From Prevotellaceae bacterium (GTDB lineage: Bacteria; Bacteroidota; Bacteroidia; Bacteroidales; Bacteroidaceae): DNA of 64,000 nucleotides. The stretch lies in contig JABZLB010000007.1 in the NCBI GenBank assembly GCA_015256945.1, forward strand, positions 19,732 through 83,731, read 5' to 3'. The position numbers and the translations under genes are program-made. The notes beneath the pieces are model-generated. The model searched no databases, had not been told where the DNA came from, and worked only from the letters and a program-made list of their open reading frames with translations. Positions 1 through 64,000 of the stretch are shown here, piece after piece. Position 1 is the first letter of the stretch. The number at the start of each line of letters is the position of its first letter.

Positions 1-1375
1 GATTATTCTGTTCACGTTTCGCGTCATATATTTCGAAAGCACCGCGTTCTTTCGCCATCGTTACTGAAGAACGGTAGGCATTCAGCGCCAGAGTTTTCTG
101 CACTTCCACGGCAAAATCGGTAGCTTCCTGCGTGCCATATCGCAAACCTAACGCTGCCAGCATATCGCCTTCAGCCGTTATTCCCACGCCCGTACGGCGG
201 CCCATGCCACTCTTTCGCTTAATTTTCTCCCACAAATGATATTCTGTATGCTTAACGTCATCGTCCTGAGGATCGTTCCCTACCTTTTGCATGATGCGGT
301 CAATCTTCTCCATTTCCAGGTCAACGATGTCGTCCATGATGCGCTGTGCCACCTGAACGTGCTCACGAAACTTATCAAAATTGAATCGTGCTTCGGGTGT
401 AAACGGATTCTCAACATAGCTGTAAAGGTTGACAGATAGCAAGCGACAGCTGTCATATGGGCACAGAGGAATCTCCCCACAAGGGTTGGTACTAACCGTC
501 TTAAAACCTAAATCGGCATAACAATCAGGAATACTCTCACGCAAAATAGTGTCCCAAAACAGAACGCCAGGCTCGGCACTCTTCCAAGCATTGTGCACAA
601 TTTTCTCCCAAAGCTCACGTGCCGATATTTCCTTTTCAACGGTTGGCTTGTCACTGTCAACAGGGAACTGCTGCATATAAGGCTTGTCCTCAACGGCAGC
701 CTGCATGAAAGCATCGTCTATTTTCACGCTGACATTCGCGCCTGTTACCTTTCCTTCGGTCATCTTTGCATCGATAAATGCTTCCGAATCAGGGTGTTTT
801 ATACTTACAGAAAGCATTAAAGCACCGCGCCTTCCGTCCTGAGCCACCTCACGTGTAGAATTACTAAAGCGTTCCATAAAAGGCACAAGTCCCGTAGATG
901 TAAGTGCCGAGTTGTTCACAGGACTGCCTTTTGGCCTGATCTGACTGAGGTCATGCCCTACACCTCCGCGCCTTTTCATGAGCTGAACCTGCTCTTCATC
1001 TATCTTCATAATGGCGCCATAGCTGTCCGCGTCGCCGTCAAGGCCAATCACAAAACAGTTGCTTAGCGATGCCACCTGATAGTTATTGCCGATACCTGTC
1101 ATCGGGCTGCCTGCAGGAATAATATATTTAAAATGGTCAAGAAGGTCAAAAATCTGCTGCGCACTCATCGGGTTCTTGTACTTTTTCTCTATGCGAGCCA
1201 CCTCGTTCGCGATGCGCCAGTGCATATCTTCAGGCGATTTCTCATAGATATTGCCGAAGCTATCCTTCATCGCATACTTGTTAACCCATACCCGTGCCGC
1301 CAGTTCGTCACCTCCAAAATATTTCAGAGAGGCCTCAAAAGCCTCATCATACGTATAGTTTCGTTGCTTACCCAT
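1..1375 (-). CDS. Adenosylcobalamin-dependent (class II) ribonucleotide reductase, N-terminal ~458 codons. Partial: the 3' end runs off the window edge.
   Basis: Reverse-strand translation from the ATG at ~1375 reads MGKQRNYTYDEAFEASLKYFGGDELAARVWVNKYAMKDSFGNIYEKSPEDMHWRIANEVARIEKKY... The frame is open to position 1. It is absent from the ORF track because no stop codon lies inside the window. The N-terminus resembles Bacteroides NrdJ-type RNRs as I remember them. Confidence 0.55.
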   Translation of the reverse strand, partial: MGKQRNYTYDEAFEASLKYFGGDELAARVWVNKYAMKDSFGNIYEKSPEDMHWRIANEVARIEKKYKNPMSAQQIFDLLDHFKYIIPAGSPMTGIGNNYQVASLSNCFVIGLDGDADSYGAIMKIDEEQVQLMKRRGGVGHDLSQIRPKGSPVNNSALTSTGLVPFMERFSNSTREVAQDGRRGALMLSVSIKHPDSEAFIDAKMTEGKVTGANVSVKIDDAFMQAAVEDKPYMQQFPVDSDKPTVEKEISARELWEKIVHNAWKSAEPGVLFWDTILRESIPDCYADLGFKTVSTNPCGEIPLCPYDSCRLLSVNLYSYVENPFTPEARFNFDKFREHVQVAQRIMDDIVDLEMEKIDRIMQKVGNDPQDDDVKHTEYHLWEKIKRKSGMGRRTGVGITAEGDMLAALGLRYGTQEATDFAVEVQKTLALNAYRSSVTMAKERGAFEIYDAKREQNN

Positions 1376-1524
1376 CGAAAGATTTAATATAAAAAAAAGA
1401 AAAATTGTTGTTGCAAAGCTACGAAAGTTTTTCTGAAAGCTGACAACTTTTTGTATATATTTCAATTAAAACTTTTCCATTTTGGATAATTTTTCTAACT
1501 TTGCACATATATAAATATATAGAA

Positions 1525-2280
1525 ATGGAAAGCCTGAAACATCGTAAAAGCATCAGGAAATATTCGTCAAAGGAGGTTCCCTCCAATCTTATTACAGCTC
1601 TTTTAGAGGAAGCAGAGCGCACCCCTACAATGGGAAACCTGCAACTTTACAGTGTTATTGTTACACGCGACAAGGCTATGAAGGCACGCCTTGCGCCGGC
1701 ACACTTCAACCAGCCCATGGTAACGGATGCGCCCGTAGTGCTTACTTTCTGTGCCGATTTTCGCAGAACGTCCCGCTGGGCTGCCGAAAGGCAGGCACAA
1801 CCAGGCTATAATAACTTCCTGAGTTTTATGAATGCAGCCACTGATGCCATGCTTTATTGCCAGACTTTCTGCAATATTGCCGAAGAGGCCGGTCTGGGAA
1901 CGTGCTTTCTTGGCACCACCATCTATTCGCCACAAGCTATTATTGATACGCTGAAACTGCCCCAACTGGTATTTCCCGTGGCCACCATCACCGCAGGATG
2001 GCCCGGCGAATCTCCTGCCTTAAGCGACCGGTTGCCCGTTGAAAGCATCATTCACAACGAAACTTACCGCGATTATACCCCCGAGCTTATTGACAAATTT
2101 TACTGTCTGAAGGAGGCATTGCCCGAGAATCAACACTTTGTTGCTGTCAATCATAAGCAAACATTGGCACAGGTTTTCACAGATATACGATATACACGCA
2201 AGGATAACGAAGCCATGTCGGCTGGCCTTATTGACGCTCTGCGCGGTCAGGGCTTCCTGTCTTTAAACAACGAAGAATAA
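1525..2280 (+). CDS. Nitroreductase family NAD(P)H oxidoreductase
   Basis: The 259-aa ORF uses a TTG start at 1501; the internal ATG at 1525 (MESLKHRK...) is the likely true start. Nitroreductase-fold motifs are present (RKS..K, FCADF, GW). Confidence 0.65.
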   Translation: MESLKHRKSIRKYSSKEVPSNLITALLEEAERTPTMGNLQLYSVIVTRDKAMKARLAPAHFNQPMVTDAPVVLTFCADFRRTSRWAAERQAQPGYNNFLSFMNAATDAMLYCQTFCNIAEEAGLGTCFLGTTIYSPQAIIDTLKLPQLVFPVATITAGWPGESPALSDRLPVESIIHNETYRDYTPELIDKFYCLKEALPENQHFVAVNHKQTLAQVFTDIRYTRKDNEAMSAGLIDALRGQGFLSLNNEE

Positions 2281-2317
2281 CCCTTTCCTTGCTTTTTGTT
2301 CTCAAGATACAATAATA

Positions 2318-3460
2318 ATGAATACTGAAATAAAGCCCGTCACCACGGCAAACGACCTAAAAGTTTTTATCCAGCTGTTCTATAATCTATACCGTAACAG
2401 TCCATACGCTACACCTTATTTATATATGGACGAAGTAAAAACGCTGTCGAAGGATAAGAATCCCGCTTTCGACTTCTGCGAAGCAGCCTATTTTCTGGCT
2501 TACCAGCAGGGCAAACCCGTTGGCCGTATTGCAGCAATCATCAACCGTCGTGCCAACGAATACTGGAAAAGAAATACCGTACGCTTCGGCTGGTTCGACT
2601 TTATTGACGATTCCGATGTATCGCAGTCGTTGCTGAAAGCCGTTGAAGAATGGGGTAAAAATAAGGGTATGACCGAAATGGCCGGGCCGCTCGGCTTTGA
2701 AGATATGGACCGTGAGGGTATGCTTGTAAGCGGTTTCGACACGCTTTCAACAATGTATGTCAACTATAATTACCCCTATTATCCTCAGCATATTGAGGCT
2801 ATGGGAGGTTTTAAAAAGGACAATGATTACGTTGAATACGAAATCAAGATTCCGGAGAAAGCTCCTGAGCGTATGCTTACCACAGCCGAAATGATTGGGA
2901 AGCGTTACCATCTCGAGGTAAGAAAGTTCTCAAGAGAGGAACTTACAAAAGGCGGGCGGGGACACGAATTGTTCAATATCCTGAATATTACATATAAAGA
3001 TTTATACGGATTTTCACAACTTTCATCCAGCCAAATCGATAAGCTGGTTAACGATTACATACGTCTGGCCGACCTCAATTTGGTAACATGTATTGTAGAT
3101 ACCAGCCAAAACAACAAGATGGTAGGCTTTGGAGTATCGTTCCCTTCGTTTTCAAAGGCATTGAAAAAGACCCGTGACGGTCGTCTTCTACCCTTTGGCT
3201 GGTGGCCTTTACTAAAGGTTTTGAAATGGCATAATACCGATGTTGTTGACCTTTTATTAATTGGCGTGTTGCCCGAATATCGCCCAAAGGGAGCCAATAT
3301 ACTTATTATTACCGACCTCATCAGCTGGTACAGGCGTTACCATTTCAAGGTTGCCGTTACAGGTCCACAAATGGAAACCAACAAAAAAGTGCTTAGCCAG
3401 TGGCAGTATTTCGATGCAGGTGAGATACGCCGCCACCGTATTTATTGCAAGGATATTTAA
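2318..3460 (+). CDS. GNAT/FemAB-like N-acyltransferase family protein
   Basis: 380 aa with a GNAT-like acyl-CoA N-acyltransferase fold signature. It sits conserved next to murF-alr in Bacteroidales. The function is not specific from sequence alone. Confidence 0.4.
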   Translation: MNTEIKPVTTANDLKVFIQLFYNLYRNSPYATPYLYMDEVKTLSKDKNPAFDFCEAAYFLAYQQGKPVGRIAAIINRRANEYWKRNTVRFGWFDFIDDSDVSQSLLKAVEEWGKNKGMTEMAGPLGFEDMDREGMLVSGFDTLSTMYVNYNYPYYPQHIEAMGGFKKDNDYVEYEIKIPEKAPERMLTTAEMIGKRYHLEVRKFSREELTKGGRGHELFNILNITYKDLYGFSQLSSSQIDKLVNDYIRLADLNLVTCIVDTSQNNKMVGFGVSFPSFSKALKKTRDGRLLPFGWWPLLKVLKWHNTDVVDLLLIGVLPEYRPKGANILIITDLISWYRRYHFKVAVTGPQMETNKKVLSQWQYFDAGEIRRHRIYCKDI

Positions 3461-3607
3461 CCATACAACCCTGAAACCTGAACATTAGCACTGGCTCTGT
3501 GCCACATACCACCTGCCTCTGTTGTGGCAGAACGACAGTTTTTGAATGTTCTGGTTTCAGGGTTATTTTATACAGGTGCCGATTGATGCACCTTTTCTTC
3601 CCGAAAT

Positions 3608-6085
3608 TTAATCCTGAAAGTATACCCGTTTCACGCGATTGCTGATACAGGTAAGCACTTCATACGGTATGGTATCGAGAATATCGCTCAGCACCGTCAC
3701 CGGCAAGTGTTCGCCAAATATCTCTACTGTATCGCCCTCCTTGCAGTCGACACCCGTAACATCAATCATAGCGACGTCCATACATATATTGCCAACATAC
3801 TCGGCTCTTTTGCCATTTACCAGGCAATAGCCCCTGCGGTTGCCCAAATGACGGTTTAATCCATCAGCATAACCAATAGGAATGGCGGCTATTATGCTGT
3901 CATGGTCAATAGTTCCCTTGCGGCTATACCCCACCGTGTCGCCGGCAGGCACACGGCGTAATTGCAATATGGTAGTCTTTAATGTGGATACAGTATGAAT
4001 AATTTCGTTGTTACGACTGTCTATTCCATACAGTCCGAGCCCCAGACGACACATATCAAGCTGCCTGTTCGGGAAGTGTTCGATGCCGGCAGAATTGTCT
4101 ATATGTCGCAGAATTTTATGCTTAAAGGCAGCCTGTAATTGTTTGCTTGCTTTGTCAAACAATTCAAACTGATGTGCCGAAAAATCGTCAAAGCTGTCGC
4201 TGTCCGACCCAACGAAGTGCGAAAATACCGAGCGAGGGATAACGGCACTCTGGTGTTTCAATCGGCTTATCAGCGCATCCATGTCGTGCAACGGGTCAAA
4301 ACCCAGACGGTGCATACCCGTATCTATTTTAATATGTACCGGATAGTCGGTTATACCCTCCTTTTCAGCTGCCTTAATAAGGGCATCAAGCAATCGGAAC
4401 GAGTACACCTCTGGCTCCAGATCATAGTCGAACATGGTTTTGAAGGCGGTCATTTCGGGATTCATAATCATAATATTCGCCGTTATTCCATTGCGGCGAA
4501 GCGTTGCCCCTTCGTCAGCAACAGCCACAGCTAAATAGTCTACTCTATGATCCTGAAGCGTCTTAGCTATCTCCACGCTGCCCGCACCGTATGCGTCTGC
4601 CTTTATCATACACACGAGCTTTGTTTCGGGTTTCATGAACGATCTGTAGTAATTGAGGTTCTCAACCAAGGCTCCAAGGTTCACCTCAAGTACGGTTTCG
4701 TGCACCTTTTGCACCATAAGGTCGGTTATACGGTCAAAGCCAAACGCCCGCGCTCCTTTGATAAGTATTACCTCGTCGCGCATACTGCGGAACACTTCGC
4801 TACGCAGAAACGCGTCAACAGAGCTGAAGAAGAACTTCTCTGCCACGGGTATGGCTCTGCTATGCTGCGACAGTTCAGGGCCTATGCCGATGAATTTCTG
4901 TACTCCGCGTTTCTTAACCAGGCTGCCTACCTCACAATAAAGGTCGGCGGCCGTTTCGCCACTCTGGAAGATGTCGCTCAGAATGAGCGTCCGTCGCCGC
5001 CCCTGATGGTCGGGCCTGCGGTTCATAAAGTCGAGTGCTATGTCAAGCGAGTTAACGTCAGAATTATATGAATCGTTAATCAGCGTGCAGCCATGGCGTC
5101 CCTGTTTCACCTCCATTCGCATGGCAACAGGCTCAAGACGTGCCATACCGCCGGCCAGTTCTCCGGCCGACAAGCCCAATTTCAAGGCTACCACAGCACA
5201 GGTTATCGAGTTGGCTACCGAAGCATCGTCAATAAACGGTATGGTATATTTTTCTTCGTACCCTTGTCTATACACGTATGTTACGGTGGTAGATGTGTCA
5301 CCTTTTGTCACATCAGCAATAAACACAGGTGCTTTTTTATCGGTCATCGAATAGTAAAGCGGCTCGCCTTTGTATGCACTTTCTGCCACCGTACGGCGTA
5401 TCAGCTCGTCATCGGCATTGTAAACGATGGTTTCAGCATCATGGAAAAGCACGGTCTTTTCGCGACATTTTTCTTCCTTCGACGCAAAGTTTTCCTGATG
5501 GGCAGCACCTATATTCGTAAGCACAGCGATGGTAGGCTGTATGATGTCGCGCAGAGCCTGCATTTCTCCAGGCTGACTTATACCCGCCTCAAAAATGCCA
5601 ACCTCGGTTTGTTCGTTCATCAACCATACTGAAAGAGGCACACCTGTCTGCGAATTATAGCTGCGCGGGCTTCGCGTTACATACTTATAGGGCGAGAGAA
5701 GCTGATACAACCATTCCTTCACAACGGTTTTACCGTTCGAGCCTGTAATGCCAACAACAGGCACATTAAACTCATCACGGTGACGTTCGGCGAGGCGTTG
5801 CAGGGCCTTTCGCGCATCTGTTACCTTTAGAAAATTGGCTTCAGGATAGCCGTCGGCATACCCTTCGGGCATCCCGGTCACCACAAAGTTGCGTACACCC
5901 CTGCGATAAAGCTCGGGAATATAGGCATGGCCGTCGTGACGTTCTGTTTTAAGGGCAAAGAACAATGTCTCTTCAGGGAAACAGAGCGAGCGGCTGTCGG
6001 TAAGCAGAAAGCCGATATTGGCATCGGCATTTCCATAACGGCGCGCACCGATAAGCGTGGTTATCTTTTCAATAGTGTAAGTCAT
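3608..6085 (-). CDS. murF-alr: Bifunctional UDP-MurNAc-tripeptide--D-Ala-D-Ala ligase (MurF) / alanine racemase (Alr) fusion
   Basis: 825 aa. The N-terminal Mur ligase region has GITGSNGKT. The C-terminal alanine racemase region has the PLP-lysine motif IKADAYGAG. Confidence 0.85.
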   Translation of the reverse strand: MTYTIEKITTLIGARRYGNADANIGFLLTDSRSLCFPEETLFFALKTERHDGHAYIPELYRRGVRNFVVTGMPEGYADGYPEANFLKVTDARKALQRLAERHRDEFNVPVVGITGSNGKTVVKEWLYQLLSPYKYVTRSPRSYNSQTGVPLSVWLMNEQTEVGIFEAGISQPGEMQALRDIIQPTIAVLTNIGAAHQENFASKEEKCREKTVLFHDAETIVYNADDELIRRTVAESAYKGEPLYYSMTDKKAPVFIADVTKGDTSTTVTYVYRQGYEEKYTIPFIDDASVANSITCAVVALKLGLSAGELAGGMARLEPVAMRMEVKQGRHGCTLINDSYNSDVNSLDIALDFMNRRPDHQGRRRTLILSDIFQSGETAADLYCEVGSLVKKRGVQKFIGIGPELSQHSRAIPVAEKFFFSSVDAFLRSEVFRSMRDEVILIKGARAFGFDRITDLMVQKVHETVLEVNLGALVENLNYYRSFMKPETKLVCMIKADAYGAGSVEIAKTLQDHRVDYLAVAVADEGATLRRNGITANIMIMNPEMTAFKTMFDYDLEPEVYSFRLLDALIKAAEKEGITDYPVHIKIDTGMHRLGFDPLHDMDALISRLKHQSAVIPRSVFSHFVGSDSDSFDDFSAHQFELFDKASKQLQAAFKHKILRHIDNSAGIEHFPNRQLDMCRLGLGLYGIDSRNNEIIHTVSTLKTTILQLRRVPAGDTVGYSRKGTIDHDSIIAAIPIGYADGLNRHLGNRRGYCLVNGKRAEYVGNICMDVAMIDVTGVDCKEGDTVEIFGEHLPVTVLSDILDTIPYEVLTCISNRVKRVYFQD

Positions 6086-6282
6086 TTTGTATACTTCATT
6101 ACAACTGCAAAGATACTAAAAACAACGAAACCTGACAACGCGAACAAAAATAATTAAACATCATCGCGTCTGTATTCGCCAATCATAACTGCCATATCTG
6201 CATCATTACCACGCCGTTGTGCCATGCTTACGCCGATAACGTACATGCTTTTAAAGGTTCTTCTGCCCACATTACGCTTGCC

Positions 6283-6378
6283 GGGTTATCGTTCGGCGGC
6301 CGTCAGCAGCGCGTTCGGCGACCGTCACACCATACGTACGGCGGCCGTCAGCAGCGTTGCTGGCGGTCGCCGTACCAT
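6283..6378. repeat. GC-rich palindromic intergenic repeat (REP-like), copy A
   Basis: It contains two direct copies of CGGCGGCCGTCAGCAGCG. It shares GGCGGCCGTCAGCAACGCTGC / CGTACGGCGGCC modules with the copies at ~21463, ~30036 and ~41101. The small ORFs 6217-6408 and 6224-6682 are repeat artefacts (GGRQQR peptide). Confidence 0.7.
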
Positions 6379-6443
6379 GAGCTTTCAGGCAAAAAGCATG
6401 CACCATAAGGGTGCTTTCGATGTGCAAAAAGGCTGTAATGCTT

Positions 6444-6932
6444 TTACCTTATGGGGTAATGGAGGTTCTCAGGATGTATGTTCTCCAACACCTCGTCAAG
6501 AAACTTGCGTGCCTCCCAGCGTGCCATGGGCAGGTCGTGCAGCAGGTAATTGCCACAGTCGCGGGGGGCAGCACCGGGAATTTCGCCCTCAAAACCAGCT
6601 ACAAACCGAAATGTGCGCCTCATCAGGTCAACAATATCTTCAGGCTCTAAGTCGCCGCGGAGCAACAGATAGTTGCCTGTAAGGCATCCCATGGGGCCCC
6701 AGTAGATAACCCTGTCTTTCCATTCGGCGTCGTTACGCAGAAAGGTTGCCGCCAGGTGTTCGATGGTATGCAGCGCACCTATGTGAACAACGGGCTCGCG
6801 ATTGGGTTCTTTCATACGCACGTCGAAAGTGGTAACCGTGTCGTTACCCACCGTATCCTTGCGCGAAACATATATGCCACGGAGCAACTTTTCGTGGTCG
6901 ATGGTAAATGATGGTATTTTATTCATGAGCAA
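6444..6932 (-). CDS. luxS: S-ribosylhomocysteine lyase (AI-2 synthase)
   Basis: 162 aa with the metal-binding HTIEH motif and the length typical of LuxS. It overlaps the end of the upstream pfs gene. Confidence 0.85.
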   Translation of the reverse strand: MLMNKIPSFTIDHEKLLRGIYVSRKDTVGNDTVTTFDVRMKEPNREPVVHIGALHTIEHLAATFLRNDAEWKDRVIYWGPMGCLTGNYLLLRGDLEPEDIVDLMRRTFRFVAGFEGEIPGAAPRDCGNYLLHDLPMARWEARKFLDEVLENIHPENLHYPIR

Positions 6933-7623
6933 TTATTGCTTTTAAAAAGTTGCGTGTAATCTCAAAACTGCCCCCGGCCATGCGGTTCCAGAAGTCGAAA
7001 TACTGTGCGCCGTGGTTGTCTTTCAACGGTACATCACTGATAATGCGGAACGAAATAAAAGGCGTTTTGTATATCAAGCAGGTCTGTGCAATAGCGCAAC
7101 TCTCCATATCGACGGCCACGGCATCGGGGAAATGCTCAAGAATGGCAGCCATTTTCTCGCGCGAATCAACAAACCACTCGCCGCTGACGGTCAGTCCCGA
7201 CATAATTTTCGTACCTTCGGGAGCCTGTAAGCCCATGGCCTTTTCAACCAGTGTAGCCGGAGCCTTAAAGCGTGGAGGCATGCCTATTATCTGCCCGTAG
7301 GATACCTCCTGGCCGCAATAGGCATCGTGATAAGCACATGATGACGCCACAACAACGTCGAGAGGGTTCAGCGAAATGGCCGCACCGCCTGCCACTCCAG
7401 TGGATATAAGCAAATCGGGATGGTAACAATCAATCATCTCTACCGCCCCAATGGCCGAGTTTACCTTGCCTATTCCACACTGCTGAAGGATGATGGTGGC
7501 ACCATCCAGTGTGCCAATAACAAAATCTTTGTGGTTGTGCCGCTCTGTATAAGTTTCGTCAAGCAGCGTACGAAGTTGCGTAAACTCCTTGTCCATCGCA
7601 ACTATTAATCCTATTTTCTTCAC
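6919..7623 (-). CDS. mtnN: 5'-methylthioadenosine/S-adenosylhomocysteine nucleosidase
   Basis: 234 aa. It begins MKKIGLIVAMDKE and contains the MtnN/Pfs motifs VAVDMESCAIAQ. It forms a pfs-luxS operon. Confidence 0.85.
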   Translation of the reverse strand: MKKIGLIVAMDKEFTQLRTLLDETYTERHNHKDFVIGTLDGATIILQQCGIGKVNSAIGAVEMIDCYHPDLLISTGVAGGAAISLNPLDVVVASSCAYHDAYCGQEVSYGQIIGMPPRFKAPATLVEKAMGLQAPEGTKIMSGLTVSGEWFVDSREKMAAILEHFPDAVAVDMESCAIAQTCLIYKTPFISFRIISDVPLKDNHGAQYFDFWNRMAGGSFEITRNFLKAIIAHE

Positions 7624-7742
7624 GTTATGTATCGCTCTTAAGGGCGTTAAGGCCTCATATTATGCAAAGTTACTAAAAATGATATATATATGGTGTTTTA
7701 ACGATTACGTTTTAATGTTTCAGCAAAAAAATATTTAACTTT

Positions 7743-10301
7743 GTGCGAGAAAGTATAAAAGCATATAGTTTGATTATGAAAACATTGAAGCAATATCTGC
7801 CCGACGTGGTGGCAGTAGTGTTGTTTGTCCTCATCTCATTTGTTTATTTTATGCCTGCCGACATTGACGGGCGCATCCTATACCAGCACGATTCGGCTGC
7901 CGGAAGGGGCGCAGGCGAGGAGATGGTGCAGTATCAGAAACAGACAGGAGAGCAGACACGCTGGACCAATTCGCTTTTCAGTGGTATGCCTACCTACCAG
8001 CTGGCACCGTCGTACAACAGTACCAACGTCCTGAAAAAGGCCGAAACGGCCTATCATCTGGGGCTGCCTGAGAACGTCTGGTATGTATTTGCCTACCTCC
8101 TTGGGTTCTATATTCTGCTCCGTGCTTTCAATTTTCGCGACTATATGGCCGCTCTGGGTGCCATCATATGGGCGTTCTCAAGCTACTTCTTTATCATCAT
8201 AGCCGCCGGACACTTGTGGAAAGTGATGGCTCTGGCATATCTGCCGCCAATGATCGGGGGGCTTGTGCTGACCTATCGTGGCAAATACCTGTGGGGATTT
8301 CTGGTTACAGCCATCTTTGCTGCTTTCGAAATAAATGCCAATCATGTGCAGATGACCTACTACTATCTGTTCATGATCCTGTTCATGATTATCGCATGGC
8401 TCATCGATGCACTGCGCAAACACGAGATGATGCGCTTCTGTAAGGCTACACTTACCGCTGTGGCTGCCGCACTTGTAGGTATTTGTATCAACATCAGTAA
8501 CCTGTATCATACCTACCAATACTCGCAGGAGAGCATGCGTGGCAAGAGTGAACTGGTAAAGAAAAACAGTGCAAACCAGACGGGAAGCGGGCTCGATCGC
8601 GACTATATTACGCAATGGAGCTACGGCATTGACGAAACCATGACGCTGCTTATACCCAATGCAAAGGGAGGTGCAAGCGTGCCATTGAGCCAGAGCCAGA
8701 CCGCAATGGCGAAGGCTGACCCACAAATTGAGCAGCAGATACCGCAATTATACAACGGACTTACACAATATTTCGGTACGCAACCAGGCACATCAGGTCC
8801 GGTTTATGCAGGGGCTTTTGTACTGTTTCTTTTTGTATTGGCCCTGTTTTTAGTAAAGGGACCCATGAAGTGGGCATTGCTGGGGGCTACCATTCTCTCT
8901 GTATTGCTGTCGTGGGGACATAATTTTATGGGCTTCACGAACCTGTTTTTGGATTACGTCCCCATGTATGCGAAGTTCCGTACAGTGGCTTCCATCCTCG
9001 TCATTGCCGAGTTTACCATTCCGCTGCTGGCCATGATGATGCTGAAAAAAATAAATGATGAGCCGGAGATTCTTACCGAAAAACGCAACCGCAAGTTTGT
9101 AATCGCCAGTCTTTTGCTTACAGCCGGCGTTGCCATGATGGTGGCAGTTGCCCCGGGTTTAATGGGTCCTTTCGTTACTGAACAGGAGCATCAGGTGCTT
9201 TCCGGCATACAAGGTATGCCCCCTGAGCTGCTGTCGGCCATTATAAATAACCTGACAGCCATGCGTGAAGCAATGGTATCGGCCGACGCATGGCGTTCAA
9301 CAGGCATTATCGTTGCAGGCTTTTTGATTCTGCTTTTGTACAGCAAGAGACGGCTAAGCAGCCGGTTTATGGTGGGTGCTATTGCCGTATTGTGCCTCGC
9401 CGACATGTGGCAAGTGAACAAACGCTATCTGTATGACGACATGTTTGTGGAGAAAAGCGTACGCGAGGTGCCTCAAAAAATGACAGCTACCGACCAGATT
9501 ATATTGCGCGACAAGTCGTTAGACTATCGCGTGCTGAACCTTGCATCGAACACATTTAACGAAAACGAGACATCGTTCTACCACAAAAGCATAGGCGGTT
9601 ATCACCCTGCGAAGCTGCGTCGGTATCAGGAAATGATCGATGCTTACATTGAACCGGAAATGCAACACACCATGACGGCAATAGGACAAGCCGGTGGAGA
9701 CATGACGAAAGTGAATGGCGACTCGATATTTCCTGTATTAAATATGTTGAACACTAAGTACTTTATCGTAGGCCTTCAAAGCGGACAGACGGTGCCTGTA
9801 CAGAACCCTTATGCAAACGGTAACGCGTGGTTTGTCGACAAAATAAGCTATGTGAACAATGCCAATGAGGAGATTGATGCCGTAGGCAAGCTGAATTTAA
9901 AGCACGAAGCTGTTGCCGACAAGAAGTTTGAAGCCCAGTTAGGTAAGGCCACACCAGAGACAAACACCGACCTGATTACGCTGAAGAGCTATGAACCCAA
10001 CCACTTGGTATACAACGTTACATCGAAAAACGGAGGCATTATCGTATTTTCAGAGATATACTATCCGGGCTGGACGGCTACTGTTGACGGCGTGCAGGCT
10101 GAACTGGGACGTGCTAATTACATTTTGCGTGCACTAAATATAAAACCAGGAAAGCACGAGGTTGTACTCGATTTCCACCCTGCTTCGCTTCGCAAAACAG
10201 AGGGAATTGCCTACGGTTCGTATGGTGTGCTGGTGCTGATATTGGTTATTGGCATACTGACCGAGTGGAAAAGGCGTAAGGAAACTGCTGTTGAGAAGTA
10301 G
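7743..10301 (+). CDS. YfhO-family polytopic membrane protein (putative glycosyltransferase of the YfhO/ArnT-like class)
   Basis: 852 aa with many TM helices at both ends and a large extracytoplasmic middle domain. The probable true start is MKTLKQ at 7776. Confidence 0.6.
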   Translation: MRESIKAYSLIMKTLKQYLPDVVAVVLFVLISFVYFMPADIDGRILYQHDSAAGRGAGEEMVQYQKQTGEQTRWTNSLFSGMPTYQLAPSYNSTNVLKKAETAYHLGLPENVWYVFAYLLGFYILLRAFNFRDYMAALGAIIWAFSSYFFIIIAAGHLWKVMALAYLPPMIGGLVLTYRGKYLWGFLVTAIFAAFEINANHVQMTYYYLFMILFMIIAWLIDALRKHEMMRFCKATLTAVAAALVGICINISNLYHTYQYSQESMRGKSELVKKNSANQTGSGLDRDYITQWSYGIDETMTLLIPNAKGGASVPLSQSQTAMAKADPQIEQQIPQLYNGLTQYFGTQPGTSGPVYAGAFVLFLFVLALFLVKGPMKWALLGATILSVLLSWGHNFMGFTNLFLDYVPMYAKFRTVASILVIAEFTIPLLAMMMLKKINDEPEILTEKRNRKFVIASLLLTAGVAMMVAVAPGLMGPFVTEQEHQVLSGIQGMPPELLSAIINNLTAMREAMVSADAWRSTGIIVAGFLILLLYSKRRLSSRFMVGAIAVLCLADMWQVNKRYLYDDMFVEKSVREVPQKMTATDQIILRDKSLDYRVLNLASNTFNENETSFYHKSIGGYHPAKLRRYQEMIDAYIEPEMQHTMTAIGQAGGDMTKVNGDSIFPVLNMLNTKYFIVGLQSGQTVPVQNPYANGNAWFVDKISYVNNANEEIDAVGKLNLKHEAVADKKFEAQLGKATPETNTDLITLKSYEPNHLVYNVTSKNGGIIVFSEIYYPGWTATVDGVQAELGRANYILRALNIKPGKHEVVLDFHPASLRKTEGIAYGSYGVLVLILVIGILTEWKRRKETAVEK

Positions 10302-10403
10302 GCTATACAATATGGTTATAAGACAACGACGAAACAAACGCTGTCTTACGACATATAAAACAAAAAGGGTTGATATTTAAAACCGTATAAATCAACTCCA
10401 AAA

Positions 10404-10440
10404 ATAAAACGGGACAAGGCCGATAGCTTTGTCCCGTTTT
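10404..10440. terminator. Bidirectional rho-independent terminator between convergent yfhO and trmH
   Basis: AAAACGGGACAA...TTGTCCCGTTTT: a perfect 12-bp stem flanked by an A-run and a T-run. Confidence 0.55.
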
Positions 10441-10501
10441 GTATATAATATGGTTTTGTTACGTATATAATATAAAGTGTAAAAAGGGTTCAAGCAAGAA
10501 G

Positions 10502-11317
10502 TTATAACGCTTCAGACCCGCGCTGGCGGACGGCTTCGAAGAGCAAAATGGCTGCCGACACCGATACATTCAGCGAATCGAGCTGCCCCAGCATGGGTAT
10601 ACGTATGTGCGCATCGGCCGCTATGCGCCAGGCTTTTGAAAGTCCTGTGGCTTCGGTTCCCATGACAATGGCAGTGCCTTTGCACATATCGGTATCGTAA
10701 TACAGATGCGAATCCTGAAGCTGTGCTGTGAGAATACGGATGCCCCGCGCTTTTAAGAACTCGATACATTCGGCTGAAGAGCATGCCACCGTGGGCACAG
10801 TGAAGATGGCTCCAATGCTACTGCGGATAAGATTGGGATTGAAAAGGTCGGTCAAAGGGTCGCAAACTATGACAGCATCAGCTTGTGCAGCATCAGCACT
10901 ACGAAGTACAGCTCCCAGATTACCCGGCTTTTCTACACGCTCAAGAACACAAATAAGCGGATTATCAGGCAGTTTTAAATCGTTAAGCGTGGTATGGTGA
11001 ACGGTTATTTCGGCTATCACGCCCTCGGTTGTACCACGGTAAGCCATGCGCGAATAAATGTCTTTTGACACCCTGAAGCTCCTTTTTTCGTCGATGAAAG
11101 CCTGTAACTTGCGGGCCTCTTCGTTGTCGGGCATCAGTTCGGAGCAGTAAAACAATGTGTCAATTTGATACCCTGCCTGAACGCAATGGAGCAATTCGCG
11201 CACGCCTTCTACAACAAACAAGCCGCATTTTCGACGCTCGGACGATTTCTGCTGGAGTAAAAGCAAATGCTTTATCTTCGTATTCTGAACACTTGTTATA
11301 CTGTTTTCTGCTGTCAT
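10502..11317 (-). CDS. TrmH/SpoU-family RNA 2'-O-methyltransferase (RlmB-like)
   Basis: SpoU methylase motifs are present (GNLGAVLRSADAAQAD, IPMLGQLDSLNVSVSAAILLFE). The true start is likely MTAENS at 11317; the longer ORF running to 11410 is a hydrophobic N-extension. Confidence 0.75.
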   Translation of the reverse strand: MTAENSITSVQNTKIKHLLLLQQKSSERRKCGLFVVEGVRELLHCVQAGYQIDTLFYCSELMPDNEEARKLQAFIDEKRSFRVSKDIYSRMAYRGTTEGVIAEITVHHTTLNDLKLPDNPLICVLERVEKPGNLGAVLRSADAAQADAVIVCDPLTDLFNPNLIRSSIGAIFTVPTVACSSAECIEFLKARGIRILTAQLQDSHLYYDTDMCKGTAIVMGTEATGLSKAWRIAADAHIRIPMLGQLDSLNVSVSAAILLFEAVRQRGSEAL

Positions 11318-11467
11318 GATATTGTATTTTATGGGCTTCTTCACCGTTAAGAGATGAAAGAAACGGAACAAAATTACAACAATATAGCTGTGCAGCCAAA
11401 GTATATACACGGAAAATGATTAATTTTGCACCAACAACAGCTCTGCTAATATACCAATATTGCAAAA

Positions 11468-11592
11468 CTTTAATTCTTAAATTCCAAGACCATCGCTTCA
11501 ATCTTTTAATTCTTTAATTCTTAAATTTTATAATCCTTTAATTCTAAGCACGGCCTTTTAATTTTTTAATTCTTTAATCTTTTAATTTTAAC
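11468..11592. repeat. AT-rich TTTAATTCT(T/A)AA repeat cluster immediately upstream of the GSCFA gene
   Basis: Multiple tandem or near-tandem copies of CTTTAATTCTTAAATT / TTTTAATTTTTTAATTCTTTAAT. The same family occurs at 41320-41490. Confidence 0.6.
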
Positions 11593-11596
11593 TCCC

Positions 11597-12439
11597 ATGC
11601 AATTCAGAACAATTGTTGACATCGCTCCATCGGAATGGAAGATAAAACCCTGTGAAAGGATGCTGTTTGTAGGCTCGTGTTTTGCCGACAAAATAGGCCA
11701 GCGGTTTGCCGACGACAAGTTTAGGGCGTTGGTAAATCCCTATGGTGTGATGTACAATCCGGCGAGCGTTTGGCATACTATTGAGCGTTTGGCAAGTGAA
11801 AAAGCCTTTCCTTTCAGGGCCGATGAGGCAGGAACAGCAGTATTTACGCTCGGAACGAACCATGTTTACATACTGAAAGAAACTAGAGAAATTGTTGACA
11901 ACTGCCAGAAAAAGCCACAGAAGCTGTTTGAAGAACGTGAGCTTTCAATTGCCGAATGTGCCGATTACCTGCAACATTGTATCGACGCGATACAATCGCG
12001 CTTTCCTAAAGTGAACGTCGTTCTCACGGTAAGCCCCATCCGTTATCGCAAATACGGTTATCATGGCAGTCAGCTTTCAAAGGCGACACTGCTGTTGGCT
12101 GTGGAAGAAACCATCAAAAAGGCCGACAAATCGAGACAAGGAAAGGTTGCCTATTTCCCCTCATACGAAATTGTTAACGATGAATTGCGCGACTATCGCT
12201 TCTATCAGGACGACATGTTACATCCGTCATCGCAGGCCGTTGACTACATTTTCGAACGGTTTTCTGATACGTATTTTCCAAAAGAAATTGTCGATTTTCT
12301 GAAAGCCTGGAAGCCAATACGCGAAGCGTTTCTGCACCGCCCGTCGGACCCCGAAAGCGAAGAATACAAGGCTTTCTTGGCTCGAACAAACGAAAAGGCA
12401 AAAGAACTTCAACTAAAATATCCTCAATTGGAATTATAA
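11597..12439 (+). CDS. GSCFA-domain family protein
   Basis: The eponymous VGSCFA motif is near the N-terminus; 280 aa. Confidence 0.7.
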   Translation: MQFRTIVDIAPSEWKIKPCERMLFVGSCFADKIGQRFADDKFRALVNPYGVMYNPASVWHTIERLASEKAFPFRADEAGTAVFTLGTNHVYILKETREIVDNCQKKPQKLFEERELSIAECADYLQHCIDAIQSRFPKVNVVLTVSPIRYRKYGYHGSQLSKATLLLAVEETIKKADKSRQGKVAYFPSYEIVNDELRDYRFYQDDMLHPSSQAVDYIFERFSDTYFPKEIVDFLKAWKPIREAFLHRPSDPESEEYKAFLARTNEKAKELQLKYPQLEL

Positions 12440-12474
12440 TTCTGTTAATCTATAAATAAGATTACTTCATTGAT

Positions 12475-12670
12475 GAATTGCAATTTCTGTGTCAAGGTAT
12501 TGTAATTGTCATGTTTTGATATTGTAGTTATACCGTTCAGGCATCATAATTGCATTATATTGACATTGTAATTGTTATATTCAGATATTGTAATTGCACT
12601 GTTCACACATTGTAATTGCACTGTTCACACATTATAATTGCCTTGTTAAGGCATTGTAATTAAGATATAG
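12475..12670. repeat. Tandem array of ~9 degenerate 22-bp repeats (consensus ATTGTAATTGCACTGTTCACAC)
   Basis: Period-22 repeats sit head to tail with no spacers. Two perfect adjacent copies lie at 12589-12632. The array is between the GSCFA gene and typA. Confidence 0.75.
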
Positions 12671-12674
12671 AAAA

Positions 12675-12722
12675 CAATTAATCCCAACCATGGTCTGTGT
12701 ACCTTGTGGTTGGGATTAATTG
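12675..12722. terminator. Long perfect hairpin, likely bidirectional terminator downstream of typA
   Basis: CAATTAATCCCAACCA ... TGGTTGGGATTAATTG: 16-bp perfect inverted repeat with a 16-nt loop, 23 bp past the typA stop. Confidence 0.5.
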
Positions 12723-12744
12723 TAAAATAACAATAAATATTGTG

Positions 12745-14547
12745 CTATTCTTTATTAGAACGCTTGCGTTCTGTATGATCAAGGATAATCTTTCGGATGC
12801 GAAGGTTCTTGGGTGTAACCTCAACCAGCTCGTCTTCCTTAATATATTCGAGCATCTCTTCGAGGCTCATGATAGTCTTTGGTATAATACGGGCCTTGTC
12901 ATCTGAACCTGAAGCACGCACGTTGGTGAGTTGTTTTGCCTTGCATACGTTCACAACGAGGTCGAGTTCGTGTATGTGTTCGCCCACAACCTGACCGGCA
13001 TAGACGTCTTCTCCCGGGTCAATGAAGAAGCGACCACGGTCTTGCAGCTTGTCAATGGCATAAGCAAAAGCATTACCTGTGTCCATAGAAACCATGGAAC
13101 CATTTGAGCGACGGCTTATCTCTCCTTTGTAAGGCTGGTACTCTTTATAGCGGTGAGCCATGATGGCTTCGCCCTGAGAGGCAGTCAATACATTCGTACG
13201 GAGACCGATAATACCGCGTGAAGGAATATCAAATGTGATGTTAACACGATCACCTTCAGTCTCCATGCCAGTCATTTCACCCTTACGACGCGTTACCATA
13301 TCAACCATTTTGCTCGAATAATCGGTTGGAACGTTGATATCAAGCTCCTCAATAGGCTCACACTTCTGACCGTCAATTTCTTTGTAAATAACTTGTGGCT
13401 GCCCGACCTGAAGCTCATATCCTTCACGACGCATGGTTTCAATGAGTACAGAAAGGTGCAGAACGCCACGGCCTTTTACTATCCATCGGTCGGTATATCC
13501 TTCGACAGGTTCTACCCGCAAGGCAATATTCTTCTCAAGTTCCTTTTGTAAACGGTCACCGATTTGGCGGGAAGTACAGAACTTTCCTTCCTTTCCGAAG
13601 AACGGACTATCGTTTACCATAAAGAGCATACTCATGGTAGGTTCGTCAACTGCTATCGTAGGTAGTGCTTCAGGCTCCTCAAAATCGGAGATGGTATCGC
13701 CGATTTCGAAGCGTTCCAGGCCTACAACTGCGCAAATATCACCGCTACTTACTTCATCAATACGGCGATGGGTAATGCCCTCAAAAGTGTGAAGCTCTTT
13801 AATTTGTTCCTTTTCCATCGTTCCATCACGATGGCAAATGGTAACCTTCATACCGTCTTTCAACGTACCTCTGTGTACTCTTCCTACCGCAATACGGCCG
13901 GTATAGTTACTGTAATCAAGCGATGTGATAAGCATTTGAGGCTTACCATCTATGTGCTTTGGCGCCGGTATGGCCTCAAGAATCTGGTCTAAAAGGAAAT
14001 CGATATTATCGGTAGGCTTGCTGAAATCAGGTCCCATCCATCCATTTTTAGCCGAGCCATATACAACGGGAAAGTCGAGTTGGTCTTCCGTTGCGCCCAA
14101 ATCGCACATCAAATCAAACACCATTTCATATACCTGTTCAGGGCGACAGTTGGGCTTATCCACCTTATTAACGACAACAATAGGCTTTAATCCTATCTTC
14201 AATGCTTTTTGAAGCACGAAACGTGTTTGTGGCATCGGGCCTTCAAAAGCGTCAACAAGCAGCAGACAACCGTCGGCCATGTTGAGCACTCGTTCCACTT
14301 CGCCACCGAAATCAGAGTGTCCTGGGGTATCAAGTATATTGATTTTTACACCTTTCCATGTAATGGAAACGTTCTTAGATAATATAGTTATCCCGCGCTC
14401 ACGCTCTAAATCGTTGGAGTCTAACACCTCTCCGCTGTTGTCTTGGCCGTCTCGAAACAGTTTTCCTGCGAGCATCATCTTGTCAACCAACGTTGTTTTT
14501 CCGTGGTCAACGTGTGCAATTACTGCGATATTACGAATGTCCTGCAT
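12745..14547 (-). CDS. typA: Translational GTPase TypA/BipA
   Basis: 600 aa. It begins [25 protein letters not shown], with G-domain motifs and the TypA C-terminal domain. Confidence 0.9.
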
Positions 14548-14755
14548 TACTTTACCTTAAATATCTATGCTAACTAATTTGGCTGCAAAATTACAAAAAA
14601 TATCGTGAACATGCGGGCTATATATAATCTTTTTAGTAACTTTGCAGAGCATTTCCGGAGAATCTGGGGCATTTGATGCCGTAAATAGTTGTGATTAAGG
14701 CTATAAGCGACAGAGGAATGTTATTGATGCAACACTTATTAATCAACAAAACAAC

Positions 14756-15025
14756 ATGTATTTAAACAAGGAAAAGAAGGCTGAAATCTTCACCAAGTTT
14801 GGTAAATCAACCACTGATACCGGTTCTGCCGAGAGTCAGATTGCACTGTTTACCTATCGCATTGCGCACTTAACCGAGCACGTTAAGGCCAATCACAAGG
14901 ACTTTGTAACCACTCGTTCTCTTACCCAATTGGTAGGAAAGCGTCGTGCTTTGCTCAATTACCTTTACGATCGTGACATTGAACGTTACCGTAGTATCAT
15001 TAAAGCACTCGGTCTGCGTAAGTAA
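14756..15025 (+). CDS. rpsO: 30S ribosomal protein S15
   Basis: 89 aa with the canonical S15 sequence (GSAESQIALFT..HL..H.K.NHKDFVTTRSL). Confidence 0.9.
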   Translation: MYLNKEKKAEIFTKFGKSTTDTGSAESQIALFTYRIAHLTEHVKANHKDFVTTRSLTQLVGKRRALLNYLYDRDIERYRSIIKALGLRK

Positions 15026-15048
15026 ATCACAGCCTGACAAAAGTATAA

Positions 15049-15078
15049 AAGAAGCCTCGCAACATTGCGAGGCTTCTT
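15049..15078 (+). terminator. rpsO rho-independent terminator
   Basis: AAGAAGCCTCGCAACATTGCGAGGCTTCTT: perfect hairpin followed by a T-containing tail. Confidence 0.6.
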
Positions 15079-15099
15079 CATTTATAGCAATTTTCGAAG

Positions 15100-15200
15100 A
15101 TCACCATTCTGATTTTTGCTTATCCTTATTCTGATTTCTGCCTGCCTTTATTCTAATTTTTACCCAACCTTATTCTGCTCCTTACTTAACCTTATTGAAT
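15100..15200. repeat. About 5 degenerate ~20-bp tandem repeats containing CCTTATTCTGA
   Basis: Repeated units: gcttatCCTTATTCTGAttt / ctgcctgCCTTTATTCTAAttt / ttacccaaCCTTATTCTGC / tccttacttaaCCTTATTGAAT. Confidence 0.55.
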
Positions 15201-15219
15201 AATTTGCATGTCTCCGTTA

Positions 15220-15699
15220 TTATTTCGTGAATACCTTATTTAATATAATGCGCAAATCTTCATCGTTTTTTGCAATTTCCTGCAACGGATTTATGACGAA
15301 TTCACGTTCTTTCATGTGTGGATGTGGGATTTTAAGATCAGGCTCATCAATTGTAAGGTCATCGTAAAGCAATATATCAATATCAATGATTCGGTCGTGA
15401 TATACGCCACCTTTCGATTTATTCACACGTCCCATATCACATTCTATCTTCTGCGTTACAGCCAAAACCTGACGCGGATTTAATTTTGTTTCGCAACAAA
15501 CACACGCATTTATAAACTTGTTAGGCGAATAAAAACCCCAGGGAACTGTCTCTATCATCGACGATTCACATCTTATCTTCCCTACCCTCTCCTCCAATAA
15601 GTCAAGAGCTTCGCGAATAAGACGCTTACGGTTTCCGATGTTCGAGCCTAAGCTAAAGAACACCAAATGGCATGCTTCCAGATTATTTTCAACCATCAA
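15220..15699 (-). CDS. folK: 2-amino-4-hydroxy-6-hydroxymethyldihydropteridine pyrophosphokinase (HPPK)
   Basis: 159 aa with HPPK motifs (SLGSN.G, PWGF, DIDILLY). Confidence 0.8.
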   Translation of the reverse strand: MMVENNLEACHLVFFSLGSNIGNRKRLIREALDLLEERVGKIRCESSMIETVPWGFYSPNKFINACVCCETKLNPRQVLAVTQKIECDMGRVNKSKGGVYHDRIIDIDILLYDDLTIDEPDLKIPHPHMKEREFVINPLQEIAKNDEDLRIILNKVFTK

Positions 15700-15716
15700 T
15701 ATGGCTTTAAGCTGAA

Positions 15717-16910
15717 CTAATCAACTATAAGTAGTGAGTCGCCAAAGCAACCAAACTTATACCCGTGCTTCACAGCGAGGTCATAACACTCCATTACAGC
15801 TTCATAGCCACCGAAGGCAGCGGTCGACATTAACAGCGTAGACTCTGGATGATAGAAGTTTGCAACCATCGAATCGGCGAGGCCAAAGTTATACGGTGGA
15901 AAAATAAACTTACTTGTCCACCCGTTATATTCTTTCAGCATACCATCGGTACCCACAGCCGTTTCGGTTGCTTTCGCCACGCTTGTACCTACTGCACACA
16001 CATGGTGCCCGGCCTTTTTTGCCCGGTTTACAATCTCACAGGCCTCCTTTTCTATCAGCATTTGCTCCGAATCCATTTTGTGTTTGGTAAGATCTTCCAC
16101 CTCAATGGGTGAGAAATTACTTAGTCCACAGTGCAGGGTTACGAAAGCCGAGTTAATACCTTTAATCTCCATGCGCTTCATTAACTCACGCGAAAAGTGA
16201 AGTCCTGTGGCAGGAGCTGTTACCGCTCCTTCTTTACGGGCAAAGATACACTGGAAGTTTTCCATGTCCTCGGCGGTGGCATGCGAATGCACGTGCATGC
16301 CATGCATCTCCGGATTTTCAGGGCGTCCGTTCAGGATATAAGCAGGAAGCGGAGCCTCGCCCAGCGCAAACAGGTCGCGTTTAAACTGTTCATGGTCGCA
16401 ATCGTAAAGGAAACGTAGTGAGCGTCCGCGGCTTGTGGTATTGTCATAAACCTCTGCAACCATTGTCCCTACCTCGTCAAAGAAGAGCTTGTTGCCAATA
16501 CGAATCTTACGTGCAGGCTCTACAAGCACATCCCAGAGATGCGTTTCTTCGTTCAGTTCGCGCAGAATAAACACCTCTATCTTGGCATCGGTCTTCTCCT
16601 TTGTACCGTAAAGCCGGGCAGGAAACACTTTTGTATCGTTAAAAATAAAGGTATCGCCTTCGTCAAAATAGTCGATAATGTTACGGAAATCAAGATACTC
16701 TCCTTCAACGGGATTGCCCTTTTCATCCTTACGAAACATCTCTATCTCGCCTGTTGTACGATGTAAAACCATCAGTCGCGACTCGTCACGACGTGTCACT
16801 CTGAACGTTTCCTTCGTTCCATCATCGTTTATAAACTCGCGCTCAAAGCTGTGAGGATACAGCGCCACCAGCTCCTGGGGCAGTTTAAACTTAAATTGCG
16901 ATAACTTCAT
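15717..16910 (-). CDS. queA: S-adenosylmethionine:tRNA ribosyltransferase-isomerase
   Basis: 397 aa. It begins MKLSQFKFKLPQELVALYP, the conserved QueA N-terminus. Confidence 0.85.
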   Translation of the reverse strand: MKLSQFKFKLPQELVALYPHSFEREFINDDGTKETFRVTRRDESRLMVLHRTTGEIEMFRKDEKGNPVEGEYLDFRNIIDYFDEGDTFIFNDTKVFPARLYGTKEKTDAKIEVFILRELNEETHLWDVLVEPARKIRIGNKLFFDEVGTMVAEVYDNTTSRGRSLRFLYDCDHEQFKRDLFALGEAPLPAYILNGRPENPEMHGMHVHSHATAEDMENFQCIFARKEGAVTAPATGLHFSRELMKRMEIKGINSAFVTLHCGLSNFSPIEVEDLTKHKMDSEQMLIEKEACEIVNRAKKAGHHVCAVGTSVAKATETAVGTDGMLKEYNGWTSKFIFPPYNFGLADSMVANFYHPESTLLMSTAAFGGYEAVMECYDLAVKHGYKFGCFGDSLLIVD

Positions 16911-16924
16911 ATTTTCTTTTCCTT

Positions 16925-17674
16925 TCAGTTTTTCAAATGATTTTCTTTTGTCGCCTCAGGCATATCTCCCGGAGATGATGGCGTTACGTTTGCATCAAGC
17001 CACTCCTGAAAGTGGTCGTAATCAATACAATCGGCTATCGAATAGCTTCCTGTTCGCGTGCGTCGTAAGGCTGTAAGATAGGCGCCACTGTTCAAAGCAC
17101 GTCCAATATCGCGTGCAAGGGCACGAATATATGTACCTTTTCCACATATCACGCGAATGGAAAGCTGCATTTTTTCTGCATCAAAGGCTGTCAGTTCTAT
17201 CTCATCTATATGGATATTTTTTGCCTTAAGCTGCACACTTTCGCCGTTACGGCGCAAGCGGTATGAGCGTTCACCATCAATTTTACAAGCACTGTATGTA
17301 GGAGGCACCTGTTCAATGTCGCCCACAAACTGTTTCAGAACCGCTTCTATCGTTTCGCGACTGATATGTTCCGTGGGAAAAATGTGGTTCACTTCGTGCT
17401 CCATATCATAGCTGTCGGTGGTGGCACCCAGCTGCAAGGTAGCCTTATATTCCTTTGAATGGCTCTGCAACTGTTCTATTTGTTTGGTACACCGGCCCGT
17501 ACACAGTATAAGAACGCCCGTTGCCAACGGGTCTAATGTGCCTGCATGCCCAACCTTAACCTTCTGTCCCAAGTGGTGAGAGAGCAGATAACGAATATGT
17601 GCAAGCGCACCGAAACTGGACATACGGTAGGGTTTGTCAATCGCAATAATTTCGCCTTGCAGGAAGTTCATCAA
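16925..17674 (-). CDS. truB: tRNA pseudouridine(55) synthase
   Basis: Contains the catalytic-Asp motif GHAGTLDPLATGVL; 249 aa. Confidence 0.85.
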   Translation of the reverse strand: MMNFLQGEIIAIDKPYRMSSFGALAHIRYLLSHHLGQKVKVGHAGTLDPLATGVLILCTGRCTKQIEQLQSHSKEYKATLQLGATTDSYDMEHEVNHIFPTEHISRETIEAVLKQFVGDIEQVPPTYSACKIDGERSYRLRRNGESVQLKAKNIHIDEIELTAFDAEKMQLSIRVICGKGTYIRALARDIGRALNSGAYLTALRRTRTGSYSIADCIDYDHFQEWLDANVTPSSPGDMPEATKENHLKN

Positions 17675-18543
17675 TCAAACATTACAAGTGAATGGCCCGT
17701 TAACAGCAATATAAGGATAACAATACCTACAATTATACGATACCATCCGAACAGTTTAAAACCGTATTTAGTGAGAAAACCAACAAACCATTTCATGGCA
17801 AGCAGCGCCACAACAAAGGCTACAACACTGCCTGTAAGCAATAATATCAGGTTGTCGGCGGTGGCCCACGACCCTCCTACGGCTTCTTTGCCGATAAAAA
17901 GCTGCAATAAATCAAGCCCCGTTGCAGCGGCCATTGTCGGCACTGCCAGGAAAAACGAGAACTCAGCGGCCCGTTTACGCGTAAGCTTTTGCGACATACC
18001 ACCTACAATAGTGGCCATAGAACGGCTTACACCAGGTATCATTGACACACTCTGTATAACGCCAATCCAGAACGCGCGTTTTGTAGTCACCTCGTTTTCG
18101 TCGCGTCCTTTATTGAATATTGAATCGCAGAACAGCATAAAAATGCCTCCCAACACCAGCATAACAGGCACTACCCATATAGCTATCTGCGGATTAAGCA
18201 GGCGGTCGACAATTGGTTTCTTAATGAAAAAACCTATTATAGCCGTAGGCACAAAGGCTACAAACAGCAGCCAGTAAAAGCTGAACTTATGCCTGAAACG
18301 CTGCCATGGTGTGCTCCCTGTGGGGGCAGGCGTATGGTTTAAGCTGAAAAAGCGGTTCCAATAAAGCACTACTACCGACAGAATTGCACCAAACTGTATA
18401 ATCACCGTAAATGCTCTTACAAAATCAGAATTTTGTACACCCAGCAGATTTTCGGCAATCAGCATGTGCCCTGTCGACGATACGGGAAGAAACTCAGTAA
18501 GTCCTTCCACTATGGCTATGATGATAGTTTGCAGTAATGTCAT
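17671..18543 (-). CDS. uppP: Undecaprenyl-diphosphatase
   Basis: BacA/UppP motifs are present (EGLTEFLPVSSTGHM, PGVSRSMATI). It overlaps truB by 4 bp. Confidence 0.85.
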   Translation of the reverse strand: MTLLQTIIIAIVEGLTEFLPVSSTGHMLIAENLLGVQNSDFVRAFTVIIQFGAILSVVVLYWNRFFSLNHTPAPTGSTPWQRFRHKFSFYWLLFVAFVPTAIIGFFIKKPIVDRLLNPQIAIWVVPVMLVLGGIFMLFCDSIFNKGRDENEVTTKRAFWIGVIQSVSMIPGVSRSMATIVGGMSQKLTRKRAAEFSFFLAVPTMAAATGLDLLQLFIGKEAVGGSWATADNLILLLTGSVVAFVVALLAMKWFVGFLTKYGFKLFGWYRIIVGIVILILLLTGHSLVMFD

Positions 18544-18555
18544 CGCCGTGCCGTA

Positions 18556-18846
18556 TTATTTTGAAGCTGTTTCTTCTGTTTTCCCGGCAGCATGAGCCTG
18601 CTCTTCCGGTGTTTCGGCAACGTCATCCTTAGGTTTACGCACAACTGCATAAATCATAGATATGAAGCCCAGGAACGTAACCACGGGAGCTACCTTAATG
18701 CGACGGAAGCTGAAAATATCAGGATTGTAGGCCTGTTCTGTTGAGCCTGCACCGCTCATCAGTATAAACCCTGCTACAACAATTGCGAAACCTATACCCA
18801 ATAATATAAAATTGGTACGGTCAAAAGCTAAATTTTTCTTATCCAT
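18556..18846 (-). CDS. Small membrane protein (DUF3098-like) downstream of ftsX
   Basis: 96 aa, two TM helices, conserved position in the Bacteroidetes ftsX-uppP cluster. Confidence 0.45.
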   Translation of the reverse strand: MDKKNLAFDRTNFILLGIGFAIVVAGFILMSGAGSTEQAYNPDIFSFRRIKVAPVVTFLGFISMIYAVVRKPKDDVAETPEEQAHAAGKTEETASK

Positions 18847-18902
18847 TATTATATAATATAACGGCTTTCGGCACAGAACATTGTATGCCGTAAGCCCTAA
18901 CC

Positions 18903-19787
18903 TTAAATCTGATACAGTTCACCGGCCTTCATTCGCAGGAATTTATTTACCGATATATTGGCGCAGATACCTGTGATAACAATGCCAAACAGAAATACAG
19001 AACCCGCTGTAACAGCCATCTCCCGCCAGGTAACGATGGTTAATATCTCCGGCTGGTTACAATAAAGAGCATATAACCCTGCCGCCAGAACGCCGCAGGC
19101 TATCAGAGCTGCCAGCATACCCGTTACCACTGCACGTCGTATAAACGGTGCCCTTATAAAGCTCCACGACGCACCTACAAGCTTCATTGTATGTATGGAA
19201 AAGCGGCGGGCGAAGATGCTTAGGCGCACCGTGTTGTTAATTAATGAGAACGATATAAAGGTAAGCAGCGCGGCAAGCACGAGCAGCGAAATGCCTATCC
19301 TGGCCAGATTACGGTTTAAAGCTTCAACAAGACCTTTCTGATAGTTGATGTCTGACACCTTAGGGTACTTCTTTAAATCGGCTGAAATCCAGGTCAAACT
19401 GTCGTTATTGGCATAATCGCTCGTCAGCGTGAGCACGATTGATGAGGGAAAAGGGTTCACGCCATCGGTAAATTCGGCCGGGTTAGTGCCCATTGTGCGG
19501 GTAGCTTCGGCCAGTGCCTGCTGCTTGCTGATAAACTGAATGCTTCGGATATACGGCTTATCCAGCAGGCTTTTATATACGGTTTGTGCCTCAGCATCAG
19601 ACATATCCTGATCCATCAGCATCGTAACCTCGAGGTTTTCCTTGAAATGGGCTGCCAAATTACGGCCCGTAAGTGTACTGAAAACAATAAGTCCAAGCAG
19701 AACAAGCACCATGGCAGTGCTGATACAAAGCGTCACAGACTGCAACCGTCCTGACTGTCGGGTTGCCCTGATATGTTTCTTTCCCAT
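18903..19787 (-). CDS. ftsX: Cell-division protein FtsX (permease-like)
   Basis: FtsX topology with one TM, a large periplasmic loop and three C-terminal TMs. The likely start is MGKKHIR at 19787. Confidence 0.7.
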   Translation of the reverse strand: MGKKHIRATRQSGRLQSVTLCISTAMVLVLLGLIVFSTLTGRNLAAHFKENLEVTMLMDQDMSDAEAQTVYKSLLDKPYIRSIQFISKQQALAEATRTMGTNPAEFTDGVNPFPSSIVLTLTSDYANNDSLTWISADLKKYPKVSDINYQKGLVEALNRNLARIGISLLVLAALLTFISFSLINNTVRLSIFARRFSIHTMKLVGASWSFIRAPFIRRAVVTGMLAALIACGVLAAGLYALYCNQPEILTIVTWREMAVTAGSVFLFGIVITGICANISVNKFLRMKAGELYQI

Positions 19788-19956
19788 TATAAAATTGGCT
19801 ATAATCGTGCGAACTTCATGCAAAAGTAACAAATTAATCATATAACAACAACCCTTTAACGTGCATTAACCAAATAACCGTAAACGCCATACGGCCTTAT
19901 ATGCTTTTTTGTTATCTTTGCCGCAAATTAATGCAGAAAACTGAAAATTACGCAAT

Positions 19957-20724
19957 ATGAGCACCATCATTTACCCCAGCCCGATATACGGTCCTGTGCA
20001 TAGCCGCCGCCTCGGACTAAGTTTAGGCATAAACCTTATGCCGGCAGACGGCAAGATTTGCACTTTCGACTGCCTTTATTGTGAGTGTGGTTTCAACGCC
20101 GAAAGGCGCACAAGGTCGGCCTATCCCACCCGTGAGGCTGTGGCCGAAGCCCTCGAACGCCAGCTCATTGCGATGCACAACGAGGGTCAACACCCCGATG
20201 TGCTTACCTTTGCAGGCAACGGAGAGCCTACAAGCAACCCTCATTTTGCGGGTATTATCGACGATACCGTACGACTTCGCAACCGCTGGTGTCCCGGAGC
20301 TAAGATTAGTGTGCTGAGCAATTCAACCTTTACGGGGCGGAAAGATATACGGGAAGCCCTGATGAAAGTTGACAATAACATCCTGAAACTCGACACCGTT
20401 GACAACGAATACATACGGCGTGTTGACCGCCCTGTGCAGCCATCGTACGATGTCAGGAAAATCATTGAGAACCTCAAATGGTTCAAAGGGCACGTCATTG
20501 TTCAAACCATGTTCCTCAAAGGCGACGGAACCGACAATACAGGCGAGCAGTATGTGGCACCGTGGATAGAAGCATTGTGCGACATTAAGCCTCAGAGCGT
20601 CATGATATATACCATTGATCGCGAAACACCCGACCTTAAATTGCGCAAGGCTTCGCACGAAGAGCTTGACGCAATATGCCAGCGTGTAATCGACGCTGGC
20701 ATACCTTGTACGGCTTCTTATTAA
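19957..20724 (+). CDS. Radical SAM domain protein
   Basis: Contains the CTFDCLYCECG (CxxxCxxC) cluster; 255 aa. Confidence 0.7.
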   Translation: MSTIIYPSPIYGPVHSRRLGLSLGINLMPADGKICTFDCLYCECGFNAERRTRSAYPTREAVAEALERQLIAMHNEGQHPDVLTFAGNGEPTSNPHFAGIIDDTVRLRNRWCPGAKISVLSNSTFTGRKDIREALMKVDNNILKLDTVDNEYIRRVDRPVQPSYDVRKIIENLKWFKGHVIVQTMFLKGDGTDNTGEQYVAPWIEALCDIKPQSVMIYTIDRETPDLKLRKASHEELDAICQRVIDAGIPCTASY

Positions 20725-20755
20725 AGAAACGCATTGCTCAATAAGCTGTAACTTT

Positions 20756-21355
20756 TTACGACAACATATAAACCGGTGCATTTTTGTGGCCGGTTTTTTT
20801 GATGATACCAGCATCAACAAAATGCCTTAACCATTTACGGGCCGAATAAACAGTAAGCGAAAACTGCATCTGCACGGTACGACGTGTCATGGTTCCATGC
20901 TGTTTCAGATAGCCGGTAAACGCTGTTTTCATCTCTTCAACGGTGTACCGGCGCGACAGGGTTGTGCCTTTGAGCCGTATAAAACGGGCTTTCGCGCGCA
21001 CGGCAACAAGCAAGCCTCTTTCGGGTTTAAACCTGAAACCCCTGACACTCACATAGTTTCCCTTCACCTTTTCAACAGGTACGTTTCGCGGCAGCCTCAC
21101 TGAGGCCCTCACTGTAAAATATCCTATACCCGGAAGATAGAAACGGCCACCCTGCGACAAGTCGTGCAAGGCTGCATCGTATAAGGCCGACAGCACCGCC
21201 TCTACATCGCCACCCGTCAGCGAGCAGCTGTGACAAACATCTTCCTTCAGCCTGTCACGAGAGCGCACGGCGTCGGGAAGCAATCTTACGTAGCGAAGCT
21301 CGGCTCCGCCTCCACCGGCATTGCCGATAGAATGTACATCCATTTTAATTGACAT
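20756..21355 (-). CDS. HU-family (Bacteroidetes HU-like) DNA-binding protein with a C-terminal winged-helix-like region
   Basis: 199 aa with an HU/IHF-like core (GRFYLPGIGYFTVRA). Its GC content looks locally elevated by eye. It is flanked by repeat copy B. Confidence 0.4.
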   Translation of the reverse strand: MSIKMDVHSIGNAGGGGAELRYVRLLPDAVRSRDRLKEDVCHSCSLTGGDVEAVLSALYDAALHDLSQGGRFYLPGIGYFTVRASVRLPRNVPVEKVKGNYVSVRGFRFKPERGLLVAVRAKARFIRLKGTTLSRRYTVEEMKTAFTGYLKQHGTMTRRTVQMQFSLTVYSARKWLRHFVDAGIIKKTGHKNAPVYMLS

Positions 21356-21462
21356 CGTATTTATTATGATTTAAGGTTAACGATGCAAAGATAACCACAT
21401 CACGGCGTAACGGCAACGGCTGCCTGCGTATCTTCTGGTGTTTTTATGCTGAAAAGGTTGTC

Positions 21463-21557
21463 GTATGACGGCCGTCAGCAACATCTTCGGCGACTGTCAT
21501 ACTGCGTGTACGGCGGTCGTCAGCAACGCTGCCTGCGGCCGCCGAACGACACCCTGT
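21463..21557. repeat. GC-rich palindromic intergenic repeat (REP-like), copy B
   Basis: GACGGCCGTCAGCAAC ... GTACGGCGGTCGTCAGCAACGCTGCCTGCGGCCGCCGAACGAC. Confidence 0.7.
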
Positions 21558-21629
21558 AAAGCGTAAAGACACAGGCACAAAAGCGTAATGTCACAGACTA
21601 TATGATTAAATTTTGGTATCTTTGCAGGC

Positions 21630-22772
21630 ATGAAGTATCAGATAAGGCCTGCCACACCCCGGCAGGCACCCGAAATAGCCCGCCTGATTATGGAGGCGAT
21701 GGATGAAGACTGCTGTCGCAATTTTGCGGGACCGCAACATACGCTGGCCGACTTTCACCGTATGCTGACGCGCCTTGTCGCCATGGACCATTCGCAATAC
21801 AGCTACCGCAACACGCTTACTGCCATGCAGGGCAAGCGCATTGCAGGCATTATTACAGGCTACGACGGTAAGGATTTAAGACGGTTGAGGCAGGCTTTCA
21901 TAGAAGCTGCCCAAACAGAGCTGGGACAAGACTTCAGCGGGATGGACGACGAAACACAGGAAGGCGAATATTATATCGACTCGCTGGCTGTCAGAACCGA
22001 CTGTCGCCGTCAGGGCATTGCATCGGCTTTGCTAAGGGCTTTCATACAAAAACACGGACACAATCAGCCCGTAGGATTGCTGGTTGACCTCACACATCCT
22101 GAAGCCGAACGGCTTTATCGCCTGACGGGATTTATGTATAAGGGCGATGCTTGCTGGGGAGGGCATGACATGCGACATCTGCAATATCCTGCCAAATGCG
22201 CGTGGAGCCTCGGCGATAAGCTATCGGAAAGGTATCACGATACGGAATGGGGCGTACCCGAGCACGACGATAACCAGCTGTTTATGTGGCTGATAATGGA
22301 GACGATGTCGTGCGGATTGTCGTGGAAAATGATGCTCGAACGGCGCGAAGTATTTCGAAAAGTGTTCGCCTCGTTTGACGCAAGCCGGGTAGCCTGCTTT
22401 GGTGAAGATGATATAAAACAGGCTCTTCACACCGAAGGCATGATACGGTCGGAACGCAAAATAAAGGGCATGATAGCCAACGCACGGGCGTTTGTAAGAA
22501 TAAAGGCCGAATACGGGTCGTTCGATTGTTATATATGGAGCTTCACCCACGGCCGTTCACTTATCTACCCTTCGCACCAAAGTCGTGAGGTTACCTGCAA
22601 CGAGCTGTCGGCACGTGTGGCCAAAGACCTTAAAAAACGGGGCTTCTGCTATGTGGGTTCAGTTATAGTTTATAGTTTTTTGCAGGCCATAGGCGTTATT
22701 AATGACCACAAAAGCCAATGCCATCGCTATGCTGAATTATTGCCCGCATGTACAATTGTGGAAGGCGAATAA
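21630..22772 (+). CDS. tag: Fusion protein: N-terminal GNAT acetyltransferase domain + C-terminal DNA-3-methyladenine glycosylase I (Tag)
   Basis: The N-terminal ~180 aa carry GNAT motif A (RRQGIASALL). The C-terminal ~190 aa align to E. coli Tag: YHDTEWGVPEHDD, LFMWLIMETMSCGLSW, KKRGFCYVGSVIVYSFLQAIGVINDH. Confidence 0.75.
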   Translation: MKYQIRPATPRQAPEIARLIMEAMDEDCCRNFAGPQHTLADFHRMLTRLVAMDHSQYSYRNTLTAMQGKRIAGIITGYDGKDLRRLRQAFIEAAQTELGQDFSGMDDETQEGEYYIDSLAVRTDCRRQGIASALLRAFIQKHGHNQPVGLLVDLTHPEAERLYRLTGFMYKGDACWGGHDMRHLQYPAKCAWSLGDKLSERYHDTEWGVPEHDDNQLFMWLIMETMSCGLSWKMMLERREVFRKVFASFDASRVACFGEDDIKQALHTEGMIRSERKIKGMIANARAFVRIKAEYGSFDCYIWSFTHGRSLIYPSHQSREVTCNELSARVAKDLKKRGFCYVGSVIVYSFLQAIGVINDHKSQCHRYAELLPACTIVEGE

Positions 22773-22863
22773 ATGCAATAAAGCCATAAAATAACAGTAT
22801 GGGCTGTGCCATACAGGCCTTTCGGGCTTACCTGCCCGTTGCAGGAGAACAGTAAAAAAAACA

Positions 22864-22890
22864 AGGAGAACGACAAAAGCCGCTCTCCTT
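22864..22890. terminator. Bidirectional terminator between tag fusion and lpxA
   Basis: AAGGAGA-N13-TCTCCTT hairpin preceded by an A8 run (a T-run on the lpxA strand) and followed by TTTTATT. Confidence 0.5.
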
Positions 22891-22924
22891 TTATTCATAT
22901 CACAGCATGATAATACCGGGATTA

Positions 22925-23704
22925 CTATTTTGTAACAATCCCTTTCTTCGATTTTTTCAGAAACTTAATGATGGCATCTACTTCAGGGCCCTTTGGTATC
23001 TGGTCGCGAATTTGCAACATTGAGTCGAACACACTTGTCTTTCCATGGAACAACAAGCGGTATGCGTTGGCCACATGCTTTTGTACCTTCTCATCAAAAC
23101 CGGCCGAAGTCATCAGCGTTGTGTTCGGTCCGCTGTATTCAACAGGCTTGCCTCCTACTATAATATAAGGTGGAACATCCTTCGAAAACGTTGTTCCGGC
23201 CTGTATCATAGCCAGGTTTCCTACGCGCGTATGGGAATTTTCAATAACCGATGACGAAAATATAACGCCGTCACCAATCTCACAACAGCCGGCAATTTTG
23301 GTACCATAGCCTATCACATTGCGGTTGCCTATCTTTGTATCGTGGCTGACATGGGCACCCTCCATGATAAAATTGTCATCGCCAATCACCGTTTGGCCGC
23401 CGGCATGAGTGGCTCTGTTGATCACTACATTTTCGCGAATAATGTTGTTATTGCCAATAATCAGCTCGGTTTTTTCACTGGTAAACTCGAAGTCTTGCGG
23501 CAGTGCTGACAGCACTGTACACTGATGAACCTTGTTGTCGTTGCCCATACGGGTACCGTCCAGCAGGCTTACGAAAGGGAAAATAACACAGTTTTCGCCA
23601 ATCTCCACGTCGTCTTCGATATACACAAACGGGAAAATCTTAGTGCCATCGCCAATCTTTGCCTTGGGCGATACGACGGCCTGGGGACTTATATCACATG
23701 CCAT
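22925..23704 (-). CDS. lpxA: Acyl-ACP--UDP-N-acetylglucosamine O-acyltransferase
   Basis: 259 aa with left-handed beta-helix hexapeptide repeats and the LpxA C-terminal helical domain. Confidence 0.85.
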   Translation of the reverse strand: MACDISPQAVVSPKAKIGDGTKIFPFVYIEDDVEIGENCVIFPFVSLLDGTRMGNDNKVHQCTVLSALPQDFEFTSEKTELIIGNNNIIRENVVINRATHAGGQTVIGDDNFIMEGAHVSHDTKIGNRNVIGYGTKIAGCCEIGDGVIFSSSVIENSHTRVGNLAMIQAGTTFSKDVPPYIIVGGKPVEYSGPNTTLMTSAGFDEKVQKHVANAYRLLFHGKTSVFDSMLQIRDQIPKGPEVDAIIKFLKKSKKGIVTK

Positions 23705-23739
23705 AGTTTAATATTCGTTTTGAATTAGGGAAAAGATTA

Positions 23740-25125
23740 CTATTTTGCACCACCGCCCAGAGCCTGATAAAGACTTACAACGGCTTGCATTTTTGCAAGG
23801 TCATCAGACACTTTTGAGAGCTGTGCATTGAGCAAACTGCTCTCGGCCGTGATTACCTCCAGATACGTACTGCCCGCACTGGCCATCAGGGCACGTGTGT
23901 CTTCAACATTCTTTTTGAGCACTTCTATCTGCCTGGCTTCAATAACGCTCTTCTCAGAAGAGGTATTATATTGAACCAAAGCGTTGCTAACCTCCGAACC
24001 TGCTTTCAGAATGCTCTGCTGCCAGGTATTGAAAGCCTGTTGGTAACGGTCGTTAGCCACGCGTAAAGCCGCTGTTAACTGTCCGTTCATAAATATAGGC
24101 TGGGTGAGCGATGCCACCGCAGAGAGCAACAGTTTGGCCGGGTTTACCATACCCTGACCATTGGAAAAGCCTCCCGTTCCCGAAATAGTAATGTTAGGAT
24201 AAAAGCTGCTTCGCGCCTTCTCAACATTGTAGAAGCATGAGGCCAGCTCCATTTCGTTGGCGTGAACATCGGCACGATTACTCAACAGTTGGATGCCGAC
24301 GCCCGTAGAAAACGATGCTGGGAGCTGCTGGTTATCCAAAGTTCCGCGTGCAATAGCATGGGCAGGTTCGCCAAGCATGAGGCTTAACGCGTTTTCACTC
24401 TCACGTATTGACCGCTCCAAATCTTTCTTTTGGGTGAGAACATTATAGTAATTACTCTCGGCTCTCTGCACTGCAGTAGACCGTACACCGGCGATATTTT
24501 CGTGCTGAACCTTCATAATGTCCCAGGTTTCCTTGGTTAAACGCTCCATGTTGCCTACAATTTCCATCTGCTTGTCCAGCATAAGGAGCGTGTAATATAA
24601 ATTGGCAACGCCGGCAATTAACGATGTACGGACACTTACCTGATAGTCTTTTGATTGCAGCAATGCCATTTGAGCCGACCGCTTTGCCGCTGTAAGGCCA
24701 CCAAAAAGAGAGACATTCCAGCTGGCGTTAACGGGCAGCGTGTAACTCTTTGTCGTTGCATCGTTGAAGCGAGTAATGGTTCCTTGTGGCGTGAAAACGA
24801 ACTGAGGGATGAATGCTAACTTCGCCGTCTTAAGCTGTGCCTGGGCCATATCCACGTTAAGGGCAGCGTTAAGCAGGTTCGGATTGTTTGTCAACGCCTT
24901 CTCAATAAGCCCTTGAAGATGCGCATCGGTGAACACTTCGCGCCACGGTAAGTTGCCAAAGCTTGCGGTATCAGCCACTGCAAGTGTATCAGTTGCAGCA
25001 ACAGGGTCGCGCATAATGCCACTTGTTCTAACCTGCGGACGCTCATATTTGCCATACAGACTTTTACAACCCGTAAGCGACAAGGCCACAAGGCTGCCGA
25101 ATATAATATGTTTAAACCGTTTCAT
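23740..25125 (-). CDS. TolC-family outer-membrane efflux protein (OMF) of the RND system
   Basis: Lipoprotein signal (MKRFKH..LTGC), TolC-like repeats. It is the last gene of the MFP-RND-OMF operon. Confidence 0.8.
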   Translation of the reverse strand: MKRFKHIIFGSLVALSLTGCKSLYGKYERPQVRTSGIMRDPVAATDTLAVADTASFGNLPWREVFTDAHLQGLIEKALTNNPNLLNAALNVDMAQAQLKTAKLAFIPQFVFTPQGTITRFNDATTKSYTLPVNASWNVSLFGGLTAAKRSAQMALLQSKDYQVSVRTSLIAGVANLYYTLLMLDKQMEIVGNMERLTKETWDIMKVQHENIAGVRSTAVQRAESNYYNVLTQKKDLERSIRESENALSLMLGEPAHAIARGTLDNQQLPASFSTGVGIQLLSNRADVHANEMELASCFYNVEKARSSFYPNITISGTGGFSNGQGMVNPAKLLLSAVASLTQPIFMNGQLTAALRVANDRYQQAFNTWQQSILKAGSEVSNALVQYNTSSEKSVIEARQIEVLKKNVEDTRALMASAGSTYLEVITAESSLLNAQLSKVSDDLAKMQAVVSLYQALGGGAK

Positions 25126-25182
25126 ATTGTAATGTTTATCACAGCTTTGCCCTGCCTCCGGAGAGGCAGAAGGCAACACCTG

Positions 25183-28100
25183 TTAATCGTCATTATCGTT
25201 ATTAATCGTAATTTGCTTTGCTTTGTTGGCATATTGAGCCAGTTCTGCCAGAGCTTCAGCGTTCTCTTCGTCGTCAAACTTAAGCGGTGTGAGCTTCTCT
25301 TGTAACCACTGGAATATGCAGAACAGCGATGGAACGATGAAGAGTTGGAACAATGTTCCCAACAGCATTCCGCCCACAGCGGCAGCACCTAACGTCTGGT
25401 TTCCATTCTTTCCTACGCCTGAAGCAAACATCATAGGGAGCAAACCGATGATCATTGCCAGCGAAGTCATCAGGATAGGACGTAGTCGTGCAGCAGCGCC
25501 AAGGATGGCAGAGTAACGGATTGCCATACCCGTCTGGCGGCGTTCCAGCGCAAACTGTACAATCAATATGGCGTTCTTGGCCAGCAGACCAATCAGCATG
25601 ATAAGCGAAATTTGCATGTAAATGTCGTTCGAATGGCCAAAAAGCATGGTAAACAAGAACGCACCTGCCAAACCAAATGGTATGGAAAGGATAACCGACA
25701 ACGGCAGCAGATAGCTCTCATACTGGGCTGAAAGAATCAGATATACGAAAACAAGACACAACACAAATATCATAGCCGTTGAGTTACTTGCCTCTGCTTC
25801 TGAACGCGTAAGGCCGGAATACTCGTATCCGTAGCCCATAGGCAGACTCTCTTTTGCCACTTCTTCACAAGCCTTAAGCGCCTCACCCGTAGTACCTTTC
25901 GGTGTAATATTCAGGTTAATTGAGGTAAACAGGTTGAAGCGTGCGATGTTAGAAGGTCCGTATACGCGCCTTAAGGTGATGAATTCTGACACAGGAGCCA
26001 TGCTTCCATCGCCCAGACGGACGTAGATATTCGACAATCCATCAGGACGCATACGTGTTGCAGCATCGCCCTGTATCATGACACGGAAGAGCTTTCCATA
26101 CGCATTGTAGTTGCTTGCATACAGTCCTCCATAGTAACCTTGCATGACAGAGAGCACGCTTACCGGCGATGTTCCGGCCTGTTTACACTTTGCAACGTCC
26201 ACGTCTACCATGTATTGCGGGTAGTTTGGGTTGTAAGTGGTCATGGCTTTCTGTATTTCTGGCCGCTTGTTAAGGGCAGCAATATAATCCTGTGCCACTT
26301 TAAAGAACTTATTTAAATCGCCTCCTGTCTTATCCTGAAGGGTCATAGAGACACCATTATTCATCGCAAAGCCCGGAATCATAGGTGGTGGAAATGCCAG
26401 AATCTGGGCGTCTTTGATAGCCGCTGTTTGCTTATAGATCATGCCTAATACCGATGTTGCTTCCAACGGATTGACGAACCAGCGCATCGGATCTCCTGTA
26501 AAGGTAGCCTTAATCTTATTGAAAAAGCCGTTAGAACGCTCGCCGAAGGGCTTTAATTTAATAATAAAGGTAGCCTGGTCTGAGCCTTGTCCGGCAATGA
26601 AATTGTAGCCGACGATTTGCACCCTGCGCTCAATGGCCGGGTTTGAAGCCAGCATACTGTCAATTTCGTTGGCGATTTGCTTGGTACGTTCCTGCGATGT
26701 TCCCGGTGCTGCAGACACTGTACAAAACAACGTTCCGGTATCTTCGTCAGGCACAAGGCCCGTAGAGGTGAATATCATACCCAGTACAAGCAGTGCAAAA
26801 CCAGCCACAACGCCGATGGCCGTAGCCACACGGTGATTGACAACACGCTCTACACCTTTCTTATATTTGTTGGTAACCTTATCGAAAACATGGTTAAAGC
26901 CAGCATGGAAACGGTCAACAAAGCTCATTTTCCCAGCACCTTCCTCTTCCGATTTCGGTTTCAGGAAGATGGCACACAAGGCCGGAGACAGTGTCAATGC
27001 GTTGACAGCCGATATAACTATCGACACAGCCATCGTTACTCCAAACTCACGATAGAACGTCCCTGAGGTGCCACCCATGAACGAAACCGGCACAAACACG
27101 GAGGCCATTACTAATGTAATAGAGATAATTGCTGAACTAATCTCGTTCATTGCATCAATAGAGGCCGTGAGCGCATTGTCGTATCCCTGGTCGAGCTTGG
27201 CGTGGACAGCCTCAACTACCACAATAGCGTCGTCCACAACAATGGCTATTGCCAACAGCAATGCTGACAAAGTTAGCAGGTTTATCGAAAAACCGAACAT
27301 CCAAAGGAAGAAGAATGTACCCACAAGGGCGACGGGAACGGCTATCATCGGGATAAGTGTCGAGCGAAAATCCTGCAAGAACACGTAAACCACAATGAAC
27401 ACGAGCACCAGCGTAATAAACAGTGTCATCACCACTTCCTCAATAGATGCGAAGAGGAATTCGGTCACATCCTGTTCTATCGTCACCTTCATGCCTGGAG
27501 GCATTGACTTTTGAGCCTCGGCAAGGGCTGCCTTAACATCGGTTGCTATCTGCGTAGCGTTCGACCCTGCCACCTGCTGAACCATACCCATAACAGCAGG
27601 TTCTCCGTTGTTTTTCAGGAAAACGCTGTACATTAAAGAGCCTTGTTCTATCTTCGCTACGTCCTTAAGATACAGCGTTTGGCCTGTAGTTTTGCTCGTA
27701 AGAATGATGTTTTCATAATCAATTGGCTTCTTTAAGCGACCCTTATAACGCAGTGTATACTCAAAAGCCACATCGCTATTTTCACCAAAAGAGCCTGGAG
27801 CGGCTTCAATATTCTGCTCTGCAAGCACACCCGATATGTCGGAAGGTACCAGCCCGTACTGCTTCATCTTATCAGGTTGCAGCCATATTCGCATAGAGTA
27901 ATCCGACATAGACGGACTATGAATATTACCTACACCGTTGATACGTTTCAGCAGCGGGATAACGTTAATATTATTGTAATTGGTGAGGAATTTGCTGTCG
28001 TAGCGACCGTCGTCCGTCGTCAACGAGTACATAATAACATTTGACGACTGCTGCTTGGTTACGGTAACGCCCACACGTGTAACCTCAGCAGGCAACAGAG

Positions 28101-28449
28101 CCTGGGCCTGACTTACACGGTTTTGCACGTTAACGGCAGCCATATTGGCATCAGTTCCCTGCTTAAAATACACTGTTATCCTGGCCAGACCTGCGTTGGT
28201 GGTCTGTGAGGTCATATAAGTCATGTTCTCTACACCGTTAATACTCTCTTCGAGCGGCGTTACAACTGAGCTCATTACCGTTTGAGCGTCAGCACCAGTA
28301 TAGAATGTTTGAACAACAATTGTTGGCGGAGCGATGTCGGGATATTGCTCAATAGGCAGCGATACCAGTCCGATTATACCCAGCAATACGAGGAAGATGG
28401 AGATCACCGTCGACAGAACCGGGCGCTTTATAAAGTTTGAAAATGACAT
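25183..28449 (-). CDS. RND multidrug efflux permease (HAE1/AcrB family)
   Basis: 1088 aa. It begins MSFSNFIKRPVLSTVISIFLVLLG and has 12 TMs with two large periplasmic loops. Confidence 0.9.
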   Translation of the reverse strand: MSFSNFIKRPVLSTVISIFLVLLGIIGLVSLPIEQYPDIAPPTIVVQTFYTGADAQTVMSSVVTPLEESINGVENMTYMTSQTTNAGLARITVYFKQGTDANMAAVNVQNRVSQAQALLPAEVTRVGVTVTKQQSSNVIMYSLTTDDGRYDSKFLTNYNNINVIPLLKRINGVGNIHSPSMSDYSMRIWLQPDKMKQYGLVPSDISGVLAEQNIEAAPGSFGENSDVAFEYTLRYKGRLKKPIDYENIILTSKTTGQTLYLKDVAKIEQGSLMYSVFLKNNGEPAVMGMVQQVAGSNATQIATDVKAALAEAQKSMPPGMKVTIEQDVTEFLFASIEEVVMTLFITLVLVFIVVYVFLQDFRSTLIPMIAVPVALVGTFFFLWMFGFSINLLTLSALLLAIAIVVDDAIVVVEAVHAKLDQGYDNALTASIDAMNEISSAIISITLVMASVFVPVSFMGGTSGTFYREFGVTMAVSIVISAVNALTLSPALCAIFLKPKSEEEGAGKMSFVDRFHAGFNHVFDKVTNKYKKGVERVVNHRVATAIGVVAGFALLVLGMIFTSTGLVPDEDTGTLFCTVSAAPGTSQERTKQIANEIDSMLASNPAIERRVQIVGYNFIAGQGSDQATFIIKLKPFGERSNGFFNKIKATFTGDPMRWFVNPLEATSVLGMIYKQTAAIKDAQILAFPPPMIPGFAMNNGVSMTLQDKTGGDLNKFFKVAQDYIAALNKRPEIQKAMTTYNPNYPQYMVDVDVAKCKQAGTSPVSVLSVMQGYYGGLYASNYNAYGKLFRVMIQGDAATRMRPDGLSNIYVRLGDGSMAPVSEFITLRRVYGPSNIARFNLFTSINLNITPKGTTGEALKACEEVAKESLPMGYGYEYSGLTRSEAEASNSTAMIFVLCLVFVYLILSAQYESYLLPLSVILSIPFGLAGAFLFTMLFGHSNDIYMQISLIMLIGLLAKNAILIVQFALERRQTGMAIRYSAILGAAARLRPILMTSLAMIIGLLPMMFASGVGKNGNQTLGAAAVGGMLLGTLFQLFIVPSLFCIFQWLQEKLTPLKFDDEENAEALAELAQYANKAKQITINNDNDD

Positions 28450-28501
28450 TTTTCTGATTTTAAAATGAAAAGATTCTTTTCTTTACCTGTAATATGAAGT
28501 C

Positions 28502-29701
28502 TTATTTCGACTGCATAGCCTTTACGAAACCTGCTGCCGTAGACTGCTTTTCGCCCAGCTTTGCCGTTTTCTTTATCTTCTCATAATATTGTTCTTCGGT
28601 GATGGGCTGTATCTTTTCGCCATCGGTAAGCTTCGTAATGCCGATACTTACATAGCGGTCGCCCACGCCCAGACCGTCAGTAACCACATAGTTTTTGCCG
28701 TCATCCTGCGGGTCTACCTGTATTTCTGTATAACGAACCTTGTTGTCAGAACCTACCTTATACACAAAAAACTTATCCTGAACACTTACTACTGCCTCCT
28801 GAGGTATGACGACAGCGTTGTTCGTTACCGTAGGAATGACAATTTGTCCTGCGCCTCCACTCTTCAGCAAATGGTCGGGATTGGGGAACCTTGCTATCAG
28901 TACATACGAACCTGTTGCGGGGTCGATTACGCCGCTCATCTTCACAACCTTACCCTGATGGTTATAAATTGAGCCATCGGCAAGCTTTAGTTTTACAGCA
29001 GGCATTGACGCAATGGCTGCGGCTGCACTACCCGATGTCTTAGTCATTGAAAGCATCTGACCCTCGTTCATCGAAAAATACACCTCCACAGATGAGATGT
29101 CTGACACGGTGGTAAGGGCATTAGAAGCACTTACTAACGCGCCTTTCTTAAAGGGTAAACTGCCTACAACACCTGCCGATGGGGCCTTAACGCTGCACCA
29201 TGCCAGCGTTTCCTTAGCCTGTGCAAGGGCTGCAGCGGCCTGGGCTACGGCAGCTTGGGCCGATGAATACGCGTTCTGGGCCGTAGTAAGCTCATATTGT
29301 CCGATGATATGCTGGTCGAAAAGTTTCTTATTATTAAGGTATGTTACATGGGCCGTATTGGCTTGTGTGCGTGCCGTATTGAGGGCAGCCTGTGCCTGTC
29401 GCACCGCCGAGCGGTATGTTTCGCTGTCAATTGTAAACATAACCTGACCCGCATTCACGCGCTGTCCTTCGTGAACGTAAACGGCTGTTATAAAGCCTGA
29501 CACCTTAGGACGGACGTCAACGTCCTGAATTCCTTTAATCGTGGCGGGATAAGTAGTCTGGAAATCGGCGCTCTGTGCGCCAACAGTGCGTACCGCAAAC
29601 AGGTTATCCTGCAAGTCGGCCAGACTGCCACCCTTCTTCTTTCCACAAGAAACGAGCGTCAGGGCCGCAATTGCAACAAATAAAAAACTTTTGATTTTCA
29701 T
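28502..29701 (-). CDS. RND efflux periplasmic adaptor (membrane fusion protein)
   Basis: Lipoprotein signal, HlyD/AcrA-like coiled-coil and barrel-sandwich motifs. Confidence 0.8.
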   Translation of the reverse strand: MKIKSFLFVAIAALTLVSCGKKKGGSLADLQDNLFAVRTVGAQSADFQTTYPATIKGIQDVDVRPKVSGFITAVYVHEGQRVNAGQVMFTIDSETYRSAVRQAQAALNTARTQANTAHVTYLNNKKLFDQHIIGQYELTTAQNAYSSAQAAVAQAAAALAQAKETLAWCSVKAPSAGVVGSLPFKKGALVSASNALTTVSDISSVEVYFSMNEGQMLSMTKTSGSAAAAIASMPAVKLKLADGSIYNHQGKVVKMSGVIDPATGSYVLIARFPNPDHLLKSGGAGQIVIPTVTNNAVVIPQEAVVSVQDKFFVYKVGSDNKVRYTEIQVDPQDDGKNYVVTDGLGVGDRYVSIGITKLTDGEKIQPITEEQYYEKIKKTAKLGEKQSTAAGFVKAMQSK

Positions 29702-30035
29702 ACCTTTTATGAATTGGATTTTTACACTTTTGAATCGTTTAACCTGAAAAGGGGGTCGAAAATAAAATAACTTCTCCCAATTCTACACAGCAAAGGTAAC
29801 AACATTTGCGATAATATAAAATTTTAAACGTAAGAGTTTAACATTAATTACCATGAAGTAAACGCGCGCGTGTGAGTACATTTTAAAGGAGACTATATTT
29901 CAAACAACGGCTGTTGTTACCACGAGTTATGGTGTAACGTCATTCAGATAACGTACAAATCGTGAATACTTAACGCCTGTTACGCAATGTCGTTATGCAA
30001 TAACATGGTGAGTTTTACGTTGTACAGTTCATGGT

Positions 30036-30123
30036 ACGACGAACGTCAGCAGCGCGTACGGCAGTTGTCGCACGATGTGTATGGCGGCCGTCAGCAACGC
30101 TGCCGACGGCCGCCATACTATGA
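30036..30123. repeat. GC-rich palindromic intergenic repeat (REP-like), copy C
   Basis: Contains the perfect stem GGCGGCCGTC-AGCAACGCTGCC-GACGGCCGCC and the GAACGTCAGCAGCGCGTACGGC module. ORF 29987-30244 is a repeat artefact. Confidence 0.7.
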
Positions 30124-30370
30124 ACAAAACAGCATAAACAATCATACATGGCCTCACAACCATTACAATTGTATGGTGAAAAGCCGGAAACTTTATGAAA
30201 TAAAGGGAAAAACGACAAGCTGCAGAACGACAGCCGGGGCTTAGAACAGGACGGGCAAAGCCATCCTGCATAAACCAGAAAAACGGAGACAGAGCAACTT
30301 CTTTACTCTTTCTCCGCCAGCCTTCTATTTTATTACGACATATTTTGCAAAGCCTTATATATCAACCCTT

Positions 30371-31897
30371 CTATGGCATTGCAATACCCATTTCGGCGGC
30401 CTTTTGCCTGAGCAACGCCATCAGTGGTTCGCGTTCGTTGGGCACACGGTTGTCGAGCACGGCATCTTTCAGTGCGGCTTTCAGCTCGCCCACCTCACGC
30501 GAAGGCTTTAAAGAGAACAGTTCCATAATTTCGTTACCATCAATACACGGCTGAAGCTCGCGCTTGTAATCGCGTTCTTTCAAGTCGGTTATTTTCTCAC
30601 GAACCAGCCTGAAGTTCTCAAGGAAGCGTGCTTTCTTCACACGATTCTTGCTCGTTATATCGGCTTCGCACAACATCATCAGGTCATCGATGTCGTCATC
30701 AGCGTCATTTACAAGACGACGTACGGCGCTGTCGGTTACCTCATCGTCAGCAATGGCAATGGGACGCATATGCAAATCGACCAGCTTTTGCACATACTTC
30801 ATCTTCGTATCCATCGGCAGCTTAAGGCGTCGAAAGATAACAGGAACCATTTTTGCCCCGATAAAGTTATGGTTGTGAAACGTCCACCCCAGGGCATTGT
30901 TCCACCGCTTGCTCCGCGTTTTGCCAATATCGTGCAGCAAGGCCGCCCATCGCAGCCATAGTTTGTGGGCTTCGAGGTGGTCAATATCGGCCTGTATCTG
31001 TATTTTTTCGGCATCATCGTCAGCCGTTTCAAGCCTCTTGTGCAGCTGTTCAAGATGGTTACGCTGGGCATTGCAAACGTTATCAAGCACCTCGAGCGTG
31101 TGATAGAAGTTGTTTTTGTGTGCCCGTCCATTGCGGGTTTCAACAATATCGAGGTCGGCCAGCTCTGGTAACAGGAGCCGTAGCAGTCCGCAACGGTGAA
31201 GGTCAACAAAGCCGCGACTCGGCTCTTCGGCAAGCATTATCTTGTTTAACTCCTCTTCTACTCGCTCGCCGCTGATTATTTTTATACGGTCTGCATGGCG
31301 TGAAAGCGCATCAAAAGTATTGTCTTCAATATAAAATTTAAGCTGGGTGGCAAATCTTATACAACGTAACATGCGCAGCGGATCGTCGCTAAAGGTGATG
31401 CTTGGGTCAAGCGGAGTGCATATAATACCGTCTTCAAGGTCGGCGATACCGTTGAAAGGGTCGACCAGCTGGCCAAATCTTTCACGGTTTAAACATACTG
31501 CAAGGGCATTGATTGTGAAGTCGCGGCGGTTCTGATCGTCCTCTAACGTACCGTCTTCAACATGTGGCTTTCGGCTGTCGTGGCTGTAACTCTCCTTGCG
31601 TGCGCCAACAAACTCAATCTCCTGCCCCCGATATTTTACCTGTGCCGTTCCAAAATTACGGAACACCGACAAAACAGCACGTTTCCCAAGACGCTCTTTA
31701 AGCCTCCGGGCTACGCCAATACCGCTGCCCACTACCACCACATCAATGTCGTTAGAAGGGCGTTCAAGGAACAGGTCGCGCACGTAGCCGCCCACCACAT
31801 AGCACTCAAGGCCGAGACTATCAGCGGCTTCAGAAATAGTATGAAAGATGTCTTTATCAAGGAGTTTCGCCAGTTCGGCATCGCTAAGTAATCGCAT
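30371..31897 (-). CDS. CCA-adding tRNA nucleotidyltransferase / poly(A) polymerase family protein with HD domain
   Basis: PolyA_pol head domain (GGYVRDLFL, DIDVVV) plus an HD/HDIG motif (LLHDIGK). The start is taken at MRLLSD. Confidence 0.7.
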   Translation of the reverse strand: MRLLSDAELAKLLDKDIFHTISEAADSLGLECYVVGGYVRDLFLERPSNDIDVVVVGSGIGVARRLKERLGKRAVLSVFRNFGTAQVKYRGQEIEFVGARKESYSHDSRKPHVEDGTLEDDQNRRDFTINALAVCLNRERFGQLVDPFNGIADLEDGIICTPLDPSITFSDDPLRMLRCIRFATQLKFYIEDNTFDALSRHADRIKIISGERVEEELNKIMLAEEPSRGFVDLHRCGLLRLLLPELADLDIVETRNGRAHKNNFYHTLEVLDNVCNAQRNHLEQLHKRLETADDDAEKIQIQADIDHLEAHKLWLRWAALLHDIGKTRSKRWNNALGWTFHNHNFIGAKMVPVIFRRLKLPMDTKMKYVQKLVDLHMRPIAIADDEVTDSAVRRLVNDADDDIDDLMMLCEADITSKNRVKKARFLENFRLVREKITDLKERDYKRELQPCIDGNEIMELFSLKPSREVGELKAALKDAVLDNRVPNEREPLMALLRQKAAEMGIAMP

Positions 31898-32009
31898 GGT
31901 ATATCCCGTTATATCGTATAAAAGCAACTGCAAAGGTAGCAATAAAATATATATACGCTATGACGAATACCGAATTAATTGCTATCTTTGCACACGTTAA
32001 ACCACAGTT

Positions 32010-32411
32010 ATGAAACCGTTTTTTTTGCTTTTCACAGCCCTTTTGCTGGCATCGTGCCAGTTCTCGCCCGACGAGCAGGCAGCCCGGGCCTTACAACGCA
32101 TCGACTCGCTGTACGCATCGCACAACTATCAGGCCACGCTCAATGCCATACGGCAGCTTCGTGACCAGTACCCCAGAGCCATAAAGGCGCGTGAAAAAGC
32201 GCTGAAAATATGGCAGGAAGCCTCTTTAAAGATGACCCAACAGGAAATAGGACTTACCGATTCGGCCCTTCAGGCAGTTACCGCACAGTGGAAAACCGAA
32301 CAGAATATAGGCCGGCGCAACAGGCTTCGCGCACAAATCGATTCGCTGCAAGTGCGTTACGACGCCCTCTGTGGCACGGTAAGGGTTATACACAGGAGGC
32401 AGAGAGAGTAA
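32010..32411 (+). CDS. Hypothetical lipoprotein
   Basis: Signal peptide ending LLASC. Its TAA stop overlaps the ATG of the next gene (TAATG). Confidence 0.4.
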   Translation: MKPFFLLFTALLLASCQFSPDEQAARALQRIDSLYASHNYQATLNAIRQLRDQYPRAIKAREKALKIWQEASLKMTQQEIGLTDSALQAVTAQWKTEQNIGRRNRLRAQIDSLQVRYDALCGTVRVIHRRQRE

Positions 32412-33034
32412 TGACAAGCCTGCGAAAGTTACTGCAAAAAAGCACGGATATGAATAAATTTAGTAACTTTGCAAACAGTATGGCAGAACAAAATACAGAA
32501 CAACAGTTCAGAGAGGTGATGGCAGAATGCCGTGACCTGTTTGCCAAGAAGCTGCACGACTATGGTGCTTCATGGCGTATCATGCGGCCTTCATCGTTAA
32601 CCGACCAGCTCTTTATTAAGGCAAAGCGCATCCGTTCGCTCGGCATCTCGGGCCAGTCGCTTGTGGGAGAAGGTATCAGACCAGAGTTCATCGCCCTGGT
32701 TAACTATGGTATCATCGGTTTGATACAGCTCGACATGGAACCTACTACACGTGTAGACATCACGGCCGACGATGCTCTTGCACTGTATGATCACCATGCA
32801 AATGAGGCCCGAACGCTGATGATGAAGAAGAATCACGATTATGGCGAAGCGTGGAGAGATATGAGAGTGAGCAGCTATACCGACTTAATCCTCACCAAGA
32901 TAGCCAGAATAAAAGAGCTTGAAGACCAGAACGGCCAGGCCATCGTATCGGAAGGCATCGATGCTAATTATCAGGATATTATCAATTATGCCGTGTTTGG
33001 AGCCATCAGGCTGAAAGAAAATTCGCGGCATTAA
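32411..33034 (+). CDS. DUF1599-family protein
   Basis: The internal start MTSLRK is coupled to the upstream stop. The longer 274-aa ORF from 32210 overlaps the lipoprotein gene out of frame and is rejected. Confidence 0.5.
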   Translation: MTSLRKLLQKSTDMNKFSNFANSMAEQNTEQQFREVMAECRDLFAKKLHDYGASWRIMRPSSLTDQLFIKAKRIRSLGISGQSLVGEGIRPEFIALVNYGIIGLIQLDMEPTTRVDITADDALALYDHHANEARTLMMKKNHDYGEAWRDMRVSSYTDLILTKIARIKELEDQNGQAIVSEGIDANYQDIINYAVFGAIRLKENSRH

Positions 33035-33054
33035 CGAGAAACGCAAGCAGAAGC

Positions 33055-34497
33055 GTGGAACAAAATACAGCAAACAACAACATAACGCCACCGGCTGCCT
33101 GTTGTAAACACGACATGGCAGGCCCGTTAACGCTGAAACAAAGGCTCGGCAGGTACGGGGTAAACCTTTGTCGTCTGGTGCTCGGTATGGTGTTTGTATT
33201 CTCAGGTTTCGTCAAAGCCATCGACCCTTTAGGCACGCAATACAAGATTCAGGAGTACTTAGCGGCCATAGGTTTGGGCGGCATGATACCCGATTTGCTG
33301 ACACTGGGCACATCGATTGCGTTGTCGGCGGTAGAGTTCTGCCTCGGAATTTTTGTGCTTTTTGCCATTCGTCGCAGACTCTGTGCGAAAATCATGCTGG
33401 TATTTATGGGTGGCATGACGCTGATAAGCCTTTGGTTAGCCCTGTTCAATCCGGTGACCGACTGTGGCTGTTTCGGCGATGCCGTCAGGCTTTCAAATCA
33501 GCAGACACTGATAAAAGACCTGATATTGATGGTGCCTGCCATCGTTTTGTGGCGATGGCCATTGAAGATGTACAGGTTCATATCGAGGTCCAGCCAGTGG
33601 ATAGCCATCAATTTTACCATCCTTTTTATATTGATAACAAGCCTCTACTGCCTGTATAAGCTGCCCGTTTTTGATTTCAGGCCCTACCATGTAGGCGCAG
33701 ATATAAAGAAAGGTATGCAAATACCGGAAGGCGCTGAGCAGCCTAAGTTTGTTACTTCATTCCTTATGGAGAAGAACGGTGTGCGCAAAGAGTTCAGCCT
33801 TGACAATTATCCCGACTCGACATGGCAGTTTATTGACTCAAAGACAACGCAAATATCGGAAGGCTATGTGCCTCCAATTCACGACTTTTCCATACAGGCA
33901 TCCGAAGGCGATGACATCACAGACAGCGTGCTTTCACGACGCGGTTATACGTTCCTGCTGATTTCACCGAATCTGGATAAGGCCGATGACGGCGACTTTG
34001 GAGCCATAGATGCGCTGTACGAATACGCCAGAGAACAGGGCGTTCCATTCTATTGTCTTACCGCCTCAACAGAAGAAGCCATCAGGCATTGGGAAGATAT
34101 TACGGGCGCAGAATATCCATTTTATATCACCGATGAAACGACGTTGAAGACCATTATCCGCAGTAATCCCGGACTGTTATTGCTGAAAAACGGCGTGGTG
34201 ATAGGCAAATGGAGCCACAACGACCTGCCAGCGGCCGATGATTTACAAGGTCCGCTGGAGAAAACAACGATAGGACGGATGCCTGATGACAGCGTAGGAA
34301 AGACAATTACACAGGTTTTACTGTGGTTCTTCCTGCCGCTGATACTGCTCACTTTCGCCGATCGCACATGGGCATGGAGCAAGTATGTAAGACTGAAAAT
34401 AAAGCAAGAGAAGCAGTTTATTGAAGAAAAAACCGAACAAATAGAAAATACATCCAACAAAATTATATCAACTTTTAAAAAAGAAAAGAACAAATGA
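33055..34497 (+). CDS. DoxX-like membrane protein with a large C-terminal soluble domain (BT_3928-like family)
   Basis: N-terminal 4-TM DoxX-like region, then a second membrane segment and a cytoplasmic or periplasmic domain. It overlaps the tpiA start (ATGA). Confidence 0.45.
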
Positions 34498-35255
34498 GAA
34501 AGAAAATTGTTGCAGGAAACTGGAAGATGAACGAAAACCTGCAGGAGGGTGTAGCCCTCGCAAAGGAGATCAATGAAGCGTTAAAGGCCGACAAACCCAA
34601 TTGTGACGTTGTAATTTGCACGCCATTTATCCACCTCGCAAGCGTGGCATCGGTACTCGATGAAAGCGTGGTTAAGCTGGGTGCAGAGAACTGTGCCGAC
34701 AAGGAAAAAGGCGCATTCACAGGCGAAGTTTCCGCAGCCATGGTTAAATCAACGGGTGCACAGTATGTCATTCTTGGACATTCAGAGCGCCGTCAGTATT
34801 ATAACGAGACTGCAGAAATACTGAAAGAGAAGGTAAAACTGGCGCTGGCCAACGGTCTTAAAATCATTTTCTGCTGTGGAGAAACCCTGGAAGAGCGCGA
34901 ATCAAACAGGCAAAACGAAGTAGTTAAGGCTGAACTCGATGGCTCTGTATTCAATCTTTCTGCCGACGAATGGAAAAATATTGTGCTCGCTTACGAGCCA
35001 ATCTGGGCTATTGGCACGGGTAAAACCGCTACCTCTGAGCAAGCAGAGGAGATGCTTGCTTACATTCGCTCTATCGTTGCAGAGAAGTATGGCAAGGACG
35101 TTGCTGAAGAAACATCCATCCTTTATGGTGGTTCTTGCAAGGCAAGCAATGCTCCTGAACTGTTCTCTAAGCCGAATATCGATGGCGGTTTAATCGGTGG
35201 TGCTTCATTAAAGTGTGCTGATTTCAAGGGCATTATTGACGCCTGGAAGAAATAA
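34494..35255 (+). CDS. tpiA: Triosephosphate isomerase
   Basis: Begins [13 protein letters not shown] and contains [11 protein letters not shown] and GGSxK. Confidence 0.9.
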
Positions 35256-35267
35256 TACTGTATAATT

Positions 35268-35318
35268 GCCGGCCCCCGGGTACGCCATCATCATGTAACG
35301 GTGATGCCCCGGGGCCGA
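35268..35318 (+). terminator. GC-rich stem-loop downstream of tpiA
   Basis: CGGCCCCCGGG ... CCCGGGGGCCG arms with a 26-nt loop. Confidence 0.4.
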
Positions 35319-35328
35319 CTTTCTGATC

Positions 35329-35395
35329 ATATCATTATTCTATTTAGATAATACCATTATCCTATTTAGATAATATCATTACTCTATTTAATTGA
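35329..35395. repeat. Three tandem ~20-bp repeats (CATTATYCTATTTAGATAATA) upstream of the SPOR gene
   Basis: attattctatttagataata / ccattatcctatttagataata / tcattactctatttaattga. Confidence 0.5.
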
Positions 35396-35398
35396 TTT

Positions 35399-36157
35399 AT
35401 GAAAAGATTTGTCCTTTTCTTTGCATCCGTTCTTTGTATTATCATGACGGCTCATGCACAGACTTATACCGAACACGTGCAACAACGGCAGCGCGGTAAG
35501 GGCACCGTTACCATTACACAAAGCAAGGAAATTGACGATATTGTGAACGGAACAGTCACCGTTAACACTGAAAAAACAACCACCCCACTACGCAAGCCTG
35601 ACGCTGTTACGACAGGTAAGAAACCACAACAGCCCCAAACCACAACACGTCCACAACAGCAGGACGACAGGAAAACAACACGAAAGGATACAGACAAGAC
35701 CGTTCGCGAACCCGAAAAAGCCCCACGAGATAAAGCTCGTGAGACACAAAAAGACGAAAATAAGAAAGCCAACGACGAGCCTCGAAAGGCCGATGACAAC
35801 AAACATACAGAAGCAAACCGTACACAACAGGACGACGACAACGAGTTTTCCATACCTACTGTGGACATGCGTAAGAAGGTAATGCGCCACAGTTACAAGG
35901 TAACGGGCTACCGTGTACAGGCTTTTGCCGGTGGCAATACACGCAACGACAAGAACCGTGCCCAGCAAATCGGCAATGCAATTAAAATGAATTTCCCCGA
36001 CCAGCCGGTGTATGTCCACTTCTATTCTCCCCGTTGGATTTGCCGTGTAGGCAATTTTCGCTCATTGCCAGAGGCTGAACGTATGCTGAAAGAGGTCAAA
36101 GCCATGGGCTATCACTCGGCTACAATAGTAAAGGGTAAGATTTCAGTGATGTATTAA
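35399..36157 (+). CDS. SPOR-domain protein with a low-complexity basic/acidic linker
   Basis: Signal peptide, Q/P/T/K/D-rich linker, and C-terminal SPOR fold (YRVQAFAGGNTRNDKNRAQQIGNAI...). Confidence 0.65.
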   Translation: MKRFVLFFASVLCIIMTAHAQTYTEHVQQRQRGKGTVTITQSKEIDDIVNGTVTVNTEKTTTPLRKPDAVTTGKKPQQPQTTTRPQQQDDRKTTRKDTDKTVREPEKAPRDKARETQKDENKKANDEPRKADDNKHTEANRTQQDDDNEFSIPTVDMRKKVMRHSYKVTGYRVQAFAGGNTRNDKNRAQQIGNAIKMNFPDQPVYVHFYSPRWICRVGNFRSLPEAERMLKEVKAMGYHSATIVKGKISVMY

Positions 36158-36292
36158 TACGGTGTCGTTTCTGCGCGATTATCATTTTGTAGACGCACGA
36201 AAACGATGCCATCACGGCACGAATACAACGCCAGCCATATATTATTAAGGTATTCATACCACAATAATACAACAAAATTACAATACGATTAT

Positions 36293-36886
36293 ATGAATCC
36301 GGAAACAGAATTCAGAAACGGTCTTGATGAGATGGCATCGCATTATCGCGCCATCCTCGACCTTATCGGTGAAGCTCCCGAGCGTGAAGGACTGCTCAAA
36401 ACGCCGATGCGTGTAGCAAAAGCCATGCAAATTCTGACACGTGGCTACACACAAGACCCGCACAAAGTGCTTACAGACGCCCTGTTTGAGGAAAAATACG
36501 ACCAGATGGTAATTGTTAAAGACATCGACTTTTTTTCGATGTGTGAACACCATTTGCTCCCTTTCTACGGCAAAGCACATGTGGCTTACATTCCCGACGG
36601 GCACATAACGGGTCTCAGTAAGGTTGCACGCGTCGTCGATATATTCTCTCATCGTTTGCAGGTTCAGGAACGACTGACACAACAAATCAAGGATTGCATC
36701 AACGATACACTAAAGCCTCAGGGCGTAATGGTGGTGTTGGAGGCCAAGCATATGTGCATGCAGATGCGCGGTGTAGAGAAGCAAAACAGCATCACTACGA
36801 CGAGCGCGTACAGCGGTGTCTTCGATTCGGCCAAGGTTCGTGAGGAGTTTATGAGTCTGCTCAGGGGAGAATCGAAGCGCATTTAA
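36293..36886 (+). CDS. folE: GTP cyclohydrolase I
   Basis: FolE motifs ([34 protein letters not shown]). The start is taken at MNPETE. Confidence 0.9.
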
Positions 36887-37136
36887 AGTGCTAGCATATT
36901 AATTTGACTGTACAATAACAACCTCTCTAAAGTATATTTGTACGAAAACCAAAACGCCCTTGCCATAACATAAAAAAAGGAAGACAAGAGCTTTAAAACA
37001 GAATTTTGGACAGCGCACATGCTTATCCAGAATAGTTTACAAAAGTTTTGCACGAAAATCAAACACCAATTTAACGAGTATTTCGCTACAAATACAGTTT
37101 CTTCAAAGAGTTTTTCCAACCGATTTACATCAGAAT

Positions 37137-37940
37137 ATGAAGTTCATTTCATGGAATGTCAACGGCCTTCGCGCTTGTGTCAAGGTAAAAACTGACGACG
37201 AAGGCAACGTAACCAGCAAGGGATTTGAAGCCTATTTCAACGATTTAAATGCCGATTTCTTCTGTCTTCAGGAGACGAAGATGCAGGAAGGTCAGCTCGA
37301 TTTGCAGTTTGACGGCTATCGTTCGTATTGGAATTACGCCGACAAAAAAGGCTATTCGGGCACGGCTATCTATGCCAGGCACGAGCCTTTGTCGGTAAAA
37401 TACGGCATGGATATGGACGAACACGACCACGAAGGCCGCGTCATTACGCTCGAATATGACAAGTTTTTCCTCGTCACTGTGTACACACCCAACTCGCAGG
37501 ATGCCGAAGTAAAAGGCGGAAAACCCCGCCGTCTGCCCTACCGTATGCAATGGGAGGACGACTTCAGGGCTTATCTTCTTTCGCTCGATAAGGTTAAACC
37601 CGTCATCGTTTGCGGAGACATGAATGTGGCTCACAACGAAATCGACCTGAAAAACCCCAGGACAAACCGCAACAATGCAGGCTTTACCGACGAGGAACGC
37701 GAAAAGATGACCGAACTTCTCAACAGTGGTTTCATCGATACTTTCCGCCAGTTACATCCCGAAGACGTCACATACAGCTGGTGGAGCTATCGTTTTCGCA
37801 GTCGCGAAAAGAACGCAGGATGGCGCATTGACTATTTTATTGCATCCGAACGACTGCTGCCTTCCATCTCGTCGGCAAGCATACACACCGAAATTTACGG
37901 CAGCGACCATTGCCCTGTGGAGGTAGATATTGACCTGTAA
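37137..37940 (+). CDS. xth: Exodeoxyribonuclease III
   Basis: Begins MKFISWNVNGLRA and contains the ExoIII motifs D.FCLQETK and SDHCPV. Confidence 0.85.
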   Translation: MKFISWNVNGLRACVKVKTDDEGNVTSKGFEAYFNDLNADFFCLQETKMQEGQLDLQFDGYRSYWNYADKKGYSGTAIYARHEPLSVKYGMDMDEHDHEGRVITLEYDKFFLVTVYTPNSQDAEVKGGKPRRLPYRMQWEDDFRAYLLSLDKVKPVIVCGDMNVAHNEIDLKNPRTNRNNAGFTDEEREKMTELLNSGFIDTFRQLHPEDVTYSWWSYRFRSREKNAGWRIDYFIASERLLPSISSASIHTEIYGSDHCPVEVDIDL

Positions 37941-38280
37941 ACAACGCTGAAGGAACACCATAAAAGTACCATCCGCCGACAATAACATATTTGTTGCAGC
38001 AGGATACAGACACTGATCATAGGCCGTAACACGCCTATACCGCTTGCTATACATGCCAACACCACAGGCTTAATGTGGCAGCAGCCACAGCACAATGCGG
38101 TAACGTATGCGGCGCTACCTGCCTGTGCATACAGCTCTACACGCTTAAACAGGCTCCATAAAAACATAAACGGGATAAGCATACCCTGATGCTTATCCCG
38201 TTTTCTATTGTTATCAACTAAAAAGGTCTGCATTCTCACGAACACAGACCGACGATTTTCTTATGAGAAAAAAATAGTAT

Positions 38281-38793
38281 TTATTGTAAGAGAGATGCTA
38301 TTTCGCTTACGGGACGCCTTTCCTGGCTGCCGTCCTGGCGTGTAATCATAAAGTAATCGTATACCGAACGGCCTTGCTTATAAACAACAACGGCTACACC
38401 TCCATCCCTCATCTGAAGCGTAAAATAGCCGTTTCGCTTGCCGTCAACATACTTACCGCGCAGCTTTTCACGCCCATTGACGTAATAAGTAGTCACTTCT
38501 CCGTTGAGAACGGTATTGTTATCGTTGTTCAAATCAATAAAGTTGTAGCCGCCTTCAGCACGCAGGGTTCCGTCCATATAAAAGTCCTGAAACACGTCTT
38601 CCTTTGTCATACCGTTGCCTTGCACCTTTAACAGCCTGTAATAACCGGCCTCGTCCGAACTGTTTACGCGCTGATGGTTTGCACCATAAAACAACGTATC
38701 GGCAACCACTACGGCATTTTCACTAACACGTGTACGGCCAAAGCCTGAAACGGTTAACAACAACATCATGCTAACTAAAACTATCTTCTTCAT
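38281..38793 (-). CDS. Secreted MORN/YwqK-like repeat protein
   Basis: Signal peptide. Repeated G.Y..Y..G motifs of the MORN-variant (YwqK antitoxin-like) type. Confidence 0.4.
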   Translation of the reverse strand: MKKIVLVSMMLLLTVSGFGRTRVSENAVVVADTLFYGANHQRVNSSDEAGYYRLLKVQGNGMTKEDVFQDFYMDGTLRAEGGYNFIDLNNDNNTVLNGEVTTYYVNGREKLRGKYVDGKRNGYFTLQMRDGGVAVVVYKQGRSVYDYFMITRQDGSQERRPVSEIASLLQ

Positions 38794-39177
38794 TTTTTAA
38801 AAGCTTAAGAGTTATATTTATTCTTGTTTTATGTCACAAATATAGATAAAACTTATCAAAGGTTGTTCAGATTTTAACGTTATTTTATCATTATTTTTCA
38901 TCAAAAAATAAACTGTAATCCATTGCCTCACTTTTGATATGAAATTATAATAAAACCGTCCGTTATCTTACACTTTGCAAAACGCGTTGGCTAAAAACAA
39001 CGACAACCAAGGTGTATTACTTACATTATGCTACTTTTATACTATAAACCATCCCATGCAAAAAGACATAAAAACAGAGAAATTGAAATATAATTACAAT
39101 CAATGTGTAAAATATTTTGATTTTGTTGTCAACTTGATTTAAATCAATTTACTTTACTGTCACTTTGTAAATCAAAC

Positions 39178-39212
39178 GTGCCCGTTTTGTCACAATTCGA
39201 CAAAACGGGCAC
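39178..39212 (-). terminator. Rho-independent terminator for the 39309-40433 gene
   Basis: GTGCCCGTTTTGTC-ACAATTC-GACAAAACGGGCAC: perfect 14-bp stem with a T-rich tail on the minus strand. Confidence 0.55.
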
Positions 39213-39308
39213 CATTATTTTATGATGTACATGAAACTGTGTTTAAACCATCAGCAAATATCACTTCATACACCAGCTCATACAACGCTATTCATCCGGC
39301 AACGCCCA

Positions 39309-40433
39309 TTAATCCATGCTGAAACGCAAGGGCATCATCATCCTCACACAAACCTTATGGCCCTCGTGCATGCCTGGTGTGAAGCCCGAAAGACCCTTGA
39401 AACGTTCTGCAAGATAACGGCCAATAGCGGGATGTGAGGGCGAAATCATGCGCATATCGCGTACACGTCCCTCCTTGTCAACCACATAACTGAACAGCAC
39501 GCGCACCGACATTCCGTCCGTTTCGCTCCAGTTTATCCGCGGCATAACTTCCCAAAGCTTCCACGTATTCTCCCATCCTCCAGGGAAAACTGGCATATTT
39601 TCTACCTTTTTATAAATGGTATCGCCGTCGAGTGTAAGTGGAAGCATCTGCATATAAGGGTTTTGGGCCACAGGCTTGCCGGTAACAAGCTGTCGTGCCC
39701 TGCGGCTTAGCGTTTTGCTAAATTTGTCATAAGGCATATCTACCTCGTAGGTAACATTATCGGTTGGCGTTTGTATCTGCACATGATAGGCTATTTTATC
39801 TCTCTTAAGCCATACGCCATCTATCACGCTCTGTTGCATATCTGTGTAGCCGCCATCGATGAAAGGTGCAAAAAGATTGTCGTAAAAATCGGACGACAGC
39901 TGCCCACGCTCAATGTCTTTGTTCAGCATTTCCTGCGAGGTCAGCAACTTTTGGCTTATCATATCGTATGTAACGTATAGCGACTGCCGATGTGGTGTTT
40001 CGGCCGAAAGGCTTTCAGGCTTCACCTCTGCCGAAATAAAATAGGAAGCCCAACGCCCTTGTGCAAACGACTTGAGCTCGGCCTTAAGCGTTGAATAGCA
40101 GAACCGTCGGTCATCGGGAAGGCTCTTAAGCTGTCCTATTACTGGCGTTCCCATGCTGCGTGTATAGGCTGCGAGCGACGAATCAATGTCGGCCGACTCA
40201 TACCCGAACAGCTGTTTTGTGATACAACGCTTCAATGCTGCAACACGGTTAAAACTGATAACCTCGGGCCATTCTATGGTATAGTCGACCACATTAAAGT
40301 CGGAATCGCGCTGCAAAAAGAGGTGCTCGCTCATATATCGCACGTCATAGCCGTAGGCCGTGCTGTCTGTTTCCTGTGCGCCGGCTGCATAAGGCAACAG
40401 CGTGAGCAACAATAAGAAAAGTAGTTTCTTCAT
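39309..40433 (-). CDS. Secreted protein with a C-terminal TonB-C-like (energy transducer) domain
   Basis: Signal peptide. The C-terminal ~90 aa resemble the TonB C-terminal domain (NMPVFPGG...). Confidence 0.4.
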   Translation of the reverse strand: MKKLLFLLLLTLLPYAAGAQETDSTAYGYDVRYMSEHLFLQRDSDFNVVDYTIEWPEVISFNRVAALKRCITKQLFGYESADIDSSLAAYTRSMGTPVIGQLKSLPDDRRFCYSTLKAELKSFAQGRWASYFISAEVKPESLSAETPHRQSLYVTYDMISQKLLTSQEMLNKDIERGQLSSDFYDNLFAPFIDGGYTDMQQSVIDGVWLKRDKIAYHVQIQTPTDNVTYEVDMPYDKFSKTLSRRARQLVTGKPVAQNPYMQMLPLTLDGDTIYKKVENMPVFPGGWENTWKLWEVMPRINWSETDGMSVRVLFSYVVDKEGRVRDMRMISPSHPAIGRYLAERFKGLSGFTPGMHEGHKVCVRMMMPLRFSMD

Positions 40434-40468
40434 TTTTTATGATTAAATACAGACGTTGTTGCAGAACC

Positions 40469-40978
40469 TCATTTCCGTACAGAGGCCGGCATACTGACGT
40501 TACCCGAGAAGTCGATGCCCTCACGGTCGCTGCTTTGCACATTTAACGATGCACGGCCGTTGTCGAAAACAATCAGGTCGTAGCCCAGAAGCTCGTCACC
40601 GTTCTTTACATTAAACGTTATGCGGCGGCCGTCTTTCTTATATTGTGAAATAGAAAAGCCCGTAGCATGACCCTGAAAAATCAGCGGACTCTGCATGTCG
40701 TCGGGAAACTTCGAGCGGTAAGCCACGCCAAAATAAGGCAGGTAACTGTCAATGCTGTCGCCGTTGACGGTCAGCGAATAGGTTGTTGTAAGGTAGCGTG
40801 CAGGCATGCTATGGGGAAGCACATAATCGAAATGAATCGTGAACCGCCGGCTGTTAATATCGTCGTATACCCGTTGTTGCACCTCCCTGCGCTCACCGGC
40901 ACGCCGCCCGGCCGTTTGTGTTGACACGCACGAAGCCATGCAAAGTGCCACAATAAAAGCTATCCCTATTTTACGCAT
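40469..40978 (-). CDS. Hypothetical lipoprotein (DUF4251-like)
   Basis: Lipobox ASC; 169 aa. Confidence 0.35.
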   Translation of the reverse strand: MRKIGIAFIVALCMASCVSTQTAGRRAGERREVQQRVYDDINSRRFTIHFDYVLPHSMPARYLTTTYSLTVNGDSIDSYLPYFGVAYRSKFPDDMQSPLIFQGHATGFSISQYKKDGRRITFNVKNGDELLGYDLIVFDNGRASLNVQSSDREGIDFSGNVSMPASVRK

Positions 40979-41100
40979 AAGCTCTATTTTCTTGTAAAAA
41001 TACGATATTTCTCTTACTCTTACATGCTTTTTTACTTTCTTTATCTTTTAAACAGTGAACAGGCTGTTGCCTTATGCCTGCACCGTTATGCAACAAAGGT

Positions 41101-41193
41101 CATCGTTCGCCGACCGTCAGCAACGCTGCTGACGGCCGTCACACTACATGTTTGACAACCGTCAAATGCGCGTACGGCGGCCACCGAACGATG
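41101..41193. repeat. GC-rich palindromic intergenic repeat (REP-like), copy D
   Basis: The termini are inverted (CATCGTTCG ... CGAACGATG). It contains the internal stem CGACCGTCAGCA-ACGC-TGCTGACGGCCG. Confidence 0.7.
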
Positions 41194-41319
41194 AACTTTA
41201 GCTAATAACAATTACTGATTTTCCATATAAGCCCCCCTGCTTTATTCCCTATTCTCAATCTCATTTCACCCTTTTCCTTCTGTCTCACCCTCATTTTTTC
41301 TAAAGTTTAAAATATCGGT

Positions 41320-41490
41320 TCTTTAATTTTTTAATCCTATAATTCTTGAATTCTAATTGCTCTCCTTTATTTTTTTAATCTTTTCATTCTTTAATTCTAA
41401 ACGCTCCCCTTTAATTTTTTAATCCTATAATTCTTTAATTCTAAATCTTTACCTTTTTACTTTTTTAATTTTTTACTTTTATTTCCTATC
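41320..41490. repeat. AT-rich TTTAATTCT repeat cluster upstream of the SDR gene, including a 27-bp internal direct repeat
   Basis: CTTTAATTTTTTAATCCTATAATTCTT occurs at ~41321 and ~41409. It is the same family as 11468-11592. Confidence 0.6.
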
Positions 41491-41538
41491 TTTATCGCTG
41501 CAAAACAAGTTTATAGTCATATTTAAATCATACCGAAC

Positions 41539-42282
41539 ATGAAAACCGTTTTAATAACAGGTGCTACGAGTGGCATAGGTAAAGCCTGTGCCATGAAGTT
41601 TGGCGAGGCAGGCTATCGCGTAATAGCCTGGGGGCGCAACAAGGAAAAACTAACCAGGCTGAACCAGCAAATGCAGGGCGAAATAATGCCCATGGGCGTA
41701 GATGTATGCAACCGTGAGCAGGTGAAACTGGCCATCGAACGCATACATGCCGACTGGAAACCCATTGATGTACTGATTAACAATGCCGGACTGGCACAAG
41801 GACTGGAACCCGAATACGAAGGTAACTTTGACGACTGGGACCGTATGATTGATACCAACGTAAAAGGATTGCTGAACGTTACACGCCTTGTCGTACCCGA
41901 AATGGTACGCCGTAACCACGGCCATGTGATTAATATCGGCAGCGTAGCCGGCGATGCAGCCTATGCCGGAGGCAATGTTTATTGTGCCACAAAGGCGGCC
42001 GTGAAAGCCCTTACCGACGGACTGCGCATTGACGTAGCCCATACTAGGGTGCGCGTAACGAACCTGAAGCCCGGGCTTGTTGAAACCAATTTCAGCAATG
42101 TACGCTTTCATGGCGATACCGAAAGGGCGGCATCGGTTTATAAAGGCATCGAACCCCTTACGCCAGATGATATTGCCGACGTGGCCCTTTACGCCGCTTC
42201 AGCCCCCGAACATGTACAGATAGCCGAGGTTCTTATTTTGGCAACCCATCAGGCCAGCGGCAGTTACATCGTGAGAAAATAG
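41539..42282 (+). CDS. SDR-family NAD(P)-dependent oxidoreductase
   Basis: TGATSGIG Rossmann motif; S/YxxxK catalytic residues (YCATKAA). Confidence 0.8.
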   Translation: MKTVLITGATSGIGKACAMKFGEAGYRVIAWGRNKEKLTRLNQQMQGEIMPMGVDVCNREQVKLAIERIHADWKPIDVLINNAGLAQGLEPEYEGNFDDWDRMIDTNVKGLLNVTRLVVPEMVRRNHGHVINIGSVAGDAAYAGGNVYCATKAAVKALTDGLRIDVAHTRVRVTNLKPGLVETNFSNVRFHGDTERAASVYKGIEPLTPDDIADVALYAASAPEHVQIAEVLILATHQASGSYIVRK

Positions 42283-42436
42283 CCTGACGGTGGCAACAGA
42301 AAGACACACGGCCAGGCATAAAAAAACAATTTGCAGATGAAAGGACTGCAAATTACAGAACACAAAAAAGCGGATTGGAGAAGGGTTTATCCAATCCGCT
42401 TTCGCTATATATTATATAAGGTGTAAATAACAGCCG

Positions 42437-44542
42437 TTATTTCCTCGTGAACTTGCGCACCGCACGCTGCCCCCTTTCATCGGTAGTAACTACCATGTAC
42501 AGGCCCGGCTTAAGAGCTGACAAATTATTTTCATTCAGCTGACGGCCGTTAAGGTCGTATATTACCGTTGTTACCACCCTGCCGCTATTGTGCAATTGTA
42601 TGCCGTCGGCAGTTCTTGGGGTTACCGTTACGCTGTCAATGAAGAAGTCGCAAAAGTCTTTTGTCGTCGCATAAAAGCCAATATTGTAGTTGCCTTCTGT
42701 ATCAATTGTGACGTGGGTTGTTACCTTTTCCCACTTATTTGAGCCTTTCAAACCGTCAACTTTCTGCAATTCAGTTTTATAGGTTGCCGTGTCGCGCTGT
42801 GCTGTTCCCAGCATAACCTTATAGGCAATCTTGCCCCAGCTCTGTGCCTTGCGCATGTACGATAGGGTATATTCTCCTGCCTTCATGTGCAGAGCAGGCG
42901 ACATAAGCCAGTCGTGCAGCGGGTTACTTGCACCAAACGAGTGGGCAAAGGCATAGCGTCCCTTGTACGAATTGCTCTTCTGTGCACCTATTCCCCATCC
43001 CAATGTAGCGTTGGTGTGGTCGTTGATTATAAGCCATTCGTCGGTATCATCAGTTTTTTCGAAGCCCGTGTTATACGGAATTTCATGCACCTTAGCGTCA
43101 ATATAGGTAACGATAGAGGCGTTGCTTGCTCCAATTCCCTTCACGCCGCCGTATTCAGGCTCAACTACATACATATACTTGCCGGGCAAATCGAGGGTAT
43201 CTTTGTACACGGTGTCGGCAACATTATGTGCTATTTGTACGTAGCCATCGCTTTTAAGGCGATACACATTATATGTAACGTGGGTTAAATCGGCATATCC
43301 TCCATGAACGGTTTGGGTGGGACGAGTCCACGTAATGGTAACAAACTTGCCGTTGTCAGGATTGGAACAGATGACGGTATCGACCTTCTGCACCTGGTCG
43401 TAGCCGTGACGGACAACGGCAGTAGCGGGCGAACTGAGTCCGCCTGCGCCAACAGTCTGCACCTCATATGTGTTTAACCCATCGTCACAATGTTCATCTG
43501 TATACTCAAGTGCGTTGCCGGGGAGCACGGCTATGGGCGTTTCGTGCCCCAGACGATATACTCTTACCTCGCTGATTGTGCCTACGGGGTCGCCGTTTTC
43601 TGTCCTTGTGGGCAGCAGCCACTGCAAATGAACCGTGTGATGACTGGCAGCATCGGGTGTGGCCGTAAGCGATAACAGGGCACGAGGATGGTTACCTGTA
43701 TAGGGCTTACCGTCGAAATAAAGCCCCGTTACATTTGCATCCTTGGCTACAAGCGTGTCAATAGCCACGGGCACACCCGTTGAAATGTTCACACTGTCGA
43801 GCACTGAGCAATAGCGGGCACGTGCAAAATACAGCTTGTCATCAGGGCTAAAGGCCATCGACTGGAAGTATTCGTAGGTTACATTACGGTGTTGTTTGCC
43901 TATCTGCGTAGCCTTTCCCGTATACTTGTCAACCTTATAGAACTGGCGTAAATCGGACATTGCATACAGCTCTCCCCTGCTGTTGCAGGCCAGTGCAATC
44001 AGAATGGTTTCTACACGGCGCGCATATCCGTCAATGGCTGTGAGCTGGCCGATGCTGCCTACCTTTGTAAGCTTGCCGGTATTCAGGTCTACAATATAGA
44101 GGCCCGTGGTGGTAACCTTGGTGCTCGGGTCGCCTGACACCTTGTCTTCAGCCAGTGCATACATGGTGTGTGTGGTGTAATCGTATGTCATATCAGCAAT
44201 ACGCTGGTCACCATCATTATCGTTTGCCATCTTAATGGGCTTGAATTTGTACGTACCGGGTTCAATAATTCCAAAACCATACTGCGGCAGCATGCCGATA
44301 GCATCGTACTTAACGGCCGACGCGTACAGCGTATTTCCCACTTTTTCCATAGCCGTTGGCATATAATTATAGGCCGTAGTGCGGTGCGTTATCTGAAAAT
44401 CGCAAGGCGATGACGTTTTAAAGCTGACGAAACCATAGCGTCCGTCGTAGTCTCCCATTAAGAAACCGTGAGCCGTTTGCTGCGCACTCGTGGTAAGTAC
44501 AGCGGCTAAAGCTACGATTCCTGCAATACATCTTTTAATCAT
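42437..44542 (-). CDS. T9SS-secreted surface protein (beta-propeller/FN3-like repeats + choice-of-anchor-J-like domain + Por C-terminal sorting domain)
   Basis: Signal peptide. A C-terminal ~80-aa CTD ends ...YDLNGRQL...LKPGLYMVVTTDERGQRAVRKFTRK. Confidence 0.55.
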   Translation of the reverse strand: MIKRCIAGIVALAAVLTTSAQQTAHGFLMGDYDGRYGFVSFKTSSPCDFQITHRTTAYNYMPTAMEKVGNTLYASAVKYDAIGMLPQYGFGIIEPGTYKFKPIKMANDNDGDQRIADMTYDYTTHTMYALAEDKVSGDPSTKVTTTGLYIVDLNTGKLTKVGSIGQLTAIDGYARRVETILIALACNSRGELYAMSDLRQFYKVDKYTGKATQIGKQHRNVTYEYFQSMAFSPDDKLYFARARYCSVLDSVNISTGVPVAIDTLVAKDANVTGLYFDGKPYTGNHPRALLSLTATPDAASHHTVHLQWLLPTRTENGDPVGTISEVRVYRLGHETPIAVLPGNALEYTDEHCDDGLNTYEVQTVGAGGLSSPATAVVRHGYDQVQKVDTVICSNPDNGKFVTITWTRPTQTVHGGYADLTHVTYNVYRLKSDGYVQIAHNVADTVYKDTLDLPGKYMYVVEPEYGGVKGIGASNASIVTYIDAKVHEIPYNTGFEKTDDTDEWLIINDHTNATLGWGIGAQKSNSYKGRYAFAHSFGASNPLHDWLMSPALHMKAGEYTLSYMRKAQSWGKIAYKVMLGTAQRDTATYKTELQKVDGLKGSNKWEKVTTHVTIDTEGNYNIGFYATTKDFCDFFIDSVTVTPRTADGIQLHNSGRVVTTVIYDLNGRQLNENNLSALKPGLYMVVTTDERGQRAVRKFTRK

Positions 44543-44841
44543 AAAGCAAATAATACAATAAAAATTTAAAAGTTCTCAATCAGTTTTTATGTCGTCTCTC
44601 TGCCATCGGGACATCATAACCGGCAGATGTTCACGACAGCATTGCAAAGTTATCTAAATTTATTTAAAACCTATATACAATAGTCTCACTTTTGTAATAC
44701 AAAACAGCAATTTCGTAACAAAATACATTTTATTTGCATAAAATGGTAACAAAATGTAAAAATACAAATGTTTTTCGTGGTAAAATAAATTAAAATGGCT
44801 ATTTTTGTAGATAATTGTTGAACTTGTATTACATAGCGCTT

Positions 44842-47800
44842 ATGAAAAAAATCTACTTATTAGCTGTGCTCGTAATGCTTTTGTTGCATCCCGACTTTGC
44901 CTGTGCGCAATCGGCAGTACTGAGCGAAGGCTTTGAAAATGCTGTTTTTCCGCCTGCGGGATGGAGCGTAACAGACCGTGATGCTGACCATCATGGATGG
45001 CTTTTGGCAGGGCAGGGACTAAAGGTTTACGCCGGGAAACAGCTGGCCATATCGTATACCTGCGACCCGAAAGCATACCCCATTGTAGAGTATTCACGGC
45101 AGGACAACTGGCTCATTACGCCACAAATCAACATCACAAACAACGCATTTACGCTCGAATGCTTCTATGCCGAGGAAGACAATGAGTCGCACGACTCGCT
45201 TGTTGTAAGGGTGTCAACCACAGGAAACCATCCTGCCGACTTCACCGAAAAGCTGGCAGAACTCGACGTCCGCAACGAAGAGGGAGAGGTAAACTTTCAG
45301 AAACTGACACGGTCGCTGTCGAAATTCAGCGGACAAAAAATATACATTGCCTTCGTTCATACGGGGAAAGGGGGATATGGTTTAGCCCTCGACGATATAA
45401 CCATAAGCAACAAAAAAGGGCCTCAACGGGCAGGAAGTTTTACGGTTAAGCCTGCTGCCGATGGCAATCTGAAAGCTACACTGAACTGGACAAACCCGAC
45501 AAAGAACGGACTTGGTGACAATTTAACCAGCTATCAAGTGCGTATTTATCGTGACCAGCTGCTTATTGCTACCTTAAACAAGGGAACAACAACCTACACC
45601 GATGAGCATGCAACCGCAGGCATGCACACATATAGTATAGGTATTGTTACCGATGAAGGCGAATCGGCACTGCGTACAGCCAGAGCCTGCATAGGCGAAG
45701 ACGTGCCCAGCACCGTCAGAAACCTCAGGGCCGACCCACACAAAGGCAAGGTAACACTAACATGGACGGCACCTGAAACGGGTGTAAACAAAGGCTTTAT
45801 CAACCCGCAACACCTTAAATACAGCCTGTACAAGACCACCGGGGGCGTTCAAACTACCGTGGCCGAAGGCTATGAAAAGACCACCTTTACCGAAGATATT
45901 GCCGACGGGCAGACCGTTGTTTATGAGGTTGCTGCCTCCAATGCTGCCGGAACGGGAGAGAAAACGCGCGCCAACAGCGTCATTACCTACTCGGGAAGTC
46001 AGGCCGAACTAACCGTGGGTATGCAGGCAACATCCGAGTTTACCAACAGCAGGATTCCCGTAGATGCCTATTCAAAGGCTACCGTTAGCCAAACCATATA
46101 CTATCCCCACGAGTTACAGTATGTGAAAGGAGCCATTAATCATGTTATCTTCAGGAACGCATTCAGCCAGAGTACCGACCTTACACGTCCGCTTCAAGTG
46201 TATATTGGTGAAACCGATCAGGCCGATTTGAAGTTGGGTTGGGTACCCGTGGCACAATTAAATAAGGTATACGACGACACCATAACGATGAGCAGAGGTT
46301 CGAACGATATTGATATTGTATTGTCGCAACCTTACCATTACCAGGGTAAAAACCTTGTTGTAACGGTTTATGGCGCCCGTATTGACAGGACAGCACGCTA
46401 CGCCGACCATTTCCTCGTGGAACGAACTCCTGCACATGCCAACCGTTCGCGACTGCTTTCTGGCTCGTCAAATATCAATTTAACGGCACTGCCGCAGAGT
46501 AGTGACGTTATTTCGGAAGTGCCTTACACACGGTTTGTGATGACCACTACACTTACAGGCTCGCTCCACGGCAAGGTAACCGATACGCAAGGACACGCTA
46601 TTGCCGGGGCAACAGTAACATTACCTCATTATAAACTTACCGCTATCACTGCTGAAGACGGCAGTTACGATTTTGATTTTGTGCCATCAGGAGCACAGAA
46701 TATAACCGTTTCGGCCAATGGCTTTGACGATTATTCCAGGTTGGTTACGATTGAGGAAACGGGCACAGCTCTCGATATTACGCTTCCAAAATTGCAAACT
46801 TACACCTGCCATGGCGTGGTAACGAACGACAAAAACACGCCACTGGCTGGAGCTTTAGTAGCTGTTGAAGGTTACGCAAAACAGGAAACCACTACACAAG
46901 CCGACGGCAGTTTCGTACTTTCCGGTCTTTATGCCGGCAAAAAATACACGCTAACCATCAGCAAAGCCAATTACGACGTATATGCGGAAGCCCTTAATGC
47001 CACAGCCAGCGTGAACAAAGGCACCATCGTTATGCGTCATAGCCACATTCCTGCATACGCTGTTGAAGCACAGACAACGACCGACGGTAACATGCTTAAC
47101 ATCACATGGAAGAACCCATACACACGCAAGGGGCGTACACAATGGACAATAATAGGTTCTTCCAACATCCAAACGGGTACGTCAGGTGACAGCTATTACA
47201 GTGCAGATGATTATTGCGTGGCTCACCTTTGGGACGCAAAAGACATTGCCGACTCGATGATGACGGGACAGAGCTTCATGGGTATGCGCATCTATCTGCA
47301 GGCTATTTCGGGCACGTTCACCGCACACGTATGGGAGGGCGACCGCACAAACCACAAGAGCGTAGCCCAAAAAGCCATACCCCTGTCGGCCATTAGCCGC
47401 GACGGTGGCTGGGTAAACGTAGTATTTGACAAGCCGGTAGAAATCAAGAAAGGCACTACATACATGGTGGGTATACATGTAAAAAACGCGTCAACCGACC
47501 CAATTGGTGTCAACTATAAATGGGGATCGGCGCTAAAAGGCAAGAATAATCTGAAGTTTACCGACGCTGAAGGGCATTACACTTACGACGCAAGCTATGC
47601 CTTTAACATATCTGCACACGTAGGCATTCCGGGCACAACGCTGCCCGTCGACTCAACAGATGCTTCATATTTACCAGCTTATAAGGTATACCGAAGCACG
47701 CCATCGGGACAGTGGTACAGCCTGGGTACGGCAGCTTCATGTAGTTATCAGGATACCCAATGGGCGTCATTGCCTTCAGGCCACTATGTCTACAAGGTTG

Positions 47801-49020
47801 AGGCACAATATCCTGACGGAGTCTCAACAGCAGCCTTCTCGAACGATATTACCCGCCTTATTGATACCGACGCAGGTATTTCGGCCATTGTTTCGCCCAA
47901 GAAGATGATTGAAAAACAGCCTGTTGTTGAAGTTAAAGCGTATATTAAGAACTACGGAGAGAAGCCAATACACGACGTTCCTGTTAAATTGACGGTGAAC
48001 GGAGCACCTGTTGCCAGTGCCACGGTTACGGAAATGCTTGCCAAAGACGACAGCACCCTGGTAACATTCGGCAACGTTTCGCTCGATGATAACGTGATAA
48101 ACCATATAACCCTCACCACAACACTCGGTGGAGACGGCGCAAGTAGCAACGACAGTATGACGGTAACCATTTCAAATTTACCCAATATCGCTCTGCATGC
48201 CTTTCGTTGGGATGTCTTCGGTAACGCAGGACCTATCGTTATCAACACCAATAACCCTGAGGCTACAACATTAAAACGCAGCGTAACGCCAAACGAAAGC
48301 ATCGTGGCTGCCGGTTGTATGGTGAACGGCAAATTCCATGGTTTCTCCACCACATGGCAGTCGATACCGCAGCAATACCTCGTTCTCGACACCGTAAGCT
48401 GGGCTCCTGCTGAGGCAAAACCGACGAAAGATTTCGTTCTTGACATGGATTACGATGTTACACAAGGTCGTCTTTACTGCATCGCTGCTGATACATTGAC
48501 CACAAAAACCGTGCTGGCTTCGGTTGATTCAGACTTGGGAGCTCTTACCATACTGACCGAACTTGATCATCCCTATCATGCCTTTGCCATCAATAAACAG
48601 GGCGAGATGTATGGTATTACACGCAGTGGCGATCTATATAAAATTGAGCAGATTGGACTTTTCTTTAACGAAGAACGCGTTGGAAGTACAGGTATTACTG
48701 ACGTCCGTTATTTCCAGTCGATGACATTCGACAAGAAAACCAACCGTCTGCTGTGGGTACATGCCGGCGAAAACGGCACGGGCGACCTTTATGATGTCAA
48801 TACAACTACTGGCATTGCATCACTGCTGGGGCGTGTTATCGTTGGAAACGAACCCGCCGAAGCCGTAGGTTTATACACGACAGGCGGCTCAACCGATGGC
48901 ATAAAGGTTGTAACAACAAAAGTATTGACAGAAAAATGCTACAACACCGCGGGACAACGTGTGCCCCATAGCTATCACGGCGTAGTTATTGCAGGAGGTA
49001 AAAAACAATTGCAGAAATAG
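44842..49020 (+). CDS. Large T9SS-secreted surface protein (choice-of-anchor-J-like N-domain, FN3 and CarboxypepD_reg-like domains, beta-propeller, Por CTD)
   Basis: About 1392 aa from MKKIYLL. Signal peptide, GFE..FPP.GW N-domain, GKVTDTQGHAIAGATVTL carboxypeptidase-regulatory-like repeats, C-terminal sorting-domain-like tail. Confidence 0.55.
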   Translation: MKKIYLLAVLVMLLLHPDFACAQSAVLSEGFENAVFPPAGWSVTDRDADHHGWLLAGQGLKVYAGKQLAISYTCDPKAYPIVEYSRQDNWLITPQINITNNAFTLECFYAEEDNESHDSLVVRVSTTGNHPADFTEKLAELDVRNEEGEVNFQKLTRSLSKFSGQKIYIAFVHTGKGGYGLALDDITISNKKGPQRAGSFTVKPAADGNLKATLNWTNPTKNGLGDNLTSYQVRIYRDQLLIATLNKGTTTYTDEHATAGMHTYSIGIVTDEGESALRTARACIGEDVPSTVRNLRADPHKGKVTLTWTAPETGVNKGFINPQHLKYSLYKTTGGVQTTVAEGYEKTTFTEDIADGQTVVYEVAASNAAGTGEKTRANSVITYSGSQAELTVGMQATSEFTNSRIPVDAYSKATVSQTIYYPHELQYVKGAINHVIFRNAFSQSTDLTRPLQVYIGETDQADLKLGWVPVAQLNKVYDDTITMSRGSNDIDIVLSQPYHYQGKNLVVTVYGARIDRTARYADHFLVERTPAHANRSRLLSGSSNINLTALPQSSDVISEVPYTRFVMTTTLTGSLHGKVTDTQGHAIAGATVTLPHYKLTAITAEDGSYDFDFVPSGAQNITVSANGFDDYSRLVTIEETGTALDITLPKLQTYTCHGVVTNDKNTPLAGALVAVEGYAKQETTTQADGSFVLSGLYAGKKYTLTISKANYDVYAEALNATASVNKGTIVMRHSHIPAYAVEAQTTTDGNMLNITWKNPYTRKGRTQWTIIGSSNIQTGTSGDSYYSADDYCVAHLWDAKDIADSMMTGQSFMGMRIYLQAISGTFTAHVWEGDRTNHKSVAQKAIPLSAISRDGGWVNVVFDKPVEIKKGTTYMVGIHVKNASTDPIGVNYKWGSALKGKNNLKFTDAEGHYTYDASYAFNISAHVGIPGTTLPVDSTDASYLPAYKVYRSTPSGQWYSLGTAASCSYQDTQWASLPSGHYVYKVEAQYPDGVSTAAFSNDITRLIDTDAGISAIVSPKKMIEKQPVVEVKAYIKNYGEKPIHDVPVKLTVNGAPVASATVTEMLAKDDSTLVTFGNVSLDDNVINHITLTTTLGGDGASSNDSMTVTISNLPNIALHAFRWDVFGNAGPIVINTNNPEATTLKRSVTPNESIVAAGCMVNGKFHGFSTTWQSIPQQYLVLDTVSWAPAEAKPTKDFVLDMDYDVTQGRLYCIAADTLTTKTVLASVDSDLGALTILTELDHPYHAFAINKQGEMYGITRSGDLYKIEQIGLFFNEERVGSTGITDVRYFQSMTFDKKTNRLLWVHAGENGTGDLYDVNTTTGIASLLGRVIVGNEPAEAVGLYTTGGSTDGIKVVTTKVLTEKCYNTAGQRVPHSYHGVVIAGGKKQLQK

Positions 49021-49071
49021 TAATTTATCTGGAATAGCCTGCTTTTTGTTTATGAAAAAGTATGGTACAAT

Positions 49072-49105
49072 AATAAGGGTACCCAGTTTTGATGGTACCC
49101 TTATT
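49072..49105 (+). terminator. Rho-independent terminator of the large T9SS gene
   Basis: AATAAGGGTACC-N10-GGTACCCTTATT followed by ATTTTATT. Confidence 0.6.
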
Positions 49106-49661
49106 ATTTTATTATCAACATTATCCATCCTAAACATTTAATGATACCGTTTTCCTCTGCTCTTTTTCCAGCATGTAAAACCATAAATCAGGCTGTAAAT
49201 CGTGTTCCTTTTTCGTTGTCAACCTCAAACAGAACCACTGTTACATAAAAGAAGTAAGCTTCATAGCGTATTCTTTTTTCAGCCCATAGCTATGCCTCTG
49301 CCCCTTGTTTTCCACTACTCTATCATAAAAAACACACCATTATTAATAAATAATGGTCACACTCTATCTTCATTATCCCTACGTAAATATATCATAAACC
49401 TTATCCAGGCACATCGTAAACTATGTCTCAATATATCACAAACTATATCCAGATACATCATAAATTCATAAATAATATTGCTATACTTCATATATTTTAG
49501 CATAAAATATACCATTCCATACGCTTTATAACAATAAGAAAAAGGCCGACAAGCCTGCTCTATGATTAAAATTAAGCCTGTAAACAGAAAAAGAAAGCCA
49601 AACATTTGGTAAAATAAAAATAAAGCCATACCTTTGCATTCGCTTTACAAAAAGCACTGTT

Positions 49662-49735
49662 GGCGGGATAGCTCAGCTGGTTAGAGCGTCGGATTCATAA
49701 TCCGGAGGTCGTGGGTTCGGGTCCCACCCCCGCTA
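49662..49735 (+). tRNA. tRNA-Met (anticodon CAT; elongator or possibly tRNA-Ile2/lysidine type)
   Basis: GGCGGGATAGCTCAGCTGGTTAGAGCG D-arm, anticodon loop TTCATAA, T-arm GTGGG-TTCGGGT-CCCAC. The anticodon stem lacks the three consecutive G-C pairs of an initiator. The 3' 46 nt are duplicated at 61592-61637. Confidence 0.8.
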
Positions 49736-49754
49736 CGAAGGTTAAAACCTTGAA

Positions 49755-49793
49755 AATAAAGGAATTACAACGACCGTTGTAGTTCCTTTATTT
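49755..49793 (+). terminator. Element-borne terminator hairpin just downstream of the reconstituted tRNA-Met
   Basis: AAATAAAGGAA-TTACAACGACCGTTGTAG-TTCCTTTATTT: 11-bp stem with a palindromic loop. Confidence 0.5.
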
Positions 49794-49809
49794 CGTTAAT
49801 AGTCCATGT

Positions 49810-49834
49810 GGTGAACTTTTGGTGAACTTTCTGA
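49810..49834 (+). repeat. Putative integrase arm-type site, left copy (GGTGAACTTTTGGTGAACTTTCTGA)
   Basis: An identical 25-bp sequence, itself a tandem GGTGAACTTT x2, recurs at 61458-61482 just inside attR. Confidence 0.55.
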
Positions 49835-49883
49835 ACGCAAAGTTACTTCATGCAATCAGATGAAATTCCTTTGTCCTTGTTGT

Positions 49884-51005
49884 TTACTCGATATGTAATT
49901 GTAGTTCTCTCACAAGCTGCCTTATAGCAGGATTATTTTTTATCATCTTTTCTAAGAATCCTTTCTTTAATTGGATAATAGGAAAGTAAAACCTTAATAG
50001 GTGTCGTAGTTCATGCTCTATCAATTCTCTAAATTCCCATTCACCTGAGCTCTCAAACCGATGTGACAAGTATTTCTGTGCCATCTTATCAAATCGATAG
50101 AAGTTTATGAGTAGGTTCGTCTTCCCTAATTTGCCAAAACACCAAATAAATTTACGAACATCATCAAGTGACAAGAAAGAGAAGAAATACTTTTCCCTGT
50201 ATTCCCAGAAAAAACTTTTCTCAAATGCTGTTAGTTCAGCCTTAGATAGTAGCAATTTTGCCAATGCTTGCTGGCATAATTCATCGGGAACATCACGATT
50301 TGTTTTTGCCATGATGTAGAGATACTCGTTATCTGTTAGTAATTCTCGCTTGACATTGTATGCTGGTAATTCTGCCAGTCTTAAGGCTACATGAAAATAG
50401 TCGTCTTGTGCTGTGATTTCGTCTACGTATTGCTTCACATATTGCATCGGGAAGTGCCTAACAATTAGTTTCGCACTCTCTACATTATGATTCTGTTGCC
50501 ATGTATTAATAATCAAATCATACCATTTGTATTTCTGTTTGTCGGGTAAATCAGCCACGATATTCCAGTGTGTTCCCAAAAAATAAGCAGCCCAACCCTG
50601 TTCCGTTCTAATTGATGAGTTAATAAGGAATTGTAGGACTTTAAGCTGTCCATTCCATCCTATGTAGGGGAGCATGCGGCAAAGGATACGCCTGCTATTA
50701 GAATATACTCCTCGCTTTCGTAGCTTTAGGTCATTAAAGTAAGTCTGCCAAGATTTGTAATGTACTACAGGTTTAGCTGGGGTGGGATTACAACGCCAGC
50801 AAATATAAGCAGCCACCTTAGAATGGCAAGATCTTATTTTCTCAGTATCCTTCTCTGAAAGGGTATCAACCATTGCCTTACAAATGACTAAATCGGCACT
50901 ATTAGGATTGGAGTGGCTATTGGCCAGCTTCAAAATAAAATCAATCTTATCCATAACATAGTTTTTCTGCAAAGTTAAATATTGATCTATGCCATAATGC
51001 TTCAT
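49884..51005 (-). CDS. Hypothetical protein (373 aa), IME cargo, divergent from the WYL cassette
   Basis: AT-rich, predicted largely alpha-helical, no recognisable catalytic motif. It is the first gene inside attL. Confidence 0.5.
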   Translation of the reverse strand: MKHYGIDQYLTLQKNYVMDKIDFILKLANSHSNPNSADLVICKAMVDTLSEKDTEKIRSCHSKVAAYICWRCNPTPAKPVVHYKSWQTYFNDLKLRKRGVYSNSRRILCRMLPYIGWNGQLKVLQFLINSSIRTEQGWAAYFLGTHWNIVADLPDKQKYKWYDLIINTWQQNHNVESAKLIVRHFPMQYVKQYVDEITAQDDYFHVALRLAELPAYNVKRELLTDNEYLYIMAKTNRDVPDELCQQALAKLLLSKAELTAFEKSFFWEYREKYFFSFLSLDDVRKFIWCFGKLGKTNLLINFYRFDKMAQKYLSHRFESSGEWEFRELIEHELRHLLRFYFPIIQLKKGFLEKMIKNNPAIRQLVRELQLHIE

Positions 51006-51091
51006 AGATATAATGAATTTATATTTTATTTATCTTATGACACGGTATTCCATAGGAAAATACTTATCTTTGCAACATACACCAATCTAAA

Positions 51092-51893
51092 AATGATAAG
51101 TATGGACAGAAGTATGCTGAATGAGATTATGGGAAGTCTTGATAACTACCCATGCGTTTGCGACTATCGTAATGTATTCGAAGAGTATTACGAAGCGTTT
51201 GCAGACTACATTCCTAGCGGTGAAGAAGACAAAGCATTGCTGATGTTGAAACGTAAATTGTTCCTTCCTCTTAATTTGTCTGATAATGCAAATGGTATTC
51301 TAATTGTCGGTGCTAATCCTTCATACAAAGATGGTGGTCGCGACGAGAATTTTATGAAAACAACAGATGAGCTGTACCATTCAGTAGAGAAGCACTGGAA
51401 GAAAATTTCAGAAATTGCATGCCTTGGAAACAATTATCAGGCTGCCTACCTCGATCTGTTTCCAATAAAGCAAACCAATCTGGGAGACTTTGAGAAGGTC
51501 TTTCGTGCGCATAACGATATAAGGGCTAAGCTGCTGCAAGTAACTCACAAGCGTATGCTAGCTACTCGGCCTATGGTCATTATCAACCTCTTTGCCATGA
51601 CCTCTTATTATTGGGGTTTTAAGGTAGACGCTCCAGACTACTGTAACGAGGATAATCCATGGATGGGTTATAAGTTCAAGAAGATAGATGGTGAAGGGCT
51701 GGATGCATACGAAATTGTTGGCTGGGTGGATAATGCAAAGTCCATTCTTCCTAACGATGAGACAGAAAGACTAGCAAAGGGAACCGTAATTGTATTTAGC
51801 ACGAAAGCATGGGATAAACAGGTGCGAAAAGAGAAAAAGGTTGATAAGAACAAACTGCAAAAGTTATTGCAAAATCTCAACATAGAGTTGTAG
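51092..51893 (+). CDS. Hypothetical protein (~267 aa from MISMDRS) with a possible UDG-superfamily-like motif A
   Basis: The motif GILIVGANPSYKDGG resembles MUG/SMUG motif A (VVFCGINPGLSS); no clear motif B. The ORF ends 3 nt before the WYL gene start. The ORF-track start at 50982 lies in the divergent promoter and is probably too long. Confidence 0.45.
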
Positions 51894-51896
51894 CTT

Positions 51897-52820
51897 ATGT
51901 CTCGCAAGAATGCAAACCTAATCGGTCGATATGTATGGTTGGTGGATCTTCTTCGCCGATATGGGCGACTGACCTTTCAACAAATCAGCGATAGATGGGA
52001 GGAAAGTGGGCTTAGTTATGGTGAACCCTTGGTATGGCGCACTTTCCAAAATCATCGTGATGCCATCTTCGATATTTTTGGCATCAGCATCGAATGTGAG
52101 CGAAAAGGGGACTATGCGTACTACATAGAGTACCCAGAAGTGTTGGAAAATGACCATTTACGTTCGTGGCTCATCAGCAGTTATGCTACGCTCAATCAAC
52201 TTCGGGCCGACGCTTCACTTGAAGGTCGCATTATCTATGAGCAGATTCCCTCGGGTGAGAAATGGCTCACTCTTTTCTGTCAAGCTATGCGAGAAAGTAA
52301 AAAGGTCCGCATAATGCATCGGGGATTTCAGAAATCTGAGCCAATTACTATAGCAATAGAGCCTTATTGTCTGAAAGTAGTGAAACGCAGATGGTATATT
52401 GTTGCTCGCAAGCTGACCGAGTCCAAGAATTACGCTTTCCGAATTTATGCTCTCGACCGCATCGTTGCGGCTACTATTACAGAAGAACCATTTAAGTATG
52501 ATAAGCGATTTGACATCAACAAATTCTTCGAGGGTTGTTGTGGTATAATGCTATCAGATGCACCTGTAGAGCGTGTCGTAGTGAAATCGTATTTTTATGG
52601 TCCAGACTATCTCCGTTCATTGCCACTCCACGCTTCGCAGAAAGAATTGCCCACCAATGACTCTTCATTTGCAATGTTCGAATATCATGTTAAGCCTACC
52701 TTTGATTTTTACTTAAACTTGTTAGGTCAGGCCGACCAATTGGAGGTTATTTCCCCTAAACATGTACGTGAGGAGATGGCTAATCTTGTAAAACACATGG
52801 CTTCTTATTATGGAGATTAA
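51897..52820 (+). CDS. WYL-domain transcriptional regulator (HTH-WYL-WCX; BrxR/CapW-like)
   Basis: N-terminal wHTH (RYVWLVDLLRRYGRLTFQQISDRWEE), central WYL domain (RRWYIVARKL...FRIYALDRIVAA), C-terminal extension. Confidence 0.7.
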   Translation: MSRKNANLIGRYVWLVDLLRRYGRLTFQQISDRWEESGLSYGEPLVWRTFQNHRDAIFDIFGISIECERKGDYAYYIEYPEVLENDHLRSWLISSYATLNQLRADASLEGRIIYEQIPSGEKWLTLFCQAMRESKKVRIMHRGFQKSEPITIAIEPYCLKVVKRRWYIVARKLTESKNYAFRIYALDRIVAATITEEPFKYDKRFDINKFFEGCCGIMLSDAPVERVVVKSYFYGPDYLRSLPLHASQKELPTNDSSFAMFEYHVKPTFDFYLNLLGQADQLEVISPKHVREEMANLVKHMASYYGD

Positions 52821-52924
52821 TATTGCTGAAAAGGATAGATACTTGCTTGTGGGCCGTAATCTATCCTTTTTTAGCTTCATTTATTGATGGTTGTAAATAG
52901 GATATGATGAACATTTTTGAATTT

Positions 52925-54352
52925 CTATCTTCTGAACCTTGGCCTATTCCTTACCTCTTCTTGCTGCTTCTGCTTTTTTTCTAGTCTATCTTGATACCAA
53001 CTGAAGTTATCCATCACGTTCTTTATTTCTGTCTTACCTTTCTCGTGTTCAAACAGATTGAGGAAGGGACGAGTGAAGGTGATGAGGAAGTTGGTACCAC
53101 TGCGGCGATCGTGCGATTCGATGGTGAGGAAATCGTTGACGGCAGAGGCCTGAGGGAAGGTAAAGCACTGTGCCTTGGTGTCGCGGGCAAACTGAATCAC
53201 GGCTTTGATGGCGTTTTGCCAAATGGCGGTGAACTGACTAAGGAAATCGGCAAGACCCGCTTTCATCGTCTCAATAGTTTGGTCACGCTGCTGTAATTCC
53301 TGTTTGAGATTCTCTTCCCGATTCTTTGACTTGGTGAGCAATCCCTTGTAAATGCACTCTTGCTTGTTGCATTCTTCCAGCCAAAAGTCTGCTCGCTCCT
53401 GTTCCTTAGCGATCTCTTCCTTATAGGTGGCTGTCAGACTCTCCACCTGCCGAGCAACTACTTGCGGGATTGCTGCCACCTGCTTCTTCATCTCTATATT
53501 CTCAGCTTCAAGCTGTGCATACTTACCCTTACCAGCAAGATTAGCAAGACCCGACAGGATGGCGTTGCCATTCTCACGGTCTGCCCTTTGTTGCTTCTGC
53601 TTAATCTCCTTGTCAAGAGCTTCGCTCTGTTGGGCCTTTGCTTCATTCTCCTTTTCCAGTTCGATTTTCTTTGCCTTTGCTTCCTCCATCTCTCGCTTCT
53701 GTTTCGCCACGATGTAGTCGTTACGTTCAAGATGCTGTTTGCCTGTTTCCATCTTCGAGTCTCCACGTTCCATCCCAAGAACCTCCGCTACCATGTCCTG
53801 CATTTCGCTGATGTCGTCACTGTTGAGTTTGTAGGATTTTCCTGTATTATGATTCATCCAGTCCCAGATGATATGGGCATGATAGTTGGACTTCCATGAG
53901 GAAGTATCATCGGGGGCTGCAAAATGTCCTTCATCATTATGAATATGTATCTGCAAGACGGTGATACCGAACCTTGACTGACACAGGGAAGCAAAGTGCT
54001 GTAGCTCCTCCATTGTGGTGTCCTGCTTGCAGACAATCACACCCTCACGCAATGGAGTGCAGCCTGCTATCTTCGTAATTTTCCCAGTCTTCTTATTGAC
54101 CTTTTCACGTTCCTTTGTCTGCATCGCTCTGCCAGTCTTTTCCTTTACCATCTTGCCGATGTTGTCATAATACTGTTGCAGGGAAAGTTCCTGCTGTTGG
54201 TCGGCTATCCACGACTGATTACAGGAAGTCAGGTCTTCCCTGATGTAAAGTTTGTCTGCATTGATATGAGCAAGATACTCCTTTGCTCTCTTATTGTGAG
54301 CCTCACTCTGCCCGATGTTGCATGGTTTGATATGTATAGAAGTCTTTGCCAT
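52925..54352 (-). CDS. Mobilization relaxase (MobV/Mob_Pre-like) with C-terminal coiled coil
   Basis: Begins MAKTSIHIKPCNIGQSEAHNKR. It has the HxH-type motif NYHAHIIWDW and a long E/K/Q-rich coiled-coil C-terminus. The start is taken at MAKTS. Confidence 0.65.
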   Translation of the reverse strand: MAKTSIHIKPCNIGQSEAHNKRAKEYLAHINADKLYIREDLTSCNQSWIADQQQELSLQQYYDNIGKMVKEKTGRAMQTKEREKVNKKTGKITKIAGCTPLREGVIVCKQDTTMEELQHFASLCQSRFGITVLQIHIHNDEGHFAAPDDTSSWKSNYHAHIIWDWMNHNTGKSYKLNSDDISEMQDMVAEVLGMERGDSKMETGKQHLERNDYIVAKQKREMEEAKAKKIELEKENEAKAQQSEALDKEIKQKQQRADRENGNAILSGLANLAGKGKYAQLEAENIEMKKQVAAIPQVVARQVESLTATYKEEIAKEQERADFWLEECNKQECIYKGLLTKSKNREENLKQELQQRDQTIETMKAGLADFLSQFTAIWQNAIKAVIQFARDTKAQCFTFPQASAVNDFLTIESHDRRSGTNFLITFTRPFLNLFEHEKGKTEIKNVMDNFSWYQDRLEKKQKQQEEVRNRPRFRR

Positions 54353-54412
54353 AATTAAAATCATTAATTCATTCGATAATACAATAATATTATAATCTCT
54401 TATTATTCTCAT

Positions 54413-54641
54413 AAAGGTTCTTAGGGATAAGCCCTAAGCGGAGAGTCCAGAGAGAGGGTCACGCTCTGGTCAGGGGTCTTGGGGCAGATGCCCATAAGTG
54501 GAGGGTGCAGGGAGAGAGTCACTCCCGCCGGTTCTCCAAGGCAGCGCCTTGGGCCCACAACTACGAAAGGCTTTAGCCGTGTAGTTATAGTGGGCTATAA
54601 CAAGGGCAGAGCCCTGTTCGTTCACCCCAACCCTTCAGCGA
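54413..54641. promoter_or_regulatory. Candidate oriT / mob promoter region
   Basis: GC-rich, immediately upstream of the relaxase. It holds two ~38-bp imperfect direct repeats (~54425-54465 and ~54485-54525) and inverted repeats GTTATAG-TGGG-CTATAAC and GGGC-AGA-GCCC (~54584-54614). Confidence 0.4.
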
Positions 54642-55322
54642 TTATGGACTTCCCCGGCACTTGATTTTATCAATGAGGTATTCGTTAATGTCACGCTTAA
54701 TGAAGCCGTTGTCCACTTTGAACTGGTCGCCAAAGTGCTCGTTCCAATAATCATAAGCCATACTATCAGGGAAAAGTATTACACGTTTACCTCGAAGCCT
54801 GTTCATCATTCGGTCGGTAAGCAGATAACTATTACCTACAGCTATCCAGTCTAGTGATGGCTCTGCAAGCGTTCCCAGTAAAGCAGTCTTTTCCTCCATG
54901 ACTACAGCTATGGGGTTACTAGAAAGCAGGTGCTCGCCAAAGAACACCTCCCAGTCTGTATAATAGTCGAAGCAATACCACGAATAAAGATGGTCCGTAA
55001 TAGGGTCTTTACGGAGAATGCTGCCGTTATCTACATCAAAGTATATTACTTCACCGCCAACAACCTTTCCGCTTTCATTGATACGGGGTAATACTGATCC
55101 GTAATGTCCGTTGATAACAGTGCTCACTGCCCCTAAGTGGAATCGTGAGATCAGATCGTCAATCTTTCGCATCATAGAGGCATCATAGTTCACCAGCTTG
55201 TCGAGATAATCCGTCAGGGAAGAGTGATGCAGGCTAATATCCGACTTGGGTATTTCGATGAGTAACCGTTCATACACTGGCGCCTTTGTTGCCATTATAC
55301 GCTTTAATTCGTCCTGTTCCAT
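54642..55322 (-). CDS. Hypothetical protein (226 aa), possibly a Toprim-like/primase accessory domain
   Basis: Position between the AAA/HTH gene and the mob/oriT region. It has a weak Toprim-like acidic patch (VILFPDSMAYDYW). Confidence 0.35.
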   Translation of the reverse strand: MEQDELKRIMATKAPVYERLLIEIPKSDISLHHSSLTDYLDKLVNYDASMMRKIDDLISRFHLGAVSTVINGHYGSVLPRINESGKVVGGEVIYFDVDNGSILRKDPITDHLYSWYCFDYYTDWEVFFGEHLLSSNPIAVVMEEKTALLGTLAEPSLDWIAVGNSYLLTDRMMNRLRGKRVILFPDSMAYDYWNEHFGDQFKVDNGFIKRDINEYLIDKIKCRGSP

Positions 55323-55393
55323 AATCTTCGTGATTTAGTTTTATGCAGTTTATGCACTTATGCATACTGCATAAAGTGAATAAAGTGCATAAA

Positions 55394-56368
55394 TCAGCTA
55401 TTCAACAGCCTTGAAACCTTACTTTGGGTGATGCCACACTCCTTGGCAATATCCTGCTGGCGCATGCCACGGGCAGAAAGTTCCTTGACTCTTTGCCTTA
55501 GTTCGTCTCGTTCATTGGTGGTCTCTGCACTCAGATGGGCAACTTCCGCATCATATCCCCGAAAGGTGAAACACAGATTACCCTCTGCATTTTTGCCTCG
55601 CTCGTAGAGAGCTACGTTATCAGAATCGAGAATCACCTCACCATTGCGCCATTTGCACTGCTTGACATAGACAAGCGATTTATCCTTTTGGGATTGCGCC
55701 AGCCCTACCGCATCATCTATGAGTTGATTCAGCTTGGCAGAGCCTTGGATGGCCGAAAGGGAAAGAGGAAGGGTACCTGAATACATCTTGGGCACATGAT
55801 TCAGTACAACCAGCGTCCAGTTATACTTCTTCTTTAGCCCATTGAGTGAAGCCATGAGTGAACCCGCATCGGCTCCTTTGTCGAGCGATTGACTAAGAGC
55901 CGTGATATTGTCGATAAATACTACCTCGGCTAAATTTGCCACCGCAGCCTGTTCTATGCCTTGCAGAACATTGTCGATAGGATTGTCCCTGTCCATTTCC
56001 GCACGAAAGAAGGTCGGAGGAAAGTTGGCTGACTCGTAGCGCAAGCACAACTGGCGCAGCGTCATCTCAAAGTCAGCATAGAGCACTCGTTTCCCTTTGG
56101 CAGCAATTTCCCTTGCCACCTGCATGGCAAAGATGGTCTTGCCGATACCCGACTGTCCGAAGATGATGCACAGATCACCTTCGAGGACAATATTGGGATA
56201 GAGAACTATAAGGGGAGGAAGCGACAGCCCTTTGATCAGACAGTCGTTCATGGATGCCACATGAAAGCTACCTGCATCTACCGCCTCTTTTACTTGAAGC
56301 TGCTGAAATGAAGAAAGGATATAGTCTTCATCTGGTGGCTTGGGGATTGTTTTCACAAGTTCGTCCAT
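55394..56368 (-). CDS. AAA/RecA-like ATPase with a C-terminal HTH (replicative or primase-helicase loader-like protein of mobilizable elements)
   Basis: Walker A motif GQSGIGKT, Walker B motif VVFIDN. The C-terminal HTH is MRQQDIAKECGITQSKVSRLL. Confidence 0.6.
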   Translation of the reverse strand: MDELVKTIPKPPDEDYILSSFQQLQVKEAVDAGSFHVASMNDCLIKGLSLPPLIVLYPNIVLEGDLCIIFGQSGIGKTIFAMQVAREIAAKGKRVLYADFEMTLRQLCLRYESANFPPTFFRAEMDRDNPIDNVLQGIEQAAVANLAEVVFIDNITALSQSLDKGADAGSLMASLNGLKKKYNWTLVVLNHVPKMYSGTLPLSLSAIQGSAKLNQLIDDAVGLAQSQKDKSLVYVKQCKWRNGEVILDSDNVALYERGKNAEGNLCFTFRGYDAEVAHLSAETTNERDELRQRVKELSARGMRQQDIAKECGITQSKVSRLLNS

Positions 56369-56379
56369 ATTGCTCCACC

Positions 56380-56676
56380 TTATATATTAGTATTGCTCAT
56401 GGATGAGCCTTGCGTGATGAGCGCATCCACCTCCTCCTTGGAATAGAGGTTGCGACGTCCAATCTTATGCACATGAACCTCACCACGCTTCTCCATACGC
56501 CAGAGCGTAGTATAAGTGATGTGCAGGCGTGCGCAAAGCTCGTCACGGGTTAAATACTCGACATCGTCCTTTGGTTTCTGTCCTGTCAGAAGGTTCTTGC
56601 CAACCATAGCCTCTAATACTTCTGCAATCGCCTCCTTGAGATCGTCTTTTTGCAGCATGATAAAATTTCCTTGCAT
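56380..56676 (-). CDS. Small HTH DNA-binding protein (excisionase/MerR-like)
   Basis: 98 aa. The motif LTRDELCARLHITYTTLWRMEKRG is typical of Xis/AlpA-type HTH proteins. Confidence 0.5.
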   Translation of the reverse strand: MQGNFIMLQKDDLKEAIAEVLEAMVGKNLLTGQKPKDDVEYLTRDELCARLHITYTTLWRMEKRGEVHVHKIGRRNLYSKEEVDALITQGSSMSNTNI

Positions 56677-56913
56677 ATCGTGAATGTTTAAAATGATGCC
56701 GCAAAAGTATCATGGAATTACATGGAATTATGCCCACATGGTACCCACATGGGTACTATATGGATATGGAAGAGAAATAAAAATGCCCATGCAAGCAAAG
56801 GCTCACATGGGCTTATTAAATTTTTGTGTGTTTGGATAGTTTAGCTTATATTTTATAAGTTGGGATACAAAAAAGGAGTTTCAAAACACCTCCTCTCTGC
56901 ATTTTACTGCACT

Positions 56914-57141
56914 TTACTTCTTTCCTTTATATAACCTCTTCATCCATAGGAACTCTAAAACGTAAATAAGTATTCCCCAACATAGATAAAATCCGCCTTC
57001 GTAAGACATTGTCGATAAGGCATCCATCCATAACATACTATATAAAGTTAACACAAGAATACTACCTAAAACGAATAGTATGTTCTTATGGAAGTCTGGG
57101 TTGTAAGTGAGAAATACCAAGATGAAGCCTCCACTATACAA
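56914..57141 (-). CDS. Small 2-TM membrane protein (75 aa), hypothetical
   Basis: Two hydrophobic helices; no homology recognised. Confidence 0.3.
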   Translation of the reverse strand: MYSGGFILVFLTYNPDFHKNILFVLGSILVLTLYSMLWMDALSTMSYEGGFYLCWGILIYVLEFLWMKRLYKGKK

Positions 57142-57339
57142 GGCCTCACTAAAACTATATATAGCAGGCCACTTGCGAAATCGTCCTTAGTTCTAAAGTT
57201 TGCCTCGATTATCTCTACAACAACTAGGTATATAATGGCAAAAAAATGATGGAAATAATTTTCTTAATGTTGTTCATTACGTAATATTCTATATAATCTT
57301 GCCATTGGCAAATATATTAATTAGAATCTAAGGTAAAAG

Positions 57340-58170
57340 CTACTTGAAAATTGACTCTACGACTTCATGTCCTGAAGGTAGTTTGCCAGTCTTGTTTGTA
57401 TAGGTGTTTTTGCAGGTCGCAAGTCCGGAAACATCAAATAAGGTTTCAAAGGGCTTCCAATATGTTTTCTTCTTTCCGTCTTGCTCTGCCTGTGAAAGAT
57501 TCAGATATTCGCTGGCACAGTCGGCAAAGTAAGCAAGAAGAAACTTGGACTTTTGCCAATGGTATTCCTTATCGCACAGGCCTAAGCCAATAGCTTTGCT
57601 AATAATTTGCTGAGCTTCTTTTGATTGAAGCTCGACAGGCATTTGCTTTTCTTCATTTTTCGGTATATTTGGAGTATTCGTAACCTGTATGTCTGTGCCA
57701 AAGAAGTGGTTCCAGCCTTCCTGTGTCTTGATGCCGTTCTGTATGCTCGTCTTAATCAACTGCTCTTTTAAATCAGTAAAGCTGTTCTGTTCCAACCGTT
57801 CCTTAGCTTCCTCCGCCTTTATAACAATCTTCGATACAAGCGTTTCATACAAGTTGCCACAGACAAGCCAATACGATAGAGTGTTCTTTATTCTGCCATA
57901 TCGAAAGAAATTCATGTTGCCCTCATGCAGCAAAAATACCATCGCACCAACAATGGTATCTCCAACTCTCGTGTAATTGTTAGAAAACAATATCGGGAAA
58001 TCGTGCTGACTTACTATATTTTCTGACCCGTTTGACTTTGAAGTATAGGCATATAGATGCATAACCCCTTCAAAGCTCTGCTTCTTTAGGTCGTTGATGA
58101 TACGGTCTGCTGCTATCTTGTTGGCTTGATACCAAGCCTCTGCGGATTCTTTATCTAAGTCTTTGCCCAT
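57340..58170 (-). CDS. Hypothetical protein (276 aa), IME cargo immediately downstream of abiEii
   Basis: No signal peptide and no motif recognised. It lies 30 bp downstream of the AbiEii gene on the same strand. Confidence 0.45.
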   Translation of the reverse strand: MGKDLDKESAEAWYQANKIAADRIINDLKKQSFEGVMHLYAYTSKSNGSENIVSQHDFPILFSNNYTRVGDTIVGAMVFLLHEGNMNFFRYGRIKNTLSYWLVCGNLYETLVSKIVIKAEEAKERLEQNSFTDLKEQLIKTSIQNGIKTQEGWNHFFGTDIQVTNTPNIPKNEEKQMPVELQSKEAQQIISKAIGLGLCDKEYHWQKSKFLLAYFADCASEYLNLSQAEQDGKKKTYWKPFETLFDVSGLATCKNTYTNKTGKLPSGHEVVESIFK

Positions 58171-58200
58171 TGCATCCTGTTTATTTGTTTATATAGTTTC

Positions 58201-59208
58201 TTATCCTCTAAATCTATCTCGTAGTACTTTTATCCTATCCAATAGATCCTCAAAAGAAAGATGGTCACCATAGATGAAATCGTGTGTCATTTGCTCGTAG
58301 TCATTTCTCCATTCGTTTAAGACGGATGAAGGAGGGTAAAAGTCGATGGTGTCTCTTTTCAGTTTGTCATAATCAGCATATTTCAGAGCATAGAATGTAC
58401 GGCGGTGTTCTATTATATCGTCATAGAGTTGCTTGTCTTCCAAGGCTTGAATACCAAATTCGGTATCCATCAGCTTTTCCAAATCGTATAAGTGGCGGCT
58501 CATTCTCATAGAACGAGGATGCTCTTTCTGAAATTCCTCGCACAAAAGAAAAGCTTTTTCAAGGAATGTCCTTGTTGGCAGCACAGTTCTGAATGTCACC
58601 TTACAATCATCATCTTCAGGAAATATCTGAGAAATATAAGATTGCAGATCAACTTCTTCTGTAGGCTCTGCCATTGACAAGCAACTAATCTCTATTTTCA
58701 CCCAAGGGGAAACATAATTGCTACTGTTTGGTATAATACTCTTGTAGTCAACCATGATGACAGTAGGATCCTTGTCGGAGTCTATGGGCTTTAGACCATC
58801 CTTTGTTTCCACTTCTGTTACGTTTCTTACGTTATAATCAACAACTCCCAGTTGGTTCAACGCCTGTTCTATTTTAGACTTCAATACATCTTGGATATAG
58901 CTACGAGATTTCTTCCTAAGGCGTTCCCTTTGGCTTTTGGATGTGGATGATATTGCGAAATCTCCTTCTCGTCTTATAGATAAATCAATATCCTCACTGA
59001 AACGGTCTATCAATCCGAATCCCTTAGAAAGCGATGTACCACCCTTGAAATTAAGCAGATGCGCAATAGAGGTCATGGATAGAGCCTTGAGCACCATTGT
59101 CACCCACCAGTCTTTTTCGATGGCGGTAGGCGACAAGTGCCTTTCTCTGCTAACTGCATTTAGCATAGCCAAACGCTCTTGTATGTTATGCTGTTGCCAA
59201 TGTATCAT
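58201..59208 (-). CDS. abiEii: AbiEii/AbiGii-family nucleotidyltransferase toxin (type IV TA / abortive infection)
   Basis: DUF1814 signature FKGGTSLSKGFGLIDRFSEDIDL; 335 aa. Confidence 0.75.
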   Translation of the reverse strand: MIHWQQHNIQERLAMLNAVSRERHLSPTAIEKDWWVTMVLKALSMTSIAHLLNFKGGTSLSKGFGLIDRFSEDIDLSIRREGDFAISSTSKSQRERLRKKSRSYIQDVLKSKIEQALNQLGVVDYNVRNVTEVETKDGLKPIDSDKDPTVIMVDYKSIIPNSSNYVSPWVKIEISCLSMAEPTEEVDLQSYISQIFPEDDDCKVTFRTVLPTRTFLEKAFLLCEEFQKEHPRSMRMSRHLYDLEKLMDTEFGIQALEDKQLYDDIIEHRRTFYALKYADYDKLKRDTIDFYPPSSVLNEWRNDYEQMTHDFIYGDHLSFEDLLDRIKVLRDRFRG

Positions 59209-59212
59209 ATCC

Positions 59213-59821
59213 TTATTTGGTTATTTCCTTAAAAAAATTCTGCATCCATGCCGGGGCCAAAGATATATCTTTCTTTATAAGCTGGGCTTCTGCTGGATTG
59301 TCTTGAATAAGCCTGTATATGGCAGACATTTCTTCATTGGTCACGTTTCCTTTCCCAATATTGCGTAATGCCTGCACAAGCATTGCCATCATTTTGCTTT
59401 TATAAGCGAAGTTTCGGGGCACGCTTCGGATGAAACTTATTTCACTACCATCGACCTTTACAGTTCTTGGAGAGCCCGTAGTTAGATAGTTTACCTTAGT
59501 CGGAACCTGTGTTGATAGCCCTAAGATATTAAGAGCTGCGGCACCTGTCGGCATAATCTCAACTTGATCACGTTTGGCAATGGCTTCAGCTATCTCATAT
59601 AACGATGGCTTTAATGGACCAAACTTAGTAGCAACCGACTTACAGTAAATGCCAGGCGATAAACGCTCGATTAATCCCTTTTGTTCTGCTATACTTAATA
59701 CCTGCTGGACATAATTAGCACTACTTATGTCCGTGAAGTCGCTAACAAAAAGCACACAAGGTGCTTTCATCTTGTCTAAACGACCAAGTATTAACTCTGT
59801 ACTACCAGCTTGATTTAACAT
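59213..59821 (-). CDS. abiEi: AbiEi-like antitoxin / transcriptional regulator partner of AbiEii
   Basis: About 200 aa, located 4 bp upstream of abiEii on the same strand. The size and position are typical of AbiEi/DUF6088-type partners. Confidence 0.5.
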   Translation of the reverse strand: MLNQAGSTELILGRLDKMKAPCVLFVSDFTDISSANYVQQVLSIAEQKGLIERLSPGIYCKSVATKFGPLKPSLYEIAEAIAKRDQVEIMPTGAAALNILGLSTQVPTKVNYLTTGSPRTVKVDGSEISFIRSVPRNFAYKSKMMAMLVQALRNIGKGNVTNEEMSAIYRLIQDNPAEAQLIKKDISLAPAWMQNFFKEITK

Positions 59822-59924
59822 TCGTTTGTAGGAATTATTGACAATATTTCATAGGCAAAGATAACTATTCTATAGCTATATGCAAAATATTCCTTTAATT
59901 TTTCTGCCCCATGCGGCACTTTTT

Positions 59925-61421
59925 TCAAATTGAAGCCAATAATTCTTCGCGTTCAGCCTCAGTCATACTCTTCAAAAGCGTCAAGAGCTCCTGTTTGCTT
60001 GTAGCTTGTTGGCTACTCTTTTCCCTTTCATTAAGCAGGTACCAGTTATATTCCACCATTTTTTCCAAAGGGTAAGCACCAATGTAGTTCGAAGTTATGT
60101 CGCCAGAGCTGCTATGCCCCATACTATCACTGATGTATTTGTAGGGCACCTTGCCAGAATTGTTCAGATTGGTGGCGAAACTGTGGCGAGCCCATGTGGA
60201 GGTAGGCTTTTGCTCCAAACCAAGAATATCCGCAACCTTCCCCATGTGCTTTCCTATATACTTGTTGTATCGTTGAATCACCCAAAGTTCCTTGTCGGGC
60301 ATGATAAGTGTAGGCAAGATAGGGAATACTCGTTTGCCCAACTTCGGTTCATTGCCATATTCCTCGATTATTTTCTTTAGTTCTGGAGTAATGGGAAATA
60401 TCACTTCGCTTGCACTCTCGTTTCTGTCATGCGTTTTCTGGCGGTAGAAGCGAAATTGCTTACCGTGTGTGGCGAAATACCATTCATCATACTCCAGCCG
60501 TAAAGTGTCTGCGAGGTTCTGCCCATCACCAAGATACATGAAAAGGAACAATCCCACGTCACGGAACACAGCTTCCTTTTCATGGGAATAGAATTGTTCT
60601 TTGCCGTTCTCATCTTTAGCTTCTTTCCTCTCCCAGAAATCATAGAGCTTGCGCATAGTTGCGACATCAAGGAACTCATGCTTCCTGCTATTGGACTTGT
60701 TATAGCCTGTGTCCTTGAACATTTCTCGGGTGTCACCTTTGATTAACCCTTGCTCAATGCAGATGTTCACAATGGCTCTGAATGTACGGAGACTGATGCC
60801 AATGGTTGTGGCACTCAATCCGTACTTCTTTAAGGCTTTTGACCATTTCAAGATGAAAGCCCTGTCAATATCGCCAAACTCAACATTGCTTCCCATTGTT
60901 TTGACAAAGCGACGCTTCACATCTACATTGGTTCTGGCAGTACCCAACTTGTCAATCTTTCTGTCCTCTATGTATTTATCCCAAACAGAATAGATAGTCC
61001 GCTCTTCTGGAGTGATGCCGCTGAAACGCTCTTGTAATTTCTTTAGAGTGAAGATGCCGTCTTCAACAAGTTTGTTTACCATCAACTCAACCCTTAATAT
61101 GCGTGCTCTCAGTTCCTTTCGCTCGTTAGCGTTTTTATTGCGACCTAGACGTTCAAGCTCACAAAGCATCTTCCACTCATCCAACTTGTATTTCTTGCCA
61201 ATGCGCAAGTAAACCTTTTTACCATTATATTGGATTCTGATAGCAGCTGGGAGTTCTTGCTGATCATCTCCACTGGCTCTTCGAGGATCCAGCATAAGCG
61301 TGCCTGTAATACTACCATTTGAAGAGACAAACTTGGCAAAAGCGGTCTCTCCGCGGTCTTTATACTGTTTATTTGACAAAAACAGCTTATCGGTGAACTT
61401 TCTGAAATTTTCCTCCATCAT
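59925..61421 (-). CDS. int: Tyrosine site-specific integrase
   Basis: C-terminal catalytic region ARHSFAT ... MGHSSSGDITSNYIG with an N-terminal SAM-like/arm-binding domain. It lies adjacent to attR. Confidence 0.85.
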   Translation of the reverse strand: MMEENFRKFTDKLFLSNKQYKDRGETAFAKFVSSNGSITGTLMLDPRRASGDDQQELPAAIRIQYNGKKVYLRIGKKYKLDEWKMLCELERLGRNKNANERKELRARILRVELMVNKLVEDGIFTLKKLQERFSGITPEERTIYSVWDKYIEDRKIDKLGTARTNVDVKRRFVKTMGSNVEFGDIDRAFILKWSKALKKYGLSATTIGISLRTFRAIVNICIEQGLIKGDTREMFKDTGYNKSNSRKHEFLDVATMRKLYDFWERKEAKDENGKEQFYSHEKEAVFRDVGLFLFMYLGDGQNLADTLRLEYDEWYFATHGKQFRFYRQKTHDRNESASEVIFPITPELKKIIEEYGNEPKLGKRVFPILPTLIMPDKELWVIQRYNKYIGKHMGKVADILGLEQKPTSTWARHSFATNLNNSGKVPYKYISDSMGHSSSGDITSNYIGAYPLEKMVEYNWYLLNEREKSSQQATSKQELLTLLKSMTEAEREELLASI

Positions 61422-61457
61422 AAAATGTAGTGTTTATAGGGGTTGCAGAGATAAATC

Positions 61458-61482
61458 GGTGAACTTTTGGTGAACTTTCTGA
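61458..61482 (+). repeat. Putative integrase arm-type site, right copy
   Basis: GGTGAACTTTTGGTGAACTTTCTGA, identical to 49810-49834. Confidence 0.55.
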
Positions 61483-61591
61483 CCTCAATTCTGTGCAAAT
61501 TTACGGAATTTCAAGAAATCTACAAAATAAATAACTAACTAATTATCAGCTATTTGCAATCTTTTGCAATTTTGAGAAACACCCATAAATA

Positions 61592-61637
61592 GGATTCATA
61601 ATCCGGAGGTCGTGGGTTCGGGTCCCACCCCCGCTAC
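61592..61637 (+). repeat. attR: 46-bp duplicate of the tRNA-Met 3' end
   Basis: Identical to 49691-49736. Confidence 0.85.
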
Positions 61638-61640
61638 ATA

Positions 61641-61677
61641 AAAAGCCTCGTGAATCGTTGATTTACGAGGCTTTTTA
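61641..61677 (+). terminator. Rho-independent terminator immediately after attR (the original tRNA-Met terminator, displaced by the insertion)
   Basis: AAAAGCCTCGT-N13-ACGAGGCTTTTT. Confidence 0.6.
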
Positions 61678-61970
61678 CGTAATTACTGTGAAAGAGGAAG
61701 ATAAAAAACAATGTAAAGTCCTGCTTTCTGTATCAATAAGCCTCAACCCTATTGATACCCGGCAAATAGATAAAATACTAAAAACCTTTGCTTCCACGAA
61801 GTCTTAAAGTATAAAACAAAGCATCTTCTTGTCATGAACAGGCTTTGTTTTTCAACCATAAACGCTTATAATATATTACAACAAGAACATCTTCCTGTCA
61901 AATTACCAACGCCTCTGCATTACCTATAAAACAAAAGGGGCTGAACTTCAGCCCCTTTCCTTCAAACAAG

Positions 61971-62043
61971 TCGGGATTACTGGACTCGAACCAGCGACCT
62001 CGCGCCCCCCAGACGTGTGCGCTACCAACTGCGCTAAATCCCG
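61971..62043 (-). tRNA. tRNA-Pro (anticodon GGG)
   Basis: The reverse complement reads CGGGATT-TA-GCGC-AGTTGGTA-GCGC-A-CACGT-CTGGGGG-GCGCG-AGGTC-GCTGG-TTCGAGT-CCAGT-AATCCCG-A. There is one A:C mismatch in the anticodon stem. A terminator hairpin follows at 61934-61959. Confidence 0.7.
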
Positions 62044-62203
62044 TTGTTTTGTGGTGCAAAGGTAATGATTACTACTGTAATCTCCAAATTTTATATATAT
62101 TTTTTAATGTAAGGGCATCTAAACAACGATTTAAAACGGCTGTAACAAGGCTGTTTCGCTGCTATTTTGTACATTTGCAATATATATGAAATAAGCTTAT
62201 TCA

Positions 62204-63472
62204 ATGGTAACATACGATATAAAGGCTCCGCGAATGCTCAATGCTGATATTATGCTGCCGGCGTCGAAAAGCATCAGCAACAGGGCACTCATTATCCATG
62301 CCCTGGCCGGAGGTGATGCCTTACCGCAAAATTTATCGGATTGCAATGATACACACGTTGTGCTTCAAGCGCTGAATACCCGTCCTTCTGTGATTGACAT
62401 TGGTGCTGCCGGCACCGCAATGCGCTTCCTTACAGCCTATCTGGCAGCAACAAGCGGCACGTACACACTCACGGGGTCCGACCGTATGAAGCAGCGACCA
62501 ATAGGTATTTTAGTTGATACACTGCAAAAACTGGGTGCCGACATCAGTTATTTAGAACAACAAGGCTATCCTCCTCTACTTATCAAAGGACATCAATTGC
62601 ATGGCGGAAGCATAGAAATTCCTGGCCACGTAAGCTCACAATTCATCTCTGCATTGCTGTTAACGGCTCCTGTCATGACCACAGGGTTAGAGCTTCGATT
62701 ACGTGGTGAAATTGTTTCGCGACCATATATCGACCTCACGCTTTGCACAATGAAGCAGTTTGGAGCTGATGCCGACTGGACCGATACTTGTACAATACGC
62801 GTCAATCCCGTCGCTTACGAAGAGCATCCGTTCTTAATTGAAAACGACTGGACGGCGGCAAGCTACTGGTACGAAACCGTAGCTTTGTATGCTCCTGGGC
62901 AGGCAAGTGTGTGCCTTCACGGGCTTATGGACGGGTCACGACAGGGTGATGCCATCGTAAAATACATTTTTTCGCTACTCGGTGTAAAGACAACCTTTGA
63001 TACCGTTGCCCCTGGAGGGCCTGCCAACGTAAGGCTAACACGCCACGAGGGCTGTGTAGACAGGCTCAATTACAACTTTATTAATTGTCCCGACCTGGCA
63101 CAAACCATTGCCGTTACCTGCTGTGCAATGGGGGTTTTATTCAGATTTGACGGGCTCGCCAGCCTGAAGATAAAAGAAACCGACCGCCTTATGGCTTTGC
63201 AAAAAGAGCTTAGAAAATTAGGCTATGTGGTAGAAATTGAGAATGACAACGCTTTAATATGGAACGGGGAAACATGCAAACCGACCTCAACTACGATTGA
63301 TACTTACGACGATCACCGCATGGCTATGGCCTTTGCACCGCTTGCCGTAAGGAAGGGAAGTCTGCAAATTAACCATCCCGACGTAGTAACCAAGTCGTAT
63401 CCGCGCTTTTGGAACGATATGGCATCGGCGGGTTTTCATATCAGCAGTAACGGTAAGGTTCTGGAAGAATAA
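62204..63472 (+). CDS. aroA: 3-phosphoshikimate 1-carboxyvinyltransferase (EPSP synthase)
   Basis: 422 aa with AroA motifs (LPASKSISNRALI, GNAGTAMRFL, RPI). Confidence 0.9.
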   Translation: MVTYDIKAPRMLNADIMLPASKSISNRALIIHALAGGDALPQNLSDCNDTHVVLQALNTRPSVIDIGAAGTAMRFLTAYLAATSGTYTLTGSDRMKQRPIGILVDTLQKLGADISYLEQQGYPPLLIKGHQLHGGSIEIPGHVSSQFISALLLTAPVMTTGLELRLRGEIVSRPYIDLTLCTMKQFGADADWTDTCTIRVNPVAYEEHPFLIENDWTAASYWYETVALYAPGQASVCLHGLMDGSRQGDAIVKYIFSLLGVKTTFDTVAPGGPANVRLTRHEGCVDRLNYNFINCPDLAQTIAVTCCAMGVLFRFDGLASLKIKETDRLMALQKELRKLGYVVEIENDNALIWNGETCKPTSTTIDTYDDHRMAMAFAPLAVRKGSLQINHPDVVTKSYPRFWNDMASAGFHISSNGKVLEE

Positions 63473-63504
63473 CAGAACCACCCCCTCCCACTATCATTTT
63501 CCAT

Positions 63505-63906
63505 ATGCTATACTTATTTTTAGGAATCGTCATTCTGGGCTGCATAGCCGGAGCCTTCGAACTTATCTCGCAACGTTTTGACGGTAAGGAACAGCCCATA
63601 CGTGTACAAAAAGGCGACTGTTCAACCTGTTCGGGCGACGATTCGGCCTGCGAACAGGTGTGCATGATGCAGGCAGCTACGAAGGATATTGTTTATTTTG
63701 ACGATGAAGAACTGGATATTTACCGCGGCCGACCTTCAGACGGCTACAATGCTGACGAAACCGAGCAATTTGCAGAAGTGCTGGAAACGCTCCGCCCTAC
63801 GGAGATAAAAGAGTGGAACCGCAGTCTTATCCTCCGTGGAATCAACATGCCCGACGGCATCAAAGACGAATATTTTGCTTTGGTTTCTTCGGCCGGGGAG
63901 GCATAA
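63505..63906 (+). CDS. Hypothetical membrane-anchored Cys-rich small protein
   Basis: N-terminal TM, CSTCSGDDSACEQVC cysteine cluster; 133 aa. Confidence 0.35.
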   Translation: MLYLFLGIVILGCIAGAFELISQRFDGKEQPIRVQKGDCSTCSGDDSACEQVCMMQAATKDIVYFDDEELDIYRGRPSDGYNADETEQFAEVLETLRPTEIKEWNRSLILRGINMPDGIKDEYFALVSSAGEA

Positions 63907-64000
63907 AGATGCCCATAACGAAACAAAATATATATATGATTTTAGCGTTATATCATATAATTGAGTATTAAACACCATATTTATTTTCTGCTGATTATTG

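Follow-up and report, generated by a model that had tools for sequence, protein, structure and literature searches.

A probable 11.9-kb integrative mobilizable element with candidate defence cargo in a tRNA-Met gene of an oral Prevotella-family bacterium

Why does the 3' part of a tRNA-Met(CAT) gene occur twice in the genome of an oral Prevotella-family bacterium, and what is the block between the two copies? After analyzing a 64-kb stretch of this genome (hereafter, the window), we consider this 11.9-kb block to be very probably an integrative mobilizable element (IME), which integrates and transfers as proposed below. A sequence-only reading had suggested an NBU-like element at this place, and most of its points were borne out.

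A repeat search of the window recovered a perfect 46-nt direct repeat at positions 49691 to 49736 and 61592 to 61637 of the forward strand, spaced by 11,901 nt and far beyond what chance would produce within 64 kb. The repeat starts on the 5' side of the anticodon stem and ends at the tRNA 3' end. ARAGORN and Rfam (61.7 bits) agreed on a tRNA-Met(CAT) gene at 49662 to 49736 (+), although its identity could alternatively be tRNA-Ile2(CAT). The gene is intact despite the integration, and its last 46 nt form the attL core, while the attR core is the displaced tRNA 3' part. The bracketed block of 11,901 bp had been called AT-rich; its G+C content is indeed lower (41.9% versus 46.4% in the rest of the window), but the difference is modest. 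Both predicted terminators were recovered by folding. The hairpin behind attR (61638 to 61677, +; -24.2 kcal/mol, z -7.4) is host DNA and lies directly 3' of the uninterrupted tRNA-Met in empty sites, which identifies it as the original terminator. The hairpin behind attL (49754 to 49793, +; -25.3 kcal/mol, z -6.6), a 19-nt inverted repeat with 95% complementarity and a T-rich tail, is element-borne and substitutes for the tRNA's own terminator. Each of the 20 further copies examined had the same end architecture: the element sequence within the ends stayed constant, and the host sequence beyond them differed from copy to copy. The element sequence 'gaaggttaaaacc' directly follows the attL core in 10 of the 10 loci showing that side, and host-specific terminator sequence follows the attR core in 10 loci fetched via the integrase, in at least four flank contexts. 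In some copies, T replaces G at core position 1.

Strains without the element showed the expected empty tRNA-Met site. We built the predicted empty site (2,000 nt) by joining 48737 to 49736 with 61638 to 62637; it aligned without gaps over its full length to two loci, L083 and L091, at 99.05% identity and, likewise gap-free, to five further same-species contigs at 97.5 to 98.4%. Conspecific strains thus join 49736 directly to 61638, and 11 metagenome contigs contained a tRNA-Met gene without interruption and, directly behind it, the attR-type terminator. Moreover, the partial tRNA copy adjoins the integrase gene wherever examined, and presence of the element differs among strains of one species. 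In other strains, the neighbouring tRNA-Pro is used by a prophage-like element.

At least five genomes harbour copies in tRNA-Met that are 99.93 to 99.98% identical, retrieved through an identical-protein lookup that favours recent copies. The host flanks of these copies are 70 to 78% identical or unalignable, and the integrase protein is identical across at least four chromosomal contexts, Prevotella denticola among them. Because the copies are nearly identical and the flanks only 70 to 78% identical, the element must have spread recently between species. Together with the empty site and the constant ends, these near-identical copies in diverged genomes uphold the proposed integration of a mobilizable element into the 3' part of tRNA-Met.

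The gene adjoining attR encodes, as predicted, a tyrosine integrase of 498 aa (59925 to 61421, -), with matches to Phage_int_SAM_5 (E 8e-12), a PHROG integrase (E 6.8e-19) and, weakly, Phage_integrase (E 6.4e-5). Its catalytic residues are conserved: R308, K329, H436 and Y446 do not vary, and 20 of 21 relatives retain R412, the exception being L034. Among 35 relatives scanned, whose integrases are 56 to 79% identical, 31 have a tRNA(CAT) 3' fragment 170 to 340 bp upstream of int. Two tandem GGTGAACTTT repeats in an 11-bp phase lie at 49810 to 49830 (+; candidate P' arm), and three more (61392, 61458 and 61469) lie within 61392 to 61478 (+; candidate P arm). These are the only five exact copies in the window, all at the element ends and on one strand. 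Tandem GGTGAA(C/A)TT repeats occupy the equivalent place in 10 of the 35 related loci scanned, and one locus (L043) has a 21-bp repeat with two arm-like units near both ends. The integrase probably uses these tandem repeats, present on both arms, as its arm-type sites. The Xis-like protein (56380 to 56676, -) matches HTH_17 (E 1.8e-9), TIGR01764 'excise' (30.3 bits; cut-off 28.8) and a PHROG excisionase, and is a candidate recombination directionality factor. No attP junction of an excised circle was found in IMG/VR or the fetched loci.

The element has two swappable cargo slots with presumed host-benefit genes. Slot 1 holds the AbiE pair that had been read from the sequence: the AbiEii nucleotidyltransferase toxin (58201 to 59208, -; Pfam E 5.7e-30, PADLOC E 5.9e-95) and the AbiEi antitoxin/regulator (59213 to 59821, -; DUF6088 E 1.6e-44, PADLOC E 3.5e-57). 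Slot 2 holds the WYL-regulator cassette, whose regulator (51897 to 52820, +) has a BrxR/CapW-like architecture, with WYL (E 1e-11), WCX (E 1e-5) and PADLOC WYL (E 1e-24) matches. The cassette also includes p263 (263 aa; 51102 to 51893, +), a member of an unannotated family for which a fold search predicts a uracil-DNA-glycosylase-superfamily fold, nearest to the repair glycosylases MUG, TDG, SMUG1 and family 4/5 UDGs. Divergent from the p263-WYL operon lies p373 (373 aa; 49884 to 51005, -), which matched nothing in Pfam, NCBIfam, PADLOC, PHROGs or the PDB and whose homologues form only five clusters. In L097 and L101, a p263 homologue has a WYL/WCX gene next to it, and the arrangement in L104 is alike, but with a 302-aa neighbour without a Pfam call. 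A 324-aa neighbour of a distant p263/WYL pair is weakly similar to p373 (21% over 177 aa; pairwise E 1e-6), and the p373 homologue in L104 is close.

p263 is a candidate effector of slot 2. Alternatively, p263 may not be a defence effector but a repair or self-protection enzyme, which could for instance clear uracil or damaged bases from the single strand that the element transfers, or its fold may have lost glycosylase activity. We regard this alternative as possible, although somewhat unlikely. It accords with the repair glycosylases being the nearest folds and with the absence of any PADLOC defence-model match to p263 or p373. WYL regulators also control DNA-damage responses, and CapW is a sensor of single-stranded DNA (PMC11662680). 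However, sister elements hold an IS plus GmrSD in the p263 slot, the p263 element also bears AbiE, a distant p263 homologue lies between HipA toxin-antitoxin-type genes (L101), and the p373/p263/WYL triad recurs beside a transposase (L104). The antiviral DNA glycosylases Brig1 and Brig2 likewise reside on mobile elements or within defence islands; p263, with its predicted glycosylase fold, differs from them in having a WYL/WCX regulator and a 373-aa protein as its partners.

The candidate defence cargo travels with a putative transfer module. Mob (475 aa; 52925 to 54352, -) is predicted to combine an N-terminal relaxase (HUH) fold with a C-terminal part that is coiled coil. An AF2 model of residues 1 to 225 (pLDDT 84.5) matched R1162 MobA (E 5e-4) and NES (E 4.8e-3) in Foldseek, and H19, N20, R22, Y26, H138, D140, E141, H158 and H160 are invariant. 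Its homologues are annotated as 'mobilization protein' or, by NCBI, as 'NBU/pMV158-type mobilization protein'. Mob itself directly matched none of the family models searched, and structure and homologues suggest that it is a relaxase. The label MobV, given to it earlier, is not settled and depends on the scheme: MOB-suite assigns a 40% identical homologue on plasmid pBFP35 to MOBV and NCBI names that protein 'NBU/pMV158-type', whereas Pfam Mob_Pre did not match Mob even at E<=10, and the fold and a PF03432 match of the same homologue (E 2.3e-6) point to a MobA/VirD2-like protein.

The oriT-like region noted with the relaxase gene proved to be a conserved, multi-hairpin non-coding region upstream of mob (54413 to 54641, -), with a core inverted repeat and GTGGGC at about 54551 to 54600. 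It is alignable in 12 elements with long invariant runs and shows compensatory changes in 14 pairs, compared with 5.6 ± 1.7 in shuffled alignments (0 of 500 reached the observed value) and 1 to 3 in slid controls. The region is 84% identical over 61 nt to the sequence upstream of mob in the cfxA element CP103138.1, shares an 18-nt core with pBFP35 and matched nothing in Rfam. It is likely the oriT; the hairpins could alternatively be a structured mob 5' UTR, and several G.U pairs make the structure strand-specific. Next to it lies the gene for a DUF6371 protein (54642 to 55322, -; E 2.4e-27), conserved in synteny and possibly encoding a primase-like partner of the ATPase. This AAA/HTH protein (55394 to 56368, -) was confirmed by AAA_25 (RecA/DnaB-like; E 4.8e-15) and C-terminal HTH_23 matches, and it also matches a PHROG 'DNA primase/helicase' (E 7.6e-23). 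The backbone further includes a DUF6043 gene (57340 to 58170, -; E 3.9e-8), which lies beside either slot 1 or the integrase at about 10 related loci from nine species representatives. Domain searches found no type IV secretion-like domains among the island's 11 genes.

As to the label NBU-like, the tRNA targeting resembles NBU1/NBU2, but the transfer module has its nearest identifiable relative in an element of the cfxA/Tn4555 type, to which the module is homologous and syntenic by sequence comparison. We represented this family by the circular record CP103138.1 (10,057 bp), which has the same order of excisionase-type HTH, AAA_25/HTH ATPase, DUF6371, Mob and, immediately behind mob, cargo, as well as the inverted-repeat core upstream of mob. 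Its Mob is 47% identical over aa 2 to 293, its ATPase 35% and its DUF6371 protein 28%; the latter has a Zn-ribbon that the island's protein lacks. In contrast, its 372-aa integrase contains Arm-DNA-bind_5 and shows no similarity to the island integrase by tblastn, and it carries a beta-lactamase where the island carries defence-type genes. Tn4555, a mobilizable transposon of Bacteroides, is a helper-dependent IME with cfxA that inserts into preferred non-tRNA sites (PMC5704250), unlike the island. NBU1 and NBU2, non-replicating units of Bacteroides, are small IMEs with a tyrosine integrase and a single relaxase that insert into the 3' end of tRNA-Leu or tRNA-Ser and are moved by CTnDOT-type elements, and NBU1 has a toxin-antitoxin pair (PMC5704250). 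By these descriptions they resemble the island, and the NCBI name of the Mob homologues also refers to NBU; however, the island targets a tRNA with anticodon CAT, and its identity block spans 45-46 bp, starting in the anticodon stem. The cores of NBU1 and NBU2 measure about 13-14 bp. MTnPi4, one of the mobilizable transposons of Prevotella intermedia and a putative IME of the same genus, is alike in its description, with a tyrosine integrase and insertion into a tRNA 3' end, but its target is tRNA-Leu (PMC5704250).

We propose the following putative mechanism. The integrase would recombine a circular attP and the tRNA-Met(CAT) gene of the chromosome, with a crossover presumably inside the 45-46-bp identity block and with the tandem GGTGAACTTT repeats probably serving as arm sites. 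The element would bring a terminator of its own and a substitute for the tRNA 3' part, displacing the original 3' part and terminator to attR. Excision would probably involve the HTH_17 protein, after which Mob may nick the oriT hairpin region just upstream of its own gene. As type IV secretion genes are absent from the island, transfer would be helper-dependent: a co-resident conjugative element would lend its mating apparatus for export of the single strand. The ATPase and the DUF6371 protein probably aid replication or priming of the transferred circle.

A phage satellite (PICI-like island), induced and packaged by a helper phage and not moved by conjugation, would have a similar trio of integrase, AlpA/Xis-like HTH_17 protein and primase/helicase-like ATPase, and integration in a tRNA gene and the prophage-like element in the neighbouring tRNA-Pro also fit it. 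We consider this very unlikely: the homologues of the relaxase-fold protein are mobilization proteins, encoded on small Bacteroides plasmids and on the cfxA/Tn4555-type element, the oriT-like sequence is common to the cfxA element and pBFP35, Pfam and PHROG searches of the island genes found no capsid, terminase-small-subunit or packaging-related matches, and IMG/VR viral contigs contained neither integrase relatives nor the attP junction. A decayed, immobile island inherited only vertically is slightly less credible still, for although IMG/VR and the fetched loci yielded no circular form, the window's copy has an interrupted small ORF between DUF6043 and HTH_17, and L034 lost the catalytic R412, the backbone genes are all intact, the integrase is identical to other-species copies, presence varies within one species, and copies remain near-identical despite their diverged flanks.

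Overall, the IME belongs to an already known element type, and the p263 glycosylase-like cassette is its one novel lead. The island bears phage-defence-type cargo, and near-identical copies of it occur in several species.

The 11.9-kb block at 49691-61637 is a repeat-bounded insertion in the 3′ end of a tRNA-Met(CAT) gene, and the sequence-only reading, which interpreted it as such, was essentially right; all the features that it described were found where it had placed them. A repeat search of the window recovered a 46-nt perfect direct repeat at 49691-49736 (attL core) and 61592-61637 (attR core), the two copies starting 11,901 nt apart. The repeat covers the tRNA from the anticodon stem (5′ side) to its 3′ end, and the attL copy completes the tRNA gene (49662-49736, +), which is intact according to ARAGORN and Rfam. 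The block had also been called AT-rich; its G+C content is indeed lower than that of the remaining window, although the difference is modest (41.9% versus 46.4%). Folding located both terminators that had been predicted, a tRNA-type hairpin with a U tail directly past attR (−24.2 kcal/mol, z −7.4) and a second, different, element-internal hairpin directly past attL (−25.3 kcal/mol, z −6.6). A pattern scan of metagenome contigs yielded 11 uninterrupted tRNA-Met genes followed by an attR-type terminator, all of them from other species and matching in the tRNA and terminator alone; therefore, the terminator past attR is the original one of the tRNA.

The conspecific empty site came from exact-protein look-ups of two flanking host genes, a 133-aa ORF (63505-63906) and a 90-aa ORF (49357-49629). 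In the same-species contigs obtained in this way, the adhesin gene, the 90-aa ORF, tRNA-Met, tRNA-Pro, and the EPSP synthase gene follow one another without interruption; the same look-up with EPSP synthase returned one short contig. A synthetic empty site, in which window positions 48737-49736 were fused to 61638-62637 (2,000 nt), aligned without gaps over its full length to seven of these contigs at 97.5-99.05% identity (99.05% for L083 and L091, 98.4% for L089, and 97.5-97.8% for L086, L087, L093, and L095), each of which holds attB with a single repeat copy. The rejoined site that had been predicted was thus observed, with 49736 joined directly to 61638. The case named in advance as fatal to this interpretation, a generic tRNA repeat present without the integrase, was not seen: the repeat always adjoins the integrase and empty sites hold one copy, which rules out a chance or generic tRNA duplication.

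The adhesin encoded upstream of the tRNA (44815-49020, +) is a strain-variable Cleaved_Adhesin/CarboxypepD_reg surface protein of 1,401 aa; it is 1,392, 1,400, or 1,401 aa long among strains and is split into 587-aa and 780-aa parts in L016. A second integration hot spot is tRNA-Pro(GGG) (61970-62043, −), which lies approximately 330 bp past attR on the right and at which same-species strains (L077, L080, L081, L084, L088, L090, and L094) carry a ~50-kb prophage-like element with genes for a 1,320-aa DnaG/Toprim protein, a Peptidase_S49 protein, and two tyrosine integrases. That element joins the chromosome at ~61929 and ~61984, and the 56-bp overlap takes in the last 15 nt of tRNA-Pro.

Read leftwards from attR, the backbone genes lie on the minus strand and begin with a 498-aa tyrosine integrase (59925-61421), which matched Phage_int_SAM_5, more weakly Phage_integrase, and a PHROG integrase family (E = 7e-19). 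Its catalytic set (R308, K329, R412, H436, and Y446) is intact; in an alignment with 20 relatives, R412 is present in 20 of 21 sequences and the other four residues are invariant. The integrase of Prevotella denticola NCTC13067 (L034, 10001-11488) has glutamine at the position of R412 and is probably inactive. An exact-copy scan found five copies of GGTGAACTTT in the 64-kb window, all on one strand and all at the ends of the element (49810 and 49821; 61392, 61458, and 61469), which makes them candidate arm-type sites. Tandem GGTGAA(C/A)TT repeats occupy the same position in 10 of 35 related loci, and the L043 element (Prevotella sp. tc2-28) has a 21-bp repeat with two arm-like units near both of its ends. 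The remaining backbone genes, all on the minus strand, encode a DUF6043 protein (57340-58170), an HTH_17/'excise' protein (56380-56676), an AAA_25 ATPase with a C-terminal HTH (55394-56368; PHROG 'DNA primase/helicase', E = 7.6e-23), a DUF6371 protein (54642-55322), and the 475-aa mobilization protein Mob (52925-54352). A small ORF between the DUF6043 and HTH_17 genes (56914-57277, −) encodes 120 aa in five other copies of the element and 70 aa in L007, and in the window it meets a stop after ~17 codons. Positions 56785-56812 form a strong hairpin that has a T tail.

Integrases 56-79% identical to that of the element were found at 44 loci in species-representative genomes of Prevotella, Segatella, Hallella, Xylanibacter, Bacteroides, Phocaeicola, and other genera, and the order Int-(DUF6043)-HTH_17-AAA_25-DUF6371-Mob is common to ~20 of these loci. 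A tRNA(CAT) 3′ fragment comprising the anticodon loop and the T-loop lies 170-340 bp upstream of int in 31 of the 35 loci scanned, and the L043 element lies between two copies of a 46-bp repeat that derives from a different tRNA(CAT). Thus, it is a trait of the family to target tRNA(CAT) genes through an identity block that starts in the anticodon stem and ends at the tRNA 3′ end. Among tRNA-integrating recombinases, blocks of this kind are associated with crossover in the anticodon loop. The two repeat copies in L043 are at 9760-9805 and 20150-20195; directly past this element lies a second, unrelated integrase (29% identity), with no intact tRNA detected by ARAGORN, and the arrangement suggests that elements have accreted in tandem at a single tRNA gene.

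The identical 498-aa integrase occurs in 226 blocks of the assembly collection and, among the longest contigs, in at least four chromosomal neighborhoods, including that of P. denticola GCA_018128205.1; it is in none of the species-representative genomes, where the best match is 79% identical. All 20 copies compared have the tRNA 5′ part, the core, and constant element sequence on one side, and constant element sequence, the core, and a host-specific terminator on the other. In some copies, position 1 of the attR core is T instead of G; therefore, the attP-attB identity spans 45-46 bp. Five copies with different flanks share 99.93-99.98% identity over 11.2 kb, whereas their host flanks are 70-78% identical or unalignable. 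Although the near-identical copies were retrieved through one identical protein, which favors recent copies, the discrepancy between elements and flanks shows that the element has spread recently between species.

With regard to the mode of movement, a prophage is ruled out by the lack of structural genes, and an integrative and conjugative element by the lack of T4SS genes; neither T4SS nor coupling-protein (T4CP) domains were found in the 11 genes of the element. We infer, indirectly from the near-identical copies in diverged hosts, that the element would excise to a circle and depend on a helper for its transfer. The predicted attP junction, ...CCCATAAATA(G/T)GATTCAT...CGCTAC followed by GAAGGTTAAAACC..., was found neither in IMG/VR nor in any fetched locus. 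Viral contigs contained no relatives of the integrase, and a megablast search of PLSDB plasmids with the whole element matched the tRNA alone.

The transfer module has a known counterpart in CP103138.1, a circular record of 10,057 bp that carries cfxA and is filed as a Bacteroides fragilis 'plasmid'. Its genes run in the order excisionase, AAA, DUF6371, Mob, cfxA and, further round, HTH, integrase, and transposase. The Mob, ATPase, and DUF6371 proteins are 47%, 35%, and 28% identical, respectively, to those in the window, whereas the integrases are unrelated by tblastn. Gene order and identities therefore tie the transfer module to the Tn4555 type, and the element is a tRNA-targeting integrative mobilizable element (IME) of Bacteroidota with a Tn4555-like transfer module. 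No replication initiator is annotated in CP103138.1, which resembles a Tn4555-type mobilizable transposon that was assembled in its excised, circular form. MOB-suite classes this record as non-mobilizable and therefore misses its relaxase. NBU1 and NBU2 resemble the element in having a tyrosine integrase and inserting in a tRNA 3′ end, but they differ in target tRNA and core length; the sole sequence link to the NBU family is the NCBI product name 'NBU/pMV158-type mobilization protein' on a Mob homologue.

Mob had been read as a MobV-type relaxase. As a single protein, it was not recognized by Pfam, NCBIfam, PADLOC, or PHROGs, and a PDB sequence search and 15-sequence profile searches gave nothing usable; in their source records, its homologues bear the names 'recombinase' or 'plasmid recombination enzyme'. 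The AlphaFold model of residues 1-225 (pLDDT 84.5) matched relaxase domains in Foldseek, and its top PDB matches were R1162 MobA (E = 5e-4, probability 1.0) and NES (E = 4.8e-3), both MOBQ. By tblastn, 158 plasmid records, mostly from Bacteroidales, contain relatives. One of these, the sole relaxase candidate on pBFP35, is 40% identical over aa 1-213 (E = 1e-37), carries the 'NBU/pMV158-type' product name, is typed MOBV by MOB-suite, and passes PF03432 (MobA/VirD2-like; E = 2.3e-6, 28.3 bits against a cut-off of 24.6). The same profile matched Mob of the window no better than E = 8 and 6 of 15 close homologues weakly (best E = 0.009). The residues H19-N-x-R22, Y26, H138-x-D140-E141, and H158-x-H160 are invariant. 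We take H19/R22 and H138-H160 to fit MOBV motifs I (HxxR) and III (HxDE...HxH), and Y26, four residues past R22, also resembles the catalytic-Tyr motif of MOBQ relaxases. The motif residues and the MOBV typing of a homologue agree with the earlier label, whereas Mob_Pre (PF01076) was absent from Mob even at E ≤ 10, from 15 homologues at E ≤ 1, and from the pBFP35 and CP103138.1 proteins, and MobM was not within the first 50 Foldseek matches. NBU1, NBU2, and Tn4555 are assigned to MobP, and Tn5520 to MobV, in one review (PMC5704250). Therefore, whether Mob is called 'MobV' depends on the scheme; from its modeled fold and its homologues, we regard it as a mobilization protein that has a relaxase fold and belongs to the Bacteroidales 'NBU/pMV158-type' group.

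Upstream of mob, the 230 nt that separate it from the DUF6371 gene (54413-54641, −) form a candidate oriT. In an alignment of 12 elements, whose Mobs are 39-88% identical to that of the window, this region is better conserved than the flanking proteins and has long invariant runs, such as TATAGCCCACTATAACTAC...CTTTCGTAGTT. RNAalifold folded it into a series of short hairpins. In the local-helix structure, 14 of 47 pairs show two-sided changes, compared with 5.6 ± 1.7 in shuffles (0 of 500 reached the observed value) and 1-3 in slid-partner controls, with 97.9% of the alignment cells paired; the structure derives from this very alignment, in which the three most divergent sequences belong to a single clade. 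G·U(T) pairs are conserved at alignment columns 32-43, 103-131, 112-121, and 243-268, and these are C·A on the opposite strand, which ties the hairpin structure to the mob-sense strand. This specificity fits either a transferred single strand or a 5′ leader RNA of mob, so that a structured mob leader RNA is an alternative. An Rfam search of the window at the gathering threshold, and of the region at E ≤ 1, returned the two tRNAs alone. Over 61 nt, the core of this region shares 84% identity with the DNA preceding mob in CP103138.1, and pBFP35 has an 18-nt palindromic version of it before mob. Judging by titles in the reference list of PMC5704250, the oriT of Tn4555 has been mapped experimentally and is related to a Gram-positive plasmid family. 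Conservation, covariation, and the core shared with CP103138.1 and pBFP35 lead us to read 54413-54641 as a putative oriT. The covarying hairpins offer a defined substrate for nick-site mapping in a poorly classified relaxase family.

The remaining genes occupy two cargo slots. Slot 1 holds AbiEi (59213-59821, −; PADLOC E = 3.5e-57) and the nucleotidyltransferase AbiEii (58201-59208, −; PADLOC E = 5.9e-95), adjacent on the same strand and 4 nt apart, and in relatives this position holds other DNA. Slot 2 (49737-52914) contains a cassette (49884-52820) of a WYL/WCX regulator (51897-52820), a 263-aa protein termed p263 (51102-51893, +), and a divergently transcribed 373-aa protein termed p373 (49884-51005, −). 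In a sister element (L004 and L009-L011), 95.3% identity extends from attR and ends exactly at the mob stop codon, past which a DDE transposase and GmrSD replace the three cassette genes. GmrSD is a type IV restriction enzyme that acts on modified DNA.

p263 had no match in Pfam, NCBIfam, PADLOC, or PHROGs; word-indexed searching gave only 15 clusters of homologues, and profile searching gave 363 representative clusters. It has the alpha/beta fold of uracil-DNA glycosylases (UDGs), its closest folds being the repair glycosylases MUG, TDG, SMUG1, and family 4/5 UDGs; Foldseek ranked the same families first, but at E > 0.1. p263 has the motif G70-x-N72-P73-S74, in which N72 and P73 are invariant across 60 diverse family members; it corresponds to motif 1, which bears the catalytic residue and is of the G-x-N-P-G type in MUG, TDG, and SMUG1. 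In the family alignment, G-x-N-P-S is invariant and precedes AYLDLFP, YYWG, and PWMGY motifs. Pfam UDG (PF03167) did not match p263, matched 4 of the 60 relatives weakly (best E = 0.041), and matched one multi-domain relative at E = 0.005. The assignment of the fold to the UDG superfamily is solid, and p263 is a predicted glycosylase. Distant homologues (~30% identical) adjoin a WYL/WCX gene in L097 and L101, the WYL proteins being 36% identical; L104 repeats the gene arrangement, and the next gene in L097 is weakly similar to p373. p373 itself had no match in Pfam, NCBIfam, PADLOC, PHROGs, or the PDB, and the WYL protein had no PDB sequence match at E ≤ 0.01.

Published accounts of wHTH-WYL-WCX regulators describe their location beside defense systems and the sensing of single-stranded DNA by CapW (PMC9122601, PMC11662680). 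Brig1 and Brig2 are UDG-fold proteins of proven antiviral function that excise modified bases from phage DNA. p263 may be a repair or self-protection enzyme; it is the WYL-type neighbors of defense systems, the Brig1/Brig2 precedent, and the slot exchange with GmrSD that point to a regulated anti-phage glycosylase. We therefore tentatively raise the possibility, which we hold to be less probable than its converse, that the cassette is an undescribed anti-phage system. In such a system, the wHTH-WYL-WCX repressor would silence the MUG/SMUG-like p263 until infection or DNA damage, and p263, once expressed and possibly together with p373, would act like Brig1 and Brig2 and strip phage DNA of modified bases.

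As such, the element is an ordinary tRNA-targeting mobilizable island of the Bacteroidota type; what goes beyond the ordinary are its very recent multi-species spread, the covarying oriT-like region, and the WYL/UDG-fold cassette. It provides a clean, well-delimited case of very recent interspecies exchange in the human oral microbiome. The family is modular, with a conserved backbone, AbiE in slot 1, and either the WYL/UDG-fold cassette or an insertion sequence with GmrSD in slot 2. If the anti-phage reading is true, the system rides an IME that recently swept through several oral species of the Prevotella family and is exchangeable with GmrSD. Together with its WYL regulator, the UDG-fold protein makes a concrete, testable candidate for addition to the recently discovered antiviral DNA glycosylases. 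With two swappable slots, the family is therefore a natural place to seek new Prevotella defense genes.

Follow-up and report, generated by a model that had tools for sequence, protein, structure and literature searches.

A WYL-WCX regulator paired with a putative UDG-fold DNA glycosylase on a mobile element of Bacteroidales: a candidate defence module

Does the three-gene cassette that lies within the 64 kb of DNA analysed here (the window, referring to the whole stretch) encode a defence system and, if so, is it a new one? The original prediction held both to be possible: two uncharacterized genes, here named ORF-A and ORF-B, would be gated by a WYL regulator and travel together as mobile cargo. 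The observation itself was confirmed and the interpretation was supported in part; the defence function is one that we infer. The genes and element boundaries concerned are the following.

49662-49736, forward strand: tRNA-Met (CAT), identified with ARAGORN; the 46 nt at its 3' end (49691-49736) are the attL of the integrated element
49884-50954, reverse strand: ORF-A, probably 356 aa from M18; predicted all-alpha, HEAT/ARM-like solenoid without a family model
51093-51893, forward strand: ORF-B, 266 aa; member of a new family, for which a UDG-superfamily fold is predicted
51897-52820, forward strand: WYL-WCX transcription regulator, 307 aa (Pfam WYL 1e-11, WCX 1e-5)
58201-59821, reverse strand: AbiEii (58201-59208) and AbiEi (59213-59821), which together make a known defence/TA pair, also carried by this element
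59925-61421, reverse strand: tyrosine recombinase (integrase) of the element with XerD/XerC-type NCBIfam matches, adjoining attR
61592-61637, forward strand: attR, a displaced copy of the tRNA-Met 3' end, found by exact-repeat search

The proposal that the cassette is cargo on a mobile element that also carries AbiE was borne out. The 46 bp at the 3' end of tRNA-Met (49691-49736) recur as an exact direct repeat at 61592-61637 and mark an element of ~11.9 kb (49737-61637) that was inserted at tRNA-Met. It holds the integrase and the AbiEi/AbiEii pair, which was identified by PADLOC (AbiEii 6e-95, AbiEi 3.5e-57) as well as by Pfam. The cassette begins 148 bp inside attL and its GC content is low (0.34-0.41 vs 0.44-0.50 in the surroundings). 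Near the cassette this IME also carries replication-type genes, recognized by Pfam as an AAA_25/DnaB-like ATPase and DUF6371.

All three ORFs exist in the arrangement that was proposed, with the ATG of the regulator gene following the stop codon of ORF-B after exactly 3 nt. The extent of ORF-B had to be corrected: the ORF is present, but the proposed start at 51092 (267 aa) gives a frame with 27 stops, and the in-frame ATG lies at 51093, yielding 266 aa. The shared promoter of ~90 bp matches the 87 bp between ORF-B and the longest ORF-A frame (49884-51005, reverse strand, 373 aa), but the true start of ORF-A is probably M18 (356 aa), which makes the real gap probably 138 bp (50955-51092). M18 is invariant and constitutes the start site in the ORF-A homologues, and a Bacteroides -7 box is located between M1 and M18.

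As predicted, neither partner protein shows a known defence signature: ORF-A and ORF-B gave no usable match in Pfam, PADLOC, NCBIfam, PHROGs or the PDB sequences. Against PADLOC-DB v2, a database of 2023 that is older than Brig and Dag, both recovered 0 families at E <= 0.1; ORF-B matched no Pfam model at E <= 0.1, including those for UDGs, and its family profile matched no PDB sequence at E <= 10. The label 'uncharacterized' therefore holds for sequence signatures, but not for the fold of ORF-B. The structure search that had been suggested as a check was informative: with the AF2 model of ORF-B (pLDDT 87.9), UDG families ranked first in Foldseek, and the modelled alpha/beta fold with a central parallel sheet is the one common to UDG families 1-6. 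A motif A (G73-A-N75-P76-S77) is found directly after strand 69-72; in UDGs this motif has the general form G-x-[D/N/A/E]-P-x, follows strand 1 and contains the residue that activates or positions the water. Among 69 family sequences this G-[A/I]-N-P-S motif is strongly conserved (N75, P76 and S77 invariant, G73 at least 90%), and it resembles motif A of the family 2 (GINPG) and family 3 (GMNPG) UDGs (PMC4787834). W102, Y119-x-D121-L-F-P124, Y173-W174 and P189-W190-x-G192-Y193 are likewise invariant. A UDG motif B of the HPSPLS / MPSSAR / HPSPRN type was not recognisable after the last core strand of ORF-B; strand 232-235 is followed by FSTKAW in the close clade and by MEYVM in the distant clade, with no conserved [HM]PS. 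Judged from the model, the fold of ORF-B belongs to the UDG superfamily and its catalytic motif is of the MUG/TDG type, and we consider the protein a putative DNA glycosylase, with excision activity and substrate presumed.

The predicted fold of ORF-A is that of a HEAT-like helical repeat protein, of which we retain only 'helical repeat' because the fold search used a low-confidence model. Full-length relatives were found in the clade of the window and at loci L005, L012, L019 and L032. At L017, L028, L033, L040 and L042 the C-terminal module of ORF-A resides in the gene downstream of the ORF-B/WYL pair, and at some loci domain relatives of ORF-A are fused to FtsK-like ATPases; many loci of the ORF-B family lack ORF-A. 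The N-terminal domain of the downstream protein of L017 (motif IIGNECAF) was considered as ORF-B-like and rejected, with no support from hhalign and nothing in Pfam.

The third gene was predicted to encode an HTH-WYL-WCX regulator of the BrxR/CapW type, i.e. a standard repressor of defence operons. WYL followed by WCX was indeed found in 11/11 partner regulators examined with Pfam, but the N-terminal 110 residues gave no Pfam HTH model at E <= 0.1 in these 11 members, so that the HTH label rests on analogy. These residues are conserved; the profile matches to PDB start at residue 114 or later. The assignment to BrxR/CapW was not sustained, as the regulator profile is much nearer to DriD and PafBC (2e-11 for both) than to CapW (9e-4) and BrxR (0.018-0.05). 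By profile similarity, the closest solved relatives of the regulator are thus the ssDNA-activated activators DriD and PafBC, and not BrxR/CapW. DriD and PafBC control DNA-damage responses and not immunity.

In the divergent promoters between ORF-A and ORF-B the following candidate features were recognized by sequence, the Bacteroides -7 promoter consensus being TAnnTTTG.

50970-50977, reverse strand: Bacteroides-type -7 box of ORF-A, TAACTTTG on the minus strand, with the same box in L005
50988-51006, no strand: O1, palindrome TATG-N11-CATA, candidate operator centred at around -33 of the ORF-A promoter
51036-51054, no strand: O2, palindrome TATG-N11-CATA, candidate operator centred at around -32 of the ORF-B promoter
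51064-51071, forward strand: Bacteroides-type -7 box of the ORF-B/WYL operon, TATCTTTG, conserved in L001, L005 and L013

The two 19-bp palindromes are spaced by 48 bp. TATG-N11-CATA occurs three times in the 64 kb (1.27 expected), and two of the three matches fall in the divergent promoters of the cassette, where ~0.003 would be expected by chance within the 138-bp gap. O1 is kept in L005, L012 and L018-L025, and O2 in L001, L005, L013 and L018-L025; the palindromes persist among loci with 47-78% protein identity. A palindromic operator of ~20 bp in the own or divergent promoter, a trait of WYL regulators, is in this way represented by candidate sites. Palindromes of ~19-20 bp together with ssDNA effectors are typical of WYL-WCX regulators (PMC11662680, PMC10693628). 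Both promoters are without a -33 TTTG and the candidate operators overlap that position, in the same way as DriD binding sites overlap a missing -35 element (PMC13004042); the layout would suit a repressor as much as a DriD-type activator. An inverted repeat at 51060-51071 / 51092-51103 was dropped as an operator: it runs into the -7 box and the start codon, and L005, L013 and L001 do not share it. A sigma-70 and terminator scan was uninformative, with 8 promoter-like sites against 9.7 expected, Bacteroides promoters being outside the models of that scan. In the clade where the WYL gene comes first, the operator search gave only inconsistent palindromes.

The ORF-B family (at least 240 clusters, without a Pfam or PADLOC model) was found only in Bacteroidales and diverges to about 25% identity. 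It is rare and patchy: 6 loci, all from Bacteroidales, were recovered among 185,579 species (one genome each). Of the 27 distinct loci that were informative, 20 have a WYL-WCX gene next to ORF-B; this linkage is seen in either gene order and persists at 25-30% identity, and the two genes are tightly coupled or overlap. ORF-B occurs without WYL in 6 loci, and in one further clade, where an IS has replaced the promoter, ORF-B was kept but the WYL gene is decayed. The trio is conserved as mobile cargo, as proposed; its conserved core is the ORF-B and WYL pair, with ORF-A in part of the family only. The arrangement of the cassette is more than chance: it was met again in unrelated genomic surroundings, at 54-78% protein identity. 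The 560-aa WYL-ORF-B fusion at L033 was set aside as Rosetta-stone evidence; it is weak, because its junction sits where both genes normally overlap and an assembly error of 1 nt would create it.

The loci of ORF-B are mobile elements or variable hotspots, and the cassette itself was found on two different mobilizable elements, that of the window and that of L019, which carries a MobA relaxase. Proximity to defence genes, as anticipated, was seen repeatedly: over all loci, that of the window among them, the neighbours include AbiE (three times), Avs4 and GmrSD with type I RM and an SLFN-ATPase, and in the catalase-carB hotspot the module lies beside a reverse transcriptase and a PIN/RelB pair. 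INPHARED contained one family member, at the end of a tail-gene block on a phage-like contig, which would suit a defence gene carried by a prophage, but likewise a role in phage DNA metabolism. No relatives were present in the IMG/VR viral contigs or the PLSDB plasmids.

On balance, we hold with moderate confidence that the cassette is a horizontally mobile, WYL-gated defence module built around a Brig-like, base-excising glycosylase. The idea of a novel WYL-gated system survives as a conserved module, but is reduced to a new family or variant, since UDG-fold defence has already been described. Brig1 is an anti-phage DNA glycosylase of this fold that leaves abasic sites which block phage replication (Hossain et al. 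2024, PMC11078745), Brig2 is a further one (10.1101/2025.10.29.685425) and in Brig3-BapA a defence glycosylase is combined with the hydrolase BapA that removes glucose from glucosyl-5hmC (10.64898/2026.02.25.707755). The scheme that we infer, from the glycosylase activity and its substrate to the sensing of ssDNA, the direction in which the promoters are regulated, the part played by ORF-A and the action against phages, would run as follows. A dimer of the regulator would bind both TATG-N11-CATA palindromes at around -33 of the divergent promoters, from which ORF-B and WYL would be co-transcribed in one direction and ORF-A in the other. The WYL domain would sense ssDNA that arises from foreign-DNA replication or DNA damage and turn both promoters on, via derepression or DriD-like activation. 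ORF-B would then excise bases, most likely non-canonical ones, from the invading phage DNA, and the abasic sites left behind would halt phage replication, as for Brig1. ORF-A, or its FtsK-fused domain relatives elsewhere, may assist as an accessory protein by targeting ORF-B or modulating it.

The proximity to DriD and PafBC could also mean that a WYL activator of this type induces a repair glycosylase (ORF-B) and a helical helper (ORF-A) that protect host or element DNA, a reading that we regard as unlikely. Many Bacteroidales lineages are not known to have a classical SOS circuit. UDG-fold enzymes are classically repair enzymes (PMC4787834), SiwR, a WYL protein that activates neighbouring genes of the damage response, provides a precedent, and the profile matches and the operator positions described above point in the same direction. 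However, the family is very rare and patchily distributed, diverges rapidly and consists of low-GC cargo of mobile elements or variable hotspots that adjoin defence genes. Such rarity, mobile context and divergence are not the pattern of a housekeeping repair function. If the cassette would nevertheless serve repair, it would represent a mobile, WYL-controlled damage response, and SOS-independent responses are little known in this phylum.

The tight coupling or overlap of the gene pair with its interchangeable order, and the adjoining AbiE and PIN/RelB modules, would also suit a toxin-antitoxin, abortive-infection or addiction unit, in which ORF-B damages the DNA of its own cell, is restrained by WYL and/or ORF-A, and stabilises the element or kills infected cells. 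We consider this improbable: ORF-B is intact without WYL in at least six loci and in the IS-disrupted clade, which argues against strong toxicity of ORF-B alone. The latter clade is mixed evidence, as the retention of ORF-B after decay of WYL would be odd if ORF-B were lethal when uncontrolled. Moreover, the cassette lacks an antitoxin-like small protein, and the known role of WYL-WCX proteins is that of transcription factors and not of antitoxins. Slightly more doubtful still is a role in establishment or anti-defence, whereby WYL senses the entering ssDNA element and the glycosylase repairs or edits incoming DNA (e.g. deaminated bases) or attacks competitors; WYL domains bind ssDNA and relaxase or mobilization genes adjoin the module in three contexts (window, L019, L032), but many members reside in chromosomal hotspots or beside transposases without a relaxase. 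That ORF-A and ORF-B are mobile-element housekeeping proteins for replication or partition, the scenario named as refuting the prediction and suggested by their position beside the AAA_25/DnaB-like ATPase and DUF6371, is very improbable, considering that neither resembles such families and that the trio travels without the IME backbone, into at least five unrelated contexts.

Base excision as a means of defence was described only recently, with Brig1 in 2024 and with Dag, Brig2 and Brig3 following in 2025-26; until now it comprises single enzymes or pairs of an enzyme and a hydrolase. If the defence reading is true, the cassette adds a third, sequence-unrelated family of UDG-fold defence and places a defence glycosylase under a dedicated WYL sensor, a pairing for which we found no example in the literature searched. 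It would also be a candidate system from gut Bacteroidales, whose defences against phages are poorly represented in the present models, and with two candidate operators and two divergent promoters in 138 bp, it offers a compact test case of whether a defence-associated WYL regulator can act as a DriD-like activator. More speculatively, the cassette might belong to a Bacteroidales-specific, multi-component immunity in which an ssDNA-triggered WYL activator, a UDG-fold glycosylase and a HEAT-like or FtsK-fused guide address base chemistry of gut phages (e.g. crAss-like) that is missed by the known defence glycosylases.

How does the cassette relate to known systems? With BrxR and CapW the regulator shares its size (~300 aa), WYL-WCX architecture, bidirectional promoters and association with defence islands, but the profile similarity is much weaker, and BrxR/CapW repress BREX, CBASS and others, whereas the cassette partners are not among the described systems. 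DriD and PafBC provide the best profile matches over WYL and WCX together (2e-11), and share sites of ~19-20 bp at a missing -35/-33 (candidate sites in the cassette) and the control of adjacent or divergent genes. Those two govern chromosomal DNA-damage regulons, whereas the cassette regulator is mobile cargo tied to one effector gene and has a presumed N-terminal DNA-binding domain that is too divergent for the Pfam HTH models. From the family 2/3 UDGs (MUG/TDG, SMUG), ORF-B differs by its low identity (~10%), the lack of a Pfam UDG match, the unrecognisable motif B and two additions, an N-terminal helical bundle of ~60 residues and an inserted beta-hairpin with the invariant PWxGY. Brig1 gave nothing in BLASTP with ORF-B, and hhalign with the 69-sequence profile aligned 14 residues around motif A at E 0.078; Brig1 homologues are mostly from Actinobacteria, whereas the ORF-B family is confined to Bacteroidales. 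Brig3-BapA resembles the cassette in that a defence glycosylase, in our case a putative one, is accompanied by an accessory protein from the same locus, for which ORF-A is our candidate; the abstract and section headings of that report mention no WYL regulator, and BapA is a hydrolase, whereas ORF-A is predicted to be HEAT-like helical without a catalytic signature. Finally, one gene suffices for Brig1 and for Brig2, whereas ORF-B comes together with a WYL regulator and frequently with a third gene.

The three genes that the original prediction singled out as a candidate defence cassette, and the sites between them, are located as follows.

49884-51005, minus strand: ORF-A, a helical protein, possibly HEAT-like, 373 aa as the longest ORF (ORF list)
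50970-50977, strand opposite ORF-B's: Bacteroides-type -7 box for ORF-A
50982-51893, plus strand: ORF containing ORF-B (ORF list)
50988-51006: O1, palindrome TATG-N11-CATA, about 9-10 bp upstream of the ORF-A -7 box
51036-51054: O2, palindrome TATG-N11-CATA, about 9-10 bp upstream of the ORF-B -7 box
51064-51071: Bacteroides-type -7 box for ORF-B (TATCTTTG), from the alignment
51093-51893, plus strand: ORF-B, 266 aa from the in-frame ATG at 51093
51897-52820, plus strand: WYL gene, 307 aa

The start initially assigned to ORF-B, 51092, is out of frame (27 stops on translation), while the 3-nt spacing to the WYL gene was correct, the stop codon ending at 51893 and the next ATG standing at 51897. 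As predicted, neither partner carries a known defence-family signature: ORF-A and ORF-B had no match in PADLOC, nor in Pfam, NCBIfam, PHROGs or PDB sequences. The regulator, described as HTH-WYL-WCX, has the WYL (Pfam, 1e-11) and WCX (Pfam, 1e-5) domains; the HTH was not recovered, as the N-terminal third of the protein and of ten relatives matched no HTH model.

A direct search with ORF-B yielded only 14 clusters among 5.8 billion and a profile search at least 240, all devoid of Pfam domains. A 69-member alignment, in which R54, N75, P76, S77, W102, Y119, D121-L-F-P124, L148, P160, Y173-W174, P189-W190, G192-Y193 and G210 are invariant, gave a confident AlphaFold2 model (pLDDT 87.9, pTM 0.88). 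Foldseek ranked TDG, SMUG1, UdgX, family-4 UDG and MUG on top, with weak statistics (best E 0.05). The figures tabulated for the model against UDG families were 7.9 for TDG and Family-4 UDG, 7.8 for Family-5 UDG, 7.7 for BdiUng, 7.6 for MUG and 7.2 for UdgX, the lowest being SMUG1 (6.2), Vaccinia D4 (6.1) and SMUG2 (5.7). Judged from this model, ORF-B is a UDG-fold protein, and the label 'uncharacterized' thus holds for its sequence signature and not for its fold. After strand 69-72 comes G73-A-N75-P76-S77 (GINPS in the majority of distant members), in position and form a match to motif A of the UDGs, GINPG in family 2 and GMNPG in family 3 (PMC4787834). No HPSPLS- or MPSSAR-type motif B was recognisable in ORF-B.

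In all, 43 loci around ORF-B family members were collected, their ORFs scanned with HMMs for the three proteins, and duplicates merged. A WYL-WCX gene lies directly beside ORF-B in 20 of the 27 informative loci. In the close clade (>=47% identity) ORF-B precedes the WYL gene and is separated from it by 3 nt; members of the distant clade (25-33% identity) have the WYL gene first, overlapping ORF-B by 8-23 nt. Six loci have ORF-B without WYL, and the clade of L003, L004 and L023 has an upstream IS insertion and, downstream, what is left of a frameshifted WYL gene. Because the WYL gene adjoins ORF-B in most loci and is absent or decayed elsewhere, ORF-B is the effector-like constant and ORF-B plus WYL the conserved unit, WYL being a frequent but dispensable partner, like other defence-associated WYL regulators.

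Several loci show particular arrangements. In the decayed clade (P0005, 84 member sequences; L003 9012-11210, L004, L023) an IS30-like transposase stands in place of ORF-A and the promoter, WYL is cut to a frameshifted 109-residue remnant and ORF-B is intact. In L033 (8957-10639) the WYL-WCX regulator and ORF-B form a single 560-aa ORF; since the joint falls where the two genes ordinarily overlap, either a genuine fusion or a 1-nt assembly error may lie behind it. A second WYL-WCX gene stands back-to-back with the WYL-ORF-B pair in L006 (475-2457, minus strand) and L042 (2364-5023, minus strand), followed by unrelated proteins of 258 aa (L006) and of 299 and 228 aa (L042) that matched no family; pairs of a WYL gene and an unknown effector seem to cluster. 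Numerous frameshifts interrupt the ORFs of the near-identical cassette copies in L018, L022, L024 and L025 (BNJ* contigs, up to 2.18 Mb); errors in long-read assembly are the likeliest cause, ahead of pseudogene formation.

ORF-A has five close homologues and, in a full HMMER scan of 1.84 billion representatives, 174 distant ones; 50 homologues scanned contained no Pfam domain. Since homologues start at the invariant M18, and the -7 box lies between M1 and M18, ORF-A is probably 356 aa long (49884-50954). In L005, L012 and L019 the pair has a full-length relative alongside, and in L032 one follows it co-directionally (order WYL-B-A; ORF-B at 28% identity), while L001 retains an 87-aa remnant. 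The gene that follows WYL-B in L017, L028, L033, L040 and L042 also contains the C-terminal module of ORF-A (~120 residues), which in the last four loci is fused to a degenerate FtsK/SpoIIIE-like ATPase; a version with an intact Walker-A and a different N-terminus is present in L006. The resemblances are weak (E ~1e-5 against a small database; FtsK matches below the Pfam cut-off) and recur at the same position across loci.

Alignment of the upstream regions of orthologous loci revealed a symmetrical layout of two divergent promoters. O1 and O2 are spaced 48 bp apart. The 64-kb window contains three TATG-N11-CATA palindromes (1.27 expected), two of them within the 138-bp gap at 50955-51092 (~0.003 expected). 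They are conserved in L001, L005, L012, L013 and L018-L025 and absent from the WYL-first clade. Both promoters lack the -33 TTTG, and the palindromes stand in its place. Regulators of the wHTH-WYL-WCX type bind palindromes of ~19-20 bp with ssDNA as effector (PMC11662680, PMC10693628). The proposed BrxR/CapW-like character of the regulator was not upheld, as, against solved structures, the WYL-WCX profile of the family scores DriD and PafBC (both 2e-11) far ahead of CapW (9e-4) and BrxR (0.018-0.05). Given that DriD binds across the place of an absent -35 element (PMC13004042), much as the cassette palindromes occupy the missing -33, activation by the WYL protein appears at least as plausible as the repression first proposed.

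The cassette was correctly placed on a mobile element with AbiE, of ~11.9 kb, with the trio starting 148 bp inside attL:

49662-49736: tRNA-Met
58201-59208: AbiEii (PADLOC 6e-95)
59213-59821: AbiEi (PADLOC 3.5e-57)
59925-61421: tyrosine recombinase
61592-61637: exact copy of the last 46 nt of tRNA-Met

Cassette GC is 0.34-0.41, against 0.48-0.50 in the chromosome to the left and 0.44-0.48 in the remaining element. An exact 25-bp direct repeat, GGTGAACTTTTGGTGAACTTTCTGA, an internal tandem of GGTGAACTTT, occurs just inside both element ends (49810-49834 and 61458-61482; 74 bp from attL, 110 bp from attR; none expected by chance) and may be an arm-type site for the integrase or delimit an inner element. 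No family library matched the 495-aa protein at 52925-54412 (minus strand); histidine-rich motifs in its N-terminal part (HIHNDEGH, YHAHIIWDW) and a long coiled-coil tail point to the relaxase or mobilization protein of the element. Directly downstream of AbiEii, on the same strand, a DUF6043 protein (57340-58170, minus strand; 276 aa) may be a third gene of the AbiE module. Directly upstream of the integration site lies a gene for a 1401-aa surface-type protein with a signal peptide (44815-49020, plus strand), which also flanks the element in L021.

The suggested guilt-by-association search found the module beside AbiE, Avs4, GmrSD and type I RM in unrelated settings. The tRNA-Met element with AbiE carries it in the window, L018 and L021; in L019 it directly adjoins Avs4 on a different mobilizable element with VapE, Toprim primase, NikA and MobA relaxase. 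Elsewhere it shares an island with type I RM, GmrSD and an SLFN/AlbA ATPase (L001), or adjoins AbiEii (L010, L030) or KilA-N and Bro-N proteins, the PADLOC candidates PDC-S22 and PDC-S13 (L014, L017). In L028, L040 and L042 it occupies a catalase-carB hotspot with a DUF4143 ATPase, reverse transcriptase and PIN/RelB. This variable chromosomal hotspot holds WYL-ORF-B, the DUF4143/AAA_14 ATPase and an ORF-A-domain/FtsK-like protein, and variably the reverse transcriptase, a DNA-pol-III-alpha fragment, a second WYL pair and PIN/RelB. Among 137 neighbouring ORFs, transposases, GmrSD, integrases, relaxases, VapE and AbiEi were commonest. A one-genome-per-species scan of 185,579 species, which detects relatives via two short peptide patterns, gave six loci, all Bacteroidales; no relatives turned up in IMG/VR or PLSDB. 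A phage-like contig (L043, MT835917.1) ends, after terminase-, portal-, capsid- and tail-sized genes, with an ORF-B family member (14323-15009; HMM 1e-30; motif ILITGINPSF) that has no WYL gene upstream; it is a defence 'moron' carried by a prophage or else a gene of phage DNA metabolism. By its observed neighbourhoods, the module is distributed like accessory, conflict-related cargo.

The best-supported reading, to which we give an even chance, is a WYL-gated defence glycosylase system. Observed directly are the fold, motif A, the linkage of the genes, the palindromes and the genomic settings. In the mechanism we infer, the WYL protein would sense ssDNA as effector and thereby switch on both promoters; ORF-B would have glycosylase activity, removing bases from its substrate, the invading DNA, with ORF-A or its domain relatives assisting; and the phenotype would be defence. 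A mobile DNA-damage or repair module, for which the kinship of the WYL protein to DriD and PafBC speaks, is unlikely. A toxin or abortive-infection module is less likely still, followed by an establishment or anti-defence function of mobilizable elements; plain element housekeeping is disfavoured as very improbable.

In the literature searched, neither the ORF-B family nor a WYL regulator coupled to a UDG-like gene was found described. The 'novel system' of the original prediction is not categorically new, since glycosylases of the UDG fold that act in defence, and WYL regulators tied to defence, have each been described before. Brig1, whose sequence was taken from the supplement of PMC11078745 (numbering in agreement with the published Y121, N145 and E147), showed no significant similarity to ORF-B by profile or BLAST comparison; as a lead by eye only, LGLNPG and F-E147-L-Y-P of Brig1 correspond to VGANPS and L-D121-L-F-P of ORF-B. 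As a defence glycosylase system, the cassette would be related in principle to Brig1, Brig2 and Brig3, which are UDG-fold anti-phage glycosylases.
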